A DNA stretch of 64,000 bases from Candidatus Undinarchaeota archaeon. GTDB lineage: Archaea; SpSt-1190; JASMDC01. The notes under the pieces are model-generated. The model made no database searches, had not been told where the DNA came from, and worked only from the letters and a program-made list of their open reading frames with translations. How positions within the stretch are numbered: position 1 is the stretch's first letter; each line of letters begins with the position of its first letter. Where the stretch lies: contig CAZFHY010000001.1 of the NCBI GenBank assembly GCA_964519305.1, forward strand, positions 186,132 to 250,131, read 5' to 3'. This document shows positions 1-64,000 of this stretch, one piece after another. The translations under genes were made by a program, and so were the position numbers.

Positions 1-59
1 CAAAGGAAGAGAAGGCCGAGAAGAAGAAGGAAGATGCACCTAAGGAGGAGAAGGCCTGA
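1..59 (+). CDS. rps24e: 3' end of a Lys/Glu-rich protein, probably 30S ribosomal protein S24e (partial)
   Basis: Reads [18 protein letters not shown] and its TGA overlaps the rps27ae ATG. rps24e-rps27ae is the conserved archaeal order. Identity rests on synteny only. Confidence 0.55.
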
Positions 60-226
60 TGGTAAGCTCAGATGGTACCCCCAACGCCGCCTATTCCCTT
101 GACGGCGACAAGGTGAAGAGGAACAACAAGCCCTGCCCGCGATGCGGGGATGGTGTCTTCCTGGCCAAGCACGCCGACCGCTTCCACTGCGGCCGCTGCG
201 GCTACACCGAGTACGGGAAGAAGTAG
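59..226 (+). CDS. rps27ae: 30S ribosomal protein S27ae
   Basis: Hand translation (below the ORF-track cutoff): [55 protein letters not shown], with the S27ae zinc ribbon [20 protein letters not shown]. Confidence 0.96.
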
Positions 227-337
227 CCCCTAATCCCCCTGAGCGGGATTGCCCGGGATATCGTTCTTCCTAGCTCCAACTATATTGATTTGATACTCTG
301 AACCCAGGTCCCATGGAACCGGATGGATTGATCCCGA

Positions 338-886
338 CTAGATAAGCTCCACGCGTTCCTTGTGCTTCTTATGCTCGTGGAGATGATCCTCGCTCTTAGG
401 GAGGTGGACTAGAACCTCCTCACGCCGGGGGGATATCTTCGTCTTACCGGGTAGGGGCACACTGGGAAGGATAATGTCGAAGTCGATCTCATCGAACTCC
501 TTCTTGTGTTCCTTTGCGAATGCGATTGCATCGGATAGGTTCCCGAACGCCCTGGTCTCTTTGTCAAGCACTACGTTGACACTGTGGATGTATCCCTCCA
601 CCTTGTGGTGGATGTCAAGATGCTCCTTCTCACCAATGGCCTTGAGACGGTTATCCCAGAACTCGACATCACCCTCAGGCTCAATTACCGCAAAACCGTT
701 GTACGCCTGTTCCTTCTTTGTCCAGGACCAGTTGATATAGAGTTCTTTGAGCGAACGATCATCATTGATTAGCTCCTGGATGACGAAGTCGCAGTCACCG
801 GTTATCTTCTCGGCCTCGTAACCTTCACCGACAGTGGCAGTGACGAGGGACTCGCCGTCCCAGGTTATCTCCTCGGAGCTTGACAT
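338..886 (-). CDS. hypothetical protein
   Basis: Open frame with protein-like composition. ATG at 886 chosen because the longer 961 start overlaps kae1. No recognised motif. Confidence 0.65.
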   Translation of the reverse strand: MSSSEEITWDGESLVTATVGEGYEAEKITGDCDFVIQELINDDRSLKELYINWSWTKKEQAYNGFAVIEPEGDVEFWDNRLKAIGEKEHLDIHHKVEGYIHSVNVVLDKETRAFGNLSDAIAFAKEHKKEFDEIDFDIILPSVPLPGKTKISPRREEVLVHLPKSEDHLHEHKKHKERVELI

Positions 887-939
887 ACCGGCGGCAGACG
901 GGAACAATCTTTTAATGTCTTCCCATTCGACCCGAGTGC

Positions 940-1926
940 GTGATCCTCGGTATCGAGTCAACGGCCCATACGTTCGGTTGCGGTGTTTGCCATGAGCGCA
1001 AGCTCCTCTCCAATATCATGGATACGTTCAAACCACCGGTCGGGGGTATCCGTCCCAGCGATGCCGCGGAGCACCATGCACAGGTCGCTGCAAAAGTCGT
1101 AAGCGAAGCTTTGGAGACCGCGGGGACGAGCGTCAGTGAACTCGATGCCATTGCTTACGCTCGTGGACCCGGGCTGGGTCCGTGTCTTGCAGCCGGACTT
1201 GTGACGGCGCGGACATTATCTACCCTTCACGATATCCCCTTGGTCCCGGTGAACCATTGCATCGCCCACATCGAAGTGGGTCGGTTGGCATGCGGGATCG
1301 AAGATCCGGTCACCCTGTACGTGAGCGGTGGAAACACCCAGGTCATCGCCTACGAGGAGCAGCGCTACCGCGTGTTCGGCGAGACCTTGGACATCCCTAT
1401 CGGCAACCTATTCGACCAATTCTGTCGGCATGGCGGATTCCCCCACCCCGGCGGCCCGGTCGTGGAGCGAATGGCCCGAGAAGCGGCCGAAGAGGGCGCG
1501 GACCTCATCGAGCTCCCGTACGTTGTCAAGGGGATGGACCTATCCTATTCAGGTATCCTCTCGGACATCAAGCGGCGACTCGCTGACGGTGCGGATATGA
1601 AGGCGCTGTGCATGGCCGTCCAGGAGGTCTCCTTCGCTATGCTCACCGAGGTCACCGAGCGGGCGATGGCTCACACAAGAAAGCAGGACGCAATGCTCGT
1701 GGGCGGTGTAGCGGCCAACAAGCGCCTCTTCGAGATGGTGTCCACCATGGCCCAAGAGAGGGGCGGTGACGCCTACGTGGTGCCTTGGGAATATGCCGGT
1801 GACAACGGTACAATGATCGCTCTCGTTGGTGAACTGATGTACGAGACGGGTATCAAGGAAGGTATCGAAAAGTCCTTCACGACCCAGCGTTTCCGGACCG
1901 ATGAAGTAGAGGTCACCTGGCTATAG
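940..1926 (+). CDS. kae1: KEOPS complex t6A synthase Kae1 (TsaD family)
   Basis: ILGIESTAHT, GPGLGPCL, VNHCIAHIE, LYVSGGNTQ, GETLDI, GGVAAN and DNGTMIA motifs. Confidence 0.97.
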   Translation: MILGIESTAHTFGCGVCHERKLLSNIMDTFKPPVGGIRPSDAAEHHAQVAAKVVSEALETAGTSVSELDAIAYARGPGLGPCLAAGLVTARTLSTLHDIPLVPVNHCIAHIEVGRLACGIEDPVTLYVSGGNTQVIAYEEQRYRVFGETLDIPIGNLFDQFCRHGGFPHPGGPVVERMAREAAEEGADLIELPYVVKGMDLSYSGILSDIKRRLADGADMKALCMAVQEVSFAMLTEVTERAMAHTRKQDAMLVGGVAANKRLFEMVSTMAQERGGDAYVVPWEYAGDNGTMIALVGELMYETGIKEGIEKSFTTQRFRTDEVEVTWL

Positions 1927-1957
1927 GAACACTCACAGAAGCGATAGGCCCTGTTCG

Positions 1958-2269
1958 TTAGAGCTTGTTCAGGTTCCGCACTAGCGTGTCTAGCCGGTTG
2001 GCAAGGTCGAAGCCCCGTGTAGTGAGGACCACGAGCTTTAAACGACCCTTGCGCTCGAAATTCACGAGACCTAGCTTGTTCATCTCGTTCAGTAGCTTGA
2101 CCGTGTGCGAGTAAGTGCAGTCCACGTCCTTGGATATCTGGGATGCATAGGAATCGCGAACGCCCTTGTTGAGGCTGCGCTTCTTGAGGAGAATAAGGAC
2201 CTTGGCGGGCATCTCCTGAAGGAATAGATCACGCATCTTATCATGAGCTCCCGCCCCGCTTTTCACCAT
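1958..2269 (-). CDS. winged-helix (MarR-like) DNA-binding protein
   Basis: YASQISKDVDCTYSHTVKLL...GLVNFERKGRLKLVVLTTRG wHTH pattern. Divergent from thrS. Confidence 0.8.
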   Translation of the reverse strand: MVKSGAGAHDKMRDLFLQEMPAKVLILLKKRSLNKGVRDSYASQISKDVDCTYSHTVKLLNEMNKLGLVNFERKGRLKLVVLTTRGFDLANRLDTLVRNLNKL

Positions 2270-2346
2270 CGTTTTGGACCCTCGTTAGCGGCGCGACCGC
2301 TTCAACCTTTTAAGTGTTTGGTTGCCTCTCTCGAAAAGGTGATATT

Positions 2347-4227
2347 TTGCGTATCGCACTAATCCATTCAGACTTTCTTGAGTTCGAAGCTAAGAAGAAA
2401 ACCAAGGTCGCCGAGGACATTCCTGATGATATGAAGCAGGGACGGGTCGAAGAAGCCCTCGTGTGTTTCCTGGCCGTTGAGAAGGCCGACGAAGCGGACG
2501 TGGACGCAATTGCCCTGAAAGTATCCAACGAGATCGTGTCCGTGGCCGAGCAGGTGAAACCCGAACGCATCGTCCTCTATCCCTACGTCCACTTCCTCTT
2601 TGGGGCCGATCCCGCAAGCCCCAACAAGTCCATCAAGATCCTCAAACGGATGGAGACGTTCCTCAAAGCGGGTGAATGGGAGGTCCACCGCAGTCCCTTC
2701 GGCTGGTACAAGGGTTTCACTATCAAGTGCAAGGGGCACCCTCTCTCAGAGCTCACCCGTATCATCTACGCTGGCGAGGCCGGTGGGGCCCAGGAAGAGG
2801 AAGAGGTAGTCTCCCAAGCACTGAAGGAGGAGGAGGAGGTCAAGCACACGCTCAACGTCCTCACCCCCGACGGTTCCCTTCATCCCTCCGATACATTCAA
2901 TTACATGAAATTCCCCGACCTGAAGCGGTTCTACAACTATGAGGTATCGGGCGTGCGCTCGGTGGACCGGATCCCACCCCACGTCACCCTCATGCAGCGG
3001 CTCGAGATCGCTGACTATGAACCGGGGTCCGACCAGGGCAACATGCGCTGGTACCCCAAGGGCGAGCTCATCAAGAACCTGCTCGAGGATCATATCACAG
3101 GTGTGACGGTGAACTACGGCGGTATGCCCGTCGAGACGCCCCTCATGTACGACTATCACCACCCAGCACTGGAGAAGTACCTGAACCGGTTCCCGGCACG
3201 TCAGTACACGCTGATGTCCGGTACCAAGAAGTACTTCATGCGCTTCGCTGCTTGCTTCGGCCAGTTCCTCATGAAGCGTAATATGAACATCACCTACCGT
3301 AACCTCCCGCTGCGGATGTACGAGCTCACGCGCTACTCCTTCCGACGCGAGCAGGCAGGCGAGCTCGTCGGGCTGCGGCGTCTTAGGGCCTTCACCATGC
3401 CAGATATGCACACCGTGTGCAAGGACATGGACCAGTCCAAGTCGGAGTTCTTCAACCAGTACAAGCTCTCCTGCGACATAATGGACGACCTGGGGCTCAA
3501 CTATCAGGTCGTGTTCCGCGTCGTGAAGGACTTCTACGAGGACAACAAGGAGTGGGTCCAGGAGATGATCCGTATCATCGACCGACCGGCCCTCATCGAG
3601 ATCTGGGACAAGCGCTACGCATACTTCGTCGTGAAGTTCGAGTTCAACTTCGTAGATGCCCTAGACAAGTGTTCCGCCCTCTCTACCGTGCAGATCGATG
3701 TCGAGAACTCCGAGCGGTTCGGTATCAGCTACATCGACGAGAAGGACTCCAAGCATACGCCGTTCCTCCTACATTGCTCCATCTCCGGAGCAGTGGAGCG
3801 GGACATCTATGCCATGCTGGAGACCGCTCACATGAGCGCCGAGAAGGGGGGGGTCGCCCAGCTACCAGTGTGGTTGGCACCCACCCAGGTGCGTGTCATC
3901 CCGGTGGCGGAGCGGCATAAGGAAGGTGCCGAAGCCCTGTCTGTCAGCATCCGGAGCAATGACATCCGGGTCGACATCGACGATACCGACGAGACTGTGG
4001 GCAAGCGTATCCGCAACGCCGCGAAGGAGTGGGTCCCCTACATCATCGTGTTCGGTGACAAGGAGGCCGAAGGTGGCGAGCTCGCGGTCCGTGTGCGCTC
4101 TACGAAGGAGCAGGAAGGACTTACCAAGGACAGTCTGGTCTCTCGGATCAAGGAGGAGACGGCTGGCAAGCCCTTCAGGCACCTGTACCTTCCCATGAGG
4201 CTCTCGGTCCGGCCCACCTTCCGGTAG
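2347..4227 (+). CDS. thrS: threonine--tRNA ligase (archaeal type with N-terminal editing domain)
   Basis: (M)RIALIHSD start at TTG after a GGTGA RBS. SPFGWYK...CKGHPLSEL, RFAACFGQF, SFRREQ.GE..GL.RLRAFTMPDMH motifs. Confidence 0.97.
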   Translation: MRIALIHSDFLEFEAKKKTKVAEDIPDDMKQGRVEEALVCFLAVEKADEADVDAIALKVSNEIVSVAEQVKPERIVLYPYVHFLFGADPASPNKSIKILKRMETFLKAGEWEVHRSPFGWYKGFTIKCKGHPLSELTRIIYAGEAGGAQEEEEVVSQALKEEEEVKHTLNVLTPDGSLHPSDTFNYMKFPDLKRFYNYEVSGVRSVDRIPPHVTLMQRLEIADYEPGSDQGNMRWYPKGELIKNLLEDHITGVTVNYGGMPVETPLMYDYHHPALEKYLNRFPARQYTLMSGTKKYFMRFAACFGQFLMKRNMNITYRNLPLRMYELTRYSFRREQAGELVGLRRLRAFTMPDMHTVCKDMDQSKSEFFNQYKLSCDIMDDLGLNYQVVFRVVKDFYEDNKEWVQEMIRIIDRPALIEIWDKRYAYFVVKFEFNFVDALDKCSALSTVQIDVENSERFGISYIDEKDSKHTPFLLHCSISGAVERDIYAMLETAHMSAEKGGVAQLPVWLAPTQVRVIPVAERHKEGAEALSVSIRSNDIRVDIDDTDETVGKRIRNAAKEWVPYIIVFGDKEAEGGELAVRVRSTKEQEGLTKDSLVSRIKEETAGKPFRHLYLPMRLSVRPTFR

Positions 4228-4238
4228 AATCGGGTCCC

Positions 4239-5423
4239 ATGGGACGATTGACCGTTGGTCTTCGGTACACCAAGCCCAGTCGTTACACTCTCCCCGCGCT
4301 CGCCGGAGCACTGGAATGTGTGGACGGGATCGATATCGTCACGGTCGACGGTCCATGTCCGGCTGATATCGACCTCCTGGCCTACTCGTTCACCACTCTC
4401 CGGGCGAAAGAGGTCTATCGTGAGCTCGCCACGCTACCCCGGGGCGTGCGCACCATTGCAGGCGGCCCCCACCCTTCAGCCCGGCCTGCAGAGGCCTTAA
4501 AGAACGGTTTCGACTGGGTGTGTGTGGGCGAGGGCGAGGATGCGCTCGGGCAACTATCCCGGACGCTCAGGGACGGAGTCGCACCCACGGACATCCCCGG
4601 CATCTATGGACGCGGGCACGATGGACCGTTCGAATCAGCCCCACCTGTGGACCTGGATGCCCACCCATCGATGAGCGAGCGCCTTCGTCTCTTCGCTCCC
4701 CTGGAGATTTCGCGCGGATGTCCCTTTGGGTGCGGCTATTGCCAGGTAACCTACCTGCTCGGTCGATGCGTACGCCACCGTTCTCTCGATTCGGTCGACT
4801 GGACGGCACGCTTATACGCACGCAACGGAAAGCAACGTATATGGTTCCTTGCCCCCAACTCGTTCGCCTATGGCTCGGACGGAAGGACACCTCGACCTGA
4901 AAAGCTTGCCAAGCTCCTGGATACCGTACGTTCTCATGGCGTCGAGCCCTACCTAGGTACATTCCCCTCGGAGGTAAGACCGGACTTCGTTACACCAGAG
5001 GTCATGGCAGTTGTCACCGACCGGGTGGCCAACCATAGGCTCTCAGTGGGGGCACAGTGCGGTTCGGACCGGCTGCTACGGGAGATGGGGCGGGGACACA
5101 CGGCTGACGATGTGCGCTTAGCCCTTGACGTGGCAGGGGACCATGGGTTCACGTGCGACGTGGACATCCTCTTCGGTCTGCCCGGCGAGACGGCGGAGGA
5201 CGTCGAGCTCACTCTCGACCTCATGGATGATGTGTTCAGACGGAACGGTCGCGCCCACGTCCATGTGTTCATACCCCTGCCCGGAACTCCTTACGAGAGC
5301 GAACCGGCCGGAAAGCTCTCTGACGCGACACGTAGCCGGCTCGGACTCCTAGCTAATGAGGGGAGGGTGACCGGGGCGTGGGGATGGCAAGAAGGAGTCA
5401 TACCGGCCAACGATACGGAGTAA
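4239..5423 (+). CDS. B12-binding-domain radical SAM protein (TIGR04013-like)
   Basis: GGPHPS...GEGE cobalamin-binding-like domain, EISRGCPFGCGYC (CxxxCxxC) and GTFPSEVRP. Confidence 0.88.
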   Translation: MGRLTVGLRYTKPSRYTLPALAGALECVDGIDIVTVDGPCPADIDLLAYSFTTLRAKEVYRELATLPRGVRTIAGGPHPSARPAEALKNGFDWVCVGEGEDALGQLSRTLRDGVAPTDIPGIYGRGHDGPFESAPPVDLDAHPSMSERLRLFAPLEISRGCPFGCGYCQVTYLLGRCVRHRSLDSVDWTARLYARNGKQRIWFLAPNSFAYGSDGRTPRPEKLAKLLDTVRSHGVEPYLGTFPSEVRPDFVTPEVMAVVTDRVANHRLSVGAQCGSDRLLREMGRGHTADDVRLALDVAGDHGFTCDVDILFGLPGETAEDVELTLDLMDDVFRRNGRAHVHVFIPLPGTPYESEPAGKLSDATRSRLGLLANEGRVTGAWGWQEGVIPANDTE

Positions 5424-5457
5424 AAGACGATCCTCCAGTTCAGTCCATTCTATCGGC

Positions 5458-6192
5458 TCATACGACTTGATGGGTGATCTTGAACCCACTAGGTAGATTC
5501 ATGCTGATGATGAGCTGCTGCTCCTTGACCATCGAATAGGACATCGACTGCGATGCGCCAGCACTGTCCTCGAAATCCCCGTTGAATCCGGTGATGAATG
5601 TCTCCCTGGACTCGATGACCTTCTTCTCACCACAGGTACCATCGGCGCTCATGTCCGAAAAGAGGCAGCACGTCATCTCCTCACCGAACGTCCCGCTGAG
5701 GTACTTGCTCATCAGCGGCCGCTCTCCAGCCTCAGGTGCTCCCGGAAGCTCGTACGTCACCATTGCCGATCCTAGATCGGATAGTCGGACGACCGTGTTC
5801 CCAGTGTTCCGTACAAGGAAACAGAGGTTCCCTATGGTCTTGCATCCGAGGATATCCTCCTCGCACTCGTATGCCGAGATTATCTGGAGCGATCCCTGCT
5901 GGAACGAATCCATGATCTGCTGCTCGGCCTCGGAGGTTATCTCTTCCTGGACGCTCGAGATCCATATGTTGGCGATGATTGGTAGGACAAGGACTAAGAA
6001 TAATACCGATACGACAGTGAACGCGATCACCTTGAGGATGACATCGGTCCAGGAGCCCGACGATCCAGCCGGTTCTTTCGGCTGTCCGTCGCCCGGATAC
6101 GCAGGGCCTGTCTGAGACACTTGGGCTCCGCAGGTCGAGCAATTGAACACATCAGGTGAGACCTCAGCGTTGCAGTTCGGACATTTCGGCAT
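5458..6192 (-). CDS. zinc-ribbon membrane protein with extracellular domain
   Basis: N-terminal CPNC..CSTCG, one hydrophobic helix (VILKVIAFTVVSVLFLVLVLPII), then a pilin-like globular part (LQIISA...LVRNTGN). Confidence 0.75.
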   Translation of the reverse strand: MPKCPNCNAEVSPDVFNCSTCGAQVSQTGPAYPGDGQPKEPAGSSGSWTDVILKVIAFTVVSVLFLVLVLPIIANIWISSVQEEITSEAEQQIMDSFQQGSLQIISAYECEEDILGCKTIGNLCFLVRNTGNTVVRLSDLGSAMVTYELPGAPEAGERPLMSKYLSGTFGEEMTCCLFSDMSADGTCGEKKVIESRETFITGFNGDFEDSAGASQSMSYSMVKEQQLIISMNLPSGFKITHQVV

Positions 6193-6282
6193 GATGGACT
6201 ACCTTCCCTAGTAGGATTGTTGAGCGCTCGAATGATTAATATCTACTTGAATACAGGGAAACTGGCCGCCCTAACCGCAACC

Positions 6283-6290
6283 TATAAAAA
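6283..6290 (+). promoter_or_regulatory. TATA box of the 5S rRNA gene
   Basis: TATAAAAA ending 22 nt upstream of the predicted 5S 5' end. Confidence 0.6.
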
Positions 6291-6312
6291 GTCACTCCCC
6301 AAAAAGGCTGAC

Positions 6313-6427
6313 GTTGGCGGCCATAGCGGAGGGGTAACACCCGGTCCCATCTCGAACCCGGAAGTAAAGTCCTCCCGCGTTCCGTGTGGTACTGCCGTAA
6401 TGGTGGGAAGCCCGGACCGCCGCCAAC
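6313..6427 (+). rRNA. rrf: 5S ribosomal RNA (stand-alone)
   Basis: GGCGGCCATAGCGG.GGG..ACACCCGGTCCCATCTCGAACCCGGAAGT.AAG archaeal 5S consensus. Terminal helix GTTGGCGGC/GCCGCCAAC. Confidence 0.95.
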
Positions 6428-6429
6428 AC

Positions 6430-6435
6430 TTTTTT
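6430..6435 (+). terminator. oligo-T terminator after 5S rRNA
   Basis: TTTTTT 3 nt after the 5S 3' end. Confidence 0.55.
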
Positions 6436-6484
6436 CCACTCCCATCCGAGCCATTTATTACTATTTCCCAGCTGATATGTTCTA

Positions 6485-7168
6485 ATGCTCCACGTCGTCA
6501 TCGCCGAGACCGAGCTCGAACTGGTCCCGGAGCAGTTGCACAAGGACACCGTTATCACTGCATCTGCGGAGCGTGCGGGGATCGAGCCACGCCGCTTGCT
6601 CCTTGAATCGACGCATCACCACCGCGCAACGTGGAAGCTCGACGATGGTCGACGGCGGGGGCGACCCGACATCCTCCACTTCTGCCTCGTCACCGCCCTC
6701 CACTCGGTGGCCAACTCCAAGGACCATCTCAGGCTTCATGTGCATACACGTCACGACAAAGTGATCGCTATCAACCGCTATACACGCATCCCAAAGGACT
6801 TCAATAGGTTCGCAGGGTTAATGCGTCAGCTCCTGATCGAGGGCGCCGTTCCTCCACAACAGCCCCTGTTGGAACTGGCGGATATGACCCTTGATGAACT
6901 ATTGGAACGGGAGAAACCCTCCAAGGTATTCATCCTGTCCAAGAAAGGCAAGCGGATGTCGCCCCGGGTTCTGGGACGTAAGCTGGCCAAGGAAAAGCGA
7001 CCAATAGTGGTCATCGGTGGTTTCCCTCATGGGGAGTTCGATCGCAAGCACCGGGACGAGGAGAGTGTCATCAGTATCTACGACTCCGGCCTCCCGGCAT
7101 GGACGGTGCTCTCCACAGTCATCCATGCTTACGAGGATGCAAAAGGCCTGTTCTCGGGGAAGGGATGA
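6485..7168 (+). CDS. nep1: 16S rRNA N1-pseudouridine methyltransferase Nep1 (SPOUT)
   Basis: ELELVP, RGRPDILH, R.P..FNRF.GLM.QLL and IGGFPHGEF motifs. Confidence 0.94.
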   Translation: MLHVVIAETELELVPEQLHKDTVITASAERAGIEPRRLLLESTHHHRATWKLDDGRRRGRPDILHFCLVTALHSVANSKDHLRLHVHTRHDKVIAINRYTRIPKDFNRFAGLMRQLLIEGAVPPQQPLLELADMTLDELLEREKPSKVFILSKKGKRMSPRVLGRKLAKEKRPIVVIGGFPHGEFDRKHRDEESVISIYDSGLPAWTVLSTVIHAYEDAKGLFSGKG

Positions 7169-7722
7169 TGGGACGGGGTGGAAAGAAGCCCCAATGGATG
7201 CGCCGGCTGGCAGCTGAGCGCATAGATATCCTGCTCGACCGTGCTAAGAGAACGGTACGAGGTGCTCCCGATCTCGCTCGCCGGTACGTGTGGTTGGCCC
7301 GTCGGATCGGCATGCGCTATCTCCTCCCCCTCGGAGCCCGGCGCAGACGCTCTATCTGCACCCACTGTCACCTCCCGATGGTGCATGGCCAGACCGCCCG
7401 TGTCCGGATTAAACGGGGAAAGGTCGTGCGGACGTGCTTGAGTTGTGGTACAATAATCCGACTACCGCTCGCCCGGGAACGGGCGGAACGACATAACAAT
7501 CTGCTCGATACCCCGATGGTCGAGGTCGGTCCCGAGGGTCTTACAGAAGACGTTATTCGGGAACTGGAACGGCACACGGGGACCGCAACATTAATAAACG
7601 TGAAGCTCAAAACCACGCCGCCCGCGGAAAGGCACGACTGGGCTTTCGTCCGCGCCCTAAGGGAGCGGTTGGGAGTGTCGGTCGTCGACATGCGTGGGCG
7701 AAGACTCATAATCAAGGGTTGA
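7165..7722 (+). CDS. rnp4: RNase P protein Rpp21 fused to a YhbY/CRM RNA-binding domain
   Basis: A.ERI..L...ARRYV.LARRI with CxxC...CxxCG (Rpp21), followed in frame by [18 protein letters not shown]...LINVK...[11 protein letters not shown] (CRM-like). Confidence 0.88.
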
Positions 7723-8150
7723 TGTCAATGGTAACTGTGTATGACGTCCCAGCGGCCGGGCTCTCGCTCAAGGTCTCCCAGGAACTGAAGAAGGACAAGA
7801 ACATCGTGGCGCCCCCGTGGTCCGCATTCGTGAAAACGGGCTCTCACAAGACCCGACGACCGGAGCAGGATGACTGGTGGCAGATCAGAGCCGCGTCCAT
7901 CCTCCGCCGGATCTATATCGATGGTCCGGTCGGTATCGAGCGCCTGCGCACGTTCTACGGCGGTAGGAAGAACCGTGGCATGAAGCCCGAAAGGTTCCAG
8001 AAGGCTGGCGGTAAGATCCTCCGGACCATCCTTCAGCAGCTCGAGGGCTCAGGCTATGTGACCATCAAGAAGGGAGCAGGACGAATCGTCAGTCCTAAGG
8101 GACAGAAGTTCCTGGACGCCCTTGCCCTAAAAGTAAGCAAGGGAGGGTAG
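7722..8150 (+). CDS. rps19e: 30S ribosomal protein S19e
   Basis: TVYDVPA, PPW..FVKTG, DWW..RAASILR.IY..GPVGI..LR..YGG. Confidence 0.97.
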
Positions 8151-8153
8151 GCG

Positions 8154-8501
8154 ATCGATCTCGAGGAGATACGCCGGCGAAAACTGCAGGAGTATCTTCG
8201 TCAAAAACAGGAGCTGGATGCCAATGCCCAACTGCAACAGCAAATGGAGGAGGAGGCCCAGCGACAGCAATTCGATGAGCTCAAACGTTCTCTCTTTCTC
8301 AAGATGCTCTCCGAAGAAGCACGCGAACGCCTTGGCCGGATCCGAATTGCTCGTCCAGAATTCGCACAACAGGTCGAGATCGTGCTCATCCAACTCATCC
8401 AGAGCGGCCAGATCACAGGGAAGGTCGACGAGAATGCCCTTCTTACCATCATCAAGAAGATCAGAGGCGCAAACAAGAAGGAGTACAGGATCATAAAATG
8501 A
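8154..8501 (+). CDS. PDCD5-family DNA-binding protein
   Basis: DLEEIRRRKLQE...LSEEARERLGRIRIARPEFAQQVE..LIQL.QSG. The conserved N-terminus begins at ATC 8154; the first ATG is at 8244. Confidence 0.9.
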   Translation: MDLEEIRRRKLQEYLRQKQELDANAQLQQQMEEEAQRQQFDELKRSLFLKMLSEEARERLGRIRIARPEFAQQVEIVLIQLIQSGQITGKVDENALLTIIKKIRGANKKEYRIIK

Positions 8502-9097
8502 GCGGTGACGAGGCGATTGTGCTATTCAGTGGAGGAAAGGACTCCTCATTGACGGCCCACCTTCTACAGACCGCCGGATTCAACGTCACCTGTACGACGG
8601 TATCCTTCGGCATCAATGATGCCTGGCGTGAGGCAGAGCACGCAGCGACAATCCTGGGATTCGCCCACAATCACATCGAGCTCGATCGGAAGCTCCTCGA
8701 CCAGGCATGCGAACGTATCGTGGCCGACGGACGGCCGCGGGAGGGGCTGAGACAGCTCCACCTCTCGGTCGTGGAGGCGCTCGCCCCGGAAACTGCCATA
8801 ATCGCCGACGGCACGCGCCGCGACGATATCACGCCAAAGCTCACCCCCGGAGAGATGCGCAGTCTCGAGGACCGGCACGGTACCGAGTACTGGGCGCCAC
8901 TAATCGGGATGGGTCACCGCACTGTACGACGACTGGCCGACCGGCTATTCCAATACGAGGAAGGTACGTCCCTTCTCAATGGCGACTACGAGCGCGAGGT
9001 CCGCGCCCGGCTCGAGGAGCTTGGCCACGATTCATCGACGCTCTTCCCAGTTCATGTTCAATCCAAGATCATCGGATGGAGGTCTAAAAATGGCTGA
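8498..9097 (+). CDS. PP-loop (adenine nucleotide alpha hydrolase) protein, COG2117-like
   Basis: LFSGGKDSSL, ADGTRRDD..P and DYE.E.R motifs. Usual position between PDCD5 and rpl39e. Confidence 0.88.
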   Translation: MSGDEAIVLFSGGKDSSLTAHLLQTAGFNVTCTTVSFGINDAWREAEHAATILGFAHNHIELDRKLLDQACERIVADGRPREGLRQLHLSVVEALAPETAIIADGTRRDDITPKLTPGEMRSLEDRHGTEYWAPLIGMGHRTVRRLADRLFQYEEGTSLLNGDYEREVRARLEELGHDSSTLFPVHVQSKIIGWRSKNG

Positions 9098-9239
9098 ACC
9101 ACATGCTAGAAAGCTCAGATATGCACGATACGCTCGAAGGAACAAGCGCGTCCCCTTGTGGGTCGTGGTGAAGACCCGACGCAGGGTGCGTGACCACCCG
9201 AAGCGGCACCACTGGCGCATCAGTAACGCCAAGATTTAG
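9090..9239 (+). CDS. rpl39e: 50S ribosomal protein L39e
   Basis: MAEPHARKLRYARYARRNKRVPLWVVVKTRRRVRDHPKRHHWR. Confidence 0.94.
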   Translation: MAEPHARKLRYARYARRNKRVPLWVVVKTRRRVRDHPKRHHWRISNAKI

Positions 9240-9251
9240 GAGGGGAATTAA

Positions 9252-9884
9252 ATGCTAGACCGTGTCTATACAATTCCGCTCGCCAAGGCCAAGCGTGCTC
9301 CGACATCGAAGCGTGCTCCTAAAGCAATCAGGGTCATCCGCGAGTTCCTCACACGCCACATGAAGTCCGACGAGGTCTATATCGGCGCCTCGATCAACGA
9401 TCTCATATGGAAGAACGGCATCAGGCGTATCCCTCCCCGCATCCGGATCCACACCATCAAGAATGACGAAGGTCAGGTCCGTGCTGAGCTCATGGGCATC
9501 GATATCCTCTTCCCTGAGGCGAAGCCCGAGGCCGAGGAAGCGCCCGAGGCTCCCGAGGAAGTGGCTGTTGAACCCGTCGCTGACGCTGTGTCCGCTGAGG
9601 AGATGCTCGCCGGATCGGAGGAGATGGCCGAGGCCCTTGAGGCCGAGGTCGACAAGGAAGTCAAGGCGATCCCCAAGGCCGAGAAGAAGGCGCCTGCCAA
9701 GAAGGTCGAGGACAAACTCAAGACCGAGAAGAAGGCGCCCGCCAAGAAGGCCGAGGACAAACCCAAGGCTGAGAAGAAGGCGCCCGCCAAGAAGGTCGAG
9801 GACAAACCCAAGACCGAGAAGAAAGCGCCTGCCAAGAAGGCCGAGGACAAGCCCAAGGCTAAGAAGAAGGAAGCTAAGGAGTAG
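9252..9884 (+). CDS. rpl31e: 50S ribosomal protein L31e with long charged C-terminal extension
   Basis: RVYTIPL...KRAPKAIR.IREF..RHMK...IN..IW..GI..IPPRIR core, then an acidic tract and KAP repeats. Confidence 0.95.
   Translation: MLDRVYTIPLAKAKRAPTSKRAPKAIRVIREFLTRHMKSDEVYIGASINDLIWKNGIRRIPPRIRIHTIKNDEGQVRAELMGIDILFPEAKPEAEEAPEAPEEVAVEPVADAVSAEEMLAGSEEMAEALEAEVDKEVKAIPKAEKKAPAKKVEDKLKTEKKAPAKKAEDKPKAEKKAPAKKVEDKPKTEKKAPAKKAEDKPKAKKKEAKE
9675..9854 (+). repeat. 4 x 45-bp coding tandem repeat (K[AT]EKKAPAKK[VA]EDK[PL])
   Basis: Directly visible. Units alternate between A/V and T/A variants, giving a 90-bp higher-order period. Confidence 0.9.
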
Positions 9885-9908
9885 TCCTCCGGGGAGCGTG
9901 ATGGTCAG

Positions 9909-10577
9909 GTGCACATGGCGAAGGTCCAGATCAACAATAGCGATTACATCGGGATCTTTGCCCTGTGCACCGACGCCTATACACTCGTGCCTTCGAATCT
10001 GAAAACACGAGTTATCAAGGTCCTAGAGAAGACCCTCGACGTACCAGTAATACCGGCCATAGTGTCAAACTCCCCTCTTTTGGGATTGTTCTGTGTCGCG
10101 AATGCCAACGGTATCCTATTGCCGCCTATCACCAATGAACGTGAGATCGATGATCTACGGTCGCGGCTCAAGGTGGAAGTGGGAGTGCTGTCGAGCGATT
10201 TCACCGCTCTGGGCAACCTAATGCTCGTCAATGATAGCGCTGCCCTAGTGGATCCCCGTATAGAGGGCGATACTCTGGACATTATCCGGGACACTCTTAG
10301 CGTTAAGATCACAACAGGTTCAATATCTAGCGTGCCCCTCATCGGCTCGCTGGCCTGTGCCACGAACCGAGGAATCATCGTTTCCCCGGACGCTGCGGAC
10401 AAGGACCTGGACCATATCGAAAAGGTCATGAAGGTGCCCGTGGAGATCGGCTCAGTGAACCGTGGTTCCCCTTACGTGGGGACCGGGCTCCTGGCCAACG
10501 GCACAGGATTCATAGTGGGAAAAGAAACGACAGGACCAGAGCTTGCGCGTATCGACGAAGCACTCGGGTTCATATGA
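9909..10577 (+). CDS. eif6: translation initiation factor 6 (aIF6)
   Basis: IGIF, GNL.LVND..ALV.P, GSVNRGSPYVGTGLLAN..G..VG..TTGPEL.RI.EALG. Confidence 0.96.
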   Translation: MHMAKVQINNSDYIGIFALCTDAYTLVPSNLKTRVIKVLEKTLDVPVIPAIVSNSPLLGLFCVANANGILLPPITNEREIDDLRSRLKVEVGVLSSDFTALGNLMLVNDSAALVDPRIEGDTLDIIRDTLSVKITTGSISSVPLIGSLACATNRGIIVSPDAADKDLDHIEKVMKVPVEIGSVNRGSPYVGTGLLANGTGFIVGKETTGPELARIDEALGFI

Positions 10578-10595
10578 TCATTGGAGGTAGATGAC

Positions 10596-10778
10596 ATGCA
10601 ATATTCCGTGAAAGGTTCGTTCCGGATGGGACTCAACGTCATGCCGTTCACCAAGACGGTGACCGCCGAGAACAAGGACGAGGCTAAGGAGATAATCTAC
10701 TCCCTTCTGGGGAGCAAACACAAGGCCAAGCGCTCTGCCATCAGCATCGATGCGATCGCCAAGGTGGAAGAGCAATGA
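10596..10778 (+). CDS. rplX: 50S ribosomal protein LX (L18Ae)
   Basis: Y.VKG.F....PFTK...A.E..YS.LGSKHK.KR..I.I. ATG follows a GGAGG RBS. Confidence 0.93.
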   Translation: MQYSVKGSFRMGLNVMPFTKTVTAENKDEAKEIIYSLLGSKHKAKRSAISIDAIAKVEEQ

Positions 10779-11206
10779 ACGATGAGCAGAAGCGAGCGCT
10801 ACAAGAAAAGCTGCTCGAGCTCGAGCTCCTGAAGAACCAGGCGCAGGGCTTCCAAGAACAGCTCACTATGGTTCTCGAGAGCCTCTCCGAGCTCACCACC
10901 ACGAAGGTGGCGCTCGATGAGATAAATGCCATCGACAAGGGAGTGCTCGTACCGCTCGGACCTGATGTGTACGTCCGCGCGAACGTGTCCGACCGCAAGA
11001 ACGTGCTAATCCACGTGGGTGCGAACATCGTGATGCGGAAGAGCACGAAGGACGGCCAGAAGATAATCCAAGGCCATATGGATCGTCTTGAGAAGAACCG
11101 CTCGACCATCGAGACGAACCTCAAGAAGATCTCGGAGGCAATGGAGATGCTCCAGAAGGACCTCCAGACCATGGCCACGGAGATAAAGGCCCCAGAGCAG
11201 GTCTAA
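10775..11206 (+). CDS. pfdA: prefoldin subunit alpha
   Basis: Coiled coils flanking LVPLG..VYV.A......VLI.VGA. Conserved synteny. Confidence 0.93.
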   Translation: MNDEQKRALQEKLLELELLKNQAQGFQEQLTMVLESLSELTTTKVALDEINAIDKGVLVPLGPDVYVRANVSDRKNVLIHVGANIVMRKSTKDGQKIIQGHMDRLEKNRSTIETNLKKISEAMEMLQKDLQTMATEIKAPEQV

Positions 11207-11218
11207 CGGCTGAGCAAA

Positions 11219-12142
11219 TTGTTCGCCTCGCTCCGTTCCAAACTCGACAAGGTCGTCTCGGGATTCTCCTCAGCGGTCCTGGATAAAGAGGTCAGTGAGC
11301 AGGACCTCGCAGATCCCCTCTGGCAGCTCCAGATGGCGCTACTCGAGAACGATGTCGCCCTTGAGGTCGCCGAGCGGGTGTGTGATGAGGTCCGAGGATC
11401 TCTTGTGGGGAGCCGAATCCGTCGGGGTGCCATCGTCGAGAGCGTGCAGCGGGCCCTGGTTGACGTGGTTACCGAGAGCCTGGACCGTCCACTGGACTTT
11501 ATTTCCGAGACCGGGAAGAAGCGACCGTTCATCGTCCTTTTCGTGGGCATAAACGGGACTGGCAAGACCACCTCCATCGCCAAGGTCGGCCGTTTCCTCT
11601 TGGATAATGGTAAAAGCGTCGTGTTCGCGGCAGCCGACACGTTCAGGGCCGCCGCTCTGGAGCAACTAGAGGTCCACGGTCGTAACCTGGGCATACGCGT
11701 CATCAAGCACGACTACGGAGCCGATGCAGCTGCAGTATGCTTCGATGCCATTCGCCACGCTGAGGCCAAGGGTATCGATGTAGTGCTGGTGGACACCGCA
11801 GGCCGCATCCAGACGAACGTCAACCTTATGGACGAGCTGGAGAAGATCATCCGGGTGAACCACCCCGACTTCGTGATGTTCGTCGGCGATGCGCTCACGG
11901 GCAACGACGCTGTCGAACAGGCCAAGACATTCAAAGAGAAGGTCGGAATCGATGGCATCGTGCTCACCAAGGTGGACGCTGACGCCAAGGGTGGCTCCTC
12001 GCTCTCCATCTCGTATGTTACCGGCAGCCCGATCGTGTTCATCGGGACAGGCCAGGATTACGAGGATCTGGAGTCATTCGATCCCCAGTGGTTCATCGAA
12101 CAGATATCTTCAACAACACAAGAAGAGGAGGAGGAAGAGTAA
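11219..12142 (+). CDS. ftsY: SRP receptor FtsY
   Basis: GINGTGKTTSIAK, DTFRAAA.EQL, DTAGR and TKVDADAKGG. Confidence 0.97.
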   Translation: MFASLRSKLDKVVSGFSSAVLDKEVSEQDLADPLWQLQMALLENDVALEVAERVCDEVRGSLVGSRIRRGAIVESVQRALVDVVTESLDRPLDFISETGKKRPFIVLFVGINGTGKTTSIAKVGRFLLDNGKSVVFAAADTFRAAALEQLEVHGRNLGIRVIKHDYGADAAAVCFDAIRHAEAKGIDVVLVDTAGRIQTNVNLMDELEKIIRVNHPDFVMFVGDALTGNDAVEQAKTFKEKVGIDGIVLTKVDADAKGGSSLSISYVTGSPIVFIGTGQDYEDLESFDPQWFIEQISSTTQEEEEEE

Positions 12143-12143
12143 G

Positions 12144-13493
12144 TTGGTGCTGGACAATCTGGGTTCATCCCTACGTGCGGTCATGCAGAAGGTGGCCAAG
12201 TCCACCTGGATCGATGAGGCGTTCATCGAGGAGATGGTGCGTGACCTTCAACGCGCGCTGATCATGTCCGACGTTGACGTCAAGCTCGTGCTCTCTTTGA
12301 CCAACTCTATCAAGGAGAAGGCTCTCGAACAACCACCCGCCGGTACACTATCCAAGCGGGAACATGTCATCAATGTCCTCTACGAGGAGCTCGTCACGTT
12401 CCTGGGGACCTCGCCCGACATCAACCTCCGGCACCGCCCTATGCGCATCATGCTCCTCGGTCTCTTCGGCTCGGGCAAGACCACGACCTGCTCCAAGCTC
12501 GCGCTCTACTTCAAGAAGAAGGGTCTTGCGTCTTGCATCATCGGCACGGACACATGGCGACCCGCCGCTTTCGAGCAGCTGGCCCAGCTGGGCAAGAAGA
12601 TCGATGTGCCCGTGTTCGGAGATCCGAAAGCGGACGATCCAGTCCGCATCCTAAACGAAGGCCTTGAGCACTTCAGCGACAAGTACGACGTCATTATCGT
12701 CGATACAGCGGGCCGAGATGGTCTGGACAACGCGCTCATTTCCGAGGTCAAGGCCCTGAACATCAAGTTCAAGCCCCATGAGGTGCTCCTAGTGCTCTCG
12801 GGGGACATCGGCCAAGGTGCCCGAACACAGGCCCAGGCCTTCCACGACAACGTAGGGGTCACCGGAGTAGTCATCACGAAGCTCGATGGCACAGCAAAAG
12901 GTGGAGGAGCACTATCAGCATGTTCCGTCACCGATGCACCGGTCAAGTTCATCGGTACGGGTGAGACCCCCCAGGACCTGGAACTCTTCGATCCGGCAAA
13001 GTTCGTCTCACGTCTCCTCGGCATGGGGGATATCAGCACTCTGCTGGAAAAAGCAAAAGAGGCTGTTGAAGAGACCGATCTGGATCCCGAGGCGTTCATG
13101 AAGGGCGACTACACTCTGATCGAATTCTATGACCAGTTGGAGGCCGCCCGGAGCATGGGCCCCTTGAAGCAGGTGTTCGAGCTCCTGGGCATGGGCGGTG
13201 CCCAGCTTCCCGACGAACTGCTCTCCGCTAGTGAGGAGAAGCTGGCGAAATACCGCTTCATCCTCGACTCCATGACCGTAAGCGAACTGCGGGATCCAAA
13301 GCGCCTGAACAGGTCACGAATGGAGCGTGTCGCGCATGGATCCGGTACTAAGGTCGAAGATATCAAGGAACTGGTGAACCATTTCAACCAGTCCAAGAAG
13401 CTCATCAAGATGATGAAGAAGCGCCGTTTCCGTGGGGATATGTCAAAAGTCATGAAACAGCTTGGCGGTGGCGGGTTCCCCGGTCTTGGCTAG
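12144..13493 (+). CDS. srp54: signal recognition particle protein SRP54
   Basis: (M)VLDNLG start at TTG 12144. GSGKTT, DT.RPAA.EQL, TKLDGTAKGGGALS, and M-domain SMT..E...P.....SR..R.A.GSG. Confidence 0.96.
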   Translation: MVLDNLGSSLRAVMQKVAKSTWIDEAFIEEMVRDLQRALIMSDVDVKLVLSLTNSIKEKALEQPPAGTLSKREHVINVLYEELVTFLGTSPDINLRHRPMRIMLLGLFGSGKTTTCSKLALYFKKKGLASCIIGTDTWRPAAFEQLAQLGKKIDVPVFGDPKADDPVRILNEGLEHFSDKYDVIIVDTAGRDGLDNALISEVKALNIKFKPHEVLLVLSGDIGQGARTQAQAFHDNVGVTGVVITKLDGTAKGGGALSACSVTDAPVKFIGTGETPQDLELFDPAKFVSRLLGMGDISTLLEKAKEAVEETDLDPEAFMKGDYTLIEFYDQLEAARSMGPLKQVFELLGMGGAQLPDELLSASEEKLAKYRFILDSMTVSELRDPKRLNRSRMERVAHGSGTKVEDIKELVNHFNQSKKLIKMMKKRRFRGDMSKVMKQLGGGGFPGLG

Positions 13494-13502
13494 GGATGGC
13501 CG

Positions 13503-13931
13503 ATGTACTTCGGCGCGGCCTTTATCTTCGTCCTCGGCTGGATGACCGGGATGTTCTTCGGTTACATCTTCGTGAACCGCACTATTGGCTTCCTCCGTCA
13601 CGGGTGGGAGTGGGCCGAGATGGCTGTGTTCGGCGCGGGTATGCTCACTTACTTCACCCTATGGGAGGGTGCGTCCAGGAGCGACTGGGCCGTCGTGCTG
13701 ACCGTCCCTGTCTCTTTCGGGCTCGTCGTCGTCTCCCGGAGCACGATGCGCTGGCTTACCCTCACGACGACACCCGATGAAATCAATGAGCTTTACTCAG
13801 CGGCCGCTGAACTGACCCGCGTCATCATCGAGAAGGGCGATGGTATCGATGATGAGGACGATGAGCCCGGTAAAGACGACCCGAAAAGGTCAGAGGAGCC
13901 TGATAAGAGCGAGCCGGTGAATGAAGGATGA
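13503..13931 (+). CDS. hypothetical membrane protein
   Basis: Three hydrophobic segments and an acidic tail. Stop overlaps the next start (ATGA). Confidence 0.7.
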   Translation: MYFGAAFIFVLGWMTGMFFGYIFVNRTIGFLRHGWEWAEMAVFGAGMLTYFTLWEGASRSDWAVVLTVPVSFGLVVVSRSTMRWLTLTTTPDEINELYSAAAELTRVIIEKGDGIDDEDDEPGKDDPKRSEEPDKSEPVNEG

Positions 13932-14641
13932 TCCTCCCCACGAACGGACGGAGTACAGCAGTCACCCTCATTATCTGTATGCTCGTCATAGGGTGTCTCA
14001 GCAGCTCGCCCGACCCATCCTCGGATCCACCCATAACATCCCGTTCATGCTCTTTGAGCATTCCTGGCGTCATCATCGATGAGGGGGCACCAGTAGAGGG
14101 GATGATGATAAAGCTCAAGGTCAGCGCCCGGACGGATCCCGGCGTTGACGGTGTGGACGTCACGGGCGATGAGGCGTTCCTAGAAGCGTTCAACGCGGCA
14201 CGGACGGTGGCCGCCACATTACTGTTCGCCCCGCTCGAAGAGAGGAGCTTGTTGGTCGAGACGGACACTAACGCCTCGCTCGTGGGGCGGTCGGGCGGTG
14301 CCGCTCTAGCCCTGCTCATGACATGTGCCGCCAATGGTACGGCCCTGCGGGAGGGGATCACTGTTAGCGCGGGTGTGCGCCCGGATGGTTCGTTAAAAAG
14401 GGTGGCCCAGCTCCAAGAGAAGTGCGCTGCGGTCCGTGACGCTGGGCTGGATGAGATGTGGGTGGCCGAGGAGGACGCCCGCGTCGTTACATGGGAAGAA
14501 AACCGCGATAACGCGACCGGTCAGATTCGCCGCGTCCAGCGCGACCTTCCCGTAGCCGAAGCATGCCCGGGGATACGGGTACGCACGGCAGGGAACATCT
14601 CCGAGCTCGCACGGGAAGTGCTCTCGCAACCCAGCAAGTGA
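13928..14641 (+). CDS. secreted/lipoprotein Lon-like (S16) protease domain without ATPase
   Basis: Lipobox-like LVIGC. GRSGGAALA (catalytic Ser), V.PDG....V..L.EK..A (catalytic Lys). Confidence 0.75.
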   Translation: MILPTNGRSTAVTLIICMLVIGCLSSSPDPSSDPPITSRSCSLSIPGVIIDEGAPVEGMMIKLKVSARTDPGVDGVDVTGDEAFLEAFNAARTVAATLLFAPLEERSLLVETDTNASLVGRSGGAALALLMTCAANGTALREGITVSAGVRPDGSLKRVAQLQEKCAAVRDAGLDEMWVAEEDARVVTWEENRDNATGQIRRVQRDLPVAEACPGIRVRTAGNISELAREVLSQPSK

Positions 14642-14643
14642 TC

Positions 14644-15420
14644 CTAGTTCATCCGAGCGAGCACCGAGCCTGCAATGCCCTGTCTTGCTCGTGCCTCCTC
14701 CGCCATCCGCCCAGCGAACCGTCGCACAGCTTCCCGCCCGGGCCCGAACTCTCGCCACACGGGCTCGTCCCGGTACCAGATACGGGAAAGGTAGAGCCAT
14801 CGCGGGTCCGCGGGAGGGATGTTAACCGTCGCGCCAGGATCGAGCGCCCCTTCCACTGCGTCGGTATCAGCCTCACCGTTCCCGACACGGACGAGCAGGG
14901 TCACGCACCTGCGCACCATCTCGTGGAGGAAGGATGGGGCCCGGAAAGTGAACACCGTGCAGTCACCGGTCGTCACGTCCACCGTGTCCAGTGTCCGAAG
15001 GGCGATGCGATCATCACGTCGGCTCAGATTGGTGAAGTCGTGCTCTCCCTCGAGGATTGTCGCTGCCTTGAGGACCGTGTCCGTGTCGAGCCGTGCCGGA
15101 TGGACGTACACGTATTCTTTACCAGCGGCGTGTCGTGGCCTGAAGCTCTCATCGACCTCGGCCCAGGACCAAACGCGGATATCGCTTGGGAGTCGGTCGT
15201 TGAGTGCGCCGGGATGGAATCCATCAGCCGGAGGCTCAAAGCTGGCCACCTGCTCAAGGGCAGATACTCCCCTGTCCGTTCTAGAGGCCATCCGTATCCG
15301 TTGTTCTGCACCAAGGGCAGCTAACGCCCTCTCAATCTCGCCCGCGACGGTGCGCACATCGGGCTGCACCTGTGACCCATGGAATCCCTCTCCGTTATAG
15401 AACAGCTTGAGCGCGATCAT
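14644..15420 (-). CDS. truA: tRNA pseudouridine(38-40) synthase TruA
   Basis: MIALKLFYNGEGFHGSQVQPDVRTV, SRTDRGVSA, GEHDF.N, SFL..MVR. Start overlaps the GT2 stop. Confidence 0.94.
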   Translation of the reverse strand: MIALKLFYNGEGFHGSQVQPDVRTVAGEIERALAALGAEQRIRMASRTDRGVSALEQVASFEPPADGFHPGALNDRLPSDIRVWSWAEVDESFRPRHAAGKEYVYVHPARLDTDTVLKAATILEGEHDFTNLSRRDDRIALRTLDTVDVTTGDCTVFTFRAPSFLHEMVRRCVTLLVRVGNGEADTDAVEGALDPGATVNIPPADPRWLYLSRIWYRDEPVWREFGPGREAVRRFAGRMAEEARARQGIAGSVLARMN

Positions 15421-16139
15421 CGTGACCGACCACTGAACCGATGGCGGAGTGCATAGATTAGCCAGCGCACATAGTTCTTGCCCATGGTGAACAGCTTGAA
15501 CTTGCTCTCCCCGACCGCGCGACCAGTCCAAGTTGTCGGTACCTCGCGGAAGTCGCCTCCACGCTCGAAGATGATGCGTGACGGGACCTCCACTGAGATG
15601 TCGAACCAGTCGGATATCAGATCGAGACCGTCGATAGCATCACGCCGGTAGGCCTTGAACGCGTTTGTGATATCGGTTATGTGGTGCCCCGAAGCCAATG
15701 AATAGACCTTTGAGTAGGTCCGCGAGAACAATCCTTTGAGCCTCGGTTGGTCCACAGTGCCTCCCCCCGGCATGTATCGTGAACCAACTACGAAGGCGAC
15801 CCCCGTATCCTCCGCCACTTCCACCATGCGTGGGATGGTAGCCACCTCGTCGCACAGGTCACCCATCACGGGGACGACTAGGTCCCCTTCAGCGTTCGCC
15901 AGCCCGTGTCGTAAGGCATTGCCGAACGAGTTATCCTTCGCTCGATGGAGGACCCGCACATCCTGATACCGGTCTGCGAGCTCGTCGGCTATCTCAGGGG
16001 TTCGGTCAGTAGACACGTCATCCACGACCACTATCTCACGATCTAGCCCGGAGGTCCCTGTGATGACCGCCTCGACTATCTCTTCCAGCATCGCCTCCTC
16101 ATTGTGTGCAGGGATGACTATGGAGACGCGCACGGTCAT
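15417..16139 (-). CDS. glycosyltransferase family 2 (DPM1-like)
   Basis: SIVIPAHNEE, VVDDVSTDRT, VVGSRY..GG and D.TNAFKAYRR. Confidence 0.92.
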   Translation of the reverse strand: MTVRVSIVIPAHNEEAMLEEIVEAVITGTSGLDREIVVVDDVSTDRTPEIADELADRYQDVRVLHRAKDNSFGNALRHGLANAEGDLVVPVMGDLCDEVATIPRMVEVAEDTGVAFVVGSRYMPGGGTVDQPRLKGLFSRTYSKVYSLASGHHITDITNAFKAYRRDAIDGLDLISDWFDISVEVPSRIIFERGGDFREVPTTWTGRAVGESKFKLFTMGKNYVRWLIYALRHRFSGRSR

Positions 16140-16234
16140 TCCTGACCATGCCGAGCTTTAAAAAGGCTATGTCACAACGGGGCTCTCGTCAGCCGGTCTG
16201 CGAATTTCTTATTACATGTTACTACTGCATGGTT

Positions 16235-16250
16235 GCGAAACGTTTAAAAA
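16235..16250 (+). promoter_or_regulatory. BRE/TATA promoter of the ATP-grasp operon
   Basis: GCGAAACG-TTTAAAAA in the divergent intergenic region. Confidence 0.55.
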
Positions 16251-16310
16251 CAACGAGAGCTGCTGGTTTCTACATCCGATGGAATGGGGAAGACCTATGC
16301 GTAAACTAAC

Positions 16311-17321
16311 GTGCCCATCCGCTCATCGGCACTCTCGGAGGGTGCCACGATAGGCGGCTGGCGCGACCTGTTGGACAAGCTCACCGGGTTCGAGCCCGAT
16401 GACGAGTCCATCAAGGTGCTCTATCACGACAACATCGACAACTCCATGAACAACTCGCTCGGCCGTTATTTCGATGAAGCGGTCAACTCCATGGACGGTG
16501 TACGCGGCGCACATGCGAAGTTCCCCAAGCATTATGGCGGCAGTGGTCACGTCAAGCAGAAGATCCGTAAGGAGCTTGGCGGCGATCCCGACGTTATCAT
16601 CAACTTCATGGCCGGGCCTCCCTCGGGCATCCTGCGCGAGTTCGAGGACAACGGCACCCTCGTTCTCAACGATCCGGACATGTACCCGGTCACCGGGAGC
16701 AAGGTGCGAACCCAGCAGCTGCTTGAACAGGCCAATGTACCCGTTGCCGAGACGGTAATCCCTCATTCTTACGATGATATCCGTGAGTTCTGCGACCGTG
16801 TCGAGGGCCCCTACGTGCTCAAACCGTCCAATGGTTTCGGCGGTAAGGGCGTTCGCAAGGTGGACACCGCTGAGGAGGCTCTCAAACAGGTGAACCTGGG
16901 CACTGACATCGTTCAGGAGGACGTGTTCAAGTACTGGCCGCACCAGAGCTACCGGGATATCCGGGCATATGTGGTGGGCGACCAGTGCATAGGCGCCATG
17001 TACCGCGTCAACGACGACTGGATCACTAACATCCATAACGGTGGCCATGGGGAGAAGGTCCCAGACGATGCGTACCAGAAGGTCGCCGAACTTGCGGTCG
17101 ATGCTGTGAAGGCCATGGGTGACGGCTTGCACTTCTCCGGCGTGGACATCCTGGAGCGGTACGATAAGGACGGCAACGTCGAATACGTCGTGCTGGAACT
17201 GAATTCCGCCCCTGGTGGCTTCTACAACCTCGAGCGCAGCACCGGTCATGGCAGGGACGCTGTGCGCCAGATCGTCGAGTACTCAGTGGAGCTGGAGAAA
17301 GAGCTCCACAGGGAGGGCTGA
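16311..17321 (+). CDS. RimK-family ATP-grasp amide ligase
   Basis: P.VLKP..GFGGKGV, IVQE, RDIRAYVVG, W.TNIHNGG, FSGVDIL and VLELNSAPG. Start uncertain (GTG 16311 or ATA 16350). Confidence 0.92.
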   Translation: MPIRSSALSEGATIGGWRDLLDKLTGFEPDDESIKVLYHDNIDNSMNNSLGRYFDEAVNSMDGVRGAHAKFPKHYGGSGHVKQKIRKELGGDPDVIINFMAGPPSGILREFEDNGTLVLNDPDMYPVTGSKVRTQQLLEQANVPVAETVIPHSYDDIREFCDRVEGPYVLKPSNGFGGKGVRKVDTAEEALKQVNLGTDIVQEDVFKYWPHQSYRDIRAYVVGDQCIGAMYRVNDDWITNIHNGGHGEKVPDDAYQKVAELAVDAVKAMGDGLHFSGVDILERYDKDGNVEYVVLELNSAPGGFYNLERSTGHGRDAVRQIVEYSVELEKELHREG

Positions 17322-17324
17322 ACC

Positions 17325-18605
17325 ATGTCGTGGGGCAAGCTGAACGACGGCCACACCATCGGCATGGAGAAGGAGTTCATTATCGTCGATTCCAGCGGTA
17401 ATCCTGTCGACTGCACATCGATCGAGAACGCGTGCAATGACGACCGCATCAACCATGACTACCCGTCCGCTCTCGGATTCAGTGTATGGGGCATCGAGAT
17501 CAACTCGCACCCCTACGACAACCTCACTGAGCTGAACACCGAGATGAAGGAGATGGTGACGAAGGTCCGTGACGAGGCCACCAGCCGCGGCTATAAGCTC
17601 ATGACCGCGGCACGTCATCCGGACAAGGGCGGATACATGGCCATGCACACACATGTCGGTGCTGCCGACGACCGTGAAGCGCTTTTCGTCACCAAGGCCC
17701 TTAGGGCCCATCTTCCCGAGATCATCGCGCTCGCCTCTAACTCACCGAAGAAGACCACGCTCGGTAAGTGGTGCAAGGACGGTCGCATGTACTCGACCAA
17801 CATGGGCGGTACCCAGTACGGCCGCAGCGTACCCGACGACCCGGTGGTGTACGGTGACGAGGACAGGGCCCATCGCGAGGTGCTGAGCTTCAAACGTATC
17901 CGCTGGGACGGCCGCGGTGTCGTCATCGCGGGCGAGAAGGACTCCGACCGCCTTAAGGGAACCATCGAGGTCCGCTGTCCTGATGCCCAGCTCACGGCCG
18001 AGGAGGACGTGGCCGTGGCCGCGTTCATCTGGGGCATCGCTGAGTACGCCAAGAAGGAGCTGGCCAGCAAGAACTACGACTGGTCCGAGCTCACCGAAAA
18101 AGAGCACGAGCGTGACGACCTGCAGAACCAGCTGGACCAGGTCTACCATGCCGGGATTTTCTCGGCCATGGGTCGTGGCATCCGCAAGTTCTTCGGTAAG
18201 GAGACAACGGGCGACCAACAGTACGCCCAGCTCAGTTCACAACTTGACACAGCGGACGCTTGGCTGGCCGAGAACCGTCCGTCCTACGATATCGCCATGA
18301 CCAATAAGGAGCTCATGGATAACATCGACAAGGTGGGCTACAGCGGTATGGAGGGCACGATCGCCTATTCAAGCGGCGGTCAGGATATGAAGGTGGCCGC
18401 CAAGGACTCGATAAAGGAGACATACGAGAAGATCAAGCCGGTCCTCGACGACCTCAAGATACCAGACGATGTGCGCGAGCGTCTCGAAGCACGGGTGTAC
18501 GGCGGCCGCTCCGGTGCCGACGTCCAGATCGATGCCGTGAACGACGGCGAGGACCTGACTTCCTATGTCATCGAGAAATCAACCAATATGGAGTATCTGG
18601 TGTAA
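17325..18605 (+). CDS. glutamate-cysteine ligase family 2 (YbdK-like) carboxylate-amine ligase, divergent copy 0
   Basis: TIGMEKE, GIEINS, MHTHVG, ALASNSP, GTIEVRCPD and SGAD. Has an extra helical-hairpin insertion. Confidence 0.85.
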   Translation: MSWGKLNDGHTIGMEKEFIIVDSSGNPVDCTSIENACNDDRINHDYPSALGFSVWGIEINSHPYDNLTELNTEMKEMVTKVRDEATSRGYKLMTAARHPDKGGYMAMHTHVGAADDREALFVTKALRAHLPEIIALASNSPKKTTLGKWCKDGRMYSTNMGGTQYGRSVPDDPVVYGDEDRAHREVLSFKRIRWDGRGVVIAGEKDSDRLKGTIEVRCPDAQLTAEEDVAVAAFIWGIAEYAKKELASKNYDWSELTEKEHERDDLQNQLDQVYHAGIFSAMGRGIRKFFGKETTGDQQYAQLSSQLDTADAWLAENRPSYDIAMTNKELMDNIDKVGYSGMEGTIAYSSGGQDMKVAAKDSIKETYEKIKPVLDDLKIPDDVRERLEARVYGGRSGADVQIDAVNDGEDLTSYVIEKSTNMEYLV

Positions 18606-18607
18606 TC

Positions 18608-19867
18608 ATGATCGAGTACAGTGATACGGACAGGGACATCCTCGACTGCCACGTCCACATGGGGTGGGACGCCCCGGACGGTGTCGAGACACTGACCGCA
18701 CCGTACACATGGGAAAACATGGCCGAGGTCCAGGCCAAGCTCGGGTACGACCACGCCAAGGAGAAACAGGCACAGCGGAGCCTGACACCCGAGGAGATCA
18801 TCGAGGCCATGGACGCGGGCTACGGGCCGCAGAGCCAGTGCAACGTGTTCCCGTTCAACGAGGGCGACCGGAACGTGCCGGACCCCAACGGAGTCCTCAT
18901 CCCATTCCACTATGCCAACGACCGAGTGCTGTGGGCGGCCAACGAGTACGAAGGTCGGTTCCATCCGTTCTGCCGTGTGGATCCCAACGGGACGGGCTCG
19001 GAAGGACCCTACGCCGCGGTGTACGAGGTAGTACGGTGCCGTCTGGAAGGCGCCGAGGGGCTCAAGCTCCATCCCAGGGCGCAGAAGTTCGCCGCCGACT
19101 CGGACGAGGCCGCTACCGTGGCACGCGTGGCGGGTGCCCTTGGTATGCCAGTTCTCCTCCACTCTCAGGCCAGACCCGACCTAATCGAGCAGGATAATCC
19201 GGAGGACGTCATCATGTGCGAGCCCTACCGCATGGGCAAGCTCGCAGAGAAGGCGCCGGACACCACGATCATCATCGGTCACTCCGGTTGCGGTGGGAGC
19301 TCCCGTGTCGTTTCGGCGAGGGCACGCACCGCTGCAGTTACCCAGGCGGCTGATGTCGCAGCATCTCATGAGAACGTATACCTCGACCTTTCTATCACCA
19401 TGCCGTTCTCTCTGGAGGATAATGAGGTGGAGAAGCCCGAGGACGTCGGGAAGTACACCCTCGGCCTCACTGACATAATCCTTTCACGGCACCAGGAGTA
19501 CGAGGGGCGCATACTCTTCGGCTCCGACCTGCCCTTCGCCAAGATGAGCTCGTCCCTGCGCACATACGAACGCGTGGCCGGTAGATACGGCATCGCCGGT
19601 GACGAGGACGGTGCGATCAAGGCGGGCACAATGGAGTCGCTGTTCGCGCCGATGGAGGATACCCCGGTCCAGGAGATCGCAGGCATCGTCCGTGACTACA
19701 TCGAACAGCACGAGCCGTTCTGGAACCGCAGGGCCAAGCAGCTGTCCCGCGAGCTAGAGCAGGTCGCCACGGTCGAGGAGCTCGAAGGCGCGCTCTACAA
19801 CTATGTTCAGGACACGGGAAAGGCCGAGGACCTACCGGGCGGGCAGCCGGTACCGGTCAAGGCATAG
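18608..19867 (+). CDS. metal-dependent TIM-barrel amidohydrolase (Amidohydro_2)
   Basis: DCHVH, PFCRVDP, GLKLHP, PVLLHS, IIGHSG, NVYLD.S and LFGSDLPF. Confidence 0.9.
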   Translation: MIEYSDTDRDILDCHVHMGWDAPDGVETLTAPYTWENMAEVQAKLGYDHAKEKQAQRSLTPEEIIEAMDAGYGPQSQCNVFPFNEGDRNVPDPNGVLIPFHYANDRVLWAANEYEGRFHPFCRVDPNGTGSEGPYAAVYEVVRCRLEGAEGLKLHPRAQKFAADSDEAATVARVAGALGMPVLLHSQARPDLIEQDNPEDVIMCEPYRMGKLAEKAPDTTIIIGHSGCGGSSRVVSARARTAAVTQAADVAASHENVYLDLSITMPFSLEDNEVEKPEDVGKYTLGLTDIILSRHQEYEGRILFGSDLPFAKMSSSLRTYERVAGRYGIAGDEDGAIKAGTMESLFAPMEDTPVQEIAGIVRDYIEQHEPFWNRRAKQLSRELEQVATVEELEGALYNYVQDTGKAEDLPGGQPVPVKA

Positions 19868-19873
19868 CGTCCC

Positions 19874-20371
19874 TTACGGGATCGACGGCTCGCACCATTT
19901 GTACGAGTCAACGCACTTGAGCATGTTTCTATCCGTGCCCGGAGGACAACCACCATCGGGTTCGAGTAGGTAGCCGCCCTGCTCCATGGACCCCACCGAG
20001 CTCTCGCAGCAGCTGGAGCCCTTACATTGGTCCCTGAGCTGCTGGTAGTAGGTTGCCGGGGAGGCTGACACTGCGCTTCCTGCTGGTGACGAGGGACCTG
20101 GTTCACACCATTTGTACGAATCCTCGCACCTGAGCATGTTCCCGTTCGTGCCCACAGGACACCCGTTGGACGGAGATAGCGTTGCATTGGTACTGTACAT
20201 CGAGTCAACGGATGCCAGGCAGCAGCTAGAGCCCTTGCACTGATCCGCAAGCTGCTTGTAGTAGGGGGGAAGGTTCGTTGTGGAGGCTCCTCCGGAAGGT
20301 CCGGAGGAGAGGCACCCCGCCACTAGGGCGAGCAGGAGCATCAGGCCTACGATGCGGTGCTGTGTGACCAT
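19874..20371 (-). CDS. Cys-rich lipoprotein with two tandem 6-Cys domains
   Basis: Lipobox LVAGC. Two copies of YY.QL.DQCKGSSCC.SSV.SM...GCP.GT..NML.C.DSYKWCEP. Confidence 0.8.
   Translation of the reverse strand: MVTQHRIVGLMLLLALVAGCLSSGPSGGASTTNLPPYYKQLADQCKGSSCCLASVDSMYSTNATLSPSNGCPVGTNGNMLRCEDSYKWCEPGPSSPAGSAVSASPATYYQQLRDQCKGSSCCESSVGSMEQGGYLLEPDGGCPPGTDRNMLKCVDSYKWCEPSIP
19886..20263 (-). repeat. internal duplication, period 213 bp
   Basis: Repeat starts at 20263 and 20050 on the minus strand. CACCATTTGTACGA is shared at DNA level. Confidence 0.85.
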
Positions 20372-20418
20372 CGAAATCGTAGGACAAGGCAACAATAAAA
20401 GGCTTAGGGCAGGGCAGC

Positions 20419-21240
20419 TCAGTGGAAGATACTGGAGAGGAAACCGGCTACGGAGGAGCCACTCTTATCAGGATCAGGCTGCTGCATGTCCAGGTCGTAC
20501 AGGTCAAGCTTCATGTCGTTGGGGAGGTCGCGTTCTTGCCTGACGGACACCTCGTCGAACTCGTCGCTGCCGGTCCGCCGGTTCACCTCGACGCCACCAT
20601 ACCAGTCCTCATCGCCATCACAGCGGACGTGATATCCGCCGGACCGGACCACTGCAGCGCTCTCGATGAAGTGCTTCCCGTTAGCTACCAAGAACTGCAG
20701 GTCGAGGTCCTCGACATCCTTACCCGACAGTTCGTAGCACGAGTGGTCATAGCAGATCTCCAGCCCCATAGAGAGCCCCCGGTGCTCGAGCACACCTCGA
20801 CTCTTCTCAGCTTCATATTGAAGACCATGCTGCTCGGCGACCCAGTTCTCCCCGTTCGCGGGATTCTGCTTGTCGTAGGAGTAGATGATCTCGCCCTTGT
20901 GGAACACGGGGAGGGTGTTGTGGAGCTTGCCTGCCTCCTGCCAGACGTAGGTGCCCGGGAGAAGGAGGGTATCAGGGTGTTCCTCAGAGATCTCGCGCAT
21001 CTGCTCGAGTCGCTCGTCCTTCTCATCGCGCGTGAGGGGCACGTTGGGGAAGAAAGCGTACTCGGAACCCACGAGGACGTCCGGATTCGCCTCCAAGGCC
21101 GCAGATATCGTGTCCTGGTACGCGTCCATGAAGGACTCGTTACGTGGGCTATAACGATCGAACGGTACGTCACCCTGGATGAGACCGACAGTGATGTGGT
21201 CAGGTCGATCATCACCCGTCACATCTTCAAGGGTGTACAC
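20419..21240 (-). CDS. carbon-nitrogen hydrolase (nitrilase superfamily), copy 1
   Basis: Glu-Lys-Cys triad: GSEY, YDKQ, GLEICYDH. Confidence 0.87.
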   Translation of the reverse strand: MYTLEDVTGDDRPDHITVGLIQGDVPFDRYSPRNESFMDAYQDTISAALEANPDVLVGSEYAFFPNVPLTRDEKDERLEQMREISEEHPDTLLLPGTYVWQEAGKLHNTLPVFHKGEIIYSYDKQNPANGENWVAEQHGLQYEAEKSRGVLEHRGLSMGLEICYDHSCYELSGKDVEDLDLQFLVANGKHFIESAAVVRSGGYHVRCDGDEDWYGGVEVNRRTGSDEFDEVSVRQERDLPNDMKLDLYDLDMQQPDPDKSGSSVAGFLSSIFH

Positions 21241-21338
21241 GGTCCGTCACGTCCTCCGGCCAAAAGGCCATAAAGGTCGATTGATATACTTTCCCTTGCG
21301 GACCATCGGCCCACGTTCTCAAGTGGACTGGGTGAGTA

Positions 21339-22106
21339 TCACGCTATGTCCAGTTCGTAGAGGTCGAGCTTCATGTCATGGGGGAGCTCGCTCACGCGTC
21401 CGGGCTCGACGATATCGTACAAGTAAGAACCGACACACTTGCGCACCTCGACACCATGGTAGCAGGAGCTGTCGCTGCCATCGACTCGAAGATGGTATCC
21501 TCCCTCCCTGACCATCGTGGCCGTATCGATGAATTCCTTTCCGTTGGCAACCAGCACCTGAAGGTCGAGGTCCCTGACACCCTTGTCCCGCAGCGTATGT
21601 GCTGAGTGGTCGTAGCAGATCTCCATCCCCATGGAAAGACCTTGGTAGTCGATGACACCTTCGCTCTTCTCGGCGGTGTAAACCAAATTGTGGTCGCTCT
21701 CCATCCAGCGCTCGGCGTTGGCCGGGTTCTGCTTCTCATAGGTGAACACCAGCTCGCCCTTGTGGAACACGGGGAGGGTATTGTGCAGCTTGCCCTCCTC
21801 CTTCCAAATGTAAGTGCCGGGCAAGAGTAGAGTGTCCGGATGCTCCGCTGATAGCTGGCGCATCACATCGAACCGCTCATCACGCTCCTCGCGGGTGAGT
21901 GGCTGACGGGGGAAGAAGACGTACTCGGCGCCTACGAGAATGTCGGGCTCGGTCTCCAGGGCCGTTCCGATGGCGTCCTGATAGTTGTCCATGACGGTCT
22001 CGTCCCGGGCCCCACTGCTGGAGAACGGTACGTCAGCGTCGAGGAGGCCGACCGTTAGATGGTCGGGCCGTTCATCAGCGGACTCGAGCTCGTACATCGA
22101 TCGCAA
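21339..22106 (-). CDS. carbon-nitrogen hydrolase (nitrilase superfamily), copy 2
   Basis: GAEY, YEKQ, GMEICYDH. Close paralog of copy 1 (shared HPDTLLLPGTY.W...GKLHNTLPVFHKGE). Confidence 0.87.
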   Translation of the reverse strand: MRSMYELESADERPDHLTVGLLDADVPFSSSGARDETVMDNYQDAIGTALETEPDILVGAEYVFFPRQPLTREERDERFDVMRQLSAEHPDTLLLPGTYIWKEEGKLHNTLPVFHKGELVFTYEKQNPANAERWMESDHNLVYTAEKSEGVIDYQGLSMGMEICYDHSAHTLRDKGVRDLDLQVLVANGKEFIDTATMVREGGYHLRVDGSDSSCYHGVEVRKCVGSYLYDIVEPGRVSELPHDMKLDLYELDIA

Positions 22107-22180
22107 CGCTCCTAATCCACGACACCTGAGGCCCGCCTAATAAACATTCCCTTGTGGGATCGCGAGGGTGGAAAAAGCAC

Positions 22181-23251
22181 CTACTCGCGGTGCGCGATGC
22201 GTTCGTACAGCTCCGGCCCGAACAGGTCGTCCTTCTTACCGAAGAACCGCTTCACCCGCGGCCACCAACCGTCGAGTCCCTTTTCCTGCTCCACTTCGCG
22301 GTAGATGTCGAGCACATCGTCCGCCCCGGAGCGACGTCGCTCCACCTTGTCCTCTAGGGTCGCGAGGACGTCCGCGGGGCAGTCGTAGCGTTCGAGGTAT
22401 GGCTTGATCGTCTCGAGGGTCTCTGTCGCCAACTGGTACGCGGGGACCTCTTCTCCGTTCACCTTGAACACGGCCGCCATGCCCTTCTTGATAGCCTTGT
22501 TCCTGTTCTTCACCAGCTCTTTCTGCAGTACCTTGTAAGAGCTGCTGACATGGTACAGGATGCCCGCCTCGGGAGGCTCCTCGACAAGGGCGTGGTACTC
22601 CTCCTTGGCCTTCTCGGCGATACCGAATATGTAGGCGGCGATGGCCGCGTCCTCCACGGCCGTCCCCTGCGAGTCCATGCACCGCGCCTCGATGGTTCCC
22701 GACCTCTTCTGGATCACCGAGCTGCTGGAGGTGCTGTAGTACTGCGTAATCTCGTGGCCGTACCAGCTCTTGATCAAGCGTACATCCTTGATCCTCCCGC
22801 TCCGGACCGGGGAGTTGGCCGAGAGGGCCAGGATGTCGGGAACGTGGCGCTGGAGCGCGTAGAACACGTAGCGGGCCTCCTCCTCATCGGCATATCCGAC
22901 ATGGACATGGAGCCCTGCCTTGTCACGTGACTGTCCCGGGCGTATACCCATACCCAAGGCGTAGCAGTTGTTGTCGTCGGCCTCCTCCTGGGCTATGCGG
23001 TAGGCGGTTGTTATGTCGTCGGTGAGCTGTCGCAGGTCCGTGCAGGGACGGGTGACCACCTCTAAGGGCCCCGAACCGTCCTCGTAGCACTTGGGACCCA
23101 CGGAGACGTCGTAGGCGTCCATTTCCGCTTGCATTCGGTCGACCACGGTGCGCTCTAGGGTTGACTGGATGGAAGTGCCACCGTACCTGTCGACCACATA
23201 GAACTCCTTCTCGAGACCCACGGAGTGGCCCTCATTGAGAACCTCGGTCAT
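22181..23251 (-). CDS. GCS2/YbdK-like carboxylate-amine ligase, copy A
   Basis: NEGHSVGLEKEFY, GPLEV, AGLHVHVG, ALSANSP, TIEARCMD, RSGADD. Start MTEVLNEG chosen by alignment to the paralogs. Confidence 0.87.
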   Translation of the reverse strand: MTEVLNEGHSVGLEKEFYVVDRYGGTSIQSTLERTVVDRMQAEMDAYDVSVGPKCYEDGSGPLEVVTRPCTDLRQLTDDITTAYRIAQEEADDNNCYALGMGIRPGQSRDKAGLHVHVGYADEEEARYVFYALQRHVPDILALSANSPVRSGRIKDVRLIKSWYGHEITQYYSTSSSSVIQKRSGTIEARCMDSQGTAVEDAAIAAYIFGIAEKAKEEYHALVEEPPEAGILYHVSSSYKVLQKELVKNRNKAIKKGMAAVFKVNGEEVPAYQLATETLETIKPYLERYDCPADVLATLEDKVERRRSGADDVLDIYREVEQEKGLDGWWPRVKRFFGKKDDLFGPELYERIAHRE

Positions 23252-23255
23252 TCTC

Positions 23256-24305
23256 TTAGGACCCCCCGTCATCCCGGTGTGCGAGCCGTTCGATGAGCCG
23301 TTCCTTCGTTCGCCAGGGATGGAAGAACGCGCTAACGCGCTCCTTGAACCCTTTTGGGGCCATCTCCTGGTAGATGTCGAGGATGTCGTCCGCTCCGGAC
23401 CGCTTGTTCTCTACCTTGTCCTCCAGAGCAGAAAGGACCTCCTCGGGGCACTGGTACTGCTCGATGTAAGGCCGGACCTCTGCGAGTGTATCGGTAACTA
23501 TCTGGTGTGCAGGGACTTCTCCGTCCCCTACAGTGAACGTAGCTTTCATCCCGTCCTCAATCGCGTTGTAGAAGTTATCCTCGCTCTCGACCGGTACTTC
23601 ATGCACGGAGCAACCGTTGACAAAGTCCTCCTTGGCCTTCTCGGCGATACCGAGGATGTAGGCGGCGATCGCCGCGTCCTCCACTGCGCTCGCCTGGCTG
23701 TCCATGAACCGCAGTTCCAGTGTGTTCTCGCGAACGTAGATGACCGAGTGGCGTGATGTGTCTTCAAAGGGATCGAACTGTTGACCGAACCTGACCATGA
23801 AGAGGCCGTCCAGACCGCGTGCGTCCATGCGCATGTCCTTGACCTTACCGTCGTACGAGGGAGAGTTGGTGGACAAAGCCATGATGTCCGGGACGTGCGC
23901 CTGTAACGCCTGGAACACGTAGCGGGCCTCTTCCTTGTCGGCGAAACCGATGTGCACGTGCAGCCCTGCCATGTCGTATGGTTTGCCTGGCCGGGTACCC
24001 ATCCCAAGAGCGTACCAGCCGTGAGCTTCTGCTTCCTCTTGGGCTATCGTGTAGGCGGTCGTGACATCGTCGGTGAGCTGTTGCAGGTCCGTGCAGGGGC
24101 GGGTGGTCACCTCAACAGGACCTGTGGTATCGTGATATGCTTTCGGGCCGACGACCGAGTCGTAGGCGTCCATCTCCTCGCGCATGCGCTCCTCTACAGC
24201 AGGAACTATCTCGTATCCCCGACTACTGCTACCGTGGCCATTGACCACGTAGAACTCCTTCTCCACGCCCACGGTGTGGCCGTCGTTGAAGGTGGGAGCG
24301 AGCAT
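23256..24305 (-). CDS. GCS2/YbdK-like carboxylate-amine ligase, copy B
   Basis: GHTVGVEKEFY, GPVEV, AGLHVHIG, ALSTNSP, TLELRFMD. Confidence 0.87.
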   Translation of the reverse strand: MLAPTFNDGHTVGVEKEFYVVNGHGSSSRGYEIVPAVEERMREEMDAYDSVVGPKAYHDTTGPVEVTTRPCTDLQQLTDDVTTAYTIAQEEAEAHGWYALGMGTRPGKPYDMAGLHVHIGFADKEEARYVFQALQAHVPDIMALSTNSPSYDGKVKDMRMDARGLDGLFMVRFGQQFDPFEDTSRHSVIYVRENTLELRFMDSQASAVEDAAIAAYILGIAEKAKEDFVNGCSVHEVPVESEDNFYNAIEDGMKATFTVGDGEVPAHQIVTDTLAEVRPYIEQYQCPEEVLSALEDKVENKRSGADDILDIYQEMAPKGFKERVSAFFHPWRTKERLIERLAHRDDGGS

Positions 24306-24308
24306 CCT

Positions 24309-25373
24309 TCAGGCACCCCCGCTGTTAGCCTGCTCGCGTTCCTGCGCCTTCCACTCACGCTGGTGGGCAAGGTCGCTGTAGAGCGCCTTCTTCCTGCTCC
24401 AGAATGTGAAAGGAGTAGCGAGCGTCTGCAGTAAGCCCTGTGGTCGGTGCTCGGAATAGATATCGAGGATGTCGTCGGCTCCCGAGCGTCCGCGTACGAT
24501 CTTGTCCGCTAGTATACCGATTATCTCCTCCGGACAGTCGTACTTCTGAAGGTAGGGGAGGATCGACACGAAGGTGTCCTGAGCGACGTCCTGCACCGGC
24601 CGCGTTTCATCACTGTATGTGAACTTCGCTGCCATACCGTCCTTGATCGCCTGTTCATGGTTCTTGATCTCGTCGCCGAACCGGTCAGAAACGCCTTCGC
24701 CGTTCGCGTAATCGACCTTGGCCTTCTCGGCGATGCCTAGGATATAGGCCGCGATCGCTGCATCCTCTTCTGCTGTTCCCTGTGAGTCCATGCAGCGTAC
24801 TTCCAGTGTATTGCCGCGTTTCTTGATGACCGAGTCGTTGCTGGTCGTGCTGAAGGGGGAATAACGTTGGCCATACGAACGGTTGGCTGCTCGCATGTCC
24901 TTGATGGAACCGTCCTTGTTGGGCGAGTTCGCCGATAGTGCCATGATCTCGGGTACGTGATGCTTGAGAACAGTGAATACGTACTCCGCCTCTGCCTCGT
25001 CACTGTAGCCCACATGGACGTGGAGCCCGGCCTTGTCGTTAGGTATCCCAGGGCGGGTCCCCATCCCAAGAGCGTACTTACCACGAGCCTCCACTACTTC
25101 TTGCGCGATGTCGTAGGCAGTCGTGATATCGTTCGTGAGCTGGTTGAGGTCCGTGCAGGGGCGGGTAACTACTTCCATAGGACCGGATGCATCGAGATAA
25201 GCTTTCGGACCTACATCGTCATCGTATGCACCCATCTCCTCACGCATACGGATCCCTATACTGGATGCGATATCCATCTCATCCCGAAGGTGGAGATAGC
25301 CGTTGCGTCCGTGGTTCACAATGTAGAACTCCTTCTCGAGCCCTACCGAGTGTCCCTCGTTGACGATATCCAT
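24309..25373 (-). CDS. GCS2/YbdK-like carboxylate-amine ligase, copy C
   Basis: GHSVGLEKEFY, GPMEV, AGLHVHVG, ALSANSP, TLEVRCMD. Confidence 0.87.
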   Translation of the reverse strand: MDIVNEGHSVGLEKEFYIVNHGRNGYLHLRDEMDIASSIGIRMREEMGAYDDDVGPKAYLDASGPMEVVTRPCTDLNQLTNDITTAYDIAQEVVEARGKYALGMGTRPGIPNDKAGLHVHVGYSDEAEAEYVFTVLKHHVPEIMALSANSPNKDGSIKDMRAANRSYGQRYSPFSTTSNDSVIKKRGNTLEVRCMDSQGTAEEDAAIAAYILGIAEKAKVDYANGEGVSDRFGDEIKNHEQAIKDGMAAKFTYSDETRPVQDVAQDTFVSILPYLQKYDCPEEIIGILADKIVRGRSGADDILDIYSEHRPQGLLQTLATPFTFWSRKKALYSDLAHQREWKAQEREQANSGGA

Positions 25374-25404
25374 GTTGCTACTGAAAAGTGGTGATAGCTC
25401 GGCC

Positions 25405-25414
25405 TATATTTAAA
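25405..25414 (-). promoter_or_regulatory. TATA box upstream of copy C (likely drives C-B-A)
   Basis: TTTAAATATA on the minus strand, ~32 nt upstream of the ATG. Confidence 0.6.
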
Positions 25415-25482
25415 CGTTGCGTTTACGGTGTGCGGTTTTGACCCACAATCAGTGGAACGGTCCGGAACGGTCGTTCGTGAGG

Positions 25483-26595
25483 TCAGGCCGCTGCTAGCAT
25501 AGGGCGCATCGGGATGAAATCCTCGGGCTCTTCCTTGAACTCGTCGCGGTAGGCAAGGTGCTTTATGAGACGCTCCTTCTGCCCTTCCTTTCGCCTGAAC
25601 GGAGCGATGAGCCTCGAAAGGAATCCTTGGGGGAGTTCCTCCTTGTAGATGTCAAGGATGTCATCAGCACCCGAACGCCTGCCGTCGATCTTTGATTCGA
25701 GCACGTCGAGCACATTCTTGGGACACTTGTACTGCTTAAGGTAGGGCATGATCTCCTCGAAGGTATCCCCCACTATCTGGTAGGCCTTGACCTTCTCGCC
25801 GTCGACCTTGAAGTTAGCCTTCATGCCATTTCTGAGGGCGCGGTCGAAGTTCCGCTCCTCCTGCTTCCCCACATCAGCGATGGGGACGCCATTGGCATAA
25901 TCCTCCTTGGCCTTCTCAGCGATGCCGAATATGTAGGCTCCGATGGCCGCATCCTCTTCACCCGATCCCTGCGAGTCCATGCACCGCACCTCGATGGTAT
26001 GCTCGCGCACGTATATCACCGAGTGGCGACTGGTGTTCCAGTAGGGGGAGAAGTCATGTCCCCAGCGTGACTGGAGCCCGATCAAGTTCTCCTCGATCCA
26101 TCCGCCGACGCCGCCGGTCTGGCGCATGTCCTTGACGGTGCCGTAATCGTTCGGCGAGTTGGCGGAGAGAGCCATTATGTCCGGTACGTGCTTTTGCAGG
26201 GCGTGGAACACGTACTGCGCCTCGCCCTCGTTGGCGAATCCCACGTGGACGTGGAGCCCGGCGCAGTCGTTCGACTTCCCGGGTCGCGTCCCCATCCCCA
26301 GAGCATAGAGGCCGCGCGTATTGGCTTCCTCCTGGGCGATGTCGTAGGAGGTGGTGATATCCTTAGTGAGCTGGCGTAGGTCCTTGCATGGACGAGTAGT
26401 GATCTCTAGGGGTCCGGAGGCGTCCTCGTAGCATTTGGGGCCCCAGTGATCGTTATAGGCTCCCAGCTCGTCCTTCATGCGCCCGCCGATGCTGGCCACC
26501 ATGCTACTGTAGCTGACGTCCTCGTTATTCCCATCGACGACGTAGAACTCCTTCTCAAGGCCAACACTATGGCCATTGTTGAGGATATCTTCCAT
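25483..26595 (-). CDS. GCS2/YbdK-like carboxylate-amine ligase, copy D
   Basis: GHSVGLEKEFY, GPLEI, AGLHVHVG, ALSANSP, TIEVRCMD. Confidence 0.87.
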   Translation of the reverse strand: MEDILNNGHSVGLEKEFYVVDGNNEDVSYSSMVASIGGRMKDELGAYNDHWGPKCYEDASGPLEITTRPCKDLRQLTKDITTSYDIAQEEANTRGLYALGMGTRPGKSNDCAGLHVHVGFANEGEAQYVFHALQKHVPDIMALSANSPNDYGTVKDMRQTGGVGGWIEENLIGLQSRWGHDFSPYWNTSRHSVIYVREHTIEVRCMDSQGSGEEDAAIGAYIFGIAEKAKEDYANGVPIADVGKQEERNFDRALRNGMKANFKVDGEKVKAYQIVGDTFEEIMPYLKQYKCPKNVLDVLESKIDGRRSGADDILDIYKEELPQGFLSRLIAPFRRKEGQKERLIKHLAYRDEFKEEPEDFIPMRPMLAAA

Positions 26596-26643
26596 GTACC
26601 CAGTTCCCCTGTTGTTACCCGCTAGTGGTTGCAGGTCAGGTCC

Positions 26644-26651
26644 TATATAAA
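26644..26651 (-). promoter_or_regulatory. TATA box upstream of copy D
   Basis: TTTATATA on the minus strand, in the intergenic gap. Confidence 0.55.
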
Positions 26652-26680
26652 CATTACGAAAAAAGGGCAGCGGACAGCGT

Positions 26681-27799
26681 TCACACTGGAGATGTCACTA
26701 TGGAAGCAACGGGATCATCCTGTCGTTCCTGCTCTTCCTCGAACCGGTCACGGTACGCAAGGTGCCTGATGACTCTTTCCCTCTTGGACGGGAGGAGGAA
26801 CGGCCTTGTTAGGCAGCCCCAGATGCCGCCGACATGCTCCTCACGGTAAATGTCCATTATGTCATCTGCACCACACCGTTCAGTGACCACACGCTCCTTG
26901 AGTATATCGTTGATCTCCTTGGGGCAGTTATACTGTTCAAGATAGGGTTGTATCTCCTTGAGTGTATTAGCGACGACCTGGGAGACATGTACTTTCTTTC
27001 CATCTACCCTGAATCTCGCTCCCATACCCTTGATGACAGCGTGCTTGAAGTTACGTTTTTCTTCTTTACCGATACCGACCTGCTCGATGCCGTTGTTGTA
27101 GTCCGCTTTCGCCTTCTCCGCGATACCGAAGATGTACGCTGCGACGGCCGCGTCCTCTTCTGCGGTCCCTTGTGTGTCCATACACCGCACTTCGATCGTC
27201 TTCGTACCTTCCCGTTTGTAGATGACCGATTTTCTGCCTGTGCTCTCGAAGGGGGAGAAGAAGTGACCGTAGAAGAGAGTCTCTCCTGCTCCCAGGACAT
27301 CGAACAAATGCTTGGGTGGATTCCCGTACTGTCGCATGCACTTGACCATCCCGTCACGGGAGGGTGAGTTCGCCGATAGTGCGATAATCTCCGGCACATG
27401 CTTCTGCAGATCGTGGAACACGTAATCGGCCTCGCTGTCAGTGGCATATCCGACGTGCACGTGGAGCCCTGCCGCATCGTCGTCAGCTTCAGGTCGACTA
27501 CCCATGCCGAGGGCATAGAGATTGCTCTTCTCCGCAATCTCCTTGGTGAACCTGTAGGTCTTCGTGATATCATCGGTTAGCTGTCGGAGGTCAGAGCAGG
27601 GACGGGTGGTTATCTCCAATGGGCCTGATGCATCTACATAGCACTTGGCACCATTCTCGCTGCACAATCCGATCTCATCCCGTATGAAGTCGGAGACGGG
27701 GGATACGAAGTACATCTGGAGTTGTGGGCTGTTGGATCCGTTCACTACGTAGAACTCTTTTTCCAGCCCTATTGAATGACCCTCGTTGATGATTGGCAT
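26681..27799 (-). CDS. GCS2/YbdK-like carboxylate-amine ligase, copy E
   Basis: GHSIGLEKEFY, GPLEI, AGLHVHVG, ALSANSP, TIEVRCMD. Confidence 0.87.
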   Translation of the reverse strand: MPIINEGHSIGLEKEFYVVNGSNSPQLQMYFVSPVSDFIRDEIGLCSENGAKCYVDASGPLEITTRPCSDLRQLTDDITKTYRFTKEIAEKSNLYALGMGSRPEADDDAAGLHVHVGYATDSEADYVFHDLQKHVPEIIALSANSPSRDGMVKCMRQYGNPPKHLFDVLGAGETLFYGHFFSPFESTGRKSVIYKREGTKTIEVRCMDTQGTAEEDAAVAAYIFGIAEKAKADYNNGIEQVGIGKEEKRNFKHAVIKGMGARFRVDGKKVHVSQVVANTLKEIQPYLEQYNCPKEINDILKERVVTERCGADDIMDIYREEHVGGIWGCLTRPFLLPSKRERVIRHLAYRDRFEEEQERQDDPVASIVTSPV

Positions 27800-27832
27800 G
27801 TTGCTACTGTGCGGTGACGGCGCATGATGTCG

Positions 27833-27840
27833 TATTTATA
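27833..27840 (-). promoter_or_regulatory. TATA box upstream of copy E
   Basis: GAAATG-TATAAATA on the minus strand. Confidence 0.6.
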
Positions 27841-27915
27841 CATTTCTCCTAAATGTCGTGGAAGATAAGCCCCTAAGAGGATACGAAAACGCAAGAAGGG
27901 GCCATTATTTGCGGA

Positions 27916-28983
27916 TTATGCCGGTCGTGGATCCGCGTCCCCGGTACATGCTTCAGGCTCTTCCTCTATCTTGTCCCTGTGGGCGAGCCGGTCATAGAGC
28001 TCAGCATGGCCCCGGTGCATCGTGAAGAAGTCCTTAATTCCAGTCCATACGGTGCTATAGCCGCACTCCTTGTAGATGTCCAATATGTCGTCTGCCCCAG
28101 AGCGGTGTTCCTTTACCTTCCCCTCGAGGACGTCCATGACCTCATCGGGGCAGTCATATCGATCCAGGTAGGGGCGGACCTCGGCGAAGGTGTCCTCGAC
28201 AACGCTGTATGCAGGGACCTTCTCACCATCTATCTTGAATGTGGCCTCCATGCCCTTCTTGACAGCGTGCTTGAAGTTCTTGGGCCCTTCCTTCCCCACG
28301 AGATCCTGTCCGACACCGTTAGCGTGGTCCTCCTTGGCCTTCTCAGCGATACCGAATATGTACGCGGCGATGGCCACGTCCTCCTCCGGTGTCCCCTGGG
28401 AGTCCATGCAACGCACCTCCAGAGTGTCGCTCCGCTTGTAGATGACCGAGGTGCGGCCCGTATCCCCGTACGCGGAGAACTTGTGACCATAGTACCCACC
28501 CTTGGCGCGCGTGTCCTTGATACCTCCGAACCGCGATGGTGAATTGGCCGAGAGGGCCATGATGTCAGGTACGTGCTTTTGGAGTTCGTTGAACACGTAC
28601 TCGGCCTCGGCCTCGTCCTTGAAGCCTACGTGAACGTGTAGCCCGGCCTGGTCGCTGGGTCTACCGGGGCGTGAGCCCATCCCCAGAGCGTATAGACCAC
28701 GGTCGTCGGCCTCCTCTTGGGCGATGTTGTAGGCCGTGGTAATATCATCAGAGAGCTGCCTCAGGTCAGAACAAGGCCGGGTGACCACTTCTAAGGGTCC
28801 CGTGCAGTCCACATAGCACTTCGGGCCTCGTACATCGTTATAGGCGCCCAGCGCCTCAGTCATGCGGGGGATAACGCTATCCCTCACAGTGGACTGGTAG
28901 TAGGTGTTGTTCTCAGCGTCGACTACGTAGAACTCCTTCTCGAGCCCGACGGAGTGCCCCTCGTTAAGAATCACAGTAGACAT
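27916..28983 (-). CDS. GCS2/YbdK-like carboxylate-amine ligase, copy F
   Basis: GHSVGLEKEFY, GPLEV, AGLHVHVG, ALSANSP, TLEVRCMD. Confidence 0.87.
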   Translation of the reverse strand: MSTVILNEGHSVGLEKEFYVVDAENNTYYQSTVRDSVIPRMTEALGAYNDVRGPKCYVDCTGPLEVVTRPCSDLRQLSDDITTAYNIAQEEADDRGLYALGMGSRPGRPSDQAGLHVHVGFKDEAEAEYVFNELQKHVPDIMALSANSPSRFGGIKDTRAKGGYYGHKFSAYGDTGRTSVIYKRSDTLEVRCMDSQGTPEEDVAIAAYIFGIAEKAKEDHANGVGQDLVGKEGPKNFKHAVKKGMEATFKIDGEKVPAYSVVEDTFAEVRPYLDRYDCPDEVMDVLEGKVKEHRSGADDILDIYKECGYSTVWTGIKDFFTMHRGHAELYDRLAHRDKIEEEPEACTGDADPRPA

Positions 28984-29016
28984 TCCCCTACTGTCGGGGT
29001 ACGGCCCCTCAGGCGC

Positions 29017-29024
29017 TATTTATA
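29017..29024 (-). promoter_or_regulatory. TATA box upstream of copy F
   Basis: GGAAAGG-TATAAATA on the minus strand. Confidence 0.6.
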
Positions 29025-29045
29025 CCTTTCCCGGAAGGTGTGTCG

Positions 29046-30149
29046 TCACCCGAGCGATATGGTGAACGCCTGCTGGAAGCCCATCATGTCCTCTCGTCCA
29101 TCGGCGAGAATGTGCGGTCGGCTCCCCGCGACCTTGCCCCGGAGCATGAGTTGTACGGTGGCGTTCTCCTCGACCGGTGGTGTGAGCATGCTATAGATGA
29201 GCTTGTTTCGCAAGGTGATCACCTTGTTCTCGCCGCCCACGGTCATGTTCACCTTGTCCGTGTCCAGTTCAGCGAACGATGGCTGATACACAGCAGGGGT
29301 CTCTAGGGCGAGCTCTTTTCCCAAGGCTTCAAGTTGTCCTGCGAGCTTCGCTGTGAGGTTCTGGTCCAGGATATGTTCGAGGTCGAGGAAGAGCTGGAGG
29401 TGAAGGACCTCATCCTTCTCAGCTGGCGCCTCAGTGACGTTGGCAACACCCCTCACACCGCGGACACGTTCAATGATTTCCTGGCGCGTAAGGGTTGTGT
29501 TCTCACCCTGAGTGCCGAAGAACACAAGGCTCGGGAGACGACCTTTGATAGTCCCGCTCACGAAATAGGCTTCGGCCGGCTCAGGTGGTGTATCATCGCC
29601 ACCAGTATCGAGGAACTTGCTAAGGTCGATCTCATAGTCCTGAGGACGCGAGATCTGCTGACTGGTCGCATATACGGCTCGTCCCTCCTCGTCCTCAACG
29701 AGCTTGAACAGGTACTCCTGACCGTCCTGGAGGTTCAAGGAGACGAGCTCCTGCTCTACTTCCAGGGTAAGGGTGGCTGTCGTGTTCCCATCTGTATAGG
29801 TGATCGTGTTACCATCCTCGCTCTTGATGACCGAAGGTGCCGATGCGAATGAGAACCCGAATACATCTTCGAGGATAGTGCGTAGCTGCGGTGAGTGTTC
29901 GCCGGGCACCTTGTCCCAGTCGAAGAGGAAACGGGCGCCTTCGGGCGCTCCATCCCGACCTCCACCGCCGCTATCGAACGTTGAAAAGTAATTGAATCCC
30001 AAGGCCACGGCAGAGAGGATCATTATCCCTCCCACGAAGAACGCGAACATCTTGTCCGATGTCGTATGGCTCCGTTTGGGATCATCATGCTCCTCTACCA
30101 TCTCCAGGGCGATCTCTTCGGACCGCTTGATCTTACGCTTGCGTACCAT
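29046..30149 (-). CDS. hypothetical single-pass membrane protein
   Basis: Start MVRKRK at 30149; the longer ORF runs deep into pheT. TM segment MFAFFVGGIMILSAVALGF, then an extracellular region. Confidence 0.75.
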   Translation of the reverse strand: MVRKRKIKRSEEIALEMVEEHDDPKRSHTTSDKMFAFFVGGIMILSAVALGFNYFSTFDSGGGGRDGAPEGARFLFDWDKVPGEHSPQLRTILEDVFGFSFASAPSVIKSEDGNTITYTDGNTTATLTLEVEQELVSLNLQDGQEYLFKLVEDEEGRAVYATSQQISRPQDYEIDLSKFLDTGGDDTPPEPAEAYFVSGTIKGRLPSLVFFGTQGENTTLTRQEIIERVRGVRGVANVTEAPAEKDEVLHLQLFLDLEHILDQNLTAKLAGQLEALGKELALETPAVYQPSFAELDTDKVNMTVGGENKVITLRNKLIYSMLTPPVEENATVQLMLRGKVAGSRPHILADGREDMMGFQQAFTISLG

Positions 30150-31815
30150 TGTAGAGCACCTCCAGGTCGAACTCAAGGGCTGCGACGGGGACCTCCAGAG
30201 CGAAGGACTCGAGCACCGCCGGATGGACCTCACCGAACACTCCAGCTGGAGCACCGTCCACGAGCACCCGGGCCGCTCGACCGGAGATGAAAGCTCCCTC
30301 ATCGACGGCTTCGAAGGCCACCGAACGTCCAAGGGTCCGTCCCAGGGATTCCACGACCGCTTTCAGTGCAGCGAAAGTGGCGTCCGTTCCGGCCATAGCT
30401 CCGCCGATACGTCGAACGTTCCGCGTCCTAGTGTCCGTTTTATCATCTAGCACCACGATATCCCCCACCTCGAATAGGCGCTGGGGGTAACCATGGCGCT
30501 TGTTCCGCTCCAGCGTTTCCATAAGGGAGGGCAGAAGGCGGTCGCGGACCACCGTGAACTCGCTGGAGTTAGGATTGGCTATTGTGGCGACCGGCCGTTG
30601 TTCCTCGCCCATCCTAGTAAAGAGCCGGTCAGGATTGGTAAGTACGAAGGTGATGACCTCGCTGAACCCATGGCCTACCAGAGCATCGCGGACCACATCA
30701 CCAGCATCACGGACCGGCAAGGGCGCCCCCACAGTGGCAACGGCAGGGAGGGACGGTTCGAAGTTATCGTAACCGTGGCCGATGGCCACGTCCTCCGCCA
30801 GGTCCATGGGATGCATCACATCGGTACGGAAGGCGGGGATGGCCACCTCAAGACGGCCCTTCCCTTTCTTCTTGACGCCCAGACGCATGCGTTCCAGGCG
30901 TTCGGCCACTTCTTTGTCGGATAGTGAGATGCCCAGCAGCTGAGTGATGTACGCCACATCGACCTCCATGGTGGACGGCGTCACCTCCGGCGTGACCATG
31001 ATGGCGTCCGTATAGCGCACCTCTACGCTCCCGACCTCGGCACCCCTGTCAGTGAGCAGGGCACAGAATATGTTGAGCACCTGACAGATGGTCTTGAGGT
31101 CAGTGCCGGTGACGTCGAAGAACAGGTTCTTGGTCCCATCGGACACGCGGGTCTCCTCACTATTGATGATGGGCGGCATGGATAGCACCTGACCGTTTGC
31201 GTCCTCCAGTATGGGGAACCGGGGCAGCTCCTCGAGCGTGAACGCATAGTCACGACCCTTGGGGTGTTTGATGAGAATCTCCCGACCGCTCATACTGCCA
31301 TACTCCTCTTCGCCCTCAAGAGAGAGGGGGACGAACTCGATCATTCCCGGCTCAAGTGCGACGTAGCGGATAGGGCCCTTGATGGTGTCCAGGTCGTAGA
31401 TACCGATGGACGCCTTACGCCGCTTCCGGCAGTGCGTGGCGTGCAGCTTTTCCTGTATCTGCATCACTGAGCGGATGAAGGGATCGTTGAACTTGACGTT
31501 GCGAGCGATACCGCACACGATGAATGGACGGATGTCCTTGGTGGACGGGTCCACTTCCACGACCAGGTCCGATGCCTTGAGCGGAGTGGCTGGCAATCCA
31601 GTCTCGATGCCTAGTATACCCCTGAGGTTCCGGGCAACACCCTCCACCGAGAGCATGTCGGGCCGGTTGGGGAACACCTCGACCTCGATCTCATCCCCCT
31701 CCACTCCTTCCACGGGCACGCCCATGGCCGCGAGGATGGCTGATAGTTCGTCGATGGGAAGCTTCTTACCGATTAGCTTGAACAGGTCAGGAAGGTCGAA
31801 GGTCAGCGTTGCCAT
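30133..31815 (-). CDS. pheT: phenylalanine--tRNA ligase beta subunit
   Basis: PNRPDMLSVEGVAR, QEKLH, LSMPPIINS, R.D.MHP.D..EDVAI..GY and FGEVHP. Confidence 0.97.
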   Translation of the reverse strand: MATLTFDLPDLFKLIGKKLPIDELSAILAAMGVPVEGVEGDEIEVEVFPNRPDMLSVEGVARNLRGILGIETGLPATPLKASDLVVEVDPSTKDIRPFIVCGIARNVKFNDPFIRSVMQIQEKLHATHCRKRRKASIGIYDLDTIKGPIRYVALEPGMIEFVPLSLEGEEEYGSMSGREILIKHPKGRDYAFTLEELPRFPILEDANGQVLSMPPIINSEETRVSDGTKNLFFDVTGTDLKTICQVLNIFCALLTDRGAEVGSVEVRYTDAIMVTPEVTPSTMEVDVAYITQLLGISLSDKEVAERLERMRLGVKKKGKGRLEVAIPAFRTDVMHPMDLAEDVAIGHGYDNFEPSLPAVATVGAPLPVRDAGDVVRDALVGHGFSEVITFVLTNPDRLFTRMGEEQRPVATIANPNSSEFTVVRDRLLPSLMETLERNKRHGYPQRLFEVGDIVVLDDKTDTRTRNVRRIGGAMAGTDATFAALKAVVESLGRTLGRSVAFEAVDEGAFISGRAARVLVDGAPAGVFGEVHPAVLESFALEVPVAALEFDLEVLYNGTQA

Positions 31816-33309
31816 TCAGAACACCCCCGGTGCGTCTGCCAGCCAGTCCGCGTCGTTGCGGTAGAAGGTGCGCATGTCATCCATCTCCAGTGCGAGCATG
31901 GCCGGACGCTCAAGACCGAGACCCCAGGCCAGCACCGGGCACTCGATGCCCAGCGGTTCGGTGACCTCAGGGCGGAACATGCCAGCACCACCCAGCTCGA
32001 TCCAGCTCTTGCGCGAGGGCATCCATACTTCGGGCTCGACGCTCATCTCCGTGTAAGGGAAGTAGGCGGGGCGGAACCGCACCTTGTCGAAACCCAATCG
32101 CTGGTAGAACTCCTTGAGATAGCCCAGCAGGTGATTGAAGGTGACGTCCTCGGACACCACGATACCCTCCACCTGGTGGAACTCCATCAGATGCTTGTAG
32201 TCCAGAGTCTCGTTGCGGAAGGCCCGATCAACACAGAACACCTTTGAGGGTGGTGTTAGCTCGGACAACCGGCGGGCCGAGACCGCCGTCGTGTGCGTAC
32301 GCAGTACCGGTCGTCGGGAAACGTCCTCGCTCCATTTGTACCCCCACCCGGACGAGCCCGCAGTACCGTTCTCATGGGCCGAGCGTACTTTGGGTACGAT
32401 CTTCTTCGGGAGCACGGCGTCGGCCGGCTCCTTCATGTAGAACGTGTCAGCGAGTTCGCGTGCCGGATGGTCCTGAGGTTGGAAGAGGGCATCGAAACAC
32501 CAGAAGGACGATTCCACGAAAGGTCCTCTGGCTTCCTGGAACCCCATGTCGAGGAAGATACGACGGACCCGGTCGATGAGTACCAGGAGCGGGTGCTTGC
32601 GCCCCGGTCGCGTCGGTGAGACGGGAAGGGTGACATCGTATTTACGGAAGGAAACGTTCCGCCAAGAGCCCGTCTCGAGCATGACGGGTGTAAGAAGGCT
32701 GACCGAGCCTCCGTCATCGCTCGATTCCAAGACCTTCAGGCCCTCGTCGGTGATGGTGAGCATGAGCTCCTTGCGCTCGGAGACGCAGGCCATGTTGCGA
32801 TGGACTAGTGTCTCGAGGAGCTTGCGCTCCTTGTCGGTGACAGCGAGGGGGCTTGTGGCCAGTTTGGTGAGGATCTCTTCCTCCGGAAGGGTCCCGTCGG
32901 CGGCCTTATCCCCCACATCGGTGCGGGTGAGCACAGTTACGTCATCAACGCGACCGATCGTCGCCCATTTGCGTTTGCGGAGCCAGCCGAGACCGATCTT
33001 CACCTGCTCCCGGGAAAGACCCTCGGTACGGAATAGGTCCTCGAGCGGAGTGCTCTCGCTGACGATGGTGAGCAACCGTCGTTCTATGAGGCCGTTCGAG
33101 GCGGCGAGCCGCCCTTCCTCGGTGATGCGGGCCTCCTCAAGTGTGAGCTCCTCGAGCGTCACCAGCCCCTTCTGCGAGAGCCAGTAGCCCATCCGCCGGG
33201 CGGTGGTGGGGTCCACGCTCTCAAGCTCCTCCGGACGGGCCGGGCCGTCGGTGGCCGCCAAGGCAGCCAGAATGTCACGCTCCTTCGGGTGTAGCTCCAC
33301 TATGATCAC
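31816..33309 (-). CDS. pheS: phenylalanine--tRNA ligase alpha subunit
   Basis: FDALFQPQDHPARE..DTF, LRTHTT, FRNE.LD.KH..EFHQVEG and FPYTE.S.E. Confidence 0.97.
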   Translation of the reverse strand: MIIVELHPKERDILAALAATDGPARPEELESVDPTTARRMGYWLSQKGLVTLEELTLEEARITEEGRLAASNGLIERRLLTIVSESTPLEDLFRTEGLSREQVKIGLGWLRKRKWATIGRVDDVTVLTRTDVGDKAADGTLPEEEILTKLATSPLAVTDKERKLLETLVHRNMACVSERKELMLTITDEGLKVLESSDDGGSVSLLTPVMLETGSWRNVSFRKYDVTLPVSPTRPGRKHPLLVLIDRVRRIFLDMGFQEARGPFVESSFWCFDALFQPQDHPARELADTFYMKEPADAVLPKKIVPKVRSAHENGTAGSSGWGYKWSEDVSRRPVLRTHTTAVSARRLSELTPPSKVFCVDRAFRNETLDYKHLMEFHQVEGIVVSEDVTFNHLLGYLKEFYQRLGFDKVRFRPAYFPYTEMSVEPEVWMPSRKSWIELGGAGMFRPEVTEPLGIECPVLAWGLGLERPAMLALEMDDMRTFYRNDADWLADAPGVF

Positions 33310-34397
33310 TCCTTTGCCAGATACTCGTCAACGTGGTCACGCGCTTTCTCCCGTTTCTCCTGATGCTCTACAAGGAAGCGCTCCAATAGCTCCCACGCGC
33401 GCTTTTTGCAATCTCCGCACACGAGTTCTCCTGCAGCACAGGTCCGGAAGGTATCCTCGAGCTTGGTATCGTCGGGCTCGAGGTGGAGCTTCATGAGCTC
33501 GTAGACTGTGCAGATGTCTGGTCTACCGCCAAGCTCCTTCTGCTCCTTGAGGGTATCGCGTCCACCGGTGAAGGCGTTCATGAGCTTGTAACGTGCGTCC
33601 TTGAGTGTCTCGGTGAGCGCTATGTAGGATGAGGGTTTGCTGGATGACATCTTCCCGCCGTCCAGCCCCGAATTGAACCGGTGGTAGGTCGCTGCGCAGG
33701 GTTGGAATCCGAACTCGGAGGATGCGCGGGAGGCTATGTCGCGGGTAAGCCGGATATGGGGGTCCTGATCTGCGCCCACGGGGACCACGACAGGACAAGG
33801 TCCCTCGTACTCCGGCAGCTGCGGGTGGAGGATGTCGCCCACCTGGACAAGTGCCGATACGATCTTAGCAGGTGAGAGCTCACCGTAGATGGCGCGCAGC
33901 TCGTTGAAGGTGACCCGCCGCGAGAACAGAAGTGCCAAGGTGTCCACGGCCCGTCGCTTCTCCTGGAAGTACACCGTGCACTTATCCGGTCGTAATCCGA
34001 GGGCAATGTAATTGACCAGGTACTCCTCGATTCCCAGTCGCTCCACTTCGGAGAGGGACTTCTCCCGCACACCGTACGCCTCGACGCTGGCGATGGGGAT
34101 GTAGAGAGGAGTGCCGAGATCCTGCCACCACATGAGCTGGTCGACGACCATCTTGTGACCGAAGTGCATCTTTCCCGAGGGCATCATACCGCTCACCAGA
34201 GCGAACCGCTCGCCCTTCCTCTTGGCGTCAAGGACGCGCTCGAGGTCTCGGTGGCCGAATACGATCTTTCGGTGCATGAGCATATGCGGATCCTCGATGC
34301 TACCGAGTATCTCTTCGAACGGCTGGATACCGAACTCGTCGAAGAGCTTGGCATAATCCTCGATATCGGAACTGCCCCACGGATCGAGCTCAGGCAT
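33306..34397 (-). CDS. trpS: tryptophan--tRNA ligase
   Basis: DPWG, PSGKMHFGH, VPVGADQDPHIRLTRD, GGKMSSS and AFTGGR. Confidence 0.97.
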   Translation of the reverse strand: MPELDPWGSSDIEDYAKLFDEFGIQPFEEILGSIEDPHMLMHRKIVFGHRDLERVLDAKRKGERFALVSGMMPSGKMHFGHKMVVDQLMWWQDLGTPLYIPIASVEAYGVREKSLSEVERLGIEEYLVNYIALGLRPDKCTVYFQEKRRAVDTLALLFSRRVTFNELRAIYGELSPAKIVSALVQVGDILHPQLPEYEGPCPVVVPVGADQDPHIRLTRDIASRASSEFGFQPCAATYHRFNSGLDGGKMSSSKPSSYIALTETLKDARYKLMNAFTGGRDTLKEQKELGGRPDICTVYELMKLHLEPDDTKLEDTFRTCAAGELVCGDCKKRAWELLERFLVEHQEKREKARDHVDEYLAKE

Positions 34398-35452
34398 CAG
34401 GCACCACCTCCTGCGATGACGCCCGTGGCCTCTGCAGCCCGGCGTGCGGCCTTCTCGGTGATGCCCGTATGAAGGATAGTGAACCTCTTCCGCAGCTTAG
34501 GTGCCATCAGAAGGGCCTTGACGATCTCCTCGTCGGTCAGCCCGGCTTCCTTCGCGGTGACAGGAGCGCCGATGCGTGCAAGTGCATCTCGTACGGTCTC
34601 CCAGTCCTCACCGTGGAGATATGTGCAGATGATCGTCCCCAAGGCCACCTGCTCCCCATGGAGCGCAGGCTTTTTAGCGATGCTATCGAGAGCGTGGCTG
34701 AACAGGTGCTCACCCCCGGAACATGGACGGGAAGAGCCTGAGATGCTCATGGCTACCGAGTTGGATATGAGAGCTTCCAGCACGATACTGAGCCCCTCCT
34801 CGTTCGCCGCTCCCACTATGTCAGCGTTCTCCATGAGCATGGTAGCGGACATGAGCGCGAGGTTGGCAGCGTACTCACCGTAGTACTCATTGTGGAGCCG
34901 GCGTGCCAGCTGCCAGTCGAGCACTGCTGTGAAGTTCGAGATTATATCACCGCACCCGGCACGGTACAGCCTGGGTGGAGCCTTGGTGATAACGGCCGTG
35001 TCAGCGACTATGGCGACAGGAGGAATGGCGGCGAGGCTGTGGCGTTGGCCTTCCTCTATGAGGGAAGCTTGTGCGGAGGCGATACCATCGTGCGAGGCGG
35101 CGGTAGGGATGCTAACGAATGGAATGGCCGCCATGAACCCGGCCGCCTTGGACACGTCGATCACCTGTCCCCCACCGACGGCCACGATGGCGCCATGGTC
35201 GCGGGCTGTGTTCTGGAGAGCATCCACATCGGCCGGTCCACCCTCTGTCACCTCGAAGGCCGTCACTGTGAAGCCGTCGGTACGCAGCACGTCCAATACC
35301 TTGGCGCCGGCCGCCTTCAGCGTCCCCTTGTCGTAGGCAACCACAAGGGATTCACCGAGGTCGAGCTCTCCGCACACGGTGCCGACATCGTCGAGCACGT
35401 CGTGGCCGATGAGCACCCGGCGAGGGAGCGTGATGGAGCGTACTGCCTTCAT
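34397..35452 (-). CDS. egsA: sn-glycerol-1-phosphate dehydrogenase
   Basis: GGGQVIDVSK, PTAASHDGIAS, SSRPCSGGEHLFSHALD and LHGEQV. Confidence 0.95.
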   Translation of the reverse strand: MKAVRSITLPRRVLIGHDVLDDVGTVCGELDLGESLVVAYDKGTLKAAGAKVLDVLRTDGFTVTAFEVTEGGPADVDALQNTARDHGAIVAVGGGQVIDVSKAAGFMAAIPFVSIPTAASHDGIASAQASLIEEGQRHSLAAIPPVAIVADTAVITKAPPRLYRAGCGDIISNFTAVLDWQLARRLHNEYYGEYAANLALMSATMLMENADIVGAANEEGLSIVLEALISNSVAMSISGSSRPCSGGEHLFSHALDSIAKKPALHGEQVALGTIICTYLHGEDWETVRDALARIGAPVTAKEAGLTDEEIVKALLMAPKLRKRFTILHTGITEKAARRAAEATGVIAGGGA

Positions 35453-35477
35453 GGGGCACCCTGCCGCCCTATGGTTT

Positions 35478-37247
35478 TTAAGCCTTTTCCCGCCGGGCGG
35501 GCAGGCCCAAGGCCGCAGCCAGTGCGTCGGGCTCGCTCATCTCCTTCAAGAGAGGGGTCAGTTCCTTGGCCTCGATGTACGGCCGACCCAGCACGATGCG
35601 AGCGGCCCAGCGCTTCCCTACCCCCGGAACGCTCGTTAGAAGGGACATGGGAACTGCATTAATGTCCAGCGGCCTGGGCACGACCGTGACAGATCGCTGG
35701 CGATGTGCAACGATCGTGGCATCCATAACATCGCCTCGCTGGAGCGGAGCGTGGAGGGCGGCCGTGATGGGGTAGGTCCCCGGCTGGCGAAGGAAGGTCG
35801 TATTCCCCTTGGCGATCTCGACCCGCAATCCCTTGAGCACGGTCCCCAGAGGGAGCACTCGCCGTAGCATGGGATTGTCCACCTCGTCCCTGATGCGCTG
35901 CCGGTAGGTCATGATGAGCGAATGATGGCGTCGTGCCAGTCGCGCGCCATCACGTGCGAGTCGTGTGCCCGAGTAGGGGACCACAACGCGAACATTGATG
36001 CGACGTACCAATAATCCCTCGTCCAGGAGCCCACGCAGGAACTCTAGATCGAGCGCATAGCTTTCGGACGTCTCGCCCAGGAGCCCGAACACGACATTGA
36101 TGCCTGGAAGGAACCGGGGCAGGCCGTTCTCTCCCCGCTCGGCTCCGTAACGGTTGATGAGACGGCAGGCAGCGAGCACCTCTTCGGGAGCCGCGTTCAG
36201 GTTGTTGGCCTTGACAACGGCCGGATCCGCGCTCTCCATGCCCAGAGCCGCTATGTTACCTGATGTGCAGTGTCGGACGAGCGCCTTGGTGACCGCTGTA
36301 GCCTCGTCCGGGTGGGTAGCGATGATTGCAGGATTGGCGTTGTCCACATGGAGCGTCACTAGATCGGGAGCGGCAGCCCGCACGGCGCGCAGTAGTCGCT
36401 CCACTGCAGTCGGATCGGGTCTGGGACGCTCAGTCTCCCCTACTCCTCGAGCCCCATGGGAGTAGATACAGGATTGTCGCCCGAGACGGAAGTGACGCGC
36501 TCCCCCGGCCGCTAGGGCGACAACTTCGGCCTGGACGTCCTTTGCCGACCGGAAGGATGGAAGACCCCACCTTTCCGGTTCGATACAGAACGAGCATCCT
36601 CCCGAAATAGCCCGGGGACAACCACGAGATGTCTCCAGCTCAACGGTGGCCTCAGCGCCCCATGGATGCTGAGAGAGGATGCAGGCACCCGCTCGTGCAT
36701 AGGCATCGAGCTCACTGTAGTCACGACGCCGGTCGGACGGGTCCTCGCCGGCGAGCAGATCGGCCACATAGCACTCGGCGTCACCGGTCGCTATGAGATC
36801 GTACTTCTCCGCCCAACGCCCGGGAGCAGTATATGCGCAAGGCCCGGCCGCTACAAGTGGCCCGTGCCGTGTAGCACATCGATCTATCATCTTCGCCGCC
36901 TCCTCGGGGCTACCTGGCTCCGCTGAAACGTACTTACCGGGAGTGCCTGTTCCGGTGATGACGACCACCAATCGCGCCTGCTCAAGGATACGGGACGCAT
37001 GTGTATGATTGGGCGTCGTGTTAAGGGTCCGCTTCTGATGCTCGTAGCCGCGACCTTTTCGGCTGGATGCAACGCGCAGGTCGTCGATGGTAAGGTATAC
37101 GGGCTGATGTCCATGGACACGGGCAGCACCTGCTACGTATCGCGCATGGGTCCCGAGGTAGGGCGGTACTCCGAGCCCGGCGGGCTCGTCGGTGTAGCAG
37201 TCAACGACCGCTACTGTTCCTCTTTGGTGGCTGATTCGAGCTTCCAT
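35478..37247 (-). CDS. radical SAM protein with C-terminal helix-hairpin-helix (COG1031-like)
   Basis: D.YTDEPAGLGVPPYL, ETSRGC.....GGCSFC.EP, FRLGRQ, LHVDNANP, RRINVR and DIN......L..VPGVG. Confidence 0.88.
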   Translation of the reverse strand: MEARISHQRGTVAVVDCYTDEPAGLGVPPYLGTHARYVAGAARVHGHQPVYLTIDDLRVASSRKGRGYEHQKRTLNTTPNHTHASRILEQARLVVVITGTGTPGKYVSAEPGSPEEAAKMIDRCATRHGPLVAAGPCAYTAPGRWAEKYDLIATGDAECYVADLLAGEDPSDRRRDYSELDAYARAGACILSQHPWGAEATVELETSRGCPRAISGGCSFCIEPERWGLPSFRSAKDVQAEVVALAAGGARHFRLGRQSCIYSHGARGVGETERPRPDPTAVERLLRAVRAAAPDLVTLHVDNANPAIIATHPDEATAVTKALVRHCTSGNIAALGMESADPAVVKANNLNAAPEEVLAACRLINRYGAERGENGLPRFLPGINVVFGLLGETSESYALDLEFLRGLLDEGLLVRRINVRVVVPYSGTRLARDGARLARRHHSLIMTYRQRIRDEVDNPMLRRVLPLGTVLKGLRVEIAKGNTTFLRQPGTYPITAALHAPLQRGDVMDATIVAHRQRSVTVVPRPLDINAVPMSLLTSVPGVGKRWAARIVLGRPYIEAKELTPLLKEMSEPDALAAALGLPARREKA

Positions 37248-37636
37248 TCCGCTATTTCCAGCATGGCGATGGCATCCGCGATTGTCTTTATCGCAAGGTC
37301 CACCTCACGTGCGGCGCGGAAAGTGTCCTTGAGTGTGATGTCCCGCACGCAGGTATGGATGTGATCGAGCGCCTTGTTCACATCATCACCACAGTCAGGA
37401 TCATGCTTGAAGTGGACGAGCCTCTCGGCCTGATCCTGCAGAATGGTGATGAGGTCCACCAAGCGCTTCTCGTTCATGGTCCGCACGGTCGTGGCGCGGA
37501 TCTTGCGCTTCACCTCGAGGAGTGTCCTGAGGACCTCACGGAGCGTTGGTAGATATGAGAGCTTCTCCGCCTCCACCTTGTGGCCGACGTTGATACGTCT
37601 GACGAGGTTCCTGGCCCGGAGCTTACTCTTCACCAC
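37211..37636 (-). CDS. hypothetical helical protein
   Basis: Open frame with a TATA-like TTTATAT ~25 nt upstream. Overlaps the start of the radical SAM gene. Confidence 0.65.
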   Translation of the reverse strand: MVKSKLRARNLVRRINVGHKVEAEKLSYLPTLREVLRTLLEVKRKIRATTVRTMNEKRLVDLITILQDQAERLVHFKHDPDCGDDVNKALDHIHTCVRDITLKDTFRAAREVDLAIKTIADAIAMLEIAEWKLESATKEEQ

Positions 37637-37724
37637 GACTGACTGGGAGCTGTGAACGCATATAAAACCTACGCCGGCGGTCGAGTGGTTAAAGGCCCGG
37701 ACCAGTGGGTACTGAAGTAAGCCA

Positions 37725-37851
37725 TTGGGTAATGTAACAAATGGGCCGTAGTCTAGCGTTCAACCGGACATATAATTGTTTTTCTTTAAATATTACCCAA
37801 AATTCAATTGGGTAAAGTATTAATACCCAAAACGTACTATAGTTATTGGGG
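37725..37851. promoter_or_regulatory. AT-rich promoter with TTGGGTA/TACCCAA operator boxes
   Basis: TTGGGTAA 37725-37732, TTACCCAA 37793-37800, TTGGGTAA 37808-37815, TACCCAA 37824-37830, TTGGGG 37846-37851. Confidence 0.65.
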
Positions 37852-37858
37852 CAGACTG

Positions 37859-38098
37859 ATGGCTATCGCAACTTTCCATCATAGCAAACTCTACATCCCA
37901 CGCAATATCAGGGAGAAGCTCGGATTGCGCGACGGGATGAAGATAGAGGTGACCGTGACCGGCGAGGCCTCCTTCACGGCGGTCGTCGTACGGGACACAA
38001 CCCCTGAACGGTCCTACATCGAGGGGGTGCTGAAGGCGCCCCTCTCCTCAAGACCGAAAGGGGGTTTCAAGCGAGGTGAGCTCTATGGACCCGAGTAG
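37859..38098 (+). CDS. vapB: AbrB/MazE-type antitoxin (VapB-like)
   Basis: LYIPRNIREKLGLRDGMKIEV swapped-hairpin motif, directly upstream of a PIN gene. Confidence 0.8.
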   Translation: MAIATFHHSKLYIPRNIREKLGLRDGMKIEVTVTGEASFTAVVVRDTTPERSYIEGVLKAPLSSRPKGGFKRGELYGPE

Positions 38099-38669
38099 CA
38101 TCCGCGTGAACGGCGTAGCCGTGAACAAGTGCGAGTTCGCCGACAAGAAGGTGCTCATCGATACGGGCATCTGGGTCTACTCAGAGATGGCCGACACGCC
38201 CCACTACAACAAGAGCCTGGCCATCACGATCTCTGTGCTCCAAGGCCTTATCAACGGCTATGTGTCCACCCAGAGCCTTGCTGAGTTCTACGCTGCGCTC
38301 ACCGATCCCCGCTTCATGGAGGTCGCTGCCCCAACGGACGCTGTGTACGAGCGCATCGAGTCCCTCTGGAAGAGCCGAACGCTAACCCTCGTCGCCCCGT
38401 CGCAGATGACGATCATGAAGGCGCTCTACATCGCCAAGGAGAAGGGGCTGACCGGATCGGCCATCCAGGACTGCATCCTTGCAGTGACCGCTCGAGAGAA
38501 CAACATCGACGTGATCTGGACGACAGAGCCCGAGCGGTTCAACGTACTGGGGATAATCCCCGCGCAGAACCCCCTGGACTGGGATTGGGTATTCCCAAGG
38601 GATATGTTCATCTCAGAGCTCTTCGAGCGGAAATCCGAGCTTCTGGCGCGTGTCGGGAGGGAGGGATGA
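38085..38669 (+). CDS. vapC: PIN-domain ribonuclease toxin (VapC-like)
   Basis: VLIDTGIWVY, S.Q.LAEFY..LT, I.DC.LA.TA. ATG follows a GAGGTGA RBS. Confidence 0.85.
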   Translation: MDPSSIRVNGVAVNKCEFADKKVLIDTGIWVYSEMADTPHYNKSLAITISVLQGLINGYVSTQSLAEFYAALTDPRFMEVAAPTDAVYERIESLWKSRTLTLVAPSQMTIMKALYIAKEKGLTGSAIQDCILAVTARENNIDVIWTTEPERFNVLGIIPAQNPLDWDWVFPRDMFISELFERKSELLARVGREG

Positions 38670-41600
38670 TCATGGTGGACCGAAACACCCTCGGCACCAT
38701 CCTCGTCCTCGGCCTCATGCTCTGCCTCGTCGGAGCTGAGGAGTTGGACCTTGAACAGGCGTCCGTGAACGACAGGACAGGTCTGACAAAGAACAACGAT
38801 GTTGCCCAGACCTTCATACCGACCATCACGGGTAACGTCACCAAGGTGTACATCAAGGCAGCAAAGAACAGCGCTCTCACGGCGGAGGACATGACTGTGC
38901 AGATCAGGTCCGTCGATGCAGAGACCCATAAGCCGACGAGCACGATCCTCGCAACGGCGACGATATCTGCGTCCTCCATCCCATCAAACAGTCTGGTGAG
39001 CGGGGAGTGCCCGGCGAACGCCGACTGGGTGCTGGCGGACTTCTCCTCTTCTACCTACGAGCTCACGGGGGATGTGGAGTATGCACTCGTTATCTATCGC
39101 AGCTCCCGGGGCGACACCAGCACCGAATACATGATCTGTAAATCGGGCGCCAATCCTTACTCCGACGGGTCCATCTACAACGCTGCTGCGGCCGCGTGGA
39201 CATGGAGCGCGGCCTCGAGCGACGATCTCGGTTTCAAGCTCTACCTCGAGAAGACCCGGGAGAACATCGTCGCCGCGAGTCAGACCACCGCTGACGCCAC
39301 CGTCGCTGTATACGGGGACAACTGGTTCTCTCAGATATTCCGAATGGACGAGACTGCCGATCTTTCCAGGATGAGCTTCCATGTGAAGAAAGCCGGCACT
39401 CCGGCCGGCAATCTCATGTTCGAGATCCAGAGCGTGACCGCCGGTAAGCCCAGCGGGACCTTCATCGCCGCAGGCCTCCCTGTCCTCGAGGGCGATGTCA
39501 GCACCACCAGCGATTGGGAAGTCTCCCGGCTGGGCGTGACCGAGAAGGATCCCCTTGCGACATCCTCGACACCACCGGCCGGAGCAGGTGGTAAGAACGT
39601 GCTCACGGACATGAAGTGGGCCCAAGCGTTCAAGCCAGGTCGCACAGGTAACCTTACCAAGGTGATGCTCACGGTCACCCACCGTGCGACCCACTGCGAC
39701 TATGACCTGACCGTAGAGATCTGGGACGCCGACACCGATGGCATGCCGACTGGTGGGAGCGCCCTGGCCACGACGGTCGTGAGCGAGGCGGACGTCCCTG
39801 ATTACTCCGAGAGCAGTTTCACAGAGGTGGAGGTCGTCTTCGATTCACCGGCTGTGGTCCGCGGTGGTCATATGTACGCGCTCGTGCTACATGCGGATAG
39901 CTGCGACGTCTCCCATTATTACCGATGGCACTCGGGATGCGGTTCTTCTACAAGCTCTTGTTATTCTCGTGGTTCCAAGTCCGTGAACACGGGCAGTGGT
40001 TGGACACAGGACGGGAACAAGGACAATGAGAACCCCCACTTCGCGGTCTACATCGGTAACAACCTCACCGAGCTCTCCACGGGCGTCGACTATGCGCTGG
40101 TGGCCTATTCCCCCTTGTCCGCTGATGCTAGTAATGGATTCCTCATCTCCAATGCGAACTCGAACGCGTATTCCGACGGCACCTATGTATCCAGCACTGA
40201 CGGCGGTTCTGCTTGGACCATAGATTCTGCCAAGGACATGACCTTCCGCATCTACCGCCAGTTCCTCCTCGTGCCCCAGGACGACACCCTACAGGGCGAG
40301 CTTCCCACCGCCCTGGAGGGGGGTTCCAGCTCCAACGATGCCGTGTGTATCTTTAGCTCTGCAGCCGGGTCCCCGTGCGCCACGGGAGAGACCAGTAAAT
40401 GTCATGCTGATGCTATCGGGTACGTCACCGAGCCATCGGACAACGGTTCGGGCGTTGACTATACCGTCACCATCGACGAGAGCTCCAATGAGATCTACCA
40501 TGTCTACTACTGCGACGGCGGTACCGAAGTGCTCCACATAATCGAGACCCACACCGCCAAAGAGGCGAACACGATCACCGTCAACGTGGCGGCCGTGAAG
40601 GGTGAAGCACACAGCGAACTGGAGACGGCCGGTGCCGTGGACGTGTTCGAGGAGCTTGCAGCGACGAGCCAGGTGGACACCGCGACCCAGAGCATCACGG
40701 ACAGCGGAGGTGACGATTACACGGTCTACTTCCGCTCCAACGTCACCGACGGTAAGTACTACCTGCGCACCAAGTCCACTGTCTCTACCAAGGACTATTA
40801 CGGCTATGTGCTCTTCTCGGCGAGCAACGGTACCACGGTCACCGTCGACCTCGACATCCTGGCCTATGGTCAGGTCCCCACCGCCATGGCGTCCGGTTCG
40901 GTGTGGATGGACGACGAGGCTGACGAGACGGACGACACGCTCTACCGCGGTGCCATCACGAACACCGGCAGCGGCTACAAGTACCGCTTCTATCATGACG
41001 GCACGACACCCATGTACCTCAAGGCCGACACGGACGCCACCCATGCGTCACCGGTCCTCGAAGAGTCGGAGACGGTGAGCTCGGACACGGAATGGAACGT
41101 GGCCGTGCTCACGGGGAACGTCCCCAGCTCCCTCGCGGGCGACACCATAGAGGTCCATCCCGGGACCGGCGACTCCTGTGCGGGCGGTACCATCCACAAC
41201 TCCGCCACGGTCGCGAGCGGTGAGAACTACGCCACGTACTCGGTCTACCTGACACCGGATGCATCTGCCCGGTACCTCTACGCCTGTGAGAGCAGCACAA
41301 AGGTCTACTATGGGAGCGCGACCATCGACGACGCCGGAGAGAGCGTGAGCTTCAACATACAGGGTATCCACGGTGACATGCATAACGACCTTGCCACGAC
41401 GTCCAACTACGTCGTCGCGTGCAGCGACCTGGGCGGTTCGGCCCTCAACACCGTGAACACCAACGGCCAGACATACGACGGTGGCAGCACCTACGTGTAC
41501 TTCCAGTCCACCGGTACGCCCGATCTCGTCATCTCCTCAGCGTCCGGCGACTGTACCCAGACGAACGTGGTCGCCGCCATCCTGGACGTGACGCTGGACA

Positions 41601-44600
41601 CCACCGACTATGTCAACGAGCTCCAGCCCAACGTCAAGTATGCAGGCGACCTGATCGGCGACCTCGGGGGGGGCACTGTGCTGGTGACGGCCACTGAGAA
41701 CTCGGGCGTTGGATGTGGTATGACACCCTGGATTGCCAAGAACACGGTCGATAACGTCTACGAGGACACCGAGGATTACCGCGTGTACGTCCAGTCCGGC
41801 ACCTCGGTGTACATCTCCTTCTGTAAGTCATCGGGTTCTCCATCGAAGCTCTACATGACCACCAAGTCGCCTTCAGCTGGGGGGGACGTCAACATGGAGG
41901 TGGGCGAGGTGTCCGGTGACCTCCACGCAGACCTCGACTCTGCCTCGCTGAACGTTGTCGTGTGCGACGATGTCGGCGGGAACCTGGTATCTTCCTACTC
42001 GCGTACCGCTGCGGATTATGACGACACATTGTCACAGTACTTCGAGACCACCGCTACCTCCACACCGGACTTCATCGTCACGAGCGGTACGGACTGCAGT
42101 GCATCCAATATCCGTGCGGTGAAGCGCAACGCCGCCGTGGAGGCCGACCTGACGCATACCTTTACGGTTGCCACGAAGGTGTACGGCGATGTCCCCAGCA
42201 CACTGGCAAGCGGGAAGTTCCTGGCATTCACGTCCACAGGCAAGGGATGTACGGACACGACCGATCTCGCGGCGAGCAACACGACTGTGTCAGACACTTC
42301 CGTGGACAATGACGTGAGCGTCCACCTCACGGCTAGTAGCACGTATTACCTCGTATGGTGCACCAGTGGGAACACCAAGGTCCTTGAGTACCAGATCACA
42401 CCGTCCAGCGACACCGCTGTGGACGCTGCCAACTTCGGCGGTGACGCGCACGCGGACCTTGCCACGAGTAGCTATCATGGTGTAGCTTGTACTGACATCG
42501 GCGGCACTGCCCTTAGCACTGAGGACGTCACAGGAAGCCAGTACGACGGCGGTTCCAAGGTGTACTATGCTGACACGGGCGGCACACCCGACCTCATCAT
42601 CTCCACGTCCGCGGGCTCTTGTGCCGCGGCCAACCTCGTGGCCGCCAGCCTGGACGTATCCGCTCCTGCGAGCTTCGCCTCGACGTTCAATCCCGATACG
42701 AAGATATACGGCGAGGTGCCCGCCGCCCTTGCGAGCAAGACGGTCAAGGTGTACGCTTCCAACCTCGATTGCTCCTCGGCCGCCACGGTCGCCCGGGGGA
42801 CGCTGCCTGCAGACCCTGTGGGCGGTAGCAACGATGCTGCTGTGTACGTGCAATCAGGCGGCACCACTTACTACGTCAACTACTGTGACGGGACCACCAC
42901 GCTCCTGGAGCGCACGGAGCAGCACGGGAGCTCAGGTGCGTACACCCTCCATGTGGGTCAGATCACGGGTAATCTGCATGACTCGCTCACCGATGGGGAC
43001 TACGTTGTTGCATGCAGCGACATCGGCGGTAGTGCTCTGAACAGCGAGTCCGTGACAGTGAGCACTTATGATACATCGGGTGCACAGTATTACGAGGCCA
43101 CGGGAACGCCTGACTTCCTCATCTCTTCGGGTGGTGCCACCGACTGCACCGAGGCGAACATGGTCACGTCGGTCCATGACGTCACCATCGACACCAGTGA
43201 TTATCTGAACGGGTTCCATCCCGACATCAAGATCAGCGGGGACGTGCCCTCGACGCTCGGGAGCGGCTACATCAAGGCCTTCACTGGTGAGCCCTACACG
43301 TGCGGTGCCAGCGGCTACTGGGGCAAGGGCTCCATCGCCGCCAGCGTGGCAGGCTCGGGCGATTATACTCTTTATCTGGAGAGCGGTCGCTCCTACTACT
43401 TCACGGTATGCACCAGCAGCAACGCCTACACACTACGTCGACAGAAGGACCTATCCTCGGTGGCAGATGTGGACTTCGACGTGGGTATCTTCTCGGCGAC
43501 CCTCCATTCCGACATAGCTAACTCGACATACCACATCACCATGTGCGATAACGTGGCCGGTTCAGCCCTTAGCTCGAAGGACGTGGACGGGGGAGCCATA
43601 AACACATCCCCTGTATACTACGACGCCACTCCTGCCATCGCCGGGACACCGGACCTCGTCGTGGGCAGTTCTGCAGCGAGCTGTGCAGCGACCAACGTCG
43701 TAGCCGCCGCGATCGACAACACCATCGACACCAGCGACTACGCTAACTCCGTGACCATCCAGGCCAAGTTCTCAGGCGAGGTCCCTGCATCGATGGCCAG
43801 CAAGACCATCCAAGTGTTCACATCCACCCAGGACTGCGGTGCCACCAACGACCTGGTGACCTACGACACGCTCCATTCCAATCCGACCGGTATCTCCAAC
43901 GACATGATGCTCTACCTGCAGAACGGCACGAGCAAGAACTACCATGTGGCCTTCTGCGACAGCACCACAAAGCTCTACTATCGTGCCGCCAACGATCCGA
44001 GCGGTGACGCCACTTTCAGCATCGCAGAGTTCACGGGGACCGCACATGCTGACCTCGCCAACGCCAGCTACTATGTTGTGGCATGCGGCGGCATCGGTGG
44101 GTCCGCCCTATCCACAAGGGCCGTGACCGGCACGCAGTACAATGCGGGCACACGTGTGTATTTCGAGAACGTAGCGACACCAGAGGTCATCATATCGACA
44201 TCATCCCAATCCTGTGCCGCTACGAACCTCAAGGCCGCAAAGCTCGATGTCACTATCCCCGCCTCGCTCTCCGCATCATTCTCCCCTGGTATGAAGCTCC
44301 ACGGCGAGGTACCGGGCACCTTGGCCGGAAAGACCGTCAAGGTGTTCACCTCTGACCTTGGGTGCACTGGGACCGCGCTGGTCGCCCAGCACACCCTCCA
44401 CAGCGCGCCCCTGGGGATCACGAACGATACCGTGCTATATGTGGAACAGGGTGGGACGACCTACTACATCGCCTTCTGCGACGGTACGACCAACCTTCTC
44501 AAACGCACCCGCTCAGAAGGCTCTGCAGGCCATGCAGCCCTCAATGTGGCGAAGGTCACCGGGAGTCTTCATGCCGACCTTGCTGCTGCTGCGTACAAGG

Positions 44601-47600
44601 TCGTTGCGTGCTCTGACGTGGGCGGCTCGCTCCTCAGCTCGGAGACCGTGTCCACGAGCACGTTCAATGGTGGCGGTACCCTCTACTTCGAATCGTCATC
44701 GGGGACACCCGACGTGGTCATCACCAGCGGCACGGACTGTACCGCATCCAACCTCGTAGCGGCCAGCCTCGATACCACGCCATCGTCCTCGGACTATGCT
44801 ATAACCTTCTCGCCCACGGCAAAGATACACGGTGAAGTGCCCGCATCCATTGCCGAGAAGACCGTGCGCGTGTTCACGTCCGACGTGGGCTGCTCGTCCG
44901 ATGCCACGAAGGCCCGCCAGACCCTCCCCGCATCCGTCTCGGGAAGTGACGACCTCAAAGTGTACGTGCCCCAAGGCCCCACTTACTATATCACTCTCTG
45001 TGACGGGTCCACAAAACGTCTGGTCCGTACCAAGGCGGTATCGTCAGCGGACGTGACGTTCAGCGTGGGCGGTGTCCATACCAGCACAACGGGTAAGGTC
45101 CACACCGACCTCGAGGACAGCTCCCACTACATCGTCGCGTGCGACGCCATCAGCGGGAACCTGCTCTCCAGCGAATCGGTCACCGGCACGTCCTACGAGG
45201 GTGGGACGGCCTACCAGTACTACGAGGTCTCGTCGGACGACTCCTCTGTCGTGCTCGCCGTCTCCTCGTCCGCCTCATCCTGTGTTACAACGGGCCTTTC
45301 CGCCGCCAGGACAGAGAGCGACATGGACCGTGGCGAGGAGGTCACCTTCGATCCAGAGGCCAAGGGCTCGGGTGACATCCCCAACGATGATCCTACGGTA
45401 CGCGTGTTCCTCACCGATCCCGGGTCCGGTGCGTGCGACACGTCAGGCCAGCTCTACGCTTCAGCTGACACCTCCACCGACTCCTCCCAGAGCGATGCGG
45501 ATTATGCTGTGTACGGACAGAATGGTGTCACCTACTATTTGGTATTCTGCAACGGCACGTCACGCGCACTGGAAACGTCCACGGCCAACATCGGGACCGC
45601 TGACATCGACGTAGGTCGGCTCCAGGGCGAGGTGCATGCGGACCTGCGTTCAGGAGATGATGTGGTCTCGATCCACTCGGCCAACGACTGCTCGAGCATG
45701 GTCAGCTCTGAGACGGTCAATCCGACCGCAGCTACACCGGACTACCGGATCTGGTTCGAGGACACAACGGGCGGGACCTACTACATCCGGACCGTTGTTG
45801 ACAGCACTTACACCCAGTGCGGCCACGCGTTCACGTTGACATCACAGGCCAAGGTCCAGAACATGGAGGGCAAGATATCCGGGATCGTGCCGTCCAGTGT
45901 CCTGCGTATGGGTCTCGATTACGATAGTAACGGTGACGACGCCTGGACCACGTCCTTCTCCTCTAGCGCCTACAGGCTCTTCGGCGATAGTGCCGACACG
46001 TCGGTGCTCGCGCATGCCTATGAGGACACTGGCGGTTCCACGGAGGTCCTGGAACGCACACGCAACATCAACACTGGTGATAAGACGCTCGATGTGGCCA
46101 AGGTCACCGCGGGCGAAGCACTTCACGACGATCTGGACGACGCCGATGATCACCTTGTTGTATGCACCCTCCCGGGGGGATCGGTGCTCGCCAGCGAGGA
46201 CATAACCGGTACCTCCTATGAAGGTGGTAACACCCTCTACTTCGACGCTACGAGCCAGACAACGGTCTACTTCGGCAGCTCCTCGGCATCACTTGACTGC
46301 ACCGGGTCCACCCTCCTCACGTCTACGAAGCAGACCAGCGTTTCCGCGGGTGGTCATTACCGATACATCCCGAAGTACAAGCTCACCGGCGACGTACCGA
46401 CGGGGGTCGACCGCGCGCTCCTTTTCTCTGCGGCCGGTAAAGGTTGCACGGATGTGGACGGCGACCTTGCCGGTTATGACGGGAACCTGGCTGCAGGACA
46501 GAGCGACAATGACTACGACCTCTATGTTAACAAGACAGACGGCTCCACCTTCAGACTGGTGTTCTGCAATGGTGCTTCGAGCCTGCTCCAGAGCGCAGCC
46601 CAAAGCTCCATTAGCGCCGCAGTGGACATTGACGTTGCCCGTGTCGCTTCCGGTGGTGCATCCAAGGTCCATGATGACCTGAACTCCCTGTTCATCGTAG
46701 CGTGCACGGCCCCCGACGGCACCGTGCTAACCAGCGAGTCGGTCACGGGTACGAGCTTCGAGGGAGGGAGCACCTACCAGTACTTCGAGGTAACCCAGTC
46801 GACCGCGTACTTCGCTGTATCCGGCTCTGCCTCGTCATGCTCTGCGGCCGGCCTCTCTGCAGCTATCAAGCTCAGTGTCGCTGGCGGTTCCGATTACACA
46901 TTTTCGCCCGAGGCAAAAGGTGCGGGTGACATCCCTAACGGTGATCCGTCCGTCCGCATGTTCGTCGACGATCCGGGGACAGATGCCTGCGGAGGCAGCC
47001 AGATCTACGTATCCTCGGACTCCTCGACCGACGCATCCCAGTCCAACGCCGACTACGCCGTGTATGGACAGAACGGGGTCACTTACTACGTCGTGTTCTG
47101 CAACGGCACGACAAAAGCTCTTGAGACGACCACCACCGGGATAGGTACGGCGGATATCGACGTGGGCCGGTTGCACGGCGAGGTGCACGCAGACCTTCGC
47201 ACGGGTAGCAATGATATCATCGAGGTTCATGACGCCGGCGCCTGCAGTTCCGCGGTGAGCTCGGAGACAGTGAACCCAGTCGCAGGCACTCCGGACTACT
47301 ACATTTGGTTCGAGGACACGGGAAGCACATTCTATGTCCGTACGTCCGTGGACTCGGGCCAGTACGTCCAGTGCGGCCACGCCTTCACGCTCACTTCCCA
47401 GGCGTCCACTCAGGACCTAGAGACGCGTGTAGCCGGAACCATGCCCTCAGGTGTCCTGCGCGTGGGGCTTGACTATGACTCCAACGGCGACGACACCTAC
47501 TCGACCACCTTCCAGTCCAGCGCGTTCAAGCTCTTCGGTGATAACGCGGACAGCGCCGTCCTCGTCCATGCCTATGAGGACACCGGCGGCTCCACCGAAG

Positions 47601-50600
47601 TGCTCGAACGCACCCGCGACCTCACTGCCGGGGACCGTACATTCGATGTGGCCCGGGTCACAACCCCGCAAGCGATCCACGATGATCTGGACGACACCGG
47701 CGACTATATCGTCGCTTGCTCTGCTCCTGGCGGGTCCGCGCTCGTAAGTGAGAGCATCAACGGGGCCACGTTCGAGGGAGGCACCGGGAACGGTGACGTG
47801 CTGTACGTCGACGTCACGGGCATCTCTGACATGTACCTTGCCGTCACGTCCTCATCCCTCTCATGTACCGGGACCAACATCATCACCGCCACAAAGCAGT
47901 CGAGCCTGTCTGGCGGCAGCGGCTACGCGTACACACCTTTGTACAAGGTCACCGGTGACGTCCCGTCCGGCCCGACCTATGCCAAGCTCTTCGCCGCAGC
48001 GAGCAAGGGATGCACCGATGTGGACGCCGACCTTCGCGGCTATGATGGGAGCATGACCACCGCTCAGAGCGCCAACGACTACGACCTCTATGTGAACAAG
48101 ACCGATTCATCCACCTTCTACGCGGTGTTCTGCGACGGCTCCAACAACAGGCTGTTCGAGGCCTCGGGACGTACTGTATCCGGGGCCACCACGATCAGCT
48201 TGGGAAAAGGTTCCGGAGAGGCTCACTCGGACCTCGAGAACGCCGGGACCGCCGACAACATCGAAGTGTTCAGTAACAGCGCCTGCACAACCGAGGTGTC
48301 GCGCCACGATACCCAGCCCGTCGAGAACGGCTCTGGAGTGGACTACACCGTGTACTTCGAGTCCACCGGAGTGACCACATTCTACCTCAAGGCGACCAAG
48401 GACGCGGGAGCGAACGCTCAGTGCGGTCTCTCCTTTACACTCACATCCCAGGCCGCCACGGTCCAGCTAGACACGAAGGCCAGCGGCGCCGTTCCCTCTA
48501 CCGTGACGAGCGTGGGCATCGACTACGGTAAGACCGGGAGCGACGACCTGGTGTCGAAGGGCTCTCTCGGTGGTTCGTACGCCCTCTACGGGGACGTCGC
48601 CCAGACATCCATCGACGTCCACGTCTACGACTCCGGTGGTGAAGTACTGGAGCGTTCCAAGAGCCTGGCCTCCGACTTCGTCCTCGATGTGGCCAAGGTC
48701 AAGAGCAGTGGTCCCATCCACGGCGACCTCGCAGACGGGAACCACTATGCGCTCGCGTGCAAGAGCCCGGGCAGCACCAAGCTCAACTCAAAGGTCGTGT
48801 CCGGCCTCAATTTCAATGACGGCAGTACGGACCTCTACTTCGAGAAGGACGGTAGCCAGGTGTTCTTCACCATCTCCACTGCTTCGGACGGCTGCCAGGT
48901 GACGGCCATCAACGGTACTACCCCGCAGAGCAGCGTGACGGGCGGCACAACCTACTATTATACCCCCAGTCGTCGGTTCTCCGGAAAGATCCCGTTGGGC
49001 CCCACCCATGTGCGGCTCTTCAGTGCCTCGGGCCAGACCTGTACTACCGGCGGCCTGAACTTCCGCGGGTACGACGGTGGGGTTTCCCACGGCACAGCCA
49101 GCGATTACACCATATATACCAATGCGACAACCTCGGAGACATTCTATGTGCTGTTCTGCGACTGGTCCAACAACATCCTTCTCGAGTCCACAGCAAAGAG
49201 CGTGCCTGACGACCTCGCCCTGAGCCTGGCCAGGGTGGGCGGTACGGTGCACACCGACCTCACGAGCAAGAACATAGTAGTATGCTCGGCCATCGGTGAT
49301 ACTGGCACACGTATCTCTTCTGCCTCTGTCACGGGTTCCCAGTTCAACGGGGGCACCTACCAGTACTATGAGCCCTCAGGATCCAGCGTATACTTCGGTG
49401 TATCGTCATCATCATCCTCGTGCGCCTCGTCCGACCTCTCCGCTGCCGTGAGCACAACCGTGGCCGCTGGCGACACAGACACGTTCACGGCCACCGACAA
49501 GGCCACTGGCGACATCACTGCCAACAATCCGACGGTGAGGCTGTTCATTAGTAATCCTGACACGAACGCATGTCAGTCGTCGGGCCAGGACTACGTATCA
49601 TCGGACACCAGCACTGACAGCTCCCAGTCCAACGCGGACTATGACGTATACGGCCACGACGGCCAGTCCTACTATATGGTGTTCTGCGAGGGCACAACCG
49701 CCCTGTACGAGTCCGCCCTCATCACCGACCTGGCCACAGCGGACATCGACATCGCAAGGGTCCATACCTCAGGCGCTAATAAGGTCCACGCTGACATCAA
49801 AGGCAGCACCTATGTGGTCGTATGCTCCGCCGTGGGCGATTCGGGTGCGAGTATCTCCACCGCAGAGCTGGCGGCATCCTCTTACGACAATGGAGGCACC
49901 AGCTACATGTACTTCGAGGTCCCCGGATCGGGCGACGTGTACTTTGCACTCTCCACATCAGGCACATCATGCGCCTCATCCAACCTCCGGGCCGGCATCA
50001 AGACGAGCACCAGCCCCGGTGCCACGGTGACCTTCGATCCGGTCGGCAAGCTCAAGGGCGACATCCCGTCCGACAATCCTTCCGTCCGCGTGTTCACCGA
50101 GGATCCCGGGAGCTCGGCCTGCCTTGCTACAGGCCAGGACTACATCGCGGCGGACACTTCCACCGATTACACCCAGAACGATGCCGATTATGCGGTCTAT
50201 GGCCAAGACGGAGACACCTATTACGTCGTGTACTGCGATGGGACCTCTAAGGGCGTCCAAGCGACCGTATCCTCCCTTGCACAGGCGGGTACTGACCTTG
50301 ACGTGGGAAAGGTGTCCGGTGACACCCATACTTCCCTTGAGACGGCGGGCGATGGTAACGATCGGGTTGATGTGTACTCGGACAGCAGCTGCACCACCAA
50401 GGTCAGCTCAGAGACGGTCCAACCGGCCGACGCCAACAATCCCGATTACTCCATCCTCTTCACGGACACCACCGCCGGGACCTATTACATCAAGACGACC
50501 GTCGTGGCGTCCGGGAAGACGTATGAGGCCTGCGGTACGCCCTTCACCCTCACTTCACAGACCAAGACTAACCACCATCTCACCGCCCGGTTGTCGGGTA

Positions 50601-53600
50601 CCGTACCCGTCGATGTCCCCCGCATCGGTCTCGACTACGATGACAACGGCGACGACACCTACACAACAACCTTCGAGGACCAGGTGTACATGCTGTTCGG
50701 CGATGCTACCGACACCCAGGTGCGTGTCCATGCATACGAGGACACAGGTGGTTCCACGGAAGTACTTGAGCGCGTCAAGAGCCTGGCCGGGGGTACGGTG
50801 GGATTCGATGTCGCCAAGGTCAGGGCTCTGGAAGCAGCCATCCACGACGACCTGGACGATTCGGGCGACCACGTGGTGGTCTGCACTGCGCCCGGTGGAT
50901 CAGCATTGGTGAGCGAGGACATCACCGGCACCTCTTTCGAGGGCGTGAGCGGTAACATCCTCTACTTCGATGCAACGAGCCTTTCCGAAGCATTCCTTGC
51001 AATATCCTCGGGGGCTCTCGACTGCACGGCCACGAACCTTGCCACCGTTACCCGGATCGCCTCTCCATCGGGTGGCAGCGGCTACCAGTACACACCACTG
51101 TACAAGGTCACCGGCGACATCCCTGCCGGGATCTCGTACGTCAAGCTGTTCTCTTCCGCAAGTCAAGCATGCACCGCGGCGAGCACCACTCTGCGCGGGT
51201 ACGACGGTGCCCTGCTCACAGGCCAGTCCGCGAACGACTACGATCTCTATGTGAACAAGACCGAAGGCACGACCCTCTACGCGGTGTTCTGCGACTCAAG
51301 TAACGCCCGGCTCTTCGAAGCATCAGGCCGGACAGTGTCCGGTAACCTGGCCCTCCATATCGGTAAGATCTCTGGTGAGGCCCATTCCGACCTCGAGAAC
51401 GCCGGGACCGCCGACAACGTCGAAGTGTTCACTGGCGCCACGTGCACATCCGAGGTGTCGCGCCACGATACACAGCCGGCCGAGAACGGTTCTGGTGTGG
51501 ACTATACCGCATGGTTCGAGTCCACAGGCGCCTCCACCTTCTACGTCAAGATCACCAAGGACGCCGGGGCGAACGTCCAGTGCGGTCACTCGCTCAGCCT
51601 TACATCTCAGGCAGCTACGGTCCCGCTCCACGGAAAGGCCGCCGGTTCGGTCCACGCTGATATCCTGAAGATGGGTCTTGACCACAACAGGGACGGGACC
51701 GACGAGGTCCGGACATCCTCAACGCTAAGCGGTTCCTACGCAATCTATGGTGATGGTGGCGACAGCGAAGTGGATATCCACGCCTACCTTACCGGCGATG
51801 CGGAGTCCCTGGAGCGCCTCAAGGACCTCACGAGCGCTGTCACCCTGGACATCTCCAAGGTCACCGCCGAGGCGCATAAGCATCTCGATGACGATGGCAG
51901 CGTCCAGGTATATGCCACATCCACCTGTACCGAAGCCCGGTCCACCGCCACGGACGTAAGCGATTCCGGAGGTGCTGATGTCACCGTGTACTTCGATGCT
52001 ACTGGCGCGTCCACCTTCTATCTCAAGGCCGCCACATCCACGAACAGCACGTGCGGAAACGCGATCACCCCCGACGGGAATCGAGTGGCCACCGCCGACC
52101 TGACCGGTGCCATCACGGGCACCGTGCACACAGACATCACTACGGTCTCAGCGGACCTTGATGAGGCAGGCGGTGCAGAAGCGTCCACATCCGTCGTGAG
52201 CGGCGGGTATGCGCTCTACACCGACGGCAGCGACACGAGCCTCACAGTATCCTTCGACACGACGGGTGGAGCTGTGCTCTCCCGCTCGGGCAAGAACCTT
52301 GCGGGAGCTGCGGGCAAGAACCTGGACGTTGACGCAGGCCGGCTCACCGGTGACGTGCATGCTGATCTGCGCACCGGCGGGAACGACGTCGTCGAGGTGT
52401 ACGACGATGGTGCCTGCGCATCCAAGGTCAGCTCCGCGACGGTCAATCCGACCGCTGCGACACCTGACTACACCATCTACTTCGAGGACACCGGCAGTAA
52501 CTTCTACATCAAGACGTCGGTGGACAGTACCTACGTCCAGTGCGGCCACCAGTTCACGCTCACATCCCAGGCAAAGGTCGTCGACCTGACTGCGCGAGTA
52601 GCGGGCACGGTGCCTAGTGCCATTAAGCGTATCGGCCTCGACCAGAGCAGGGATGGCAACGATGAGGCCTGGACCACGACCTTCTCGAGCGGTGGCTACA
52701 AGCTCTTCGGCGATGCTGCGGACACCGCGGTGGACGTGCACGCGTTCGAGGACACGTCAGGCTCCACCGAAGTGCTCGAGCGCACCCGCGACCTCTCGGG
52801 TGTTAGCGTATCGTTCGACATCGTGTCGATCGCGGCAGGCGGTGCCCTCCATGATGATCTGGACGATACCAGTGACCATGTGGTCGCTTGCTCTCTGCCC
52901 GGTGGCTCGGCTCTGACGAGCGAGGACATCACAGGTACTGCATACGAGGGCGGTGATACGCTCTATGTGGACACATCTGGTGTGACGGATATCTATCTCA
53001 CCGTGACGGATTCATCACACAGCTGTACTTCCAGCGACCTTGTGACTGTCACCAAGCAGTCCTCCGTGACCGCGGGAGGGACCTACGGGTACAGGCCGCT
53101 GTACAAGGTGACCGGCGATATCCCCTCTTCGATCAACGGTGCCCGCCTGTTCACCGCTAGCGGTAAGGGATGCTCGGACGTTGATGGTACGTTCGCCGGA
53201 TACGACGGAGCAATCAACTCAGGCCTGTCCGCCAACGACTACGACCTCTACGTGAACGCCACCGATAGTGACACGTTCTATGTGGTGTACTGCACGGGAT
53301 CAACACGGGTTCTGCAGAGCACGTCACAATCATCCATCTCAAGCAACGTTGCCGTCTCCGTGGCCCGGATATCTTCAGGGGGCGCTGACAAGGTCTCGAA
53401 CGACCTCAACGCTGCCAATGTGCTCGTCTGCACCGCTCCCGGCGGTACCCGGCTATCCAGCGAGACCGTGACCGGTTCGTCATTCGATGGCGGCTCGACC
53501 TATCAGCACTTCGAGACCTCGGGCGAGACGGCCTATGCGGTCCTGTCCTCGTCCACTACGTCCTGTGCATCGGCCGACCTCCAGTCGGGTGTCAAGCTCA

Positions 53601-56600
53601 CCTCAATCGCCGGTGGCGGCAGCTACACGTTCTCACCCAGCGTGTTCCAGAGCGGGGACATCCCCAACGACAATCCTACCGTCCGGCTCTTCATTGATGA
53701 CCCGGGCACCGGCGCATGCGGTGGAGGTCAGGCGTACGTGTCCTCCGATACGTCCACTGACAGTGGACAGAGCAGCGATGACTACAAGGTCTACGGCCAG
53801 GACGGAGCCACCTATTACGTCGTGTTCTGCAACGGTACCGACCGCGTTCTCGAAGCCTCCACTAGCAACATAGGGGCTGCCGATATCGACGTTGGTCGGC
53901 TCCAGGGCGAAGTGCACGCCGACCTGCGCACTGGTGGCAACGATGTCATCGAGGTGCACGACGCATCCTCCTGCGCATCCGCGGTGAGCACTGAGACCGT
54001 CAATCCGGCTGCCGGTACTCCGGACTATCTCATCTGGTTCAAGGACACCGGAGGATCGTTCTATATCAAGACGTCTATGGATAGCACCTACGTCCAGTGC
54101 GGACACCAGTTCAGCCTGTCGGCCCAAGCCAAGGTCCAGGACCTCACCGGTTCGACAGCCGGATCGGTCCACTCGGACGTGCTCCGCATGGGCCTCGACT
54201 ATGATACCAACGGGGACGACACCTGGACCACGACCTTCTCCTCCGGCGCCTACAAGCTCTTCGGAGATGCTGATGACACGACTGTCCAGGTACATGCCTT
54301 CACGGACACTAGCGGTTCCACTGAAGTGCTCGAGCGCAGTAAGTCGCTAGCCTCTGACGTCACGCTCAATGTCGGCAGGCTCACCGGTGATACGCACGGG
54401 GACCTCGAGACAGGTGGGAACGACGTCGTAGAGGTCCACGATGCATCGACATGCGCGTCCGCTGTCAGTTCGGCGACAGTCAACCCCTCTGATGCTGCGA
54501 ATCCCGACTATACCATCTTCTTCGAGGATGCGGGAGGAACGCTATACATCAAGACGTCCGTGGATAGCACCTACGTCCAGTGCGGACATGCCTTCACCAC
54601 GACCAGCCGCGCCAAGGTACAGCCTCTCACCACTCGTATCGATGGTACCGTCCACACAGATGTTCTGCGCATGGGCCTCGACTACGCCGCCGACGGCGAC
54701 GACTCTTGGACCACCACCTTCTCATCCGGCGCCTACAAGCTCTTCGGCGACGCTGCGGACACGTCAGTTCAGGTCCACGCCTTCACTGACACCAGCGGTT
54801 CTACAGAAGTGCTTGAGCGCAGTAAGTCGCTCGCATCTGACGTCACGCTCAATGTCGGCAGGCTCACCGGTGATACGCACGGGGACCTCGAGACAGGTGG
54901 GAACGATGTCGTAGAGGTCCACGATGCATCGACATGCGCGTCCGCTGTCAGTTCTGCGACGGTCAATCCCTCTGATGCTGCGAATCCCGATTACACTATC
55001 TTCTTTGAGGACGCGGGAGGAACGCTATACATCAAGACGTCCGTGGACAGCACATACGTCCAGTGCGGACATGCCTTCACCACGACCAGCCGTGCCAAGG
55101 TCCAGCCTCTTACTGCCAAGGTCTCCGGTACGGTACACACGGACGTGCTCCGCATGGGCCTCGATTACGCTACGGACGGGGACGACACGTGGACCACGAC
55201 GTTCTCTTCGAGCGCTTACCGCCTATTCGGTGACGCTACGGACACAACTGTTCAGGTCCACGCCTACACGGACACCAGTGGTTCTACAGAGGTGCTCGAG
55301 CGGGGTAAGTCACTCGCCTCCGATGTGACCTTTAATGTCGGACGACTCACAGGTGACGCGCACTCCGACCTCGAGACAGGCGGGAACGACATCGTAGAGG
55401 TCCATGATGCCTCGAACTGCGCGTCCGCTGTGAGCTCCACGACCGTCAATCCATCCGATGCTGCGAATCCCGACTATACCATCTTCTTCGAGGACGCGGG
55501 AGGAACGTTATACATCAAGACGTCCGTGGACAGCACCTACGTCCAGTGCGGACATGCCTTCACCACCTCCAGCCGCGCCAAGGTCCAGCCTCTCACCGCC
55601 CTGATCGCGGGTACTGTCCCGTCAGATATCAAACGCATCGGCCTCGACTACGCTACTGACGGCGATGATGCCTGGACCACCAGCTTCTCATCGAGCGCCT
55701 ACAAGCTCTTCGGTGATGCTGCGGACACGTCCGTCCTCACACATGCATTTGAGGACACGGGCGGTGCGACCGAGGTGCTCGAGCGGTCGAAGAGCCTCGC
55801 TGGTGTCAACGTTCCGTTCGATATCGTATCGGTCCGTGCGCTAGAGGACGCCATCCACGTCGACCTCGATGACACTGCCCATCATATCGTTGCGTGCTCA
55901 GCACCCGGCGGTACGGCGTTGGTGAGCGAGGACATCACCGGACAGGCCTTCGAGGGAGTCACCATCGGCGACCGCCTCTACATCGATATGTCCGGTCTCT
56001 CCCAGCTCTACCTTGGTGTGTCCACGACGGCCCTCGACTGCACTGCGACCAAGCTCAACACCACGACCCTCCTCACCGGTCTCCAAGCAGGCAGCAGCTA
56101 CCAGTACACGCCCATCCACAAGGTCTCCGGTGACATCCCGGCCGGCGTTTCGTACGTCAAGCTCTTCACCTTGACATCACAGGCGTGCACCGCGGCAGGC
56201 ACCTCGCTCCGCGGGTATGACGGACTTCCGGACGCCAGCCCGTCCGCCAACGACTACGACCTCTATGTCAACAGGACCGAGGCCCAGTCGGTCTATATCG
56301 TGTTCTGTGATGGTTCGAACGCCCGGCTCTTCGAGACAACGGCCAAGAGCGGGATAACGGGCGACCTCGCCGTCCATCTGGGCAAGGCGTCCGGTGAGGC
56401 CCACAGCGACCTGGAGAACGCCGGGACCGCTGACAACGTCGAGGTGTTCTCCGACAACACGTGCACGACGGAAGTATCTCGCCACGACGTCCAGCCTGCA
56501 GTATCCGCTGGTGTCGATTACACGGTCTGGTTCGAGTCCACCGGTACGACCGCTTTCTATCTCGAGGTCACCAAGGACGCTGCGGCCACCCAGTGCGGCC

Positions 56601-59600
56601 ACGGATTCACCCTTTCCTCGCAGGAGGCCACCGTAGAGCTCGATGGCAAGGCCAGTGGGACCGTGCACTCGGACATCACAAAGGTCGGGCTCGATTACGG
56701 TAAGGACGGTACGGATAATGTTTGGACCACGTCCACCCTTAGCGGTACCTATGCCGTGTATGGGGACGCTGACTACAGCTCACTCCACGTTCATGCCTAC
56801 ATCACCGGTAATGTCGAGGTGCTCGAGCGCGAGAAGAGCATCACATCCGACGCGGTCATGAACATAGCCCGTATCGCCTCCGGTGGTTCGGGGAGCGTAC
56901 ATGATGATCTCGACACTGCCAAGGTAATCGTATGCACGGCCCCCGACGGGAGCGTGCTCTCCACCCGCGATGTCGCGGGATCACAGTACGACGCCGGGAC
57001 CGCTCACCAGTACTTCGAGGTGACCCAGGCCACCGCCTACGCGCTGGTCTCCTCGAGCACGACATCGTGCACATCAGCCGATCTGCGAGCAGGGATCAAG
57101 CTCACAGGTCTGGCGGGCGGGCAGGCCCTGGTGTTCTCGCCAGCCGTCAAGGGGTCGGGCGACCTCCCTGACGACGAACCGACCGTCAGGCTGTTCCTTG
57201 ACGATCCAGGTACGGGCGCCTGCGGTACGGGTCAGGTGTACGTCTCGTCCGACACAGACACCAACAGTTCGAAATCCGACGCCGACTACGACGTATACGG
57301 ACAGAACGGGATAACCTATTACCTCGTGTTCTGCAACGGCACCAACAGAATCCTCGAGAGGTCCACGAGCGCGCTAGGTTCAGCAGATATCGACGTGGGC
57401 AGGCTCCAGGGCGAGGTGCACGTTGACCTGCGTAACGGTGGGAACGACGTCATCGAGGTCCACTCGGCCAACACATGCGCTAGCGCAGTGAGCACCGAGA
57501 CGGTCAATCCGGCAGCCGGTACTCCGGACTATATCATCTGGTTCGAGGACTCCGGCAGCACTCTCTATATCAAGACCTCTGTGGACGCGGATACATATGT
57601 CCAGTGCGGCCATGCATTCACCACCACGTCACAGGCAAAGGTCCAGGACCTTGAGACACGTCTAGCCGGTACGGTCCATGCAGATGTCAAGCGCATGGGG
57701 CTAGACTATGATAGCAACGGCGACGACACTTGGACGACCACCATTCCCTCCTCGCAGTACCGCCTCTATGGCGACAAGACCGATGCTTCCATCCTCGCCC
57801 ACGCCTATGAGAACACCGGTGGGACGACCGAGTTGCTCGAGCGTACCAAGGCACTGAACGCAGGCGATATCGTCCTAGATATATCCCGTATCACCGGAGC
57901 CGTACACACTGATCTTGGAGGGGCTCAGGACAAGGTCCGCGTCTATTCAGACGGCGACTGCACTCAGGAGCTGTCCTCGGGCACGTCGTCCTACCATTAC
58001 TCGAGCGGCACCTATCGTACGTTCTTCGAGCACACGACCACCTCCGGCTATTACTCTCTGGACGCCCAGGACGCCGACACGGGGAACGTCACTCGCGGCC
58101 TACGGGTCGCTGCATCCTCGGTCCCCGCCTCGAACGTGGACCTCAACATCAAGCTCTCTGGTGTCGTGCCCGATGCTGTCCGCACCGTTGCCGTCGACCT
58201 CGCCGGTGACGGCGTAACCGCGTCCGGTGGCGATCCGTGGGCAGTGCTGGTCAAGGGCGCCTACCGCCTCTACGGCCCCGCCGACGCTACGACCCAAGTG
58301 AGGATGTGGGCCGAGTCGAGCCCCCAGTCCACCGCGCCGCTGCTCCAGCGCGCCCGGAAGCTCTCATCCGACGCCGTCCTGAACGTCACGACCATCACCG
58401 GTAACGTCCACAGCGAGCTCAAGAACAACACTGACGTGGTCAAGGTGCACGCATCATCCGCTTACGACAGCGAGCTCACCAACGGGACCGGCTCCTACCA
58501 TGTGTCGGGCAGCACCTACACGGTATACCTCGAGGACGTCCACGCCAGCGGCTACTACTACCTCGATGTCCTCGATGCCAACAGCAACAACAGAACCCGC
58601 GGTATCCGCGTGGCGGTCGACGGCACCACCGATGGCGCCGAGGCTACAGGGATCGACCTGGATGTGCGCCTGGCCGGTGTCGTCCCCGCTGCCTTCCCCT
58701 CGGTGGCCCTCGACCTCGCCAAGGACGGCTTCACCCAAACATCCGGTGATCCCTGGACTCCCGATGCCAAGAGCTCGTACATGATCTTCTTCGGCGGGGA
58801 CACCGATGCGTACGTCCAGCTCTACACGACAGCAACGCCGCCCGGAGGGACACCCCCCCGGCTAACTCGCTCCATCGCTAAGGACACTATCTTCAACGTC
58901 ACTGCCGTCACCGGTACGCTCCACGCTGATCTGGTGTCCTCCGCATCCGACGAGACCCTGGCCGTGTACGGTGGCAGCGACTACGAGCACCGGCTGTCGG
59001 CCGGCAAGGACACCGTCCAGATGACCGGTAGCAATTACAAGGTGTACTTTGACGACGTCCACGCCAGTGGTCAGTATTATCTACAAGTGAACGACAGCAA
59101 GGGCAACGTCACCCGAGGCAGCCGGTTCGTTCCCGACGGCGCGCTGGACGGGCTCGAGAAGACCGGGCTCGACATAACCGCAAAGTTGTTCGGTGTCGTG
59201 CCGCCTGATGTCAAGACCGTGTCTGTCGACATGGCTGGAGACGGGACCGGCCCCGGCGATGCGTATGTGAACATCTCCGATACGACCGCCCCCATGACCT
59301 ACGCTGTCTACCTGCCCGGGACAGCCTGGAGCGTGGTGCACGCACACACCGGCAGCCATACCTCCGCACCCGTGCTGAACCGTACCCGCGCGCTACCTGC
59401 CAACAGCAACGCTGAGCTCAACGTCACGCGGATCACCGGGAAGATGCACGCGGACCTCATCCACGACAATGACACGATCACGGCATGGGGCGACGCTAAC
59501 TACACGGTGGAGTACACCAATGGAACGACCTCGTACGTGCCCGTGAACGGGACAGCGCCCACCTACACAACCTATATCGAGGACGTCCTGGCAAGTGGCT

Positions 59601-62600
59601 ACTACTATCTCCAGGTATATGAGGGAGCTACTAAGGACGCGACGAAGGGTCTGCGCGTGGTCCCCGATGGAGTTGTAGATGGTATCGAGAAGGAGAACTT
59701 CGACATAACCGTTCGAATAAAGGGTACCGTGCCCGACGACGTCACCCTCATCGAGACGAACACGTCCTCCTCGTCAGGCGATCCCTACGTGGCGAACGTG
59801 TCACGCTCCTACCACGCCTATATCCCTGCATCCCAGGACAATTCGACGATCTTCTTCATCAACAGCTCCAAGCTGAAGGAGGGAAAGGCGCTCGCCATTA
59901 TCCACAACACCACGAAGGTACTCGACCGCGACCAGTCTGTGAGCCTGGCCCTCATCCATGGCGAGGCGCACCCGCTCCTCGAGACCGGGAACACCAAGGC
60001 GTTCCTCTCGCTCAAGTCGGACTGCTCTGAGCGTCTCAGCACATCGAAAGAGACGACCATCTCGGACCGCTCGACCCGGTCGGACGTGGAGTTGTTCTAC
60101 GAGTTCGAGGCGACTCCTGTGTATGTGTGCATCAACGCCCCGGTCACCGGCGGGAGCCTCTCAATCATCCGCCGGGCGAATATCACCGAGGGCGAGATCA
60201 TGTGGCAGAACTTCGATGTGTTCGTGAACGGCACAGTGCTTGACGAGACCGTCAACGGCACCGTGCTAGCGGGACTTGACCTCGCGGCTTCATGGGATAA
60301 GGACACGGCGGATGCCTTGTCCTGGGAGACCAAGGTCAACCTCATCGGAACCACATTCCGCACGTTCCTCGATGGCAACGATACCGAGCACCGAGTGAAG
60401 GTTCTCCGCGCCGACGGCCGCCCGCGCATCCTGCTAAGGAGCGGGGCAGCTCAGAGCATCGAGGTGGTCGAGAACACGACATCGTTTACGAGCACACGCC
60501 TTGCCACCGATGAACCGAGCCTCAACTGGACCAAGCGCTTCCACATGTCCAACCACGGGAGCGCAGGTGTCTCCATGAACCTCACCTACGCCCCCGACCA
60601 GACCTCCAAGGACACGGCTGCGGTTTCGCTGGGGGCCCGGACGATGTCGACCCTCCAATACAATTACACAACTCCCACCCCGCGCATCGACTCAACCGCG
60701 CTAAAGATCACGCGCAAGGCCGACGGGTCCGGCGAGCACTGGGAACAGACCCACGATCTGGTGTTCCTCAATTCCCAGGAGTTCACGACCAAGCACCTGA
60801 CGGGCATCATCATGCAGGTGTGGAACGACCACCGGACCAGCTACATCGACGACGCGTGGGAGCGCAATACAACGGCCACGTCGGGTGAAACATCGATCAA
60901 GGATAACACGCTCTATGCGCTACGGATGGTACCTCACGAGTACAAGGACGAGTACGCCTACGTCGAGTGGAATGTGCCGGTCATAAGGGAGTACCCGTCC
61001 ATGCGCTATCGGGTCAAGGGATACGCCCCCTATCCTGGTTCCGTCGGTGTCGGCAGCGGCGGCAGCAGTTCGTCCACGGGCGGTGCGACTTCCAGCGGCG
61101 GTACGACCACCAGCAGCGGTGGTGGGGCCACTGGCGGTTATGTCATGGACGCCACCTTCGACATCACGTGTAACGGAGGTTCAGTCCTTTCAGCGACATC
61201 GGGCAGTTCGGCCAAACTCACGTGCAACTTCACCGAGCTGGAAGGCTCCGTAGAGGCCCTTGACGTCAGTGTGAGCGTATCAGGGACGAGTATTCGCCCC
61301 GATCCGCAGACATTCTTGCTCCCGGCCCTGGCCCACTGGATCTACAAGGACGAAGCGCAGACGCTCAAGGACCACGTCGAGTACTCACGGCTCAAGGACA
61401 TCATAATGACCACAGATATCGTGTGCGCTACAACGGACGTCAATATACAGGTCCGGGGTGTGTTCGAACGTGAGGACGAGAAGAGCTTCGTGAACGAAAC
61501 CACCGTCACCATCCGCCTCCTGCGCGACGACGAGGCCTGCCCAATCTGCGGCGACAAGCTTTGCGAGGGCGGAGAGACCAGCGCCACATGTCCCGGGGAT
61601 TGCCCGCTCGATCTCAGCGGCTGCGGGGACAACAACTGCGCGGGTGACGAGGACGCCGATAACTGCCCCGGCGATTGCACGAAGTGCGGTGACGGCAAGT
61701 GCACCGGTAATGAGACCAGCGCGACCTGCTGCACCGACTGCGCCTGCGCGGCCGGCACCTCCTGCGATCCGGCCCAGCTCCTGTGCCTCCCCGACACCGT
61801 GTGCGGTGACAACAAGTGCGAGGAGGGTGAGGACCTAGCAGGATGTCCCGAGGACTGCTCGGTATGCGGTGACAAACAGTGTACAGGTGACGAGACAACG
61901 GCCACCTGCTGTGCCGACTGCGGATGCCCCGACGGCTTCGCCTGCGACCTCATCTGCCTGCCCGTTTCCATCTGCGGTGATGGTACTTGTGACATAGACG
62001 AGACGACGGCCACTTGCGAGAAGGACTGTGCCGTTTGCGGCGATGGTGAGTGCTCCGGAGACGAGAACCAGACATCATGCTGTGCCGACTGCGGGTGCCC
62101 TGATGATGGTGTGTGCAACCGCGTGCTCTCCATTTGCCAGATCTCGACCTGCGGCGACAACAAATGCGAAGGCGGCGAGGTACTCACCTGCCCATCGGAC
62201 TGCGCCACCTGCGGCGACGGTACCTGCGCTCCGGACGAGACCTGTTGTTCCGACTGCGGCTGCTTCGGTGAGGAGGAGTGCGACACGATCACCCAGCAGT
62301 GCGTTGTTGTGGGAAAGGAGGTCAGCCGCTCCTTCGATTATCAGGATGAGAAAGAAGAGGAAGTGGGTACCGGGACAGGTACTGGCGATGTTTCCGGCTC
62401 GGGGACCGGCACGGCTACTGGCACGGGCGATGTGTCCGGCACAGGCTCCGGGACCGGTGCGGAACCGTCCGCAGCCACCAAGCGCAAGGAGGAACGCAAG
62501 CGCACGGTCTCGAGTATTGCCGCGCTGGTCACCAAGTCGAGGATGGCCACATCTGGTACATCCGGTGGTACTTCCTCCAGCTCGGTCGTTGCGGCAAAGC

Positions 62601-63721
62601 AGGTCCAGGCCATGGTCAAGCGATCGCTCGAAGAAGGTCGCGAGGTGAACGTCAAGCGCGACCTTAACGTGAAGAAGACGAACGAGGGCTTCCGCTCAAC
62701 GGTCGGGATCAAGCTCCGCAACGACGGGACCGATACTAAGAAGGGTGTACGCATCGTCGAGACCATCGATAAATCGATCGCAGGCGACGTCTCCCAGCTC
62801 GTGTTCGATCCGCCGCCGGACTTCATCCTCAAGGACGATCCCATCGTTGGATGGTACATCGACCTCCCACCAGACGAGGAAGTGGTCATCGAGTACAAGG
62901 TGGCCAAGGACCTAAGCGAGGCCAACGCATCTCAGTTCTCCCAGCCGGTCATCCTGGTCGAAGATACGGCCTGCGGGGACGGTGTCTGCGCTTCTGACGA
63001 GGACCTCACGACCTGCCCGGCAGACTGTACCTGCGGCAACGACAAGTGCGACGATGGCGAGGATTCGTCGACGTGCTGCTCCGACTGCCCGTGCGGTGAC
63101 GACTTCCTGTGTACTGCGGGAGGGTGCATCACCAAGGGAGAGTGCGGCGACGGCATCTGCGGTGAAGGCGAGGACCAGTCGTCCTGCTGTACCGACTGCG
63201 GCTGCCCGGCCGACACACTGTGCAGCGATGGCGCCTGCCGGACCGTCGAGACGGCCGCGGGCATCGGCAGCCCCCTTCTTGTGGGCGCGCTGATGGTCCT
63301 CATGGTGCTCACCGCGGGCTTGTCCGCAATCTCCCTGCGGTCGCATCGCGCTGTCATAGAAGAGGGGGTCACTGCCCGTATTGCCAAGCCTGAGCTGGTC
63401 ACCAAACCGGTAGCGCCGGTCGAGGAAAGGCCGCCCACATTCGACGAGCTGGCGGATAAGACAGCGGCGAGCGCCCTTACCCTCAGAAAGGAGATCGAGG
63501 AGCTCGGTCACCTGAAGGAGGAGGAGGCCGCGCTCATCGCCGAGGTCGTGGGCGCAGAACCTACACCGGTCCCCGTTCCGAGGACCTCGCTCCCCATCCT
63601 GGAGCGGCTCGAAGAGGAGAAACTGGCAGCGATCCTCGAGGTTCTCGACCGTCTCGAAGAGATCGAAGGGAAGGACAAAAAAGGCAAGACTGAAGTGGAA
63701 AAGGGCAACGGGGAGGCATAA
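38666..63721 (+). CDS. giant (~8,351 aa) membrane-anchored repetitive cell-surface protein
   Basis: Uninterrupted 25-kb frame. Signal peptide MIMVDRNTLGTILVLGLMLCLVGA, dozens of Cys-paired S/T/D/G-rich modules, CGD..C Cys-rich repeats, a TM helix at ~63263-63337 and a charged cytoplasmic tail. Confidence 0.92.
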   Translation: MIMVDRNTLGTILVLGLMLCLVGAEELDLEQASVNDRTGLTKNNDVAQTFIPTITGNVTKVYIKAAKNSALTAEDMTVQIRSVDAETHKPTSTILATATISASSIPSNSLVSGECPANADWVLADFSSSTYELTGDVEYALVIYRSSRGDTSTEYMICKSGANPYSDGSIYNAAAAAWTWSAASSDDLGFKLYLEKTRENIVAASQTTADATVAVYGDNWFSQIFRMDETADLSRMSFHVKKAGTPAGNLMFEIQSVTAGKPSGTFIAAGLPVLEGDVSTTSDWEVSRLGVTEKDPLATSSTPPAGAGGKNVLTDMKWAQAFKPGRTGNLTKVMLTVTHRATHCDYDLTVEIWDADTDGMPTGGSALATTVVSEADVPDYSESSFTEVEVVFDSPAVVRGGHMYALVLHADSCDVSHYYRWHSGCGSSTSSCYSRGSKSVNTGSGWTQDGNKDNENPHFAVYIGNNLTELSTGVDYALVAYSPLSADASNGFLISNANSNAYSDGTYVSSTDGGSAWTIDSAKDMTFRIYRQFLLVPQDDTLQGELPTALEGGSSSNDAVCIFSSAAGSPCATGETSKCHADAIGYVTEPSDNGSGVDYTVTIDESSNEIYHVYYCDGGTEVLHIIETHTAKEANTITVNVAAVKGEAHSELETAGAVDVFEELAATSQVDTATQSITDSGGDDYTVYFRSNVTDGKYYLRTKSTVSTKDYYGYVLFSASNGTTVTVDLDILAYGQVPTAMASGSVWMDDEADETDDTLYRGAITNTGSGYKYRFYHDGTTPMYLKADTDATHASPVLEESETVSSDTEWNVAVLTGNVPSSLAGDTIEVHPGTGDSCAGGTIHNSATVASGENYATYSVYLTPDASARYLYACESSTKVYYGSATIDDAGESVSFNIQGIHGDMHNDLATTSNYVVACSDLGGSALNTVNTNGQTYDGGSTYVYFQSTGTPDLVISSASGDCTQTNVVAAILDVTLDTTDYVNELQPNVKYAGDLIGDLGGGTVLVTATENSGVGCGMTPWIAKNTVDNVYEDTEDYRVYVQSGTSVYISFCKSSGSPSKLYMTTKSPSAGGDVNMEVGEVSGDLHADLDSASLNVVVCDDVGGNLVSSYSRTAADYDDTLSQYFETTATSTPDFIVTSGTDCSASNIRAVKRNAAVEADLTHTFTVATKVYGDVPSTLASGKFLAFTSTGKGCTDTTDLAASNTTVSDTSVDNDVSVHLTASSTYYLVWCTSGNTKVLEYQITPSSDTAVDAANFGGDAHADLATSSYHGVACTDIGGTALSTEDVTGSQYDGGSKVYYADTGGTPDLIISTSAGSCAAANLVAASLDVSAPASFASTFNPDTKIYGEVPAALASKTVKVYASNLDCSSAATVARGTLPADPVGGSNDAAVYVQSGGTTYYVNYCDGTTTLLERTEQHGSSGAYTLHVGQITGNLHDSLTDGDYVVACSDIGGSALNSESVTVSTYDTSGAQYYEATGTPDFLISSGGATDCTEANMVTSVHDVTIDTSDYLNGFHPDIKISGDVPSTLGSGYIKAFTGEPYTCGASGYWGKGSIAASVAGSGDYTLYLESGRSYYFTVCTSSNAYTLRRQKDLSSVADVDFDVGIFSATLHSDIANSTYHITMCDNVAGSALSSKDVDGGAINTSPVYYDATPAIAGTPDLVVGSSAASCAATNVVAAAIDNTIDTSDYANSVTIQAKFSGEVPASMASKTIQVFTSTQDCGATNDLVTYDTLHSNPTGISNDMMLYLQNGTSKNYHVAFCDSTTKLYYRAANDPSGDATFSIAEFTGTAHADLANASYYVVACGGIGGSALSTRAVTGTQYNAGTRVYFENVATPEVIISTSSQSCAATNLKAAKLDVTIPASLSASFSPGMKLHGEVPGTLAGKTVKVFTSDLGCTGTALVAQHTLHSAPLGITNDTVLYVEQGGTTYYIAFCDGTTNLLKRTRSEGSAGHAALNVAKVTGSLHADLAAAAYKVVACSDVGGSLLSSETVSTSTFNGGGTLYFESSSGTPDVVITSGTDCTASNLVAASLDTTPSSSDYAITFSPTAKIHGEVPASIAEKTVRVFTSDVGCSSDATKARQTLPASVSGSDDLKVYVPQGPTYYITLCDGSTKRLVRTKAVSSADVTFSVGGVHTSTTGKVHTDLEDSSHYIVACDAISGNLLSSESVTGTSYEGGTAYQYYEVSSDDSSVVLAVSSSASSCVTTGLSAARTESDMDRGEEVTFDPEAKGSGDIPNDDPTVRVFLTDPGSGACDTSGQLYASADTSTDSSQSDADYAVYGQNGVTYYLVFCNGTSRALETSTANIGTADIDVGRLQGEVHADLRSGDDVVSIHSANDCSSMVSSETVNPTAATPDYRIWFEDTTGGTYYIRTVVDSTYTQCGHAFTLTSQAKVQNMEGKISGIVPSSVLRMGLDYDSNGDDAWTTSFSSSAYRLFGDSADTSVLAHAYEDTGGSTEVLERTRNINTGDKTLDVAKVTAGEALHDDLDDADDHLVVCTLPGGSVLASEDITGTSYEGGNTLYFDATSQTTVYFGSSSASLDCTGSTLLTSTKQTSVSAGGHYRYIPKYKLTGDVPTGVDRALLFSAAGKGCTDVDGDLAGYDGNLAAGQSDNDYDLYVNKTDGSTFRLVFCNGASSLLQSAAQSSISAAVDIDVARVASGGASKVHDDLNSLFIVACTAPDGTVLTSESVTGTSFEGGSTYQYFEVTQSTAYFAVSGSASSCSAAGLSAAIKLSVAGGSDYTFSPEAKGAGDIPNGDPSVRMFVDDPGTDACGGSQIYVSSDSSTDASQSNADYAVYGQNGVTYYVVFCNGTTKALETTTTGIGTADIDVGRLHGEVHADLRTGSNDIIEVHDAGACSSAVSSETVNPVAGTPDYYIWFEDTGSTFYVRTSVDSGQYVQCGHAFTLTSQASTQDLETRVAGTMPSGVLRVGLDYDSNGDDTYSTTFQSSAFKLFGDNADSAVLVHAYEDTGGSTEVLERTRDLTAGDRTFDVARVTTPQAIHDDLDDTGDYIVACSAPGGSALVSESINGATFEGGTGNGDVLYVDVTGISDMYLAVTSSSLSCTGTNIITATKQSSLSGGSGYAYTPLYKVTGDVPSGPTYAKLFAAASKGCTDVDADLRGYDGSMTTAQSANDYDLYVNKTDSSTFYAVFCDGSNNRLFEASGRTVSGATTISLGKGSGEAHSDLENAGTADNIEVFSNSACTTEVSRHDTQPVENGSGVDYTVYFESTGVTTFYLKATKDAGANAQCGLSFTLTSQAATVQLDTKASGAVPSTVTSVGIDYGKTGSDDLVSKGSLGGSYALYGDVAQTSIDVHVYDSGGEVLERSKSLASDFVLDVAKVKSSGPIHGDLADGNHYALACKSPGSTKLNSKVVSGLNFNDGSTDLYFEKDGSQVFFTISTASDGCQVTAINGTTPQSSVTGGTTYYYTPSRRFSGKIPLGPTHVRLFSASGQTCTTGGLNFRGYDGGVSHGTASDYTIYTNATTSETFYVLFCDWSNNILLESTAKSVPDDLALSLARVGGTVHTDLTSKNIVVCSAIGDTGTRISSASVTGSQFNGGTYQYYEPSGSSVYFGVSSSSSSCASSDLSAAVSTTVAAGDTDTFTATDKATGDITANNPTVRLFISNPDTNACQSSGQDYVSSDTSTDSSQSNADYDVYGHDGQSYYMVFCEGTTALYESALITDLATADIDIARVHTSGANKVHADIKGSTYVVVCSAVGDSGASISTAELAASSYDNGGTSYMYFEVPGSGDVYFALSTSGTSCASSNLRAGIKTSTSPGATVTFDPVGKLKGDIPSDNPSVRVFTEDPGSSACLATGQDYIAADTSTDYTQNDADYAVYGQDGDTYYVVYCDGTSKGVQATVSSLAQAGTDLDVGKVSGDTHTSLETAGDGNDRVDVYSDSSCTTKVSSETVQPADANNPDYSILFTDTTAGTYYIKTTVVASGKTYEACGTPFTLTSQTKTNHHLTARLSGTVPVDVPRIGLDYDDNGDDTYTTTFEDQVYMLFGDATDTQVRVHAYEDTGGSTEVLERVKSLAGGTVGFDVAKVRALEAAIHDDLDDSGDHVVVCTAPGGSALVSEDITGTSFEGVSGNILYFDATSLSEAFLAISSGALDCTATNLATVTRIASPSGGSGYQYTPLYKVTGDIPAGISYVKLFSSASQACTAASTTLRGYDGALLTGQSANDYDLYVNKTEGTTLYAVFCDSSNARLFEASGRTVSGNLALHIGKISGEAHSDLENAGTADNVEVFTGATCTSEVSRHDTQPAENGSGVDYTAWFESTGASTFYVKITKDAGANVQCGHSLSLTSQAATVPLHGKAAGSVHADILKMGLDHNRDGTDEVRTSSTLSGSYAIYGDGGDSEVDIHAYLTGDAESLERLKDLTSAVTLDISKVTAEAHKHLDDDGSVQVYATSTCTEARSTATDVSDSGGADVTVYFDATGASTFYLKAATSTNSTCGNAITPDGNRVATADLTGAITGTVHTDITTVSADLDEAGGAEASTSVVSGGYALYTDGSDTSLTVSFDTTGGAVLSRSGKNLAGAAGKNLDVDAGRLTGDVHADLRTGGNDVVEVYDDGACASKVSSATVNPTAATPDYTIYFEDTGSNFYIKTSVDSTYVQCGHQFTLTSQAKVVDLTARVAGTVPSAIKRIGLDQSRDGNDEAWTTTFSSGGYKLFGDAADTAVDVHAFEDTSGSTEVLERTRDLSGVSVSFDIVSIAAGGALHDDLDDTSDHVVACSLPGGSALTSEDITGTAYEGGDTLYVDTSGVTDIYLTVTDSSHSCTSSDLVTVTKQSSVTAGGTYGYRPLYKVTGDIPSSINGARLFTASGKGCSDVDGTFAGYDGAINSGLSANDYDLYVNATDSDTFYVVYCTGSTRVLQSTSQSSISSNVAVSVARISSGGADKVSNDLNAANVLVCTAPGGTRLSSETVTGSSFDGGSTYQHFETSGETAYAVLSSSTTSCASADLQSGVKLTSIAGGGSYTFSPSVFQSGDIPNDNPTVRLFIDDPGTGACGGGQAYVSSDTSTDSGQSSDDYKVYGQDGATYYVVFCNGTDRVLEASTSNIGAADIDVGRLQGEVHADLRTGGNDVIEVHDASSCASAVSTETVNPAAGTPDYLIWFKDTGGSFYIKTSMDSTYVQCGHQFSLSAQAKVQDLTGSTAGSVHSDVLRMGLDYDTNGDDTWTTTFSSGAYKLFGDADDTTVQVHAFTDTSGSTEVLERSKSLASDVTLNVGRLTGDTHGDLETGGNDVVEVHDASTCASAVSSATVNPSDAANPDYTIFFEDAGGTLYIKTSVDSTYVQCGHAFTTTSRAKVQPLTTRIDGTVHTDVLRMGLDYAADGDDSWTTTFSSGAYKLFGDAADTSVQVHAFTDTSGSTEVLERSKSLASDVTLNVGRLTGDTHGDLETGGNDVVEVHDASTCASAVSSATVNPSDAANPDYTIFFEDAGGTLYIKTSVDSTYVQCGHAFTTTSRAKVQPLTAKVSGTVHTDVLRMGLDYATDGDDTWTTTFSSSAYRLFGDATDTTVQVHAYTDTSGSTEVLERGKSLASDVTFNVGRLTGDAHSDLETGGNDIVEVHDASNCASAVSSTTVNPSDAANPDYTIFFEDAGGTLYIKTSVDSTYVQCGHAFTTSSRAKVQPLTALIAGTVPSDIKRIGLDYATDGDDAWTTSFSSSAYKLFGDAADTSVLTHAFEDTGGATEVLERSKSLAGVNVPFDIVSVRALEDAIHVDLDDTAHHIVACSAPGGTALVSEDITGQAFEGVTIGDRLYIDMSGLSQLYLGVSTTALDCTATKLNTTTLLTGLQAGSSYQYTPIHKVSGDIPAGVSYVKLFTLTSQACTAAGTSLRGYDGLPDASPSANDYDLYVNRTEAQSVYIVFCDGSNARLFETTAKSGITGDLAVHLGKASGEAHSDLENAGTADNVEVFSDNTCTTEVSRHDVQPAVSAGVDYTVWFESTGTTAFYLEVTKDAAATQCGHGFTLSSQEATVELDGKASGTVHSDITKVGLDYGKDGTDNVWTTSTLSGTYAVYGDADYSSLHVHAYITGNVEVLEREKSITSDAVMNIARIASGGSGSVHDDLDTAKVIVCTAPDGSVLSTRDVAGSQYDAGTAHQYFEVTQATAYALVSSSTTSCTSADLRAGIKLTGLAGGQALVFSPAVKGSGDLPDDEPTVRLFLDDPGTGACGTGQVYVSSDTDTNSSKSDADYDVYGQNGITYYLVFCNGTNRILERSTSALGSADIDVGRLQGEVHVDLRNGGNDVIEVHSANTCASAVSTETVNPAAGTPDYIIWFEDSGSTLYIKTSVDADTYVQCGHAFTTTSQAKVQDLETRLAGTVHADVKRMGLDYDSNGDDTWTTTIPSSQYRLYGDKTDASILAHAYENTGGTTELLERTKALNAGDIVLDISRITGAVHTDLGGAQDKVRVYSDGDCTQELSSGTSSYHYSSGTYRTFFEHTTTSGYYSLDAQDADTGNVTRGLRVAASSVPASNVDLNIKLSGVVPDAVRTVAVDLAGDGVTASGGDPWAVLVKGAYRLYGPADATTQVRMWAESSPQSTAPLLQRARKLSSDAVLNVTTITGNVHSELKNNTDVVKVHASSAYDSELTNGTGSYHVSGSTYTVYLEDVHASGYYYLDVLDANSNNRTRGIRVAVDGTTDGAEATGIDLDVRLAGVVPAAFPSVALDLAKDGFTQTSGDPWTPDAKSSYMIFFGGDTDAYVQLYTTATPPGGTPPRLTRSIAKDTIFNVTAVTGTLHADLVSSASDETLAVYGGSDYEHRLSAGKDTVQMTGSNYKVYFDDVHASGQYYLQVNDSKGNVTRGSRFVPDGALDGLEKTGLDITAKLFGVVPPDVKTVSVDMAGDGTGPGDAYVNISDTTAPMTYAVYLPGTAWSVVHAHTGSHTSAPVLNRTRALPANSNAELNVTRITGKMHADLIHDNDTITAWGDANYTVEYTNGTTSYVPVNGTAPTYTTYIEDVLASGYYYLQVYEGATKDATKGLRVVPDGVVDGIEKENFDITVRIKGTVPDDVTLIETNTSSSSGDPYVANVSRSYHAYIPASQDNSTIFFINSSKLKEGKALAIIHNTTKVLDRDQSVSLALIHGEAHPLLETGNTKAFLSLKSDCSERLSTSKETTISDRSTRSDVELFYEFEATPVYVCINAPVTGGSLSIIRRANITEGEIMWQNFDVFVNGTVLDETVNGTVLAGLDLAASWDKDTADALSWETKVNLIGTTFRTFLDGNDTEHRVKVLRADGRPRILLRSGAAQSIEVVENTTSFTSTRLATDEPSLNWTKRFHMSNHGSAGVSMNLTYAPDQTSKDTAAVSLGARTMSTLQYNYTTPTPRIDSTALKITRKADGSGEHWEQTHDLVFLNSQEFTTKHLTGIIMQVWNDHRTSYIDDAWERNTTATSGETSIKDNTLYALRMVPHEYKDEYAYVEWNVPVIREYPSMRYRVKGYAPYPGSVGVGSGGSSSSTGGATSSGGTTTSSGGGATGGYVMDATFDITCNGGSVLSATSGSSAKLTCNFTELEGSVEALDVSVSVSGTSIRPDPQTFLLPALAHWIYKDEAQTLKDHVEYSRLKDIIMTTDIVCATTDVNIQVRGVFEREDEKSFVNETTVTIRLLRDDEACPICGDKLCEGGETSATCPGDCPLDLSGCGDNNCAGDEDADNCPGDCTKCGDGKCTGNETSATCCTDCACAAGTSCDPAQLLCLPDTVCGDNKCEEGEDLAGCPEDCSVCGDKQCTGDETTATCCADCGCPDGFACDLICLPVSICGDGTCDIDETTATCEKDCAVCGDGECSGDENQTSCCADCGCPDDGVCNRVLSICQISTCGDNKCEGGEVLTCPSDCATCGDGTCAPDETCCSDCGCFGEEECDTITQQCVVVGKEVSRSFDYQDEKEEEVGTGTGTGDVSGSGTGTATGTGDVSGTGSGTGAEPSAATKRKEERKRTVSSIAALVTKSRMATSGTSGGTSSSSVVAAKQVQAMVKRSLEEGREVNVKRDLNVKKTNEGFRSTVGIKLRNDGTDTKKGVRIVETIDKSIAGDVSQLVFDPPPDFILKDDPIVGWYIDLPPDEEVVIEYKVAKDLSEANASQFSQPVILVEDTACGDGVCASDEDLTTCPADCTCGNDKCDDGEDSSTCCSDCPCGDDFLCTAGGCITKGECGDGICGEGEDQSSCCTDCGCPADTLCSDGACRTVETAAGIGSPLLVGALMVLMVLTAGLSAISLRSHRAVIEEGVTARIAKPELVTKPVAPVEERPPTFDELADKTAASALTLRKEIEELGHLKEEEAALIAEVVGAEPTPVPVPRTSLPILERLEEEKLAAILEVLDRLEEIEGKDKKGKTEVEKGNGEA
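54165..55613 (+). repeat. three near-identical 483-bp (161-aa) tandem units inside the giant gene
   Basis: The ATG of RMGLDY recurs at 54188, 54671 and 55154. Shadow ORF ends are also spaced by 483. Confidence 0.92.
61538..62305 (+). repeat. Cys-rich CGDxxC...E...CxxDC repeat block 1
   Basis: About nine CGD units, e.g. CGDKLCEGGETSATCPGDC and CGDGKCTGNETSATCCTDC. Confidence 0.88.
62972..63240 (+). repeat. Cys-rich repeat block 2, adjacent to the TM anchor
   Basis: CGDGVCASDEDLTTCPADC, CGNDKCDDGEDSSTCCSDC, CGDGICGEGEDQSSCCTDC. Confidence 0.85.
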
Positions 63722-63813
63722 TTCCTCCCCGTCAAAACACCTCAAGTATAGTTTTAAAAACGGTTATTCAGCCGAAAAAGGGGGGCATGGGCCCGACGTA
63801 GGTCATTCAGTCC

Positions 63814-63828
63814 CGAAAACTTTATAAA
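63814..63828 (+). promoter_or_regulatory. strong BRE/TATA promoter for a transcript running out of the window
   Basis: CGAAAAC-TTTATAAA consensus archaeal promoter. Confidence 0.6.
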
Positions 63829-64000
63829 CAACCTTTCCCATTGTGAATGAGGTTGAAGGCGGGGAGGTCAGAAACCTTGGCCATTACCCCTTTAGTAGGG
63901 GGATTAGCCAAGCGGGGACGAGAGAGGAACTGGAGCGCACCAACGCGCCCCAAACAGGCTTCTACGGTCTCTACTGATTATACCGACTTCAATTCAGGGG

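Follow-up and report, generated by a model that had tools for sequence, protein, structure and literature searches.

A Cluster of YbdK-like Ligases, an ATP-grasp Ligase and Candidate Amide Hydrolases in an Archaeal Genome

Related systems and layout of the block

Carboxylate-amine ligases of the YbdK type (GCS2, PF04107; E. coli YbdK, structures 1r8g and 1tt4) are widespread, and to our knowledge the formation of gamma-Glu-Cys is the only activity documented for them. Gamma-glutamylation of amines is known from other routes, namely those of PuuA/PuuD, of the seven PauA paralogues of Pseudomonas, and of GmaS; in the catabolic ones an oxidase or dehydrogenase has to act after the ligase and before the hydrolase. 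There, GS-type ligases (PF00120), scattered over the genome, act with oxidoreductases and a GATase-1 hydrolase. The pupylation enzymes PafA (Pup ligase) and Dop (depupylase) are a ligase/hydrolase pair inside one superfamily. Finally, Iyer et al. are said to have predicted, in 2009, clustered amidoligase systems in which an ATP-grasp enzyme and a COOH-NH2 ligase stand together with a peptidase or amidohydrolase and peptide-like metabolites are made or modified.

The block described here occupies positions 16311 to 28983 of the analysed window (the whole stretch of 64,000 nt) and holds 12 ORFs, 11 of which encode enzymes: one RimK-like ATP-grasp ligase, seven ligases of the GCS2/YbdK fold, one Amidohydro_2 protein and two nitrilase-superfamily amidases; the twelfth is a Cys-rich, lipoprotein-like ORF. 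A sequence-only reading of this DNA had placed seven GCS2-like ligases, an ATP-grasp ligase and three hydrolases in 12.7 kb, flanked by housekeeping genes and free of transporter, dehydrogenase and aminotransferase genes. All of this is borne out: the 11 enzyme genes are intact ORFs with the extents then assigned and have Pfam matches, borderline ones for the two amidases, the flanks carry PheRS alpha/beta on one side and GT2, pseudouridine synthase and SRP54 genes on the other (Pfam), and none of the three excluded functions is found among the ORFs and Pfam matches of the block. By the same means no mobile-element genes were detected within it, nor, by Pfam, an oxidase/dehydrogenase step, a GS-type ligase or a GATase-1 hydrolase. 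The block contains no secretion, exporter, precursor or carrier genes, no signal peptide or membrane segment is visible at the N-terminus of any of the 11 enzymes, and neither a Pup-like tag gene nor proteasome genes occur in the block or among its neighbours (PheRS, GT2 and others). Its GC content resembles that of the genome, and its intergenic gaps, of at most 116 nt, are too short to hold a carrier or tag gene.

This concentration of ATP-dependent amide-forming enzymes (eight) and C-N hydrolases (three) is unusual. The block is like the Puu and Pau routes in combining paralogous ligases of the GS superfamily, which in those routes differ in amine specificity, with putatively product-releasing hydrolases; it differs in that the ligases are GCS2-type and in tandem, that the partners are nitrilase and Amidohydro_2 proteins, and that an oxidoreductase is absent from the block. 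With the systems of Iyer et al. it has in common that ligases of two superfamilies are clustered with hydrolases, whereas the six tandem copies of a single ligase subfamily and the paired nitrilase-superfamily amidases would set it apart from their description.

The YbdK-like ligases

Six of the seven GCS2 ligase genes lie in tandem, all on the minus strand: T1 (27916..28983; 355 aa; Pfam GCS2 46.3 bits), T2 (26681..27799; 372 aa; 44.6 bits), T3 (25483..26595; 370 aa; 46.6 bits), T4 (24309..25373; 354 aa; 41.3 bits), T5 (23256..24305; 349 aa; 48.1 bits) and T6 (22181..23272; 363 aa; 46.4 bits). T5 follows T4 after 3 nt and T6 overlaps T5 by 17 nt, and these three genes are translationally coupled. 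The seventh ligase, GCS2L (17325..18605, plus strand; 426 aa; 36.7 bits), is a long form with two inserts, 32–35% identical to the tandem copies and with every catalytic motif kept; a word-indexed search returned only one homologue of it. Tandem paralogue arrays are common in this genome, with runs of 6, 5, 5, 4 and 4 genes.

PF04107 is matched by all seven ligases (36.7–48.1 bits; cut-off 21), and G13, E15, E17, E58, R97, H108, H110, E215 and R217 are invariant in their alignment, just as the sequence-only reading had seen the GxExE, E, HxH, R and ExR residues kept throughout; the Glu, His and Arg residues of these motifs are presumably catalytic. The AF2 model of T1, the sole ligase modelled (pLDDT 91.1), is matched best in Foldseek by YbdK (1tt4 and 1r8g; E about 1e-15, TM 0.67–0.70) and next by plant GCL. 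PafA and Dop, which have this superfold in common with the block ligases, are significant but weaker matches (ranks 7–15, TM 0.53–0.59), GshF (3ln7) stands at rank 14 and GmaS (9qur) at rank 26. ACD had no Pfam match and is not among the Foldseek matches listed for T1, to rank 49, and Pup_ligase had no Pfam match in the block at E<=0.01.

While fold, Pfam family and catalytic motifs are thus those of YbdK, the sequences stand well apart from it. YbdK structures are the only PDB sequence matches of the ligases, at about 19% identity; in an NCBIfam scan that took in four of the seven (GCS2L, T6, T3 and T1) the scores with the GshA and YbdK models were 18–79 bits, all below the cut-offs of 176–437, with the best ones (65.8–79.4 bits) belonging to TIGR02050 (cut-off 176.4). 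In a tree, the ligases form a clade separate from E. coli YbdK, and T1 to T6 are monophyletic (SH-like support 100). By these sequence measures the ligases are a near-orphan subfamily and not ordinary GshA or YbdK, which is in line with the sequence-only reading. T1 to T6 are 48–60% identical to one another; 98 of the 355 positions of T1 are invariant over all orthogroups, and 37 further ones are fixed inside every orthogroup but differ between orthogroups.

Gene order is kept in the sister species (G001) and in an independent metagenome contig (L041), and dN/dS in the block is 0.06–0.16, which indicates that the block is real and under selection. The full six-ligase tandem set is present in G000, G001 and L041. 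Compared with their G001 orthologues, T1 to T6 are 76–88% identical with dN/dS of 0.087–0.144; the dS of T2 and T3 is about 1.2 as against 0.4–0.8 for their neighbours. Among 401 archaeal genomes the ligase clade was found in this genus only. The genome has nine GCS2 genes, seven of its ligases being clustered here, whereas outside the genus PF04107 is matched in 24 of 299 archaeal genomes with one or two genes each, which is the usual number that the sequence-only reading had assumed. P0021, from a related genome, is 48–53% identical to all six tandem copies and keeps the motifs; on sequence comparison, it represents a seventh type of ligase, which G000 and G001 do not encode. Distant single-copy relatives of the ligases have an Amidohydro_2 gene within about 3 kb in one other genus (G023, G046), and near none of these relatives was an ATP-grasp or nitrilase-like gene found. 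Hydrolases and ATP-grasp ligase do accompany the ligase clade in G001 and L041, as the sequence-only reading would require, but since the clade turned up in a single genus, this co-occurrence says little.

Separate promoter-like boxes precede T1, T2, T3, T4, CNH_a, CNH_b and the plus arm, although their recurrence is partly circular, the pattern having been derived from the same intergenic regions. TATA-like boxes lie 5' of T1 (29017..29025), T2 (27833..27841), T3 (26644..26652) and T4, the head of T4-T5-T6 (25407..25415), all on the minus strand, and 5' of the plus-arm operon (16242..16250, plus strand); for most of the tandem ligases such boxes are accompanied by T-rich stops.

The plus arm and the amidases

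The plus arm begins with the ATP-grasp gene (16311..17321; 336 aa), GCS2L follows after 3 nt, and the Amidohydro_2 gene (18608..19867; 419 aa) 2 nt after that. The ATP-grasp protein belongs to the RimK family (PF08443, 79.1 bits, cut-off 21) and also matches GSH-S_ATP (40.6 bits); it is under all NCBIfam cut-offs (rimK_fam 130.4/143.4, MptN 133.8/350, LysX 111.4/275.6, CofF 72.4/300), and its best PDB sequence matches, among them ribosomal protein S6 glutamate ligases, are to RimK, LysX and alpha-L-glutamate ligases. It is 93% identical in G001. The pairing of a GCS-fold ligase with an ATP-grasp enzyme that matches GSH-S_ATP is reminiscent of GshA plus GshB, or of the fused GshF (3ln7); unlike in glutathione synthesis, the ATP-grasp gene comes first, an Amidohydro_2 gene is coupled, six more ligases and two amidases are present, and no equivalog threshold is reached. 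The Amidohydro_2 protein (PF04909, 57.6 bits, cut-off 26.4) has an HxH close to its N-terminus and, further on, His and Asp residues, which, judged by eye from the pattern of the superfamily, are taken to be metal ligands. Its gene is the most conserved of the block (95.7% amino acid identity, dN/dS 0.056).

Downstream of the tandem ligases, on the minus strand, lie CNH_a (21339..22106; 255 aa) and CNH_b (20419..21240; 273 aa), which are 61% identical. By Pfam their assignment to CN_hydrolase is borderline because they score 25.0 and 23.1 bits, respectively, at a cut-off of 23.2; the two nitrilase-family paralogues of the sequence-only reading are nevertheless supported by fold and active-site residues. 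The AF2 model (pLDDT 82.9) matches nitrilase-superfamily amidases in Foldseek with a probability of 1.00 and TM of about 0.6, and the triad E60-K124-C163 is invariant in the alignment of seven amidase paralogues, CNH_b included. The best fold matches are Nesterenkonia aliphatic amidase, mouse Nit2, N-carbamoylputrescine amidohydrolase and beta-ureidopropionase, as well as the P. horikoshii amidase solved with glutaramide, so that, as far as the model goes, CNH_a and CNH_b resemble amidases of small molecules, Nit2 for example. In sequence the nitrilase-like proteins have their best matches, both in NCBIfam (E 3e-6 and 6.8e-5) and in the PDB (5kha, E 0.087), with glutamine-dependent NAD+ synthase, and so have the amidase paralogues (E 1.2e-7 and 1.8e-7), all of these matches being weak. 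Three further amidase copies are encoded elsewhere in the genome and include a pair beside an M28/M20 peptidase and an arginase-fold protein; weakly M14-like ORFs, from a four-member tandem run, also adjoin that pair. The link between amidases and peptidases is a feature of this paralogous locus, outside the block.

Proposed function and alternatives

Our preference, a tentative one, is that the block serves the cytoplasmic turnover of small-molecule amides of the gamma-glutamyl type, with tandem-duplicated ligases of separately promoted specificities. Judging by fold and invariant catalytic motifs, and by analogy to YbdK-type ligases, ATP would activate a carboxylate as acyl-phosphate, which would then be joined to an amine; the carboxylate would most likely be the gamma-carboxyl of glutamate, a donor assumed from the name of the family. 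The six tandem copies may have arisen by lineage-specific duplication and then acquired separate specificities; since they have their own orthogroup-fixed residues and mostly their own promoters, each would handle amines or amino compounds of its own, side by side with the others, and they would not form one fixed assembly line. The plus arm could follow a two-step logic as in GshA/GshB, making or extending a gamma-glutamyl-type peptide, and CNH_a, CNH_b and the Amidohydro_2 protein would cleave such amides, releasing amine or ammonia. The block would probably help to capture, protect, assimilate or recycle nitrogen compounds, its host being pictured as a marine heterotroph that scavenges peptides and amines. 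Against this small-molecule reading it counts that, with no oxidase or dehydrogenase encoded in the block, ligase and amidase together would be a futile, ATP-consuming cycle, that the analogous gamma-glutamylation routes employ GS-type (PF00120), not GCS2, ligases, and that the GshA and YbdK models of NCBIfam all score below cut-off.

The main rival, possible but doubtful, is the stepwise non-ribosomal synthesis of one oligo-amide or peptide, modelled on the Mur ligases or GshA/GshB, in which each of the eight ligases would add one unit, with trimming or maturation left to the hydrolases; the product could be, for example, a wall peptide, a compatible solute, a thiol-like cofactor or the tail of a cofactor. 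Eight clustered ligases of two superfamilies would suit such a line, as would the statement in PMC4431377 that successive ligations by operon-linked ATP-grasp and COOH-NH2 ligases are common in peptide-derived metabolites. The tight plus arm, resembling GshA plus GshB or GshF, the coupling of T4-T5-T6 and the retention of all six tandem ligases in G000, G001 and L041 point the same way. However, the tandem ligases are young, monophyletic paralogues, mostly with boxes and T-rich stops of their own. The seventh type in a related genome and the faster evolution of T2 and T3 are more readily explained by birth and death within a family than by a fixed pathway; moreover, three hydrolases is a large number for a biosynthetic line, and an exporter or precursor gene is absent from the block.

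The sequence-only reading had proposed a writer/eraser system, of which the concentration of amide-bond enzymes and their distance from ordinary GshA/YbdK stand, while its two specific forms, protein tagging and a secreted effector battery, do not fare well. That ligases attach glutamate or peptides to side chains or termini of proteins, and hydrolases remove them, is unlikely: PafA and Dop are significant fold matches and the ATP-grasp enzyme is of the RimK family with S6 glutamate ligases among its matches, but YbdK and plant GCL outmatch PafA/Dop, Pup_ligase and ACD are not matched in Pfam at E<=0.01, the short gaps could not house a tag or carrier gene, and the amidases resemble small-molecule amidases. 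The variant of an archaeal, Pup-independent conjugation, in which seven isopeptide writers of the YbdK branch would serve different protein or macromolecular targets and the nitrilase-fold and Amidohydro_2 proteins would be the erasers, appears distinctly improbable. Even less can be said for glutamine-dependent amidation, in which nitrilase-like glutaminase subunits, as in NAD+ synthetase, would feed ammonia to GS-fold ligases amidating several carboxylates; the weak sequence matches speak for it, yet the NAD+ synthase scores are 21–31 bits where the cut-off is 479, and by fold free-standing amidases outrank NadE. The six corrin amidations were considered as a target of the ligases and excluded, as CobQ and CbiC were not found in the genome, which is 99.8% complete. 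That the block is a battery of effectors or toxins whose erasers protect the producer itself is hardly credible; all that speaks for it is that there are many ligases and that hydrolases accompany them, against which stand the absence of signal peptides and secretion genes, the housekeeping surroundings and genome-like GC content, the conserved synteny, the low dN/dS and the lack of mobile-element genes in the block.

Whatever is made, one lineage has multiplied a divergent YbdK branch seven-fold, with each copy under purifying selection beside amidases. The block thus offers, in a small space, a natural set of enzymes for probing what more the YbdK fold can ligate: seven related enzymes with one catalytic core, differing orthogroup-fixed residues and candidate hydrolase partners. 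If the copies differ in amine specificity, they would constitute a new route of handling nitrogen compounds in archaea of oxygen-poor marine waters and a set of biocatalysts for amide-bond formation; should they make a single product instead, they would constitute a new ligase-based peptide pathway.

Two further ORFs deserve mention. The last gene of the minus arm (ORF 19874..20395, annotated as 19874..20371), absent from the gene list of the sequence-only reading, encodes by translation a Cys-rich protein of two repeats with a lipoprotein-like signal; it has no Pfam or NCBIfam match, and a single repeat (90 aa) is all that matches in G001 and L041. Between PheT and T1, also on the minus strand, a single-pass membrane-anchored protein of about 367 aa is predicted from translation (29046..30149); it has no Pfam match and its membership in the system is uncertain, but it is 86–88% conserved and syntenic in both G001 and L041.

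Gene arrangement and conservation of the block

The ligase and hydrolase genes at window 16311-28983 form two convergent arms, as the sequence-only reading had claimed and as the ORF list and Pfam matches bear out. The plus-strand arm, tightly coupled with 2-3 nt between genes in the ORF list, encodes a RimK-like ATP-grasp protein (16311-17321), the long GCS2 ligase GCS2L (17325-18605) and an Amidohydro_2 protein (18608-19867). On the minus strand, six tandem GCS2 ligases, T1 (27916-28983), T2 (26681-27799), T3 (25483-26595), T4 (24309-25373), T5 (23256-24305) and T6 (22181-23272), are followed by two nitrilase-superfamily genes, CNH_a (21339-22106) and CNH_b (20419-21240), and by a Cys-rich ORF (19874-20371, minus strand) missing from the earlier list of genes; its translation contains a lipobox-like, lipoprotein-type signal and two internal repeats of ~55 aa each, just one of which (90 of 165 aa) is matched in the sister species and in the metagenome contig L041. 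Upstream of T1 lies the gene of a single-pass membrane protein (29046-30149, minus strand), which is conserved, has no family match in Pfam, and shares the 17 nt at its start with the end of pheT. By Pfam, one flank of the block carries PheRS alpha/beta and the other GT2, a pseudouridine synthase and SRP54; the block's GC content (0.55-0.61) is similar to that of the remainder of the window. A 5S rRNA gene is located at 6313-6428 (plus strand; Rfam, 84.5 bits), and no tRNA genes were found in the window.

The order PheS-PheT-membrane protein-T1 to T6-CNH_a-CNH_b-Cys-rich ORF, convergent with Amidohydro_2-GCS2L(-ATP-grasp), is common to the window's own genome (G000), its sister species of the same genus (G001; loci L019/L020) and the independent contig L041, which stops inside GCS2L, short of the ATP-grasp gene; two shorter contigs are consistent with it. 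Between the two species dN/dS (Nei-Gojobori) is 0.056-0.157 across all 14 genes compared, with PheS and PheT at 0.06-0.08, so that purifying selection acts on every copy; within the block, Amidohydro_2 is the best conserved gene. For T2 and T3 (25483-27799) dS to the sister species is ~1.2 versus 0.4-0.8 in the neighboring genes; faster turnover, gene conversion or replacement by a non-orthologous copy may be the cause.

A GTWTAWAWA box is located ~30-60 nt upstream of the start codons of T1, T2, T3, T4 and of the plus arm, and looser versions precede CNH_a and CNH_b. Going by the archaeal consensus, we take these boxes to be putative TATA elements. The pattern is observed six times in the window versus 0.31 expected, five of the six being upstream sites of block genes; it was derived from these same sites, and only the one match elsewhere is new information. 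No RNA run is listed as containing the stretch 19874-28983, which is present in eight marine/seawater DNA runs of two studies, and these may be its source.

The seven ligases and their relatives

The claim that all seven ligases are intact and retain their catalytic motifs held: G13/E15/E17, E58, R97, H108/H110 and E215/R217 are invariant in 7/7. By sequence and modeling, the ligases have the YbdK fold. Searched against PDB sequences, a profile built from all seven matches YbdK structures only, and the T1 model (pLDDT 91.1) has 1tt4 and 1r8g as its closest structures (TM 0.67-0.70, Foldseek), followed by plant GCL (0.63-0.64), PafA/Dop (0.53-0.59), and then GshF and glutamine synthetases; ACD entries are not among the listed Foldseek matches of this model. 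None of the four ligases scanned with NCBIfam reached the cut-off of a curated GshA/YbdK equivalog (best 79.4 bits versus 176.4). Two further, single GCS2 genes of G000 (C4:177336-178577 and C8:81242-82507, 413 and 421 aa) likewise stay under these cut-offs; a U32 peptidase gene and a MarR-like gene lie beside one of them, and genes for RNase HII and a beta-CASP nuclease beside the other. The profile search also returned four giant proteins (P0087, P0098, P0116 and P0119; 2232-3551 aa) with a GCS2-like domain near the C-terminus. A kinship with ACD toxins was considered and rejected; in the two giant proteins scanned, P0087 and P0119, Pfam recognized GCS2 alone and no ACD.

A FastTree phylogeny of 122 rows (the seven window copies, E. 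coli YbdK, the two other GCS2 proteins of G000, a gene of the archaeal genome G023, and 111 representatives, namely those of the 149 listed that are 280-530 aa long) unites T1-T6 in a single clade (support 100). GCS2L falls into a loose group (support 87) that also contains the metagenomic protein P0026 and a small number of further orphans from metagenomes, and E. coli YbdK is placed in the opposite half; branches are long and deep placements unsure. With the exception of P0021, the 21 homologues of T1 and the genes of the sister species sort into six orthogroups matching T1-T6. P0021, from a 150-kb contig of a related genome, shares 48-53% identity with each of the six tandem copies, retains the motifs, and therefore represents a seventh ligase type, one encoded in neither G000 nor G001. 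Among 26 sequences (a set that leaves out the incomplete P0007, as well as P0021 and exact duplicates of window sequences), 98 of the 355 positions of T1 carry the same residue in every orthogroup, and a further 37 are fixed inside each orthogroup and different between them.

G000 carries nine GCS2 genes. Matches to PF04107 occur in 26 of 301 archaeal genomes, and the expectation of one or two genes per genome holds in the 24 matching genomes outside the genus. The only other genome of this search with two adjacent GCS2 genes is G276 (C15:2353-5429; open frames of 454 and 450 aa). In a crude all-against-all comparison of 2994 long ORFs no tandem array of G000 is longer than the run of six ligase genes, the next being runs of 5, 5, 4 and 4; such arrays are generally plentiful in this genome.

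Judged by database searches, the ligase subfamily is nearly orphan. A word-indexed search of 5.8 billion clusters returned 21 homologues of T1, each at least 51% identical, and one of GCS2L; when 1.84 billion representatives were searched exhaustively with a profile, one scored 561 bits and the next, P0026 (30% identical to T1), 178 bits, with just four at E<=1e-30. Among 401 archaeal genomes, the family exceeds 280 bits in G000 and G001 only, and six others have single genes at 51-87 bits. Profile scans of genome and metagenome contigs returned no lineage beyond this one, and the ESM Atlas only unnamed, CN_hydrolase or Amidohydro_2 look-alike clusters. Tandem GCS2 arrays, which supplements might list, are not described among the matches listed from the YbdK/carboxylate-amine ligase literature since 2015; that on Undinarchaeota and glutamate-cysteine ligase held nothing related, nor do passages of PMC13674229 and PMC10936187 contain anything on the block. 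As far as these searches go, which do not extend to the main comparative study of amidoligase clusters (Iyer et al. 2009), the exact architecture is undescribed.

Hydrolases, ATP-grasp protein and distant neighborhoods

Against the CN_hydrolase Pfam cut-off of 23.2 bits, CNH_a (25.0) and CNH_b (23.1) are borderline; the assignment is supported by an AF2 model (pLDDT 82.9), by its Foldseek matches, which are nitrilase-superfamily amidases, and by an E-K-C triad invariant in 7/7 family members. Nearest to the model are Nesterenkonia aliphatic amidase, mouse Nit2, N-carbamoylputrescine amidohydrolase, beta-ureidopropionase and yeast Nit3; a P. horikoshii amidase solved with glutaramide is also near, and NadE glutaminase domains rank below these small-molecule amidases. 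The family, with six homologues in the word-indexed search, is confined among 41 genomes to two members of this genus, each with five loci. Three copies of G000 lie outside the block: one adjoins a Fic protein, and two form a tandem pair adjoining an M28/M20 peptidase, a divergent arginase-fold protein, a PfkB kinase and two weakly M14-like ORFs, which all-against-all clustering places in a four-member tandem run. This second locus rich in C-N hydrolases spans G000:C1:329806-342185 (L035 covers 334000-348000); the two run members scanned gave a weak M14 carboxypeptidase match or none in Pfam. Amidohydro_2 has no sequence match in the PDB and relatives in 5/41 genomes; the ATP-grasp protein is of the RimK family, present in 29/41, and shares just 35% identity with its best match from beyond the genus.

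Five of the six distant single-copy relatives, all but that of G316, were inspected. Amidohydro_2 is near the ligase only in G023 and G046, of one other archaeal genus, where a 468-aa GCS2-like gene is convergent to VWA-unknown-Amidohydro_2-VWA (L034, G023:C80, 7114-12977; also G046:C41), and neither ATP-grasp nor CNH genes are near the ligase in any of the five. Since the ligase clade was not found outside the genus, co-occurrence is not cleanly applicable as a test.

Possible roles

Cytoplasmic turnover of small-molecule amides is favored, tentatively, because the array shows a birth-and-death pattern, its promoters look separate and the amidases are of the small-molecule type; the ligases would act by acyl-phosphate chemistry with glutamate as donor, and have diversified, parallel specificities for their acceptors. 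The main weakness of this scenario is that it is without an oxidative or other transforming step between ligation and hydrolysis. For this very reason a single-product assembly line, in which successive ligases would act on one compound, stays close, if itself rather unlikely. The sequence-only reading had proposed tagging of many targets or an effector battery; little or no support was found for protein tagging, which is improbable, or for the battery, which is scarcely credible. Glutamine-dependent amidation, equally with little or no support, is quite improbable as well. Corrin amidation, with six ligases for six amidations and nitrilase-like glutaminases, was considered and rejected, as neither CobQ (TIGR00313) nor CbiC (PF02570) was found in G000, which is 99.8% complete.

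The genomes of G000 (3.63 Mb) and G001 (~3.8 Mb) compare with 0.6-1.2 Mb in 15/15 other genomes of the same class searched, and the NCBI labels on relatives range between Undinarchaeales and Methanopyri.

Follow-up and report, generated by a model that had tools for sequence, protein, structure and literature searches.

Six tandem ligases of the YbdK/GCS2 type, A-F (ligA to ligF), encoded in the 64,000-nucleotide window of a Candidatus Undinarchaeota genome analysed here, each carry an insert of 14-17 residues in the loop that leads to the final helix of the fold, and, as read from the alignment, this insert is one element inherited from a common ancestor. We tentatively predict that it acts as a MinD-type membrane anchor, in-plane, weak and reversible, a reading that we find credible but somewhat short of probable. 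If true, six amide-forming enzymes may act at the membrane; the feature is shared in part by the remaining enzymes of the locus.

The nine segments quoted by the first-pass annotation were all found in the sequence where it had placed them. The six ligases are encoded on the minus strand: ligA at 22181..23272, with its tag KGLDGWWPRVKRFFGKK (residues 331-347) at 22232-22282; ligB at 23256..24305, with KGFKERVSAFFHPW (318-331) at 23313-23354; ligC at 24309..25373, with QGLLQTLATPFTFW (312-325) at 24399-24440; ligD at 25483..26595, with QGFLSRLIAPFRRK (323-336) at 25588-25629; ligE at 26681..27799, with GGIWGCLTRPFLLP (324-337) at 26789-26830; and ligF at 27916..28983, with STVWTGIKDFFTMH (310-323) at 28015-28056. 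The true start of ligA is probably the ATG at 23249-23251, since its database orthologues begin MTEVLNEGHS. The earlier statement that Sec signals are absent agrees with the sequence, in which GhExE starts within ~20 residues of each ligase N-terminus. On the plus strand there are a RimK-like ATP-grasp ligase of 336 aa (16311..17321; PF08443, 79.1 bits, cut-off 21) with the N-terminal amphipathic helix GGWRDLLDKLTGF (residues 15-27, 16353-16391); lig0, a distant GCS2 ligase of 426 aa (17325..18605; PF04107, 36.7 bits) with the tag AGIFSAMGRGIRKFFGK (residues 276-292, 18150-18200); and an Amidohydro_2 family hydrolase of 419 aa (18608..19867; PF04909, 57.6 bits) without a tag. The ATP-grasp start codon is uncertain because the ORF of the relative G001 extends 17 codons further upstream; the helix is unchanged in G001, which is uninformative since the whole protein is 92% identical.

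The minus strand also encodes two CN-hydrolase-like proteins. The first, nit1 (273 aa, 20419..21240; PF00795, 23.1 bits, just below the cut-off of 23.2), ends in the tail SVAGFLSSIFH (residues 263-273, the last of the protein; 20422-20454), preceded by a variable linker; the second, nit2 (255 aa, 21339..22106; PF00795, 25.0 bits), is tailless and ends LDIA. The orthologues of nit1 retain the tail (SVAGFLSSIFH, SVAGFISRILH) though the linker before it varies, and the tail is absent from nit2 and from P0027 (49% identical). Two further minus-strand genes encode proteins that may lie at or beyond the membrane. A small Cys-rich protein without Pfam match (173 aa, 19874..20395) begins with a hydrophobic stretch that ends LVAGC and contains two Cys-rich repeats, each of ~55 residues; judged from its sequence it is probably exported or lipid-anchored, and it is retained in G001 with one repeat. 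The other (29046..30332), a predicted membrane-anchored protein of no Pfam family, has a single hydrophobic segment, FAFFVGGIMILSAVALGF. Because its listed ORF runs into the end of pheT, translation probably begins at the internal MVRKRK; the G001 counterpart is 85% identical, in the same place and syntenic with the array.

The A-F segments occupy the same alignment columns, immediately after the RSGADD.LDIY helix and before the conserved helix ELYxRLAHRD, and are therefore internal, flanked on either side by a helix of the YbdK fold. They follow the pattern G-phi-phi-x-x-phi-x-x-[F/P]-F, with basic residues after it: position 9 is F in 6/6, positions 1 and 5 are hydrophobic in 6/6 and position 0 is G in 5/6. 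Prolines occur at position 8 in C, D and E and at position 3 in A, and glycines inside E and F. Superposition of the ligA model on YbdK 1r8g_A (Z 31.6) covers 303 residues at rmsd 2.5, from 9 to 363 in the model and from 7 to 369 in the chain, so that the last helix of ligA belongs to the fold. Counted by eye, the last two helices are joined by a turn of ~3-8 residues in most of 12 wider GCS2 sequences, against 20-25 residues in A-F. In the nearer relatives P0029 and P0030 the helix persists as PADRIIDIY and the tag motif is absent, while a seventh paralogue, P0021, found in a relative, is missing exactly the tag columns. Since other GCS2 proteins and P0021 are without it, the tag is an add-on to the fold. 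The branch to which A-F belong is nearly limited to one genus, with 21 proteins in the homology search, where the next representative outside the branch was at 3e-39 versus 7e-168.

The tag is loosely constrained in sequence: between paralogues the identity is 25% in the tag, 54% in the whole protein and 80% in the preceding helix. Within orthologue groups the tag conservation of 0.64-1.00 is no better than that of the remaining protein (0.77-0.89), and the ligB tag is identical in 4/4 orthologues; the tags vary among paralogues and are kept inside orthologue groups. This behaviour, and the location of the tag directly after the helix with the R-x-G-A-D motif, invariant in 7/7 ligases, would suit a paralogue-specific lid over the substrate or acceptor, that is, a hydrophobic flap by R-S-G-A-D-D for each enzyme's own, perhaps lipophilic, amine or carboxylate. 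We consider such a lid improbable, given that P0021 manages without the insert, that unrelated enzymes carry similar tails at their extreme ends and behind linkers, and that extracts of PMC2588565 describe the C-terminal helices of the superfamily as outside the contribution to the active site.

In lig0 the tag lies inside an insert of ~100 residues that is missing from A-F, at a position non-homologous to the A-F tags. AlphaFold2 placed it at the tip of a helical hairpin (H253-288/H295-317), with pLDDT <50 at 286-288. The ligA model showed H316-331, a short helix at 336-343 and then H352-360; in blocks of 10 residues the pLDDT was 69 and 55 for 331-350, with flanks of 84 and 81 and with 81 and 74 for H352-360. 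In these two models AlphaFold2 does not pack the tags confidently.

The hydrophobic moments, calculated on the Fauchere-Pliska scale, were 0.57 for A and B, 0.48, 0.49, 0.36 and 0.43 for C, D, E and F, 0.57 for lig0, 0.49 for nit1 and 0.68 for the ATP-grasp helix. Ranked by moment inside its own protein, the segment stood at 4/347 in A, 1/336 in B, 3/410 in lig0, 7/263 in nit1 and 4/324 in ATP-grasp; C and D ranked 20/341 and 37/357, and E and F were ordinary (102/359 and 57/342). The hydrophobic or aromatic positions 1, 2, 5, 8 and 9 of the ligases span an arc of 120 degrees at 100 degrees per residue, which makes one face. Apart from the tags the proteins are strongly acidic (pI 4.4-5.5), and the most basic 20-mer is the tag region in ligB, C and D and is tied with it in lig0 and ligE. 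The net charge is 0 in the ligC and ligF tags, the nit1 tail and the ATP-grasp helix. On the Wimley-White interfacial scale, the tag region holds the most interface-favourable 12-mer in 5/9 tagged proteins (ligA, C, E, F and nit1), and the segment sums of all nine tags are lower than the -0.66 of the MinD helix. As judged from sequence, the amphipathicity of the C-F tags, the nit1 tail and the ATP-grasp helix is of a generic kind only.

When 1,105,136 genome windows were scored without gaps (BLOSUM62) against the MinD peptide of B. subtilis, ligA ranked 7, lig0 69 and ligB 185; ligF ranked 672 and ligD, with its tag, 2279, and the top windows of ligC and ligE fell outside their tags. The MinD-type likeness claimed for the whole set is therefore borne out in ligA, lig0 and ligB; it is weaker in C-F, and nit1 and ATP-grasp are amphipathic without charge. 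A core of the type [LIVM][KR][KR]FFGK ([VI]-[KR]-[KR]-F-F-G-K) matched only ligA and lig0 in 2946 crude ORFs. The genome's best MinD homologue ends in the acidic helix IDRLREMWKDLIDEY, so a positive control of the cationic type is absent in the genome. The 10-mers of A-F were turned into a position matrix, which was run over 1,121,613 windows, with nit1 unscored since the crude caller took an antisense ORF; it ranked the lig0 segment 6915 and did not pick the ATP-grasp helix at all. Of the proposal of a shared helix there remain the inherited element of A-F and the core common to lig0 and ligA. By a generic lipid-binding-helix criterion fixed before looking, 3/13 locus proteins (lig0, ligA and ligB only) versus 288/2876 genome proteins were positive, no enrichment (binomial P = 0.13), and the Amidohydro_2 hydrolase had zero such windows. 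That three folds independently carry the same tag was thus too strong a claim, nit1 and ATP-grasp having general amphipathicity only.

Genome baselines were taken with thresholds set post hoc at the observed values: a nit1-like C-terminal 11-mer occurs in 37/2876 proteins, an ATP-grasp-like N-terminal 13-mer in 25/2876, a lig0/ligA-like cationic 17-mer in 53/2876 and a C-F-like 14-mer in 2289/2876. The motif phi-x-x-[VIL]-x-x-F-F near C-termini was seen 7 times genome-wide versus 5.8 expected, no enrichment. Tails very similar to the tags end 4/5 arginase-family paralogues (DFWNGVKEFFS, HFIRNVRNFFGRLGKAFAPP, SLWDKVCGLFS and RGILRTLGMLD), in an array elsewhere in the genome that repeats the arrangement of tandem paralogues with tails; in the third paralogue, as in nit1, a variable linker rich in Pro, Gly and Ser precedes the tail. 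Similar C-terminal tails are present in a KaiC-like ATPase, a radical-SAM/SPASM protein and two thioredoxins as well.

It may be that no function crosses the folds, the A-F insert being lineage-specific and the lig0, nit1 and ATP-grasp segments ordinary helices, at the surface or a terminus, of the kind present in any 12-gene locus. The commonness of C-F-like 14-mers, the fixed-criterion result, the failure of the matrix on the other enzymes and the spread of similar tails to the KaiC-like and other proteins all agree with this. We nevertheless judge it unlikely: the [LIVM][KR][KR]FFGK core is confined to ligA and lig0 at non-homologous positions, terminal helices like those of nit1 and ATP-grasp are few by the post hoc counts, and the arginase array repeats the arrangement.

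Arginases and nitrilase-superfamily enzymes have short C-terminal extensions past the catalytic domain that contribute to oligomer interfaces, and arginase and CN-hydrolase are the two other tail-bearing folds here. The tags could then be oligomerisation or docking arms, with the hydrophobic face packed on a neighbouring subunit or on the next enzyme of the pathway; the tandem paralogues would be joined in homo- or hetero-oligomers and their paralogue-specific sequences would set the pairing. This is possible, if doubtful. The ligA, B and C genes are almost contiguous, stop and next start being a few bases apart, a frequent arrangement among genes for subunits of the same complex, and the tags are paralogue-specific yet kept in orthologue groups. 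In the parts of PMC2588565 available, GCS1/GCS2 enzymes are said to act as dimers and pairs of PafA paralogues are proposed as heterodimers. Against such arms, each of the three families includes a paralogue without the tag (P0021, nit2 and, among the arginases, the first paralogue), orthologue conservation of the tag is not above average, a poor fit to a specific interface, and ligA and lig0 resemble a membrane helix, a likeness that requires no protein partner. Unlike oligomerisation tails, those found here resemble one another across folds, and the variable linkers before the nit1 and third arginase tails are more typical of a free-swinging anchor. When the ligase and arginase loci were compared, no uncharacterised protein in common was found as a possible docking partner.

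Extracts of PMC12747264 describe the encapsulation peptides of bacterial and archaeal microcompartments as short amphipathic helices attached to enzymes of unrelated kinds, as here, and the genome has a full shell locus with 5 BMC-domain matches and 3 EutN/CcmL genes, which also encodes aldehyde dehydrogenase, RnfC-like, TIM, RpiB and DeoC proteins. The helices might accordingly load their enzymes into this microcompartment, and the helix of the ATP-grasp enzyme, WRDLLDKLTGF, follows a phi-x-x-phi-phi-x-x-phi rhythm. We hold this to be very improbable. The two loci lie on different contigs, 1 for the ligases and 11 for the shell. Candidate cargo peptides from the shell locus are N-terminal and aliphatic, with net charge -4 to 0 and 0-1 aromatics, whereas 2-4 aromatics are present in the ligase tags and the arginase tails, the net charge of the ligase tags runs from 0 to +5, and the tags are internal or C-terminal, those of the ligases internal.

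Under the membrane-anchor reading, the A-F insert would form a short helix with one hydrophobic or aromatic face and a basic cluster after it, and would concentrate the soluble ligases on the cytoplasmic face of the membrane. lig0 would present a separate copy of the cationic core, IRKFFGK, on the tip of the protruding hairpin, and nit1 its uncharged tail behind the flexible linker. Ligases, lig0 and nit1 together might assemble and trim a product joined by amide links to a membrane-bound acceptor, which would adjoin the exported and membrane proteins of the locus. Exposure of the helix, membrane binding, acceptor and product are steps that we infer.

Compared with known systems, A-F have the same fold as the YbdK/GCS2 ligases (PDB 1r8g and 1tt4; Z 31.6-31.9), with PF04107 and the GhExE signature, and differ from them in the six-fold tandem array with one distant copy and in the insert in the last loop. 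Some Pup ligases of the same carboxylate-amine ligase superfamily (Plesiocystis, Rhodopirellula) have, in the portions of PMC2588565 available, a predicted membrane-anchoring insert of four transmembrane segments; these are true transmembrane segments after core strand 4, whereas the A-F insert puts an amphipathic helix into the last loop. For an archaeal precedent of the MinD-type helix, the available part of bioRxiv 10.1101/2020.04.03.021790 describes Haloferax volcanii MinD4, whose C-terminal amphipathic helix of ~7 residues is needed for correct localisation; that helix is terminal, after a long extension of a ParA/MinD ATPase, and here the carriers are metabolic enzymes. The helix of B. 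subtilis MinD, KGMMAKIKSFFGVRS, whose membrane association was shown by GFP fusion (PMC13537761, in extract), is at the extreme C-terminus, while the ligase tags are inserts with a fold helix after them; the tags of C-F, nit1 and ATP-grasp are without its basic face, and binding is here predicted from sequence. It is matched closely by ligA GWWPRVKRFFGKK and lig0 GRGIRKFFGKE, with G-phi-phi-x-[KR]-[IV]-[KR]-x-F-F-G in common, and in both cases a protein that is otherwise soluble bears added aromatic and basic residues.

The tagged enzymes lie in a 13-gene island flanked by housekeeping genes: pheT and pheS border one end, and FtsY, SRP54, a TruA-like gene and a gene for a GT2 glycosyltransferase the opposite end. 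From translations and Pfam profiles, the forward strand was found to carry a RimK-like ATP-grasp enzyme (16311-17321, +), lig0, a distant GCS2 ligase that passed PF04107 (17325-18605, +), and an Amidohydro_2 hydrolase (18608-19867, +). The reverse strand carries a small Cys-rich protein without Pfam family, whose hydrophobic N-terminus ends in LVAGC in the translation (19874-20395, -), and the CN-hydrolase-like proteins nit1 (20419-21240, -; PF00795 at 23.1 bits, cut-off 23.2) and nit2 (21339-22106, -; 25.0 bits, cut-off 23.2). These are followed by six GCS2 ligases in tandem, ligA to ligF, which also passed PF04107 (22181-28983, -), and by a membrane-anchored protein without known family, as judged from its translation and a Pfam search (29046-30332, -). 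The entire gene order is conserved in the only same-genus genome (G001). The Cys-rich protein consists of two repeats of about 55 residues (YY.QL.DQCKGSSCC...SYKWCEP), and its G001 orthologue has a single repeat. The listed ligA ORF begins 7 codons (23249-23272, -) upstream of the start MTEVLNEGHS of the database orthologues, and the 17-base ligA/ligB overlap is gone if the inner ATG is taken as the start of ligA.

All seven ligases exceeded the 21-bit cut-off of PF04107 (36.7-48.1 bits) and contain G-[LMV]-E-K-E, with G19, E21 and E23 invariant (ligA numbering), which corresponds to the GhExE Mg/ATP-site signature as defined in PMC2588565. The AlphaFold2 model of ligA (mean pLDDT 83.5) was matched by Foldseek with E 8e-14 and superimposed on 1tt4_A and 1r8g_A with Z of 31.9 and 31.6, respectively (rmsd 2.5-2.7 over 303-304 residues). 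In the alignment with YbdK, residues 9..363 of the model fall on residues 7..369 of the chain; since the alignment reaches residue 363, the last helix, ELYERIAHR, is part of the fold. By sequence and model, ligA-ligF and lig0 are thus GCS2/YbdK-type ligases, predicted to form amides at the expense of ATP. When ligF was searched against 41 genomes, the array was present in this genome (G000) and in G001, and two more genomes gave weak single matches (E ~1e-9). Of 1270 candidates in a word-based protein search, 21 reached E <= 0.001, and these correspond to six orthologue groups and one extra paralogue. Among 1.84 billion representatives, a profile search found 515 at E <= 0.001, in which the representative of the own family (7e-168) was followed by matches at 3e-39, 1e-32 and 1e-30; this gap indicates that ligA-ligF are an isolated GCS2 branch, nearly restricted to one genus. 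P0021, a seventh ligase paralogue from a relative's contig, is 53% identical to ligF and has no counterpart in this genome.

The nine short amphipathic segments (tags) quoted in the first-pass annotation were all found in the sequence where it had placed them. In ligA-ligF the tag occupies the same alignment columns, directly after the invariant R-S-G-A-D-D helix, and is followed by 16-48 more residues that include the last helix of the fold. Pairwise identity among the six was 25% in the segment, 54% over the whole protein and 80% in the preceding helix. Position 9 is F in all six and positions 1 and 5 are hydrophobic in all six, while position 0 is G in five and position 8 is F or P; the hydrophobic positions 1, 2, 5, 8 and 9 fall on one face of the helical wheel, within an arc of at most 120 degrees. 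Read by eye, the distance between the "AD.Q" helix and the last helix is mostly a turn of about 3-8 residues in twelve wider GCS2 sequences and 20-25 residues in ligA-ligF. The nearest outside relatives, P0029 and P0030, have the PADRIIDIY helix and lack the tag motif, and in P0021 exactly the tag columns are deleted with the last helix retained. The segment of ligA-ligF is therefore, on alignments and model, an add-on to the YbdK fold. In lig0 the look-alike is also internal but at another position: an insert of about 100 residues that is absent from ligA-ligF contains a helical hairpin (H253-288, H295-317), and the segment lies at its tip. The AlphaFold2 models predicted helix at 336-343 of ligA and up to 288 in lig0; pLDDT was below 50 at 286-288 of lig0, and 69 and 55 in the tag blocks of ligA, whose flanks were better defined. 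This low confidence suggests that the tags may be exposed.

The segments have the character of short amphipathic helices, with hydrophobic moments from 0.36 (ligE) to 0.57 (ligA, ligB, lig0) and 0.68 (ATP-grasp); ligE and ligF are weak. Within their own proteins, the segments of ligA, ligB, lig0, nit1 and the ATP-grasp enzyme were among the top seven windows and those of ligE and ligF were ordinary. The net charge was +5 in ligA, +4 in lig0 and ligD, +2 in ligB, +1 in ligE and 0 in ligC, ligF, nit1 and ATP-grasp. Basic clusters follow the helix in ligB, C, D and E, and several tags are interrupted by Pro or Gly. The neutral segments and these interruptions speak against a MinD-type helix. The proteins are very acidic (pI 4.4-5.5), and the tag region is the most basic 20-mer in ligB, C and D and tied for it in lig0 and ligE. 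In ligA, C, E, F and nit1, the 12-mer of the protein with the best Wimley-White interfacial score lies in the tag. The N-terminus of FtsY (window 11219-11266, +), MFASLRSKLDKVVSGF, is likewise an amphipathic helix (moment 0.57, charge +2), and its ...LDKVVSGF resembles ...LLDKLTGF of the ATP-grasp helix; N-terminal helices of FtsY bind lipid.

The membrane helix of B. subtilis MinD, KGMMAKIKSFFGVRS, brings GFP to the membrane according to PMC13537761, and its counterparts are GWWPRVKRFFGKK in ligA and GRGIRKFFGKE in lig0. In an ungapped BLOSUM62 scan of the MinD peptide over the 1,105,136 windows of a crude ORF set, in which nit1 was not scored, the ranks were 7 for ligA, 69 for lig0, 185 for ligB, 672 for ligF and 2279 for ligD; the tags of ligC and ligE were not the best windows of their own proteins. 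The pattern [LIVM][KR][KR]FFGK matched only ligA and lig0 in the genome. Their FFGK cores, at 22232-22249 (-) and 18177-18194 (+), have in common the 12-base run TTCTTCGGTAAG, and 17 of 27 nucleotides are identical over the 9-codon core; gene conversion between the two tags was considered and set aside, because the identical run is too short to separate from codon preference. A matrix of the ligA-ligF 10-mers, from which nit1 was missed as the greedy ORF caller retained an antisense ORF, ranked ligA-ligF 1-6 by construction, placed the lig0 tag at 6915 and found the best ATP-grasp window elsewhere in that protein, so that a single shared motif does not exist. The pattern G[FILWMV]xxx[LIVM]xx[FP]F was matched 32 times in 2946 ORFs, five of the matches being ligases A-E. 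The pattern phi-x-x-[VIL]-x-x-F-F gave 144, with 59 outside a membrane-like context; 7 of these 59 lay within 30 residues of the C-terminus, where 5.8 were expected, and the pattern therefore does not mark C-termini across the genome. As an in-genome positive control, the two best MinD homologues were inspected and the cationic tail was absent from both. The claim of a shared MinD-type tag on three folds consequently holds in a restricted form: at the sequence level the cationic likeness is limited to ligA, lig0 and ligB, and the others share only an uncharged aromatic amphipathic pattern. With a HeliQuest-style discriminant for lipid-binding helices (criterion fixed beforehand), 3 of 13 proteins of the locus were positive (lig0, ligA, ligB) against 288 of 2876 in the genome (P = 0.13). 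This enrichment is not significant, as would be expected if the non-ligase segments were a coincidence, an explanation that we consider unlikely.

A second array, on contig 9 (locus L018, 7481-11624, outside the window), was reached through the best non-ligase match of the ligA-ligF matrix; it consists of four tandem arginase-family paralogues, adjoined by a CN-hydrolase and an amidohydrolase. DFWNGVKEFFS, HFIRNVRNFFGRLGKAFAPP and SLWDKVCGLFS are the C-terminal ends of three of these paralogues, and the first is tailless; a fifth paralogue on contig 1 (G000:C1:338258-339388, locus L030) ends in RGILRTLGMLD. The tags of nit1 and of the arginase family are terminal, as in MinD/FtsA-type targeting sequences, from which the internal tags of ligA-ligF and lig0 differ in this respect. 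In nit1 and the third arginase paralogue the tail is preceded by a variable, Pro/Gly/Ser-rich linker, and nit1 orthologues retain the tail while the linker varies. Each family has at least one tailless paralogue, which indicates that the tail is dispensable for the fold. Among arginase-family relatives from other archaea, amphipathic tails vary or are absent. In a BLASTP of the ligase locus against the arginase-array locus, the sole alignments were weak, local ones between the tails (E 0.29, 0.86), and no unknown protein common to both was revealed. Similar tails were also seen on a KaiC-like ATPase, a radical-SAM/SPASM protein and two thioredoxins (G000:C22:31913-32677, C5:162476-163594, C4:126301-126681 and C7:52374-52781, respectively), with MinD-like sequences such as SARVKGFFGDEE and GLGARIRSFFKG, and on a poly-UEV protein.

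C-terminal tails aid oligomerisation of arginases and nitrilases, and the tags could likewise be oligomerisation or docking arms, the main rival reading, which we regard as somewhat less likely than a membrane anchor. It agrees with the nearly contiguous ligA-C genes and with tags that are specific to each paralogue; PMC2588565, moreover, treats GCS-type enzymes as dimeric and considers heterodimers likely for paralogous pairs. Within orthologue groups each paralogue keeps its own tag version (0.64-1.00 vs 0.77-0.89 for the rest of the protein), a conservation no better than that of the remainder of the protein. A homodimer prediction with two copies of ligA and alignment A2 scored 0.00 against a mark of 0.42 and counts neither way.

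On contig 11 (L025, 9366-19887, outside the window) the genome also encodes a complete microcompartment locus, which raises the reading of the tags as encapsulation peptides. The locus has BMC-H, BMC-T and three EutN/CcmL shell genes, with 5 PF00936 matches and 3 PF03319 genes in all, together with aldehyde dehydrogenase, RnfC-like, TIM, RpiB and DeoC-like genes, and its enzymes bear acidic N-terminal helices. One gene inside it has, read by eye, a putative archaeal pilin-type N-terminus, KRGVTPVIAIILLL. The candidate cargo peptides of contig 11 are N-terminal, acidic and aliphatic, with net charge -4 to 0 and 0-1 aromatics, whereas the ligase tags are internal, contain 2-4 aromatics and have a net charge of 0 to +5; only the ATP-grasp helix resembles the cargo peptides in part. 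Encapsulation is thus very improbable. Microcompartment clusters in some DPANN and other archaea have already been reported in a preprint (PMC12747264). An encapsulin cargo signal was rejected since the genome has no PF04454 match (0/2 candidates scored). A PCNA-binding reading, in which x-x-[VI]-x-x-F-F is taken for a PIP-box, was also rejected, since a conserved Q is missing, the tags sit on metabolic enzymes and those of the ligases are internal.

A weak and reversible in-plane membrane anchor is a possible function of the tag and the one that we tentatively favour, taking into account its sequence properties; membrane binding, acceptor and product are what we infer from these features. The tags would bring the acidic enzymes together on the cytoplasmic side of the membrane, near the exported and membrane proteins of the locus and the flanking GT2 glycosyltransferase. 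Anchored in this way, the enzymes would make and trim amide linkages on an acceptor that is itself bound to the membrane. In a broader reading, which is speculative and on the whole improbable, the tags would be a common address label for a ribosome-independent amide-bond assembly line on the inner membrane face, comprising eight ATP-dependent ligases and trimming hydrolases, with the arginase-family array also bearing this label. The joint product would be an undescribed envelope component, peptide-like or polyamine-like, assembled on a membrane-bound acceptor by a route distinct from Mur-type and NRPS synthesis, in a large-genome archaeon of an otherwise small-genome class.

If the tags bind the membrane, they would offer a simple experimental handle, and an entire group of paralogous enzymes that form or cleave amides would act at the membrane surface, which would narrow the search for substrates to lipid-linked or envelope-bound acceptors. 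MinD-type anchors would then occur on archaeal metabolic enzymes, including cases in which the anchor is inserted in the fold and is not a terminal extension. If they serve as docking arms instead, the tags would hold the key to how a multi-ligase complex is ordered. No paper on the locus was found in a literature search that was not aimed at the locus or at tagged GCS2 ligases. On either reading the present evidence is at the level of sequence only, and many soluble proteins are known to carry short amphipathic tags. An archaeal precedent is the MinD4 helix (bioRxiv 10.1101/2020.04.03.021790), and within the same superfamily PMC2588565 describes predicted membrane-anchoring inserts in Pup ligases. 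What seems new here is that the tag occurs as an insert within the YbdK fold, that all six ligases of an array have it, and that a second enzyme array carries it too.
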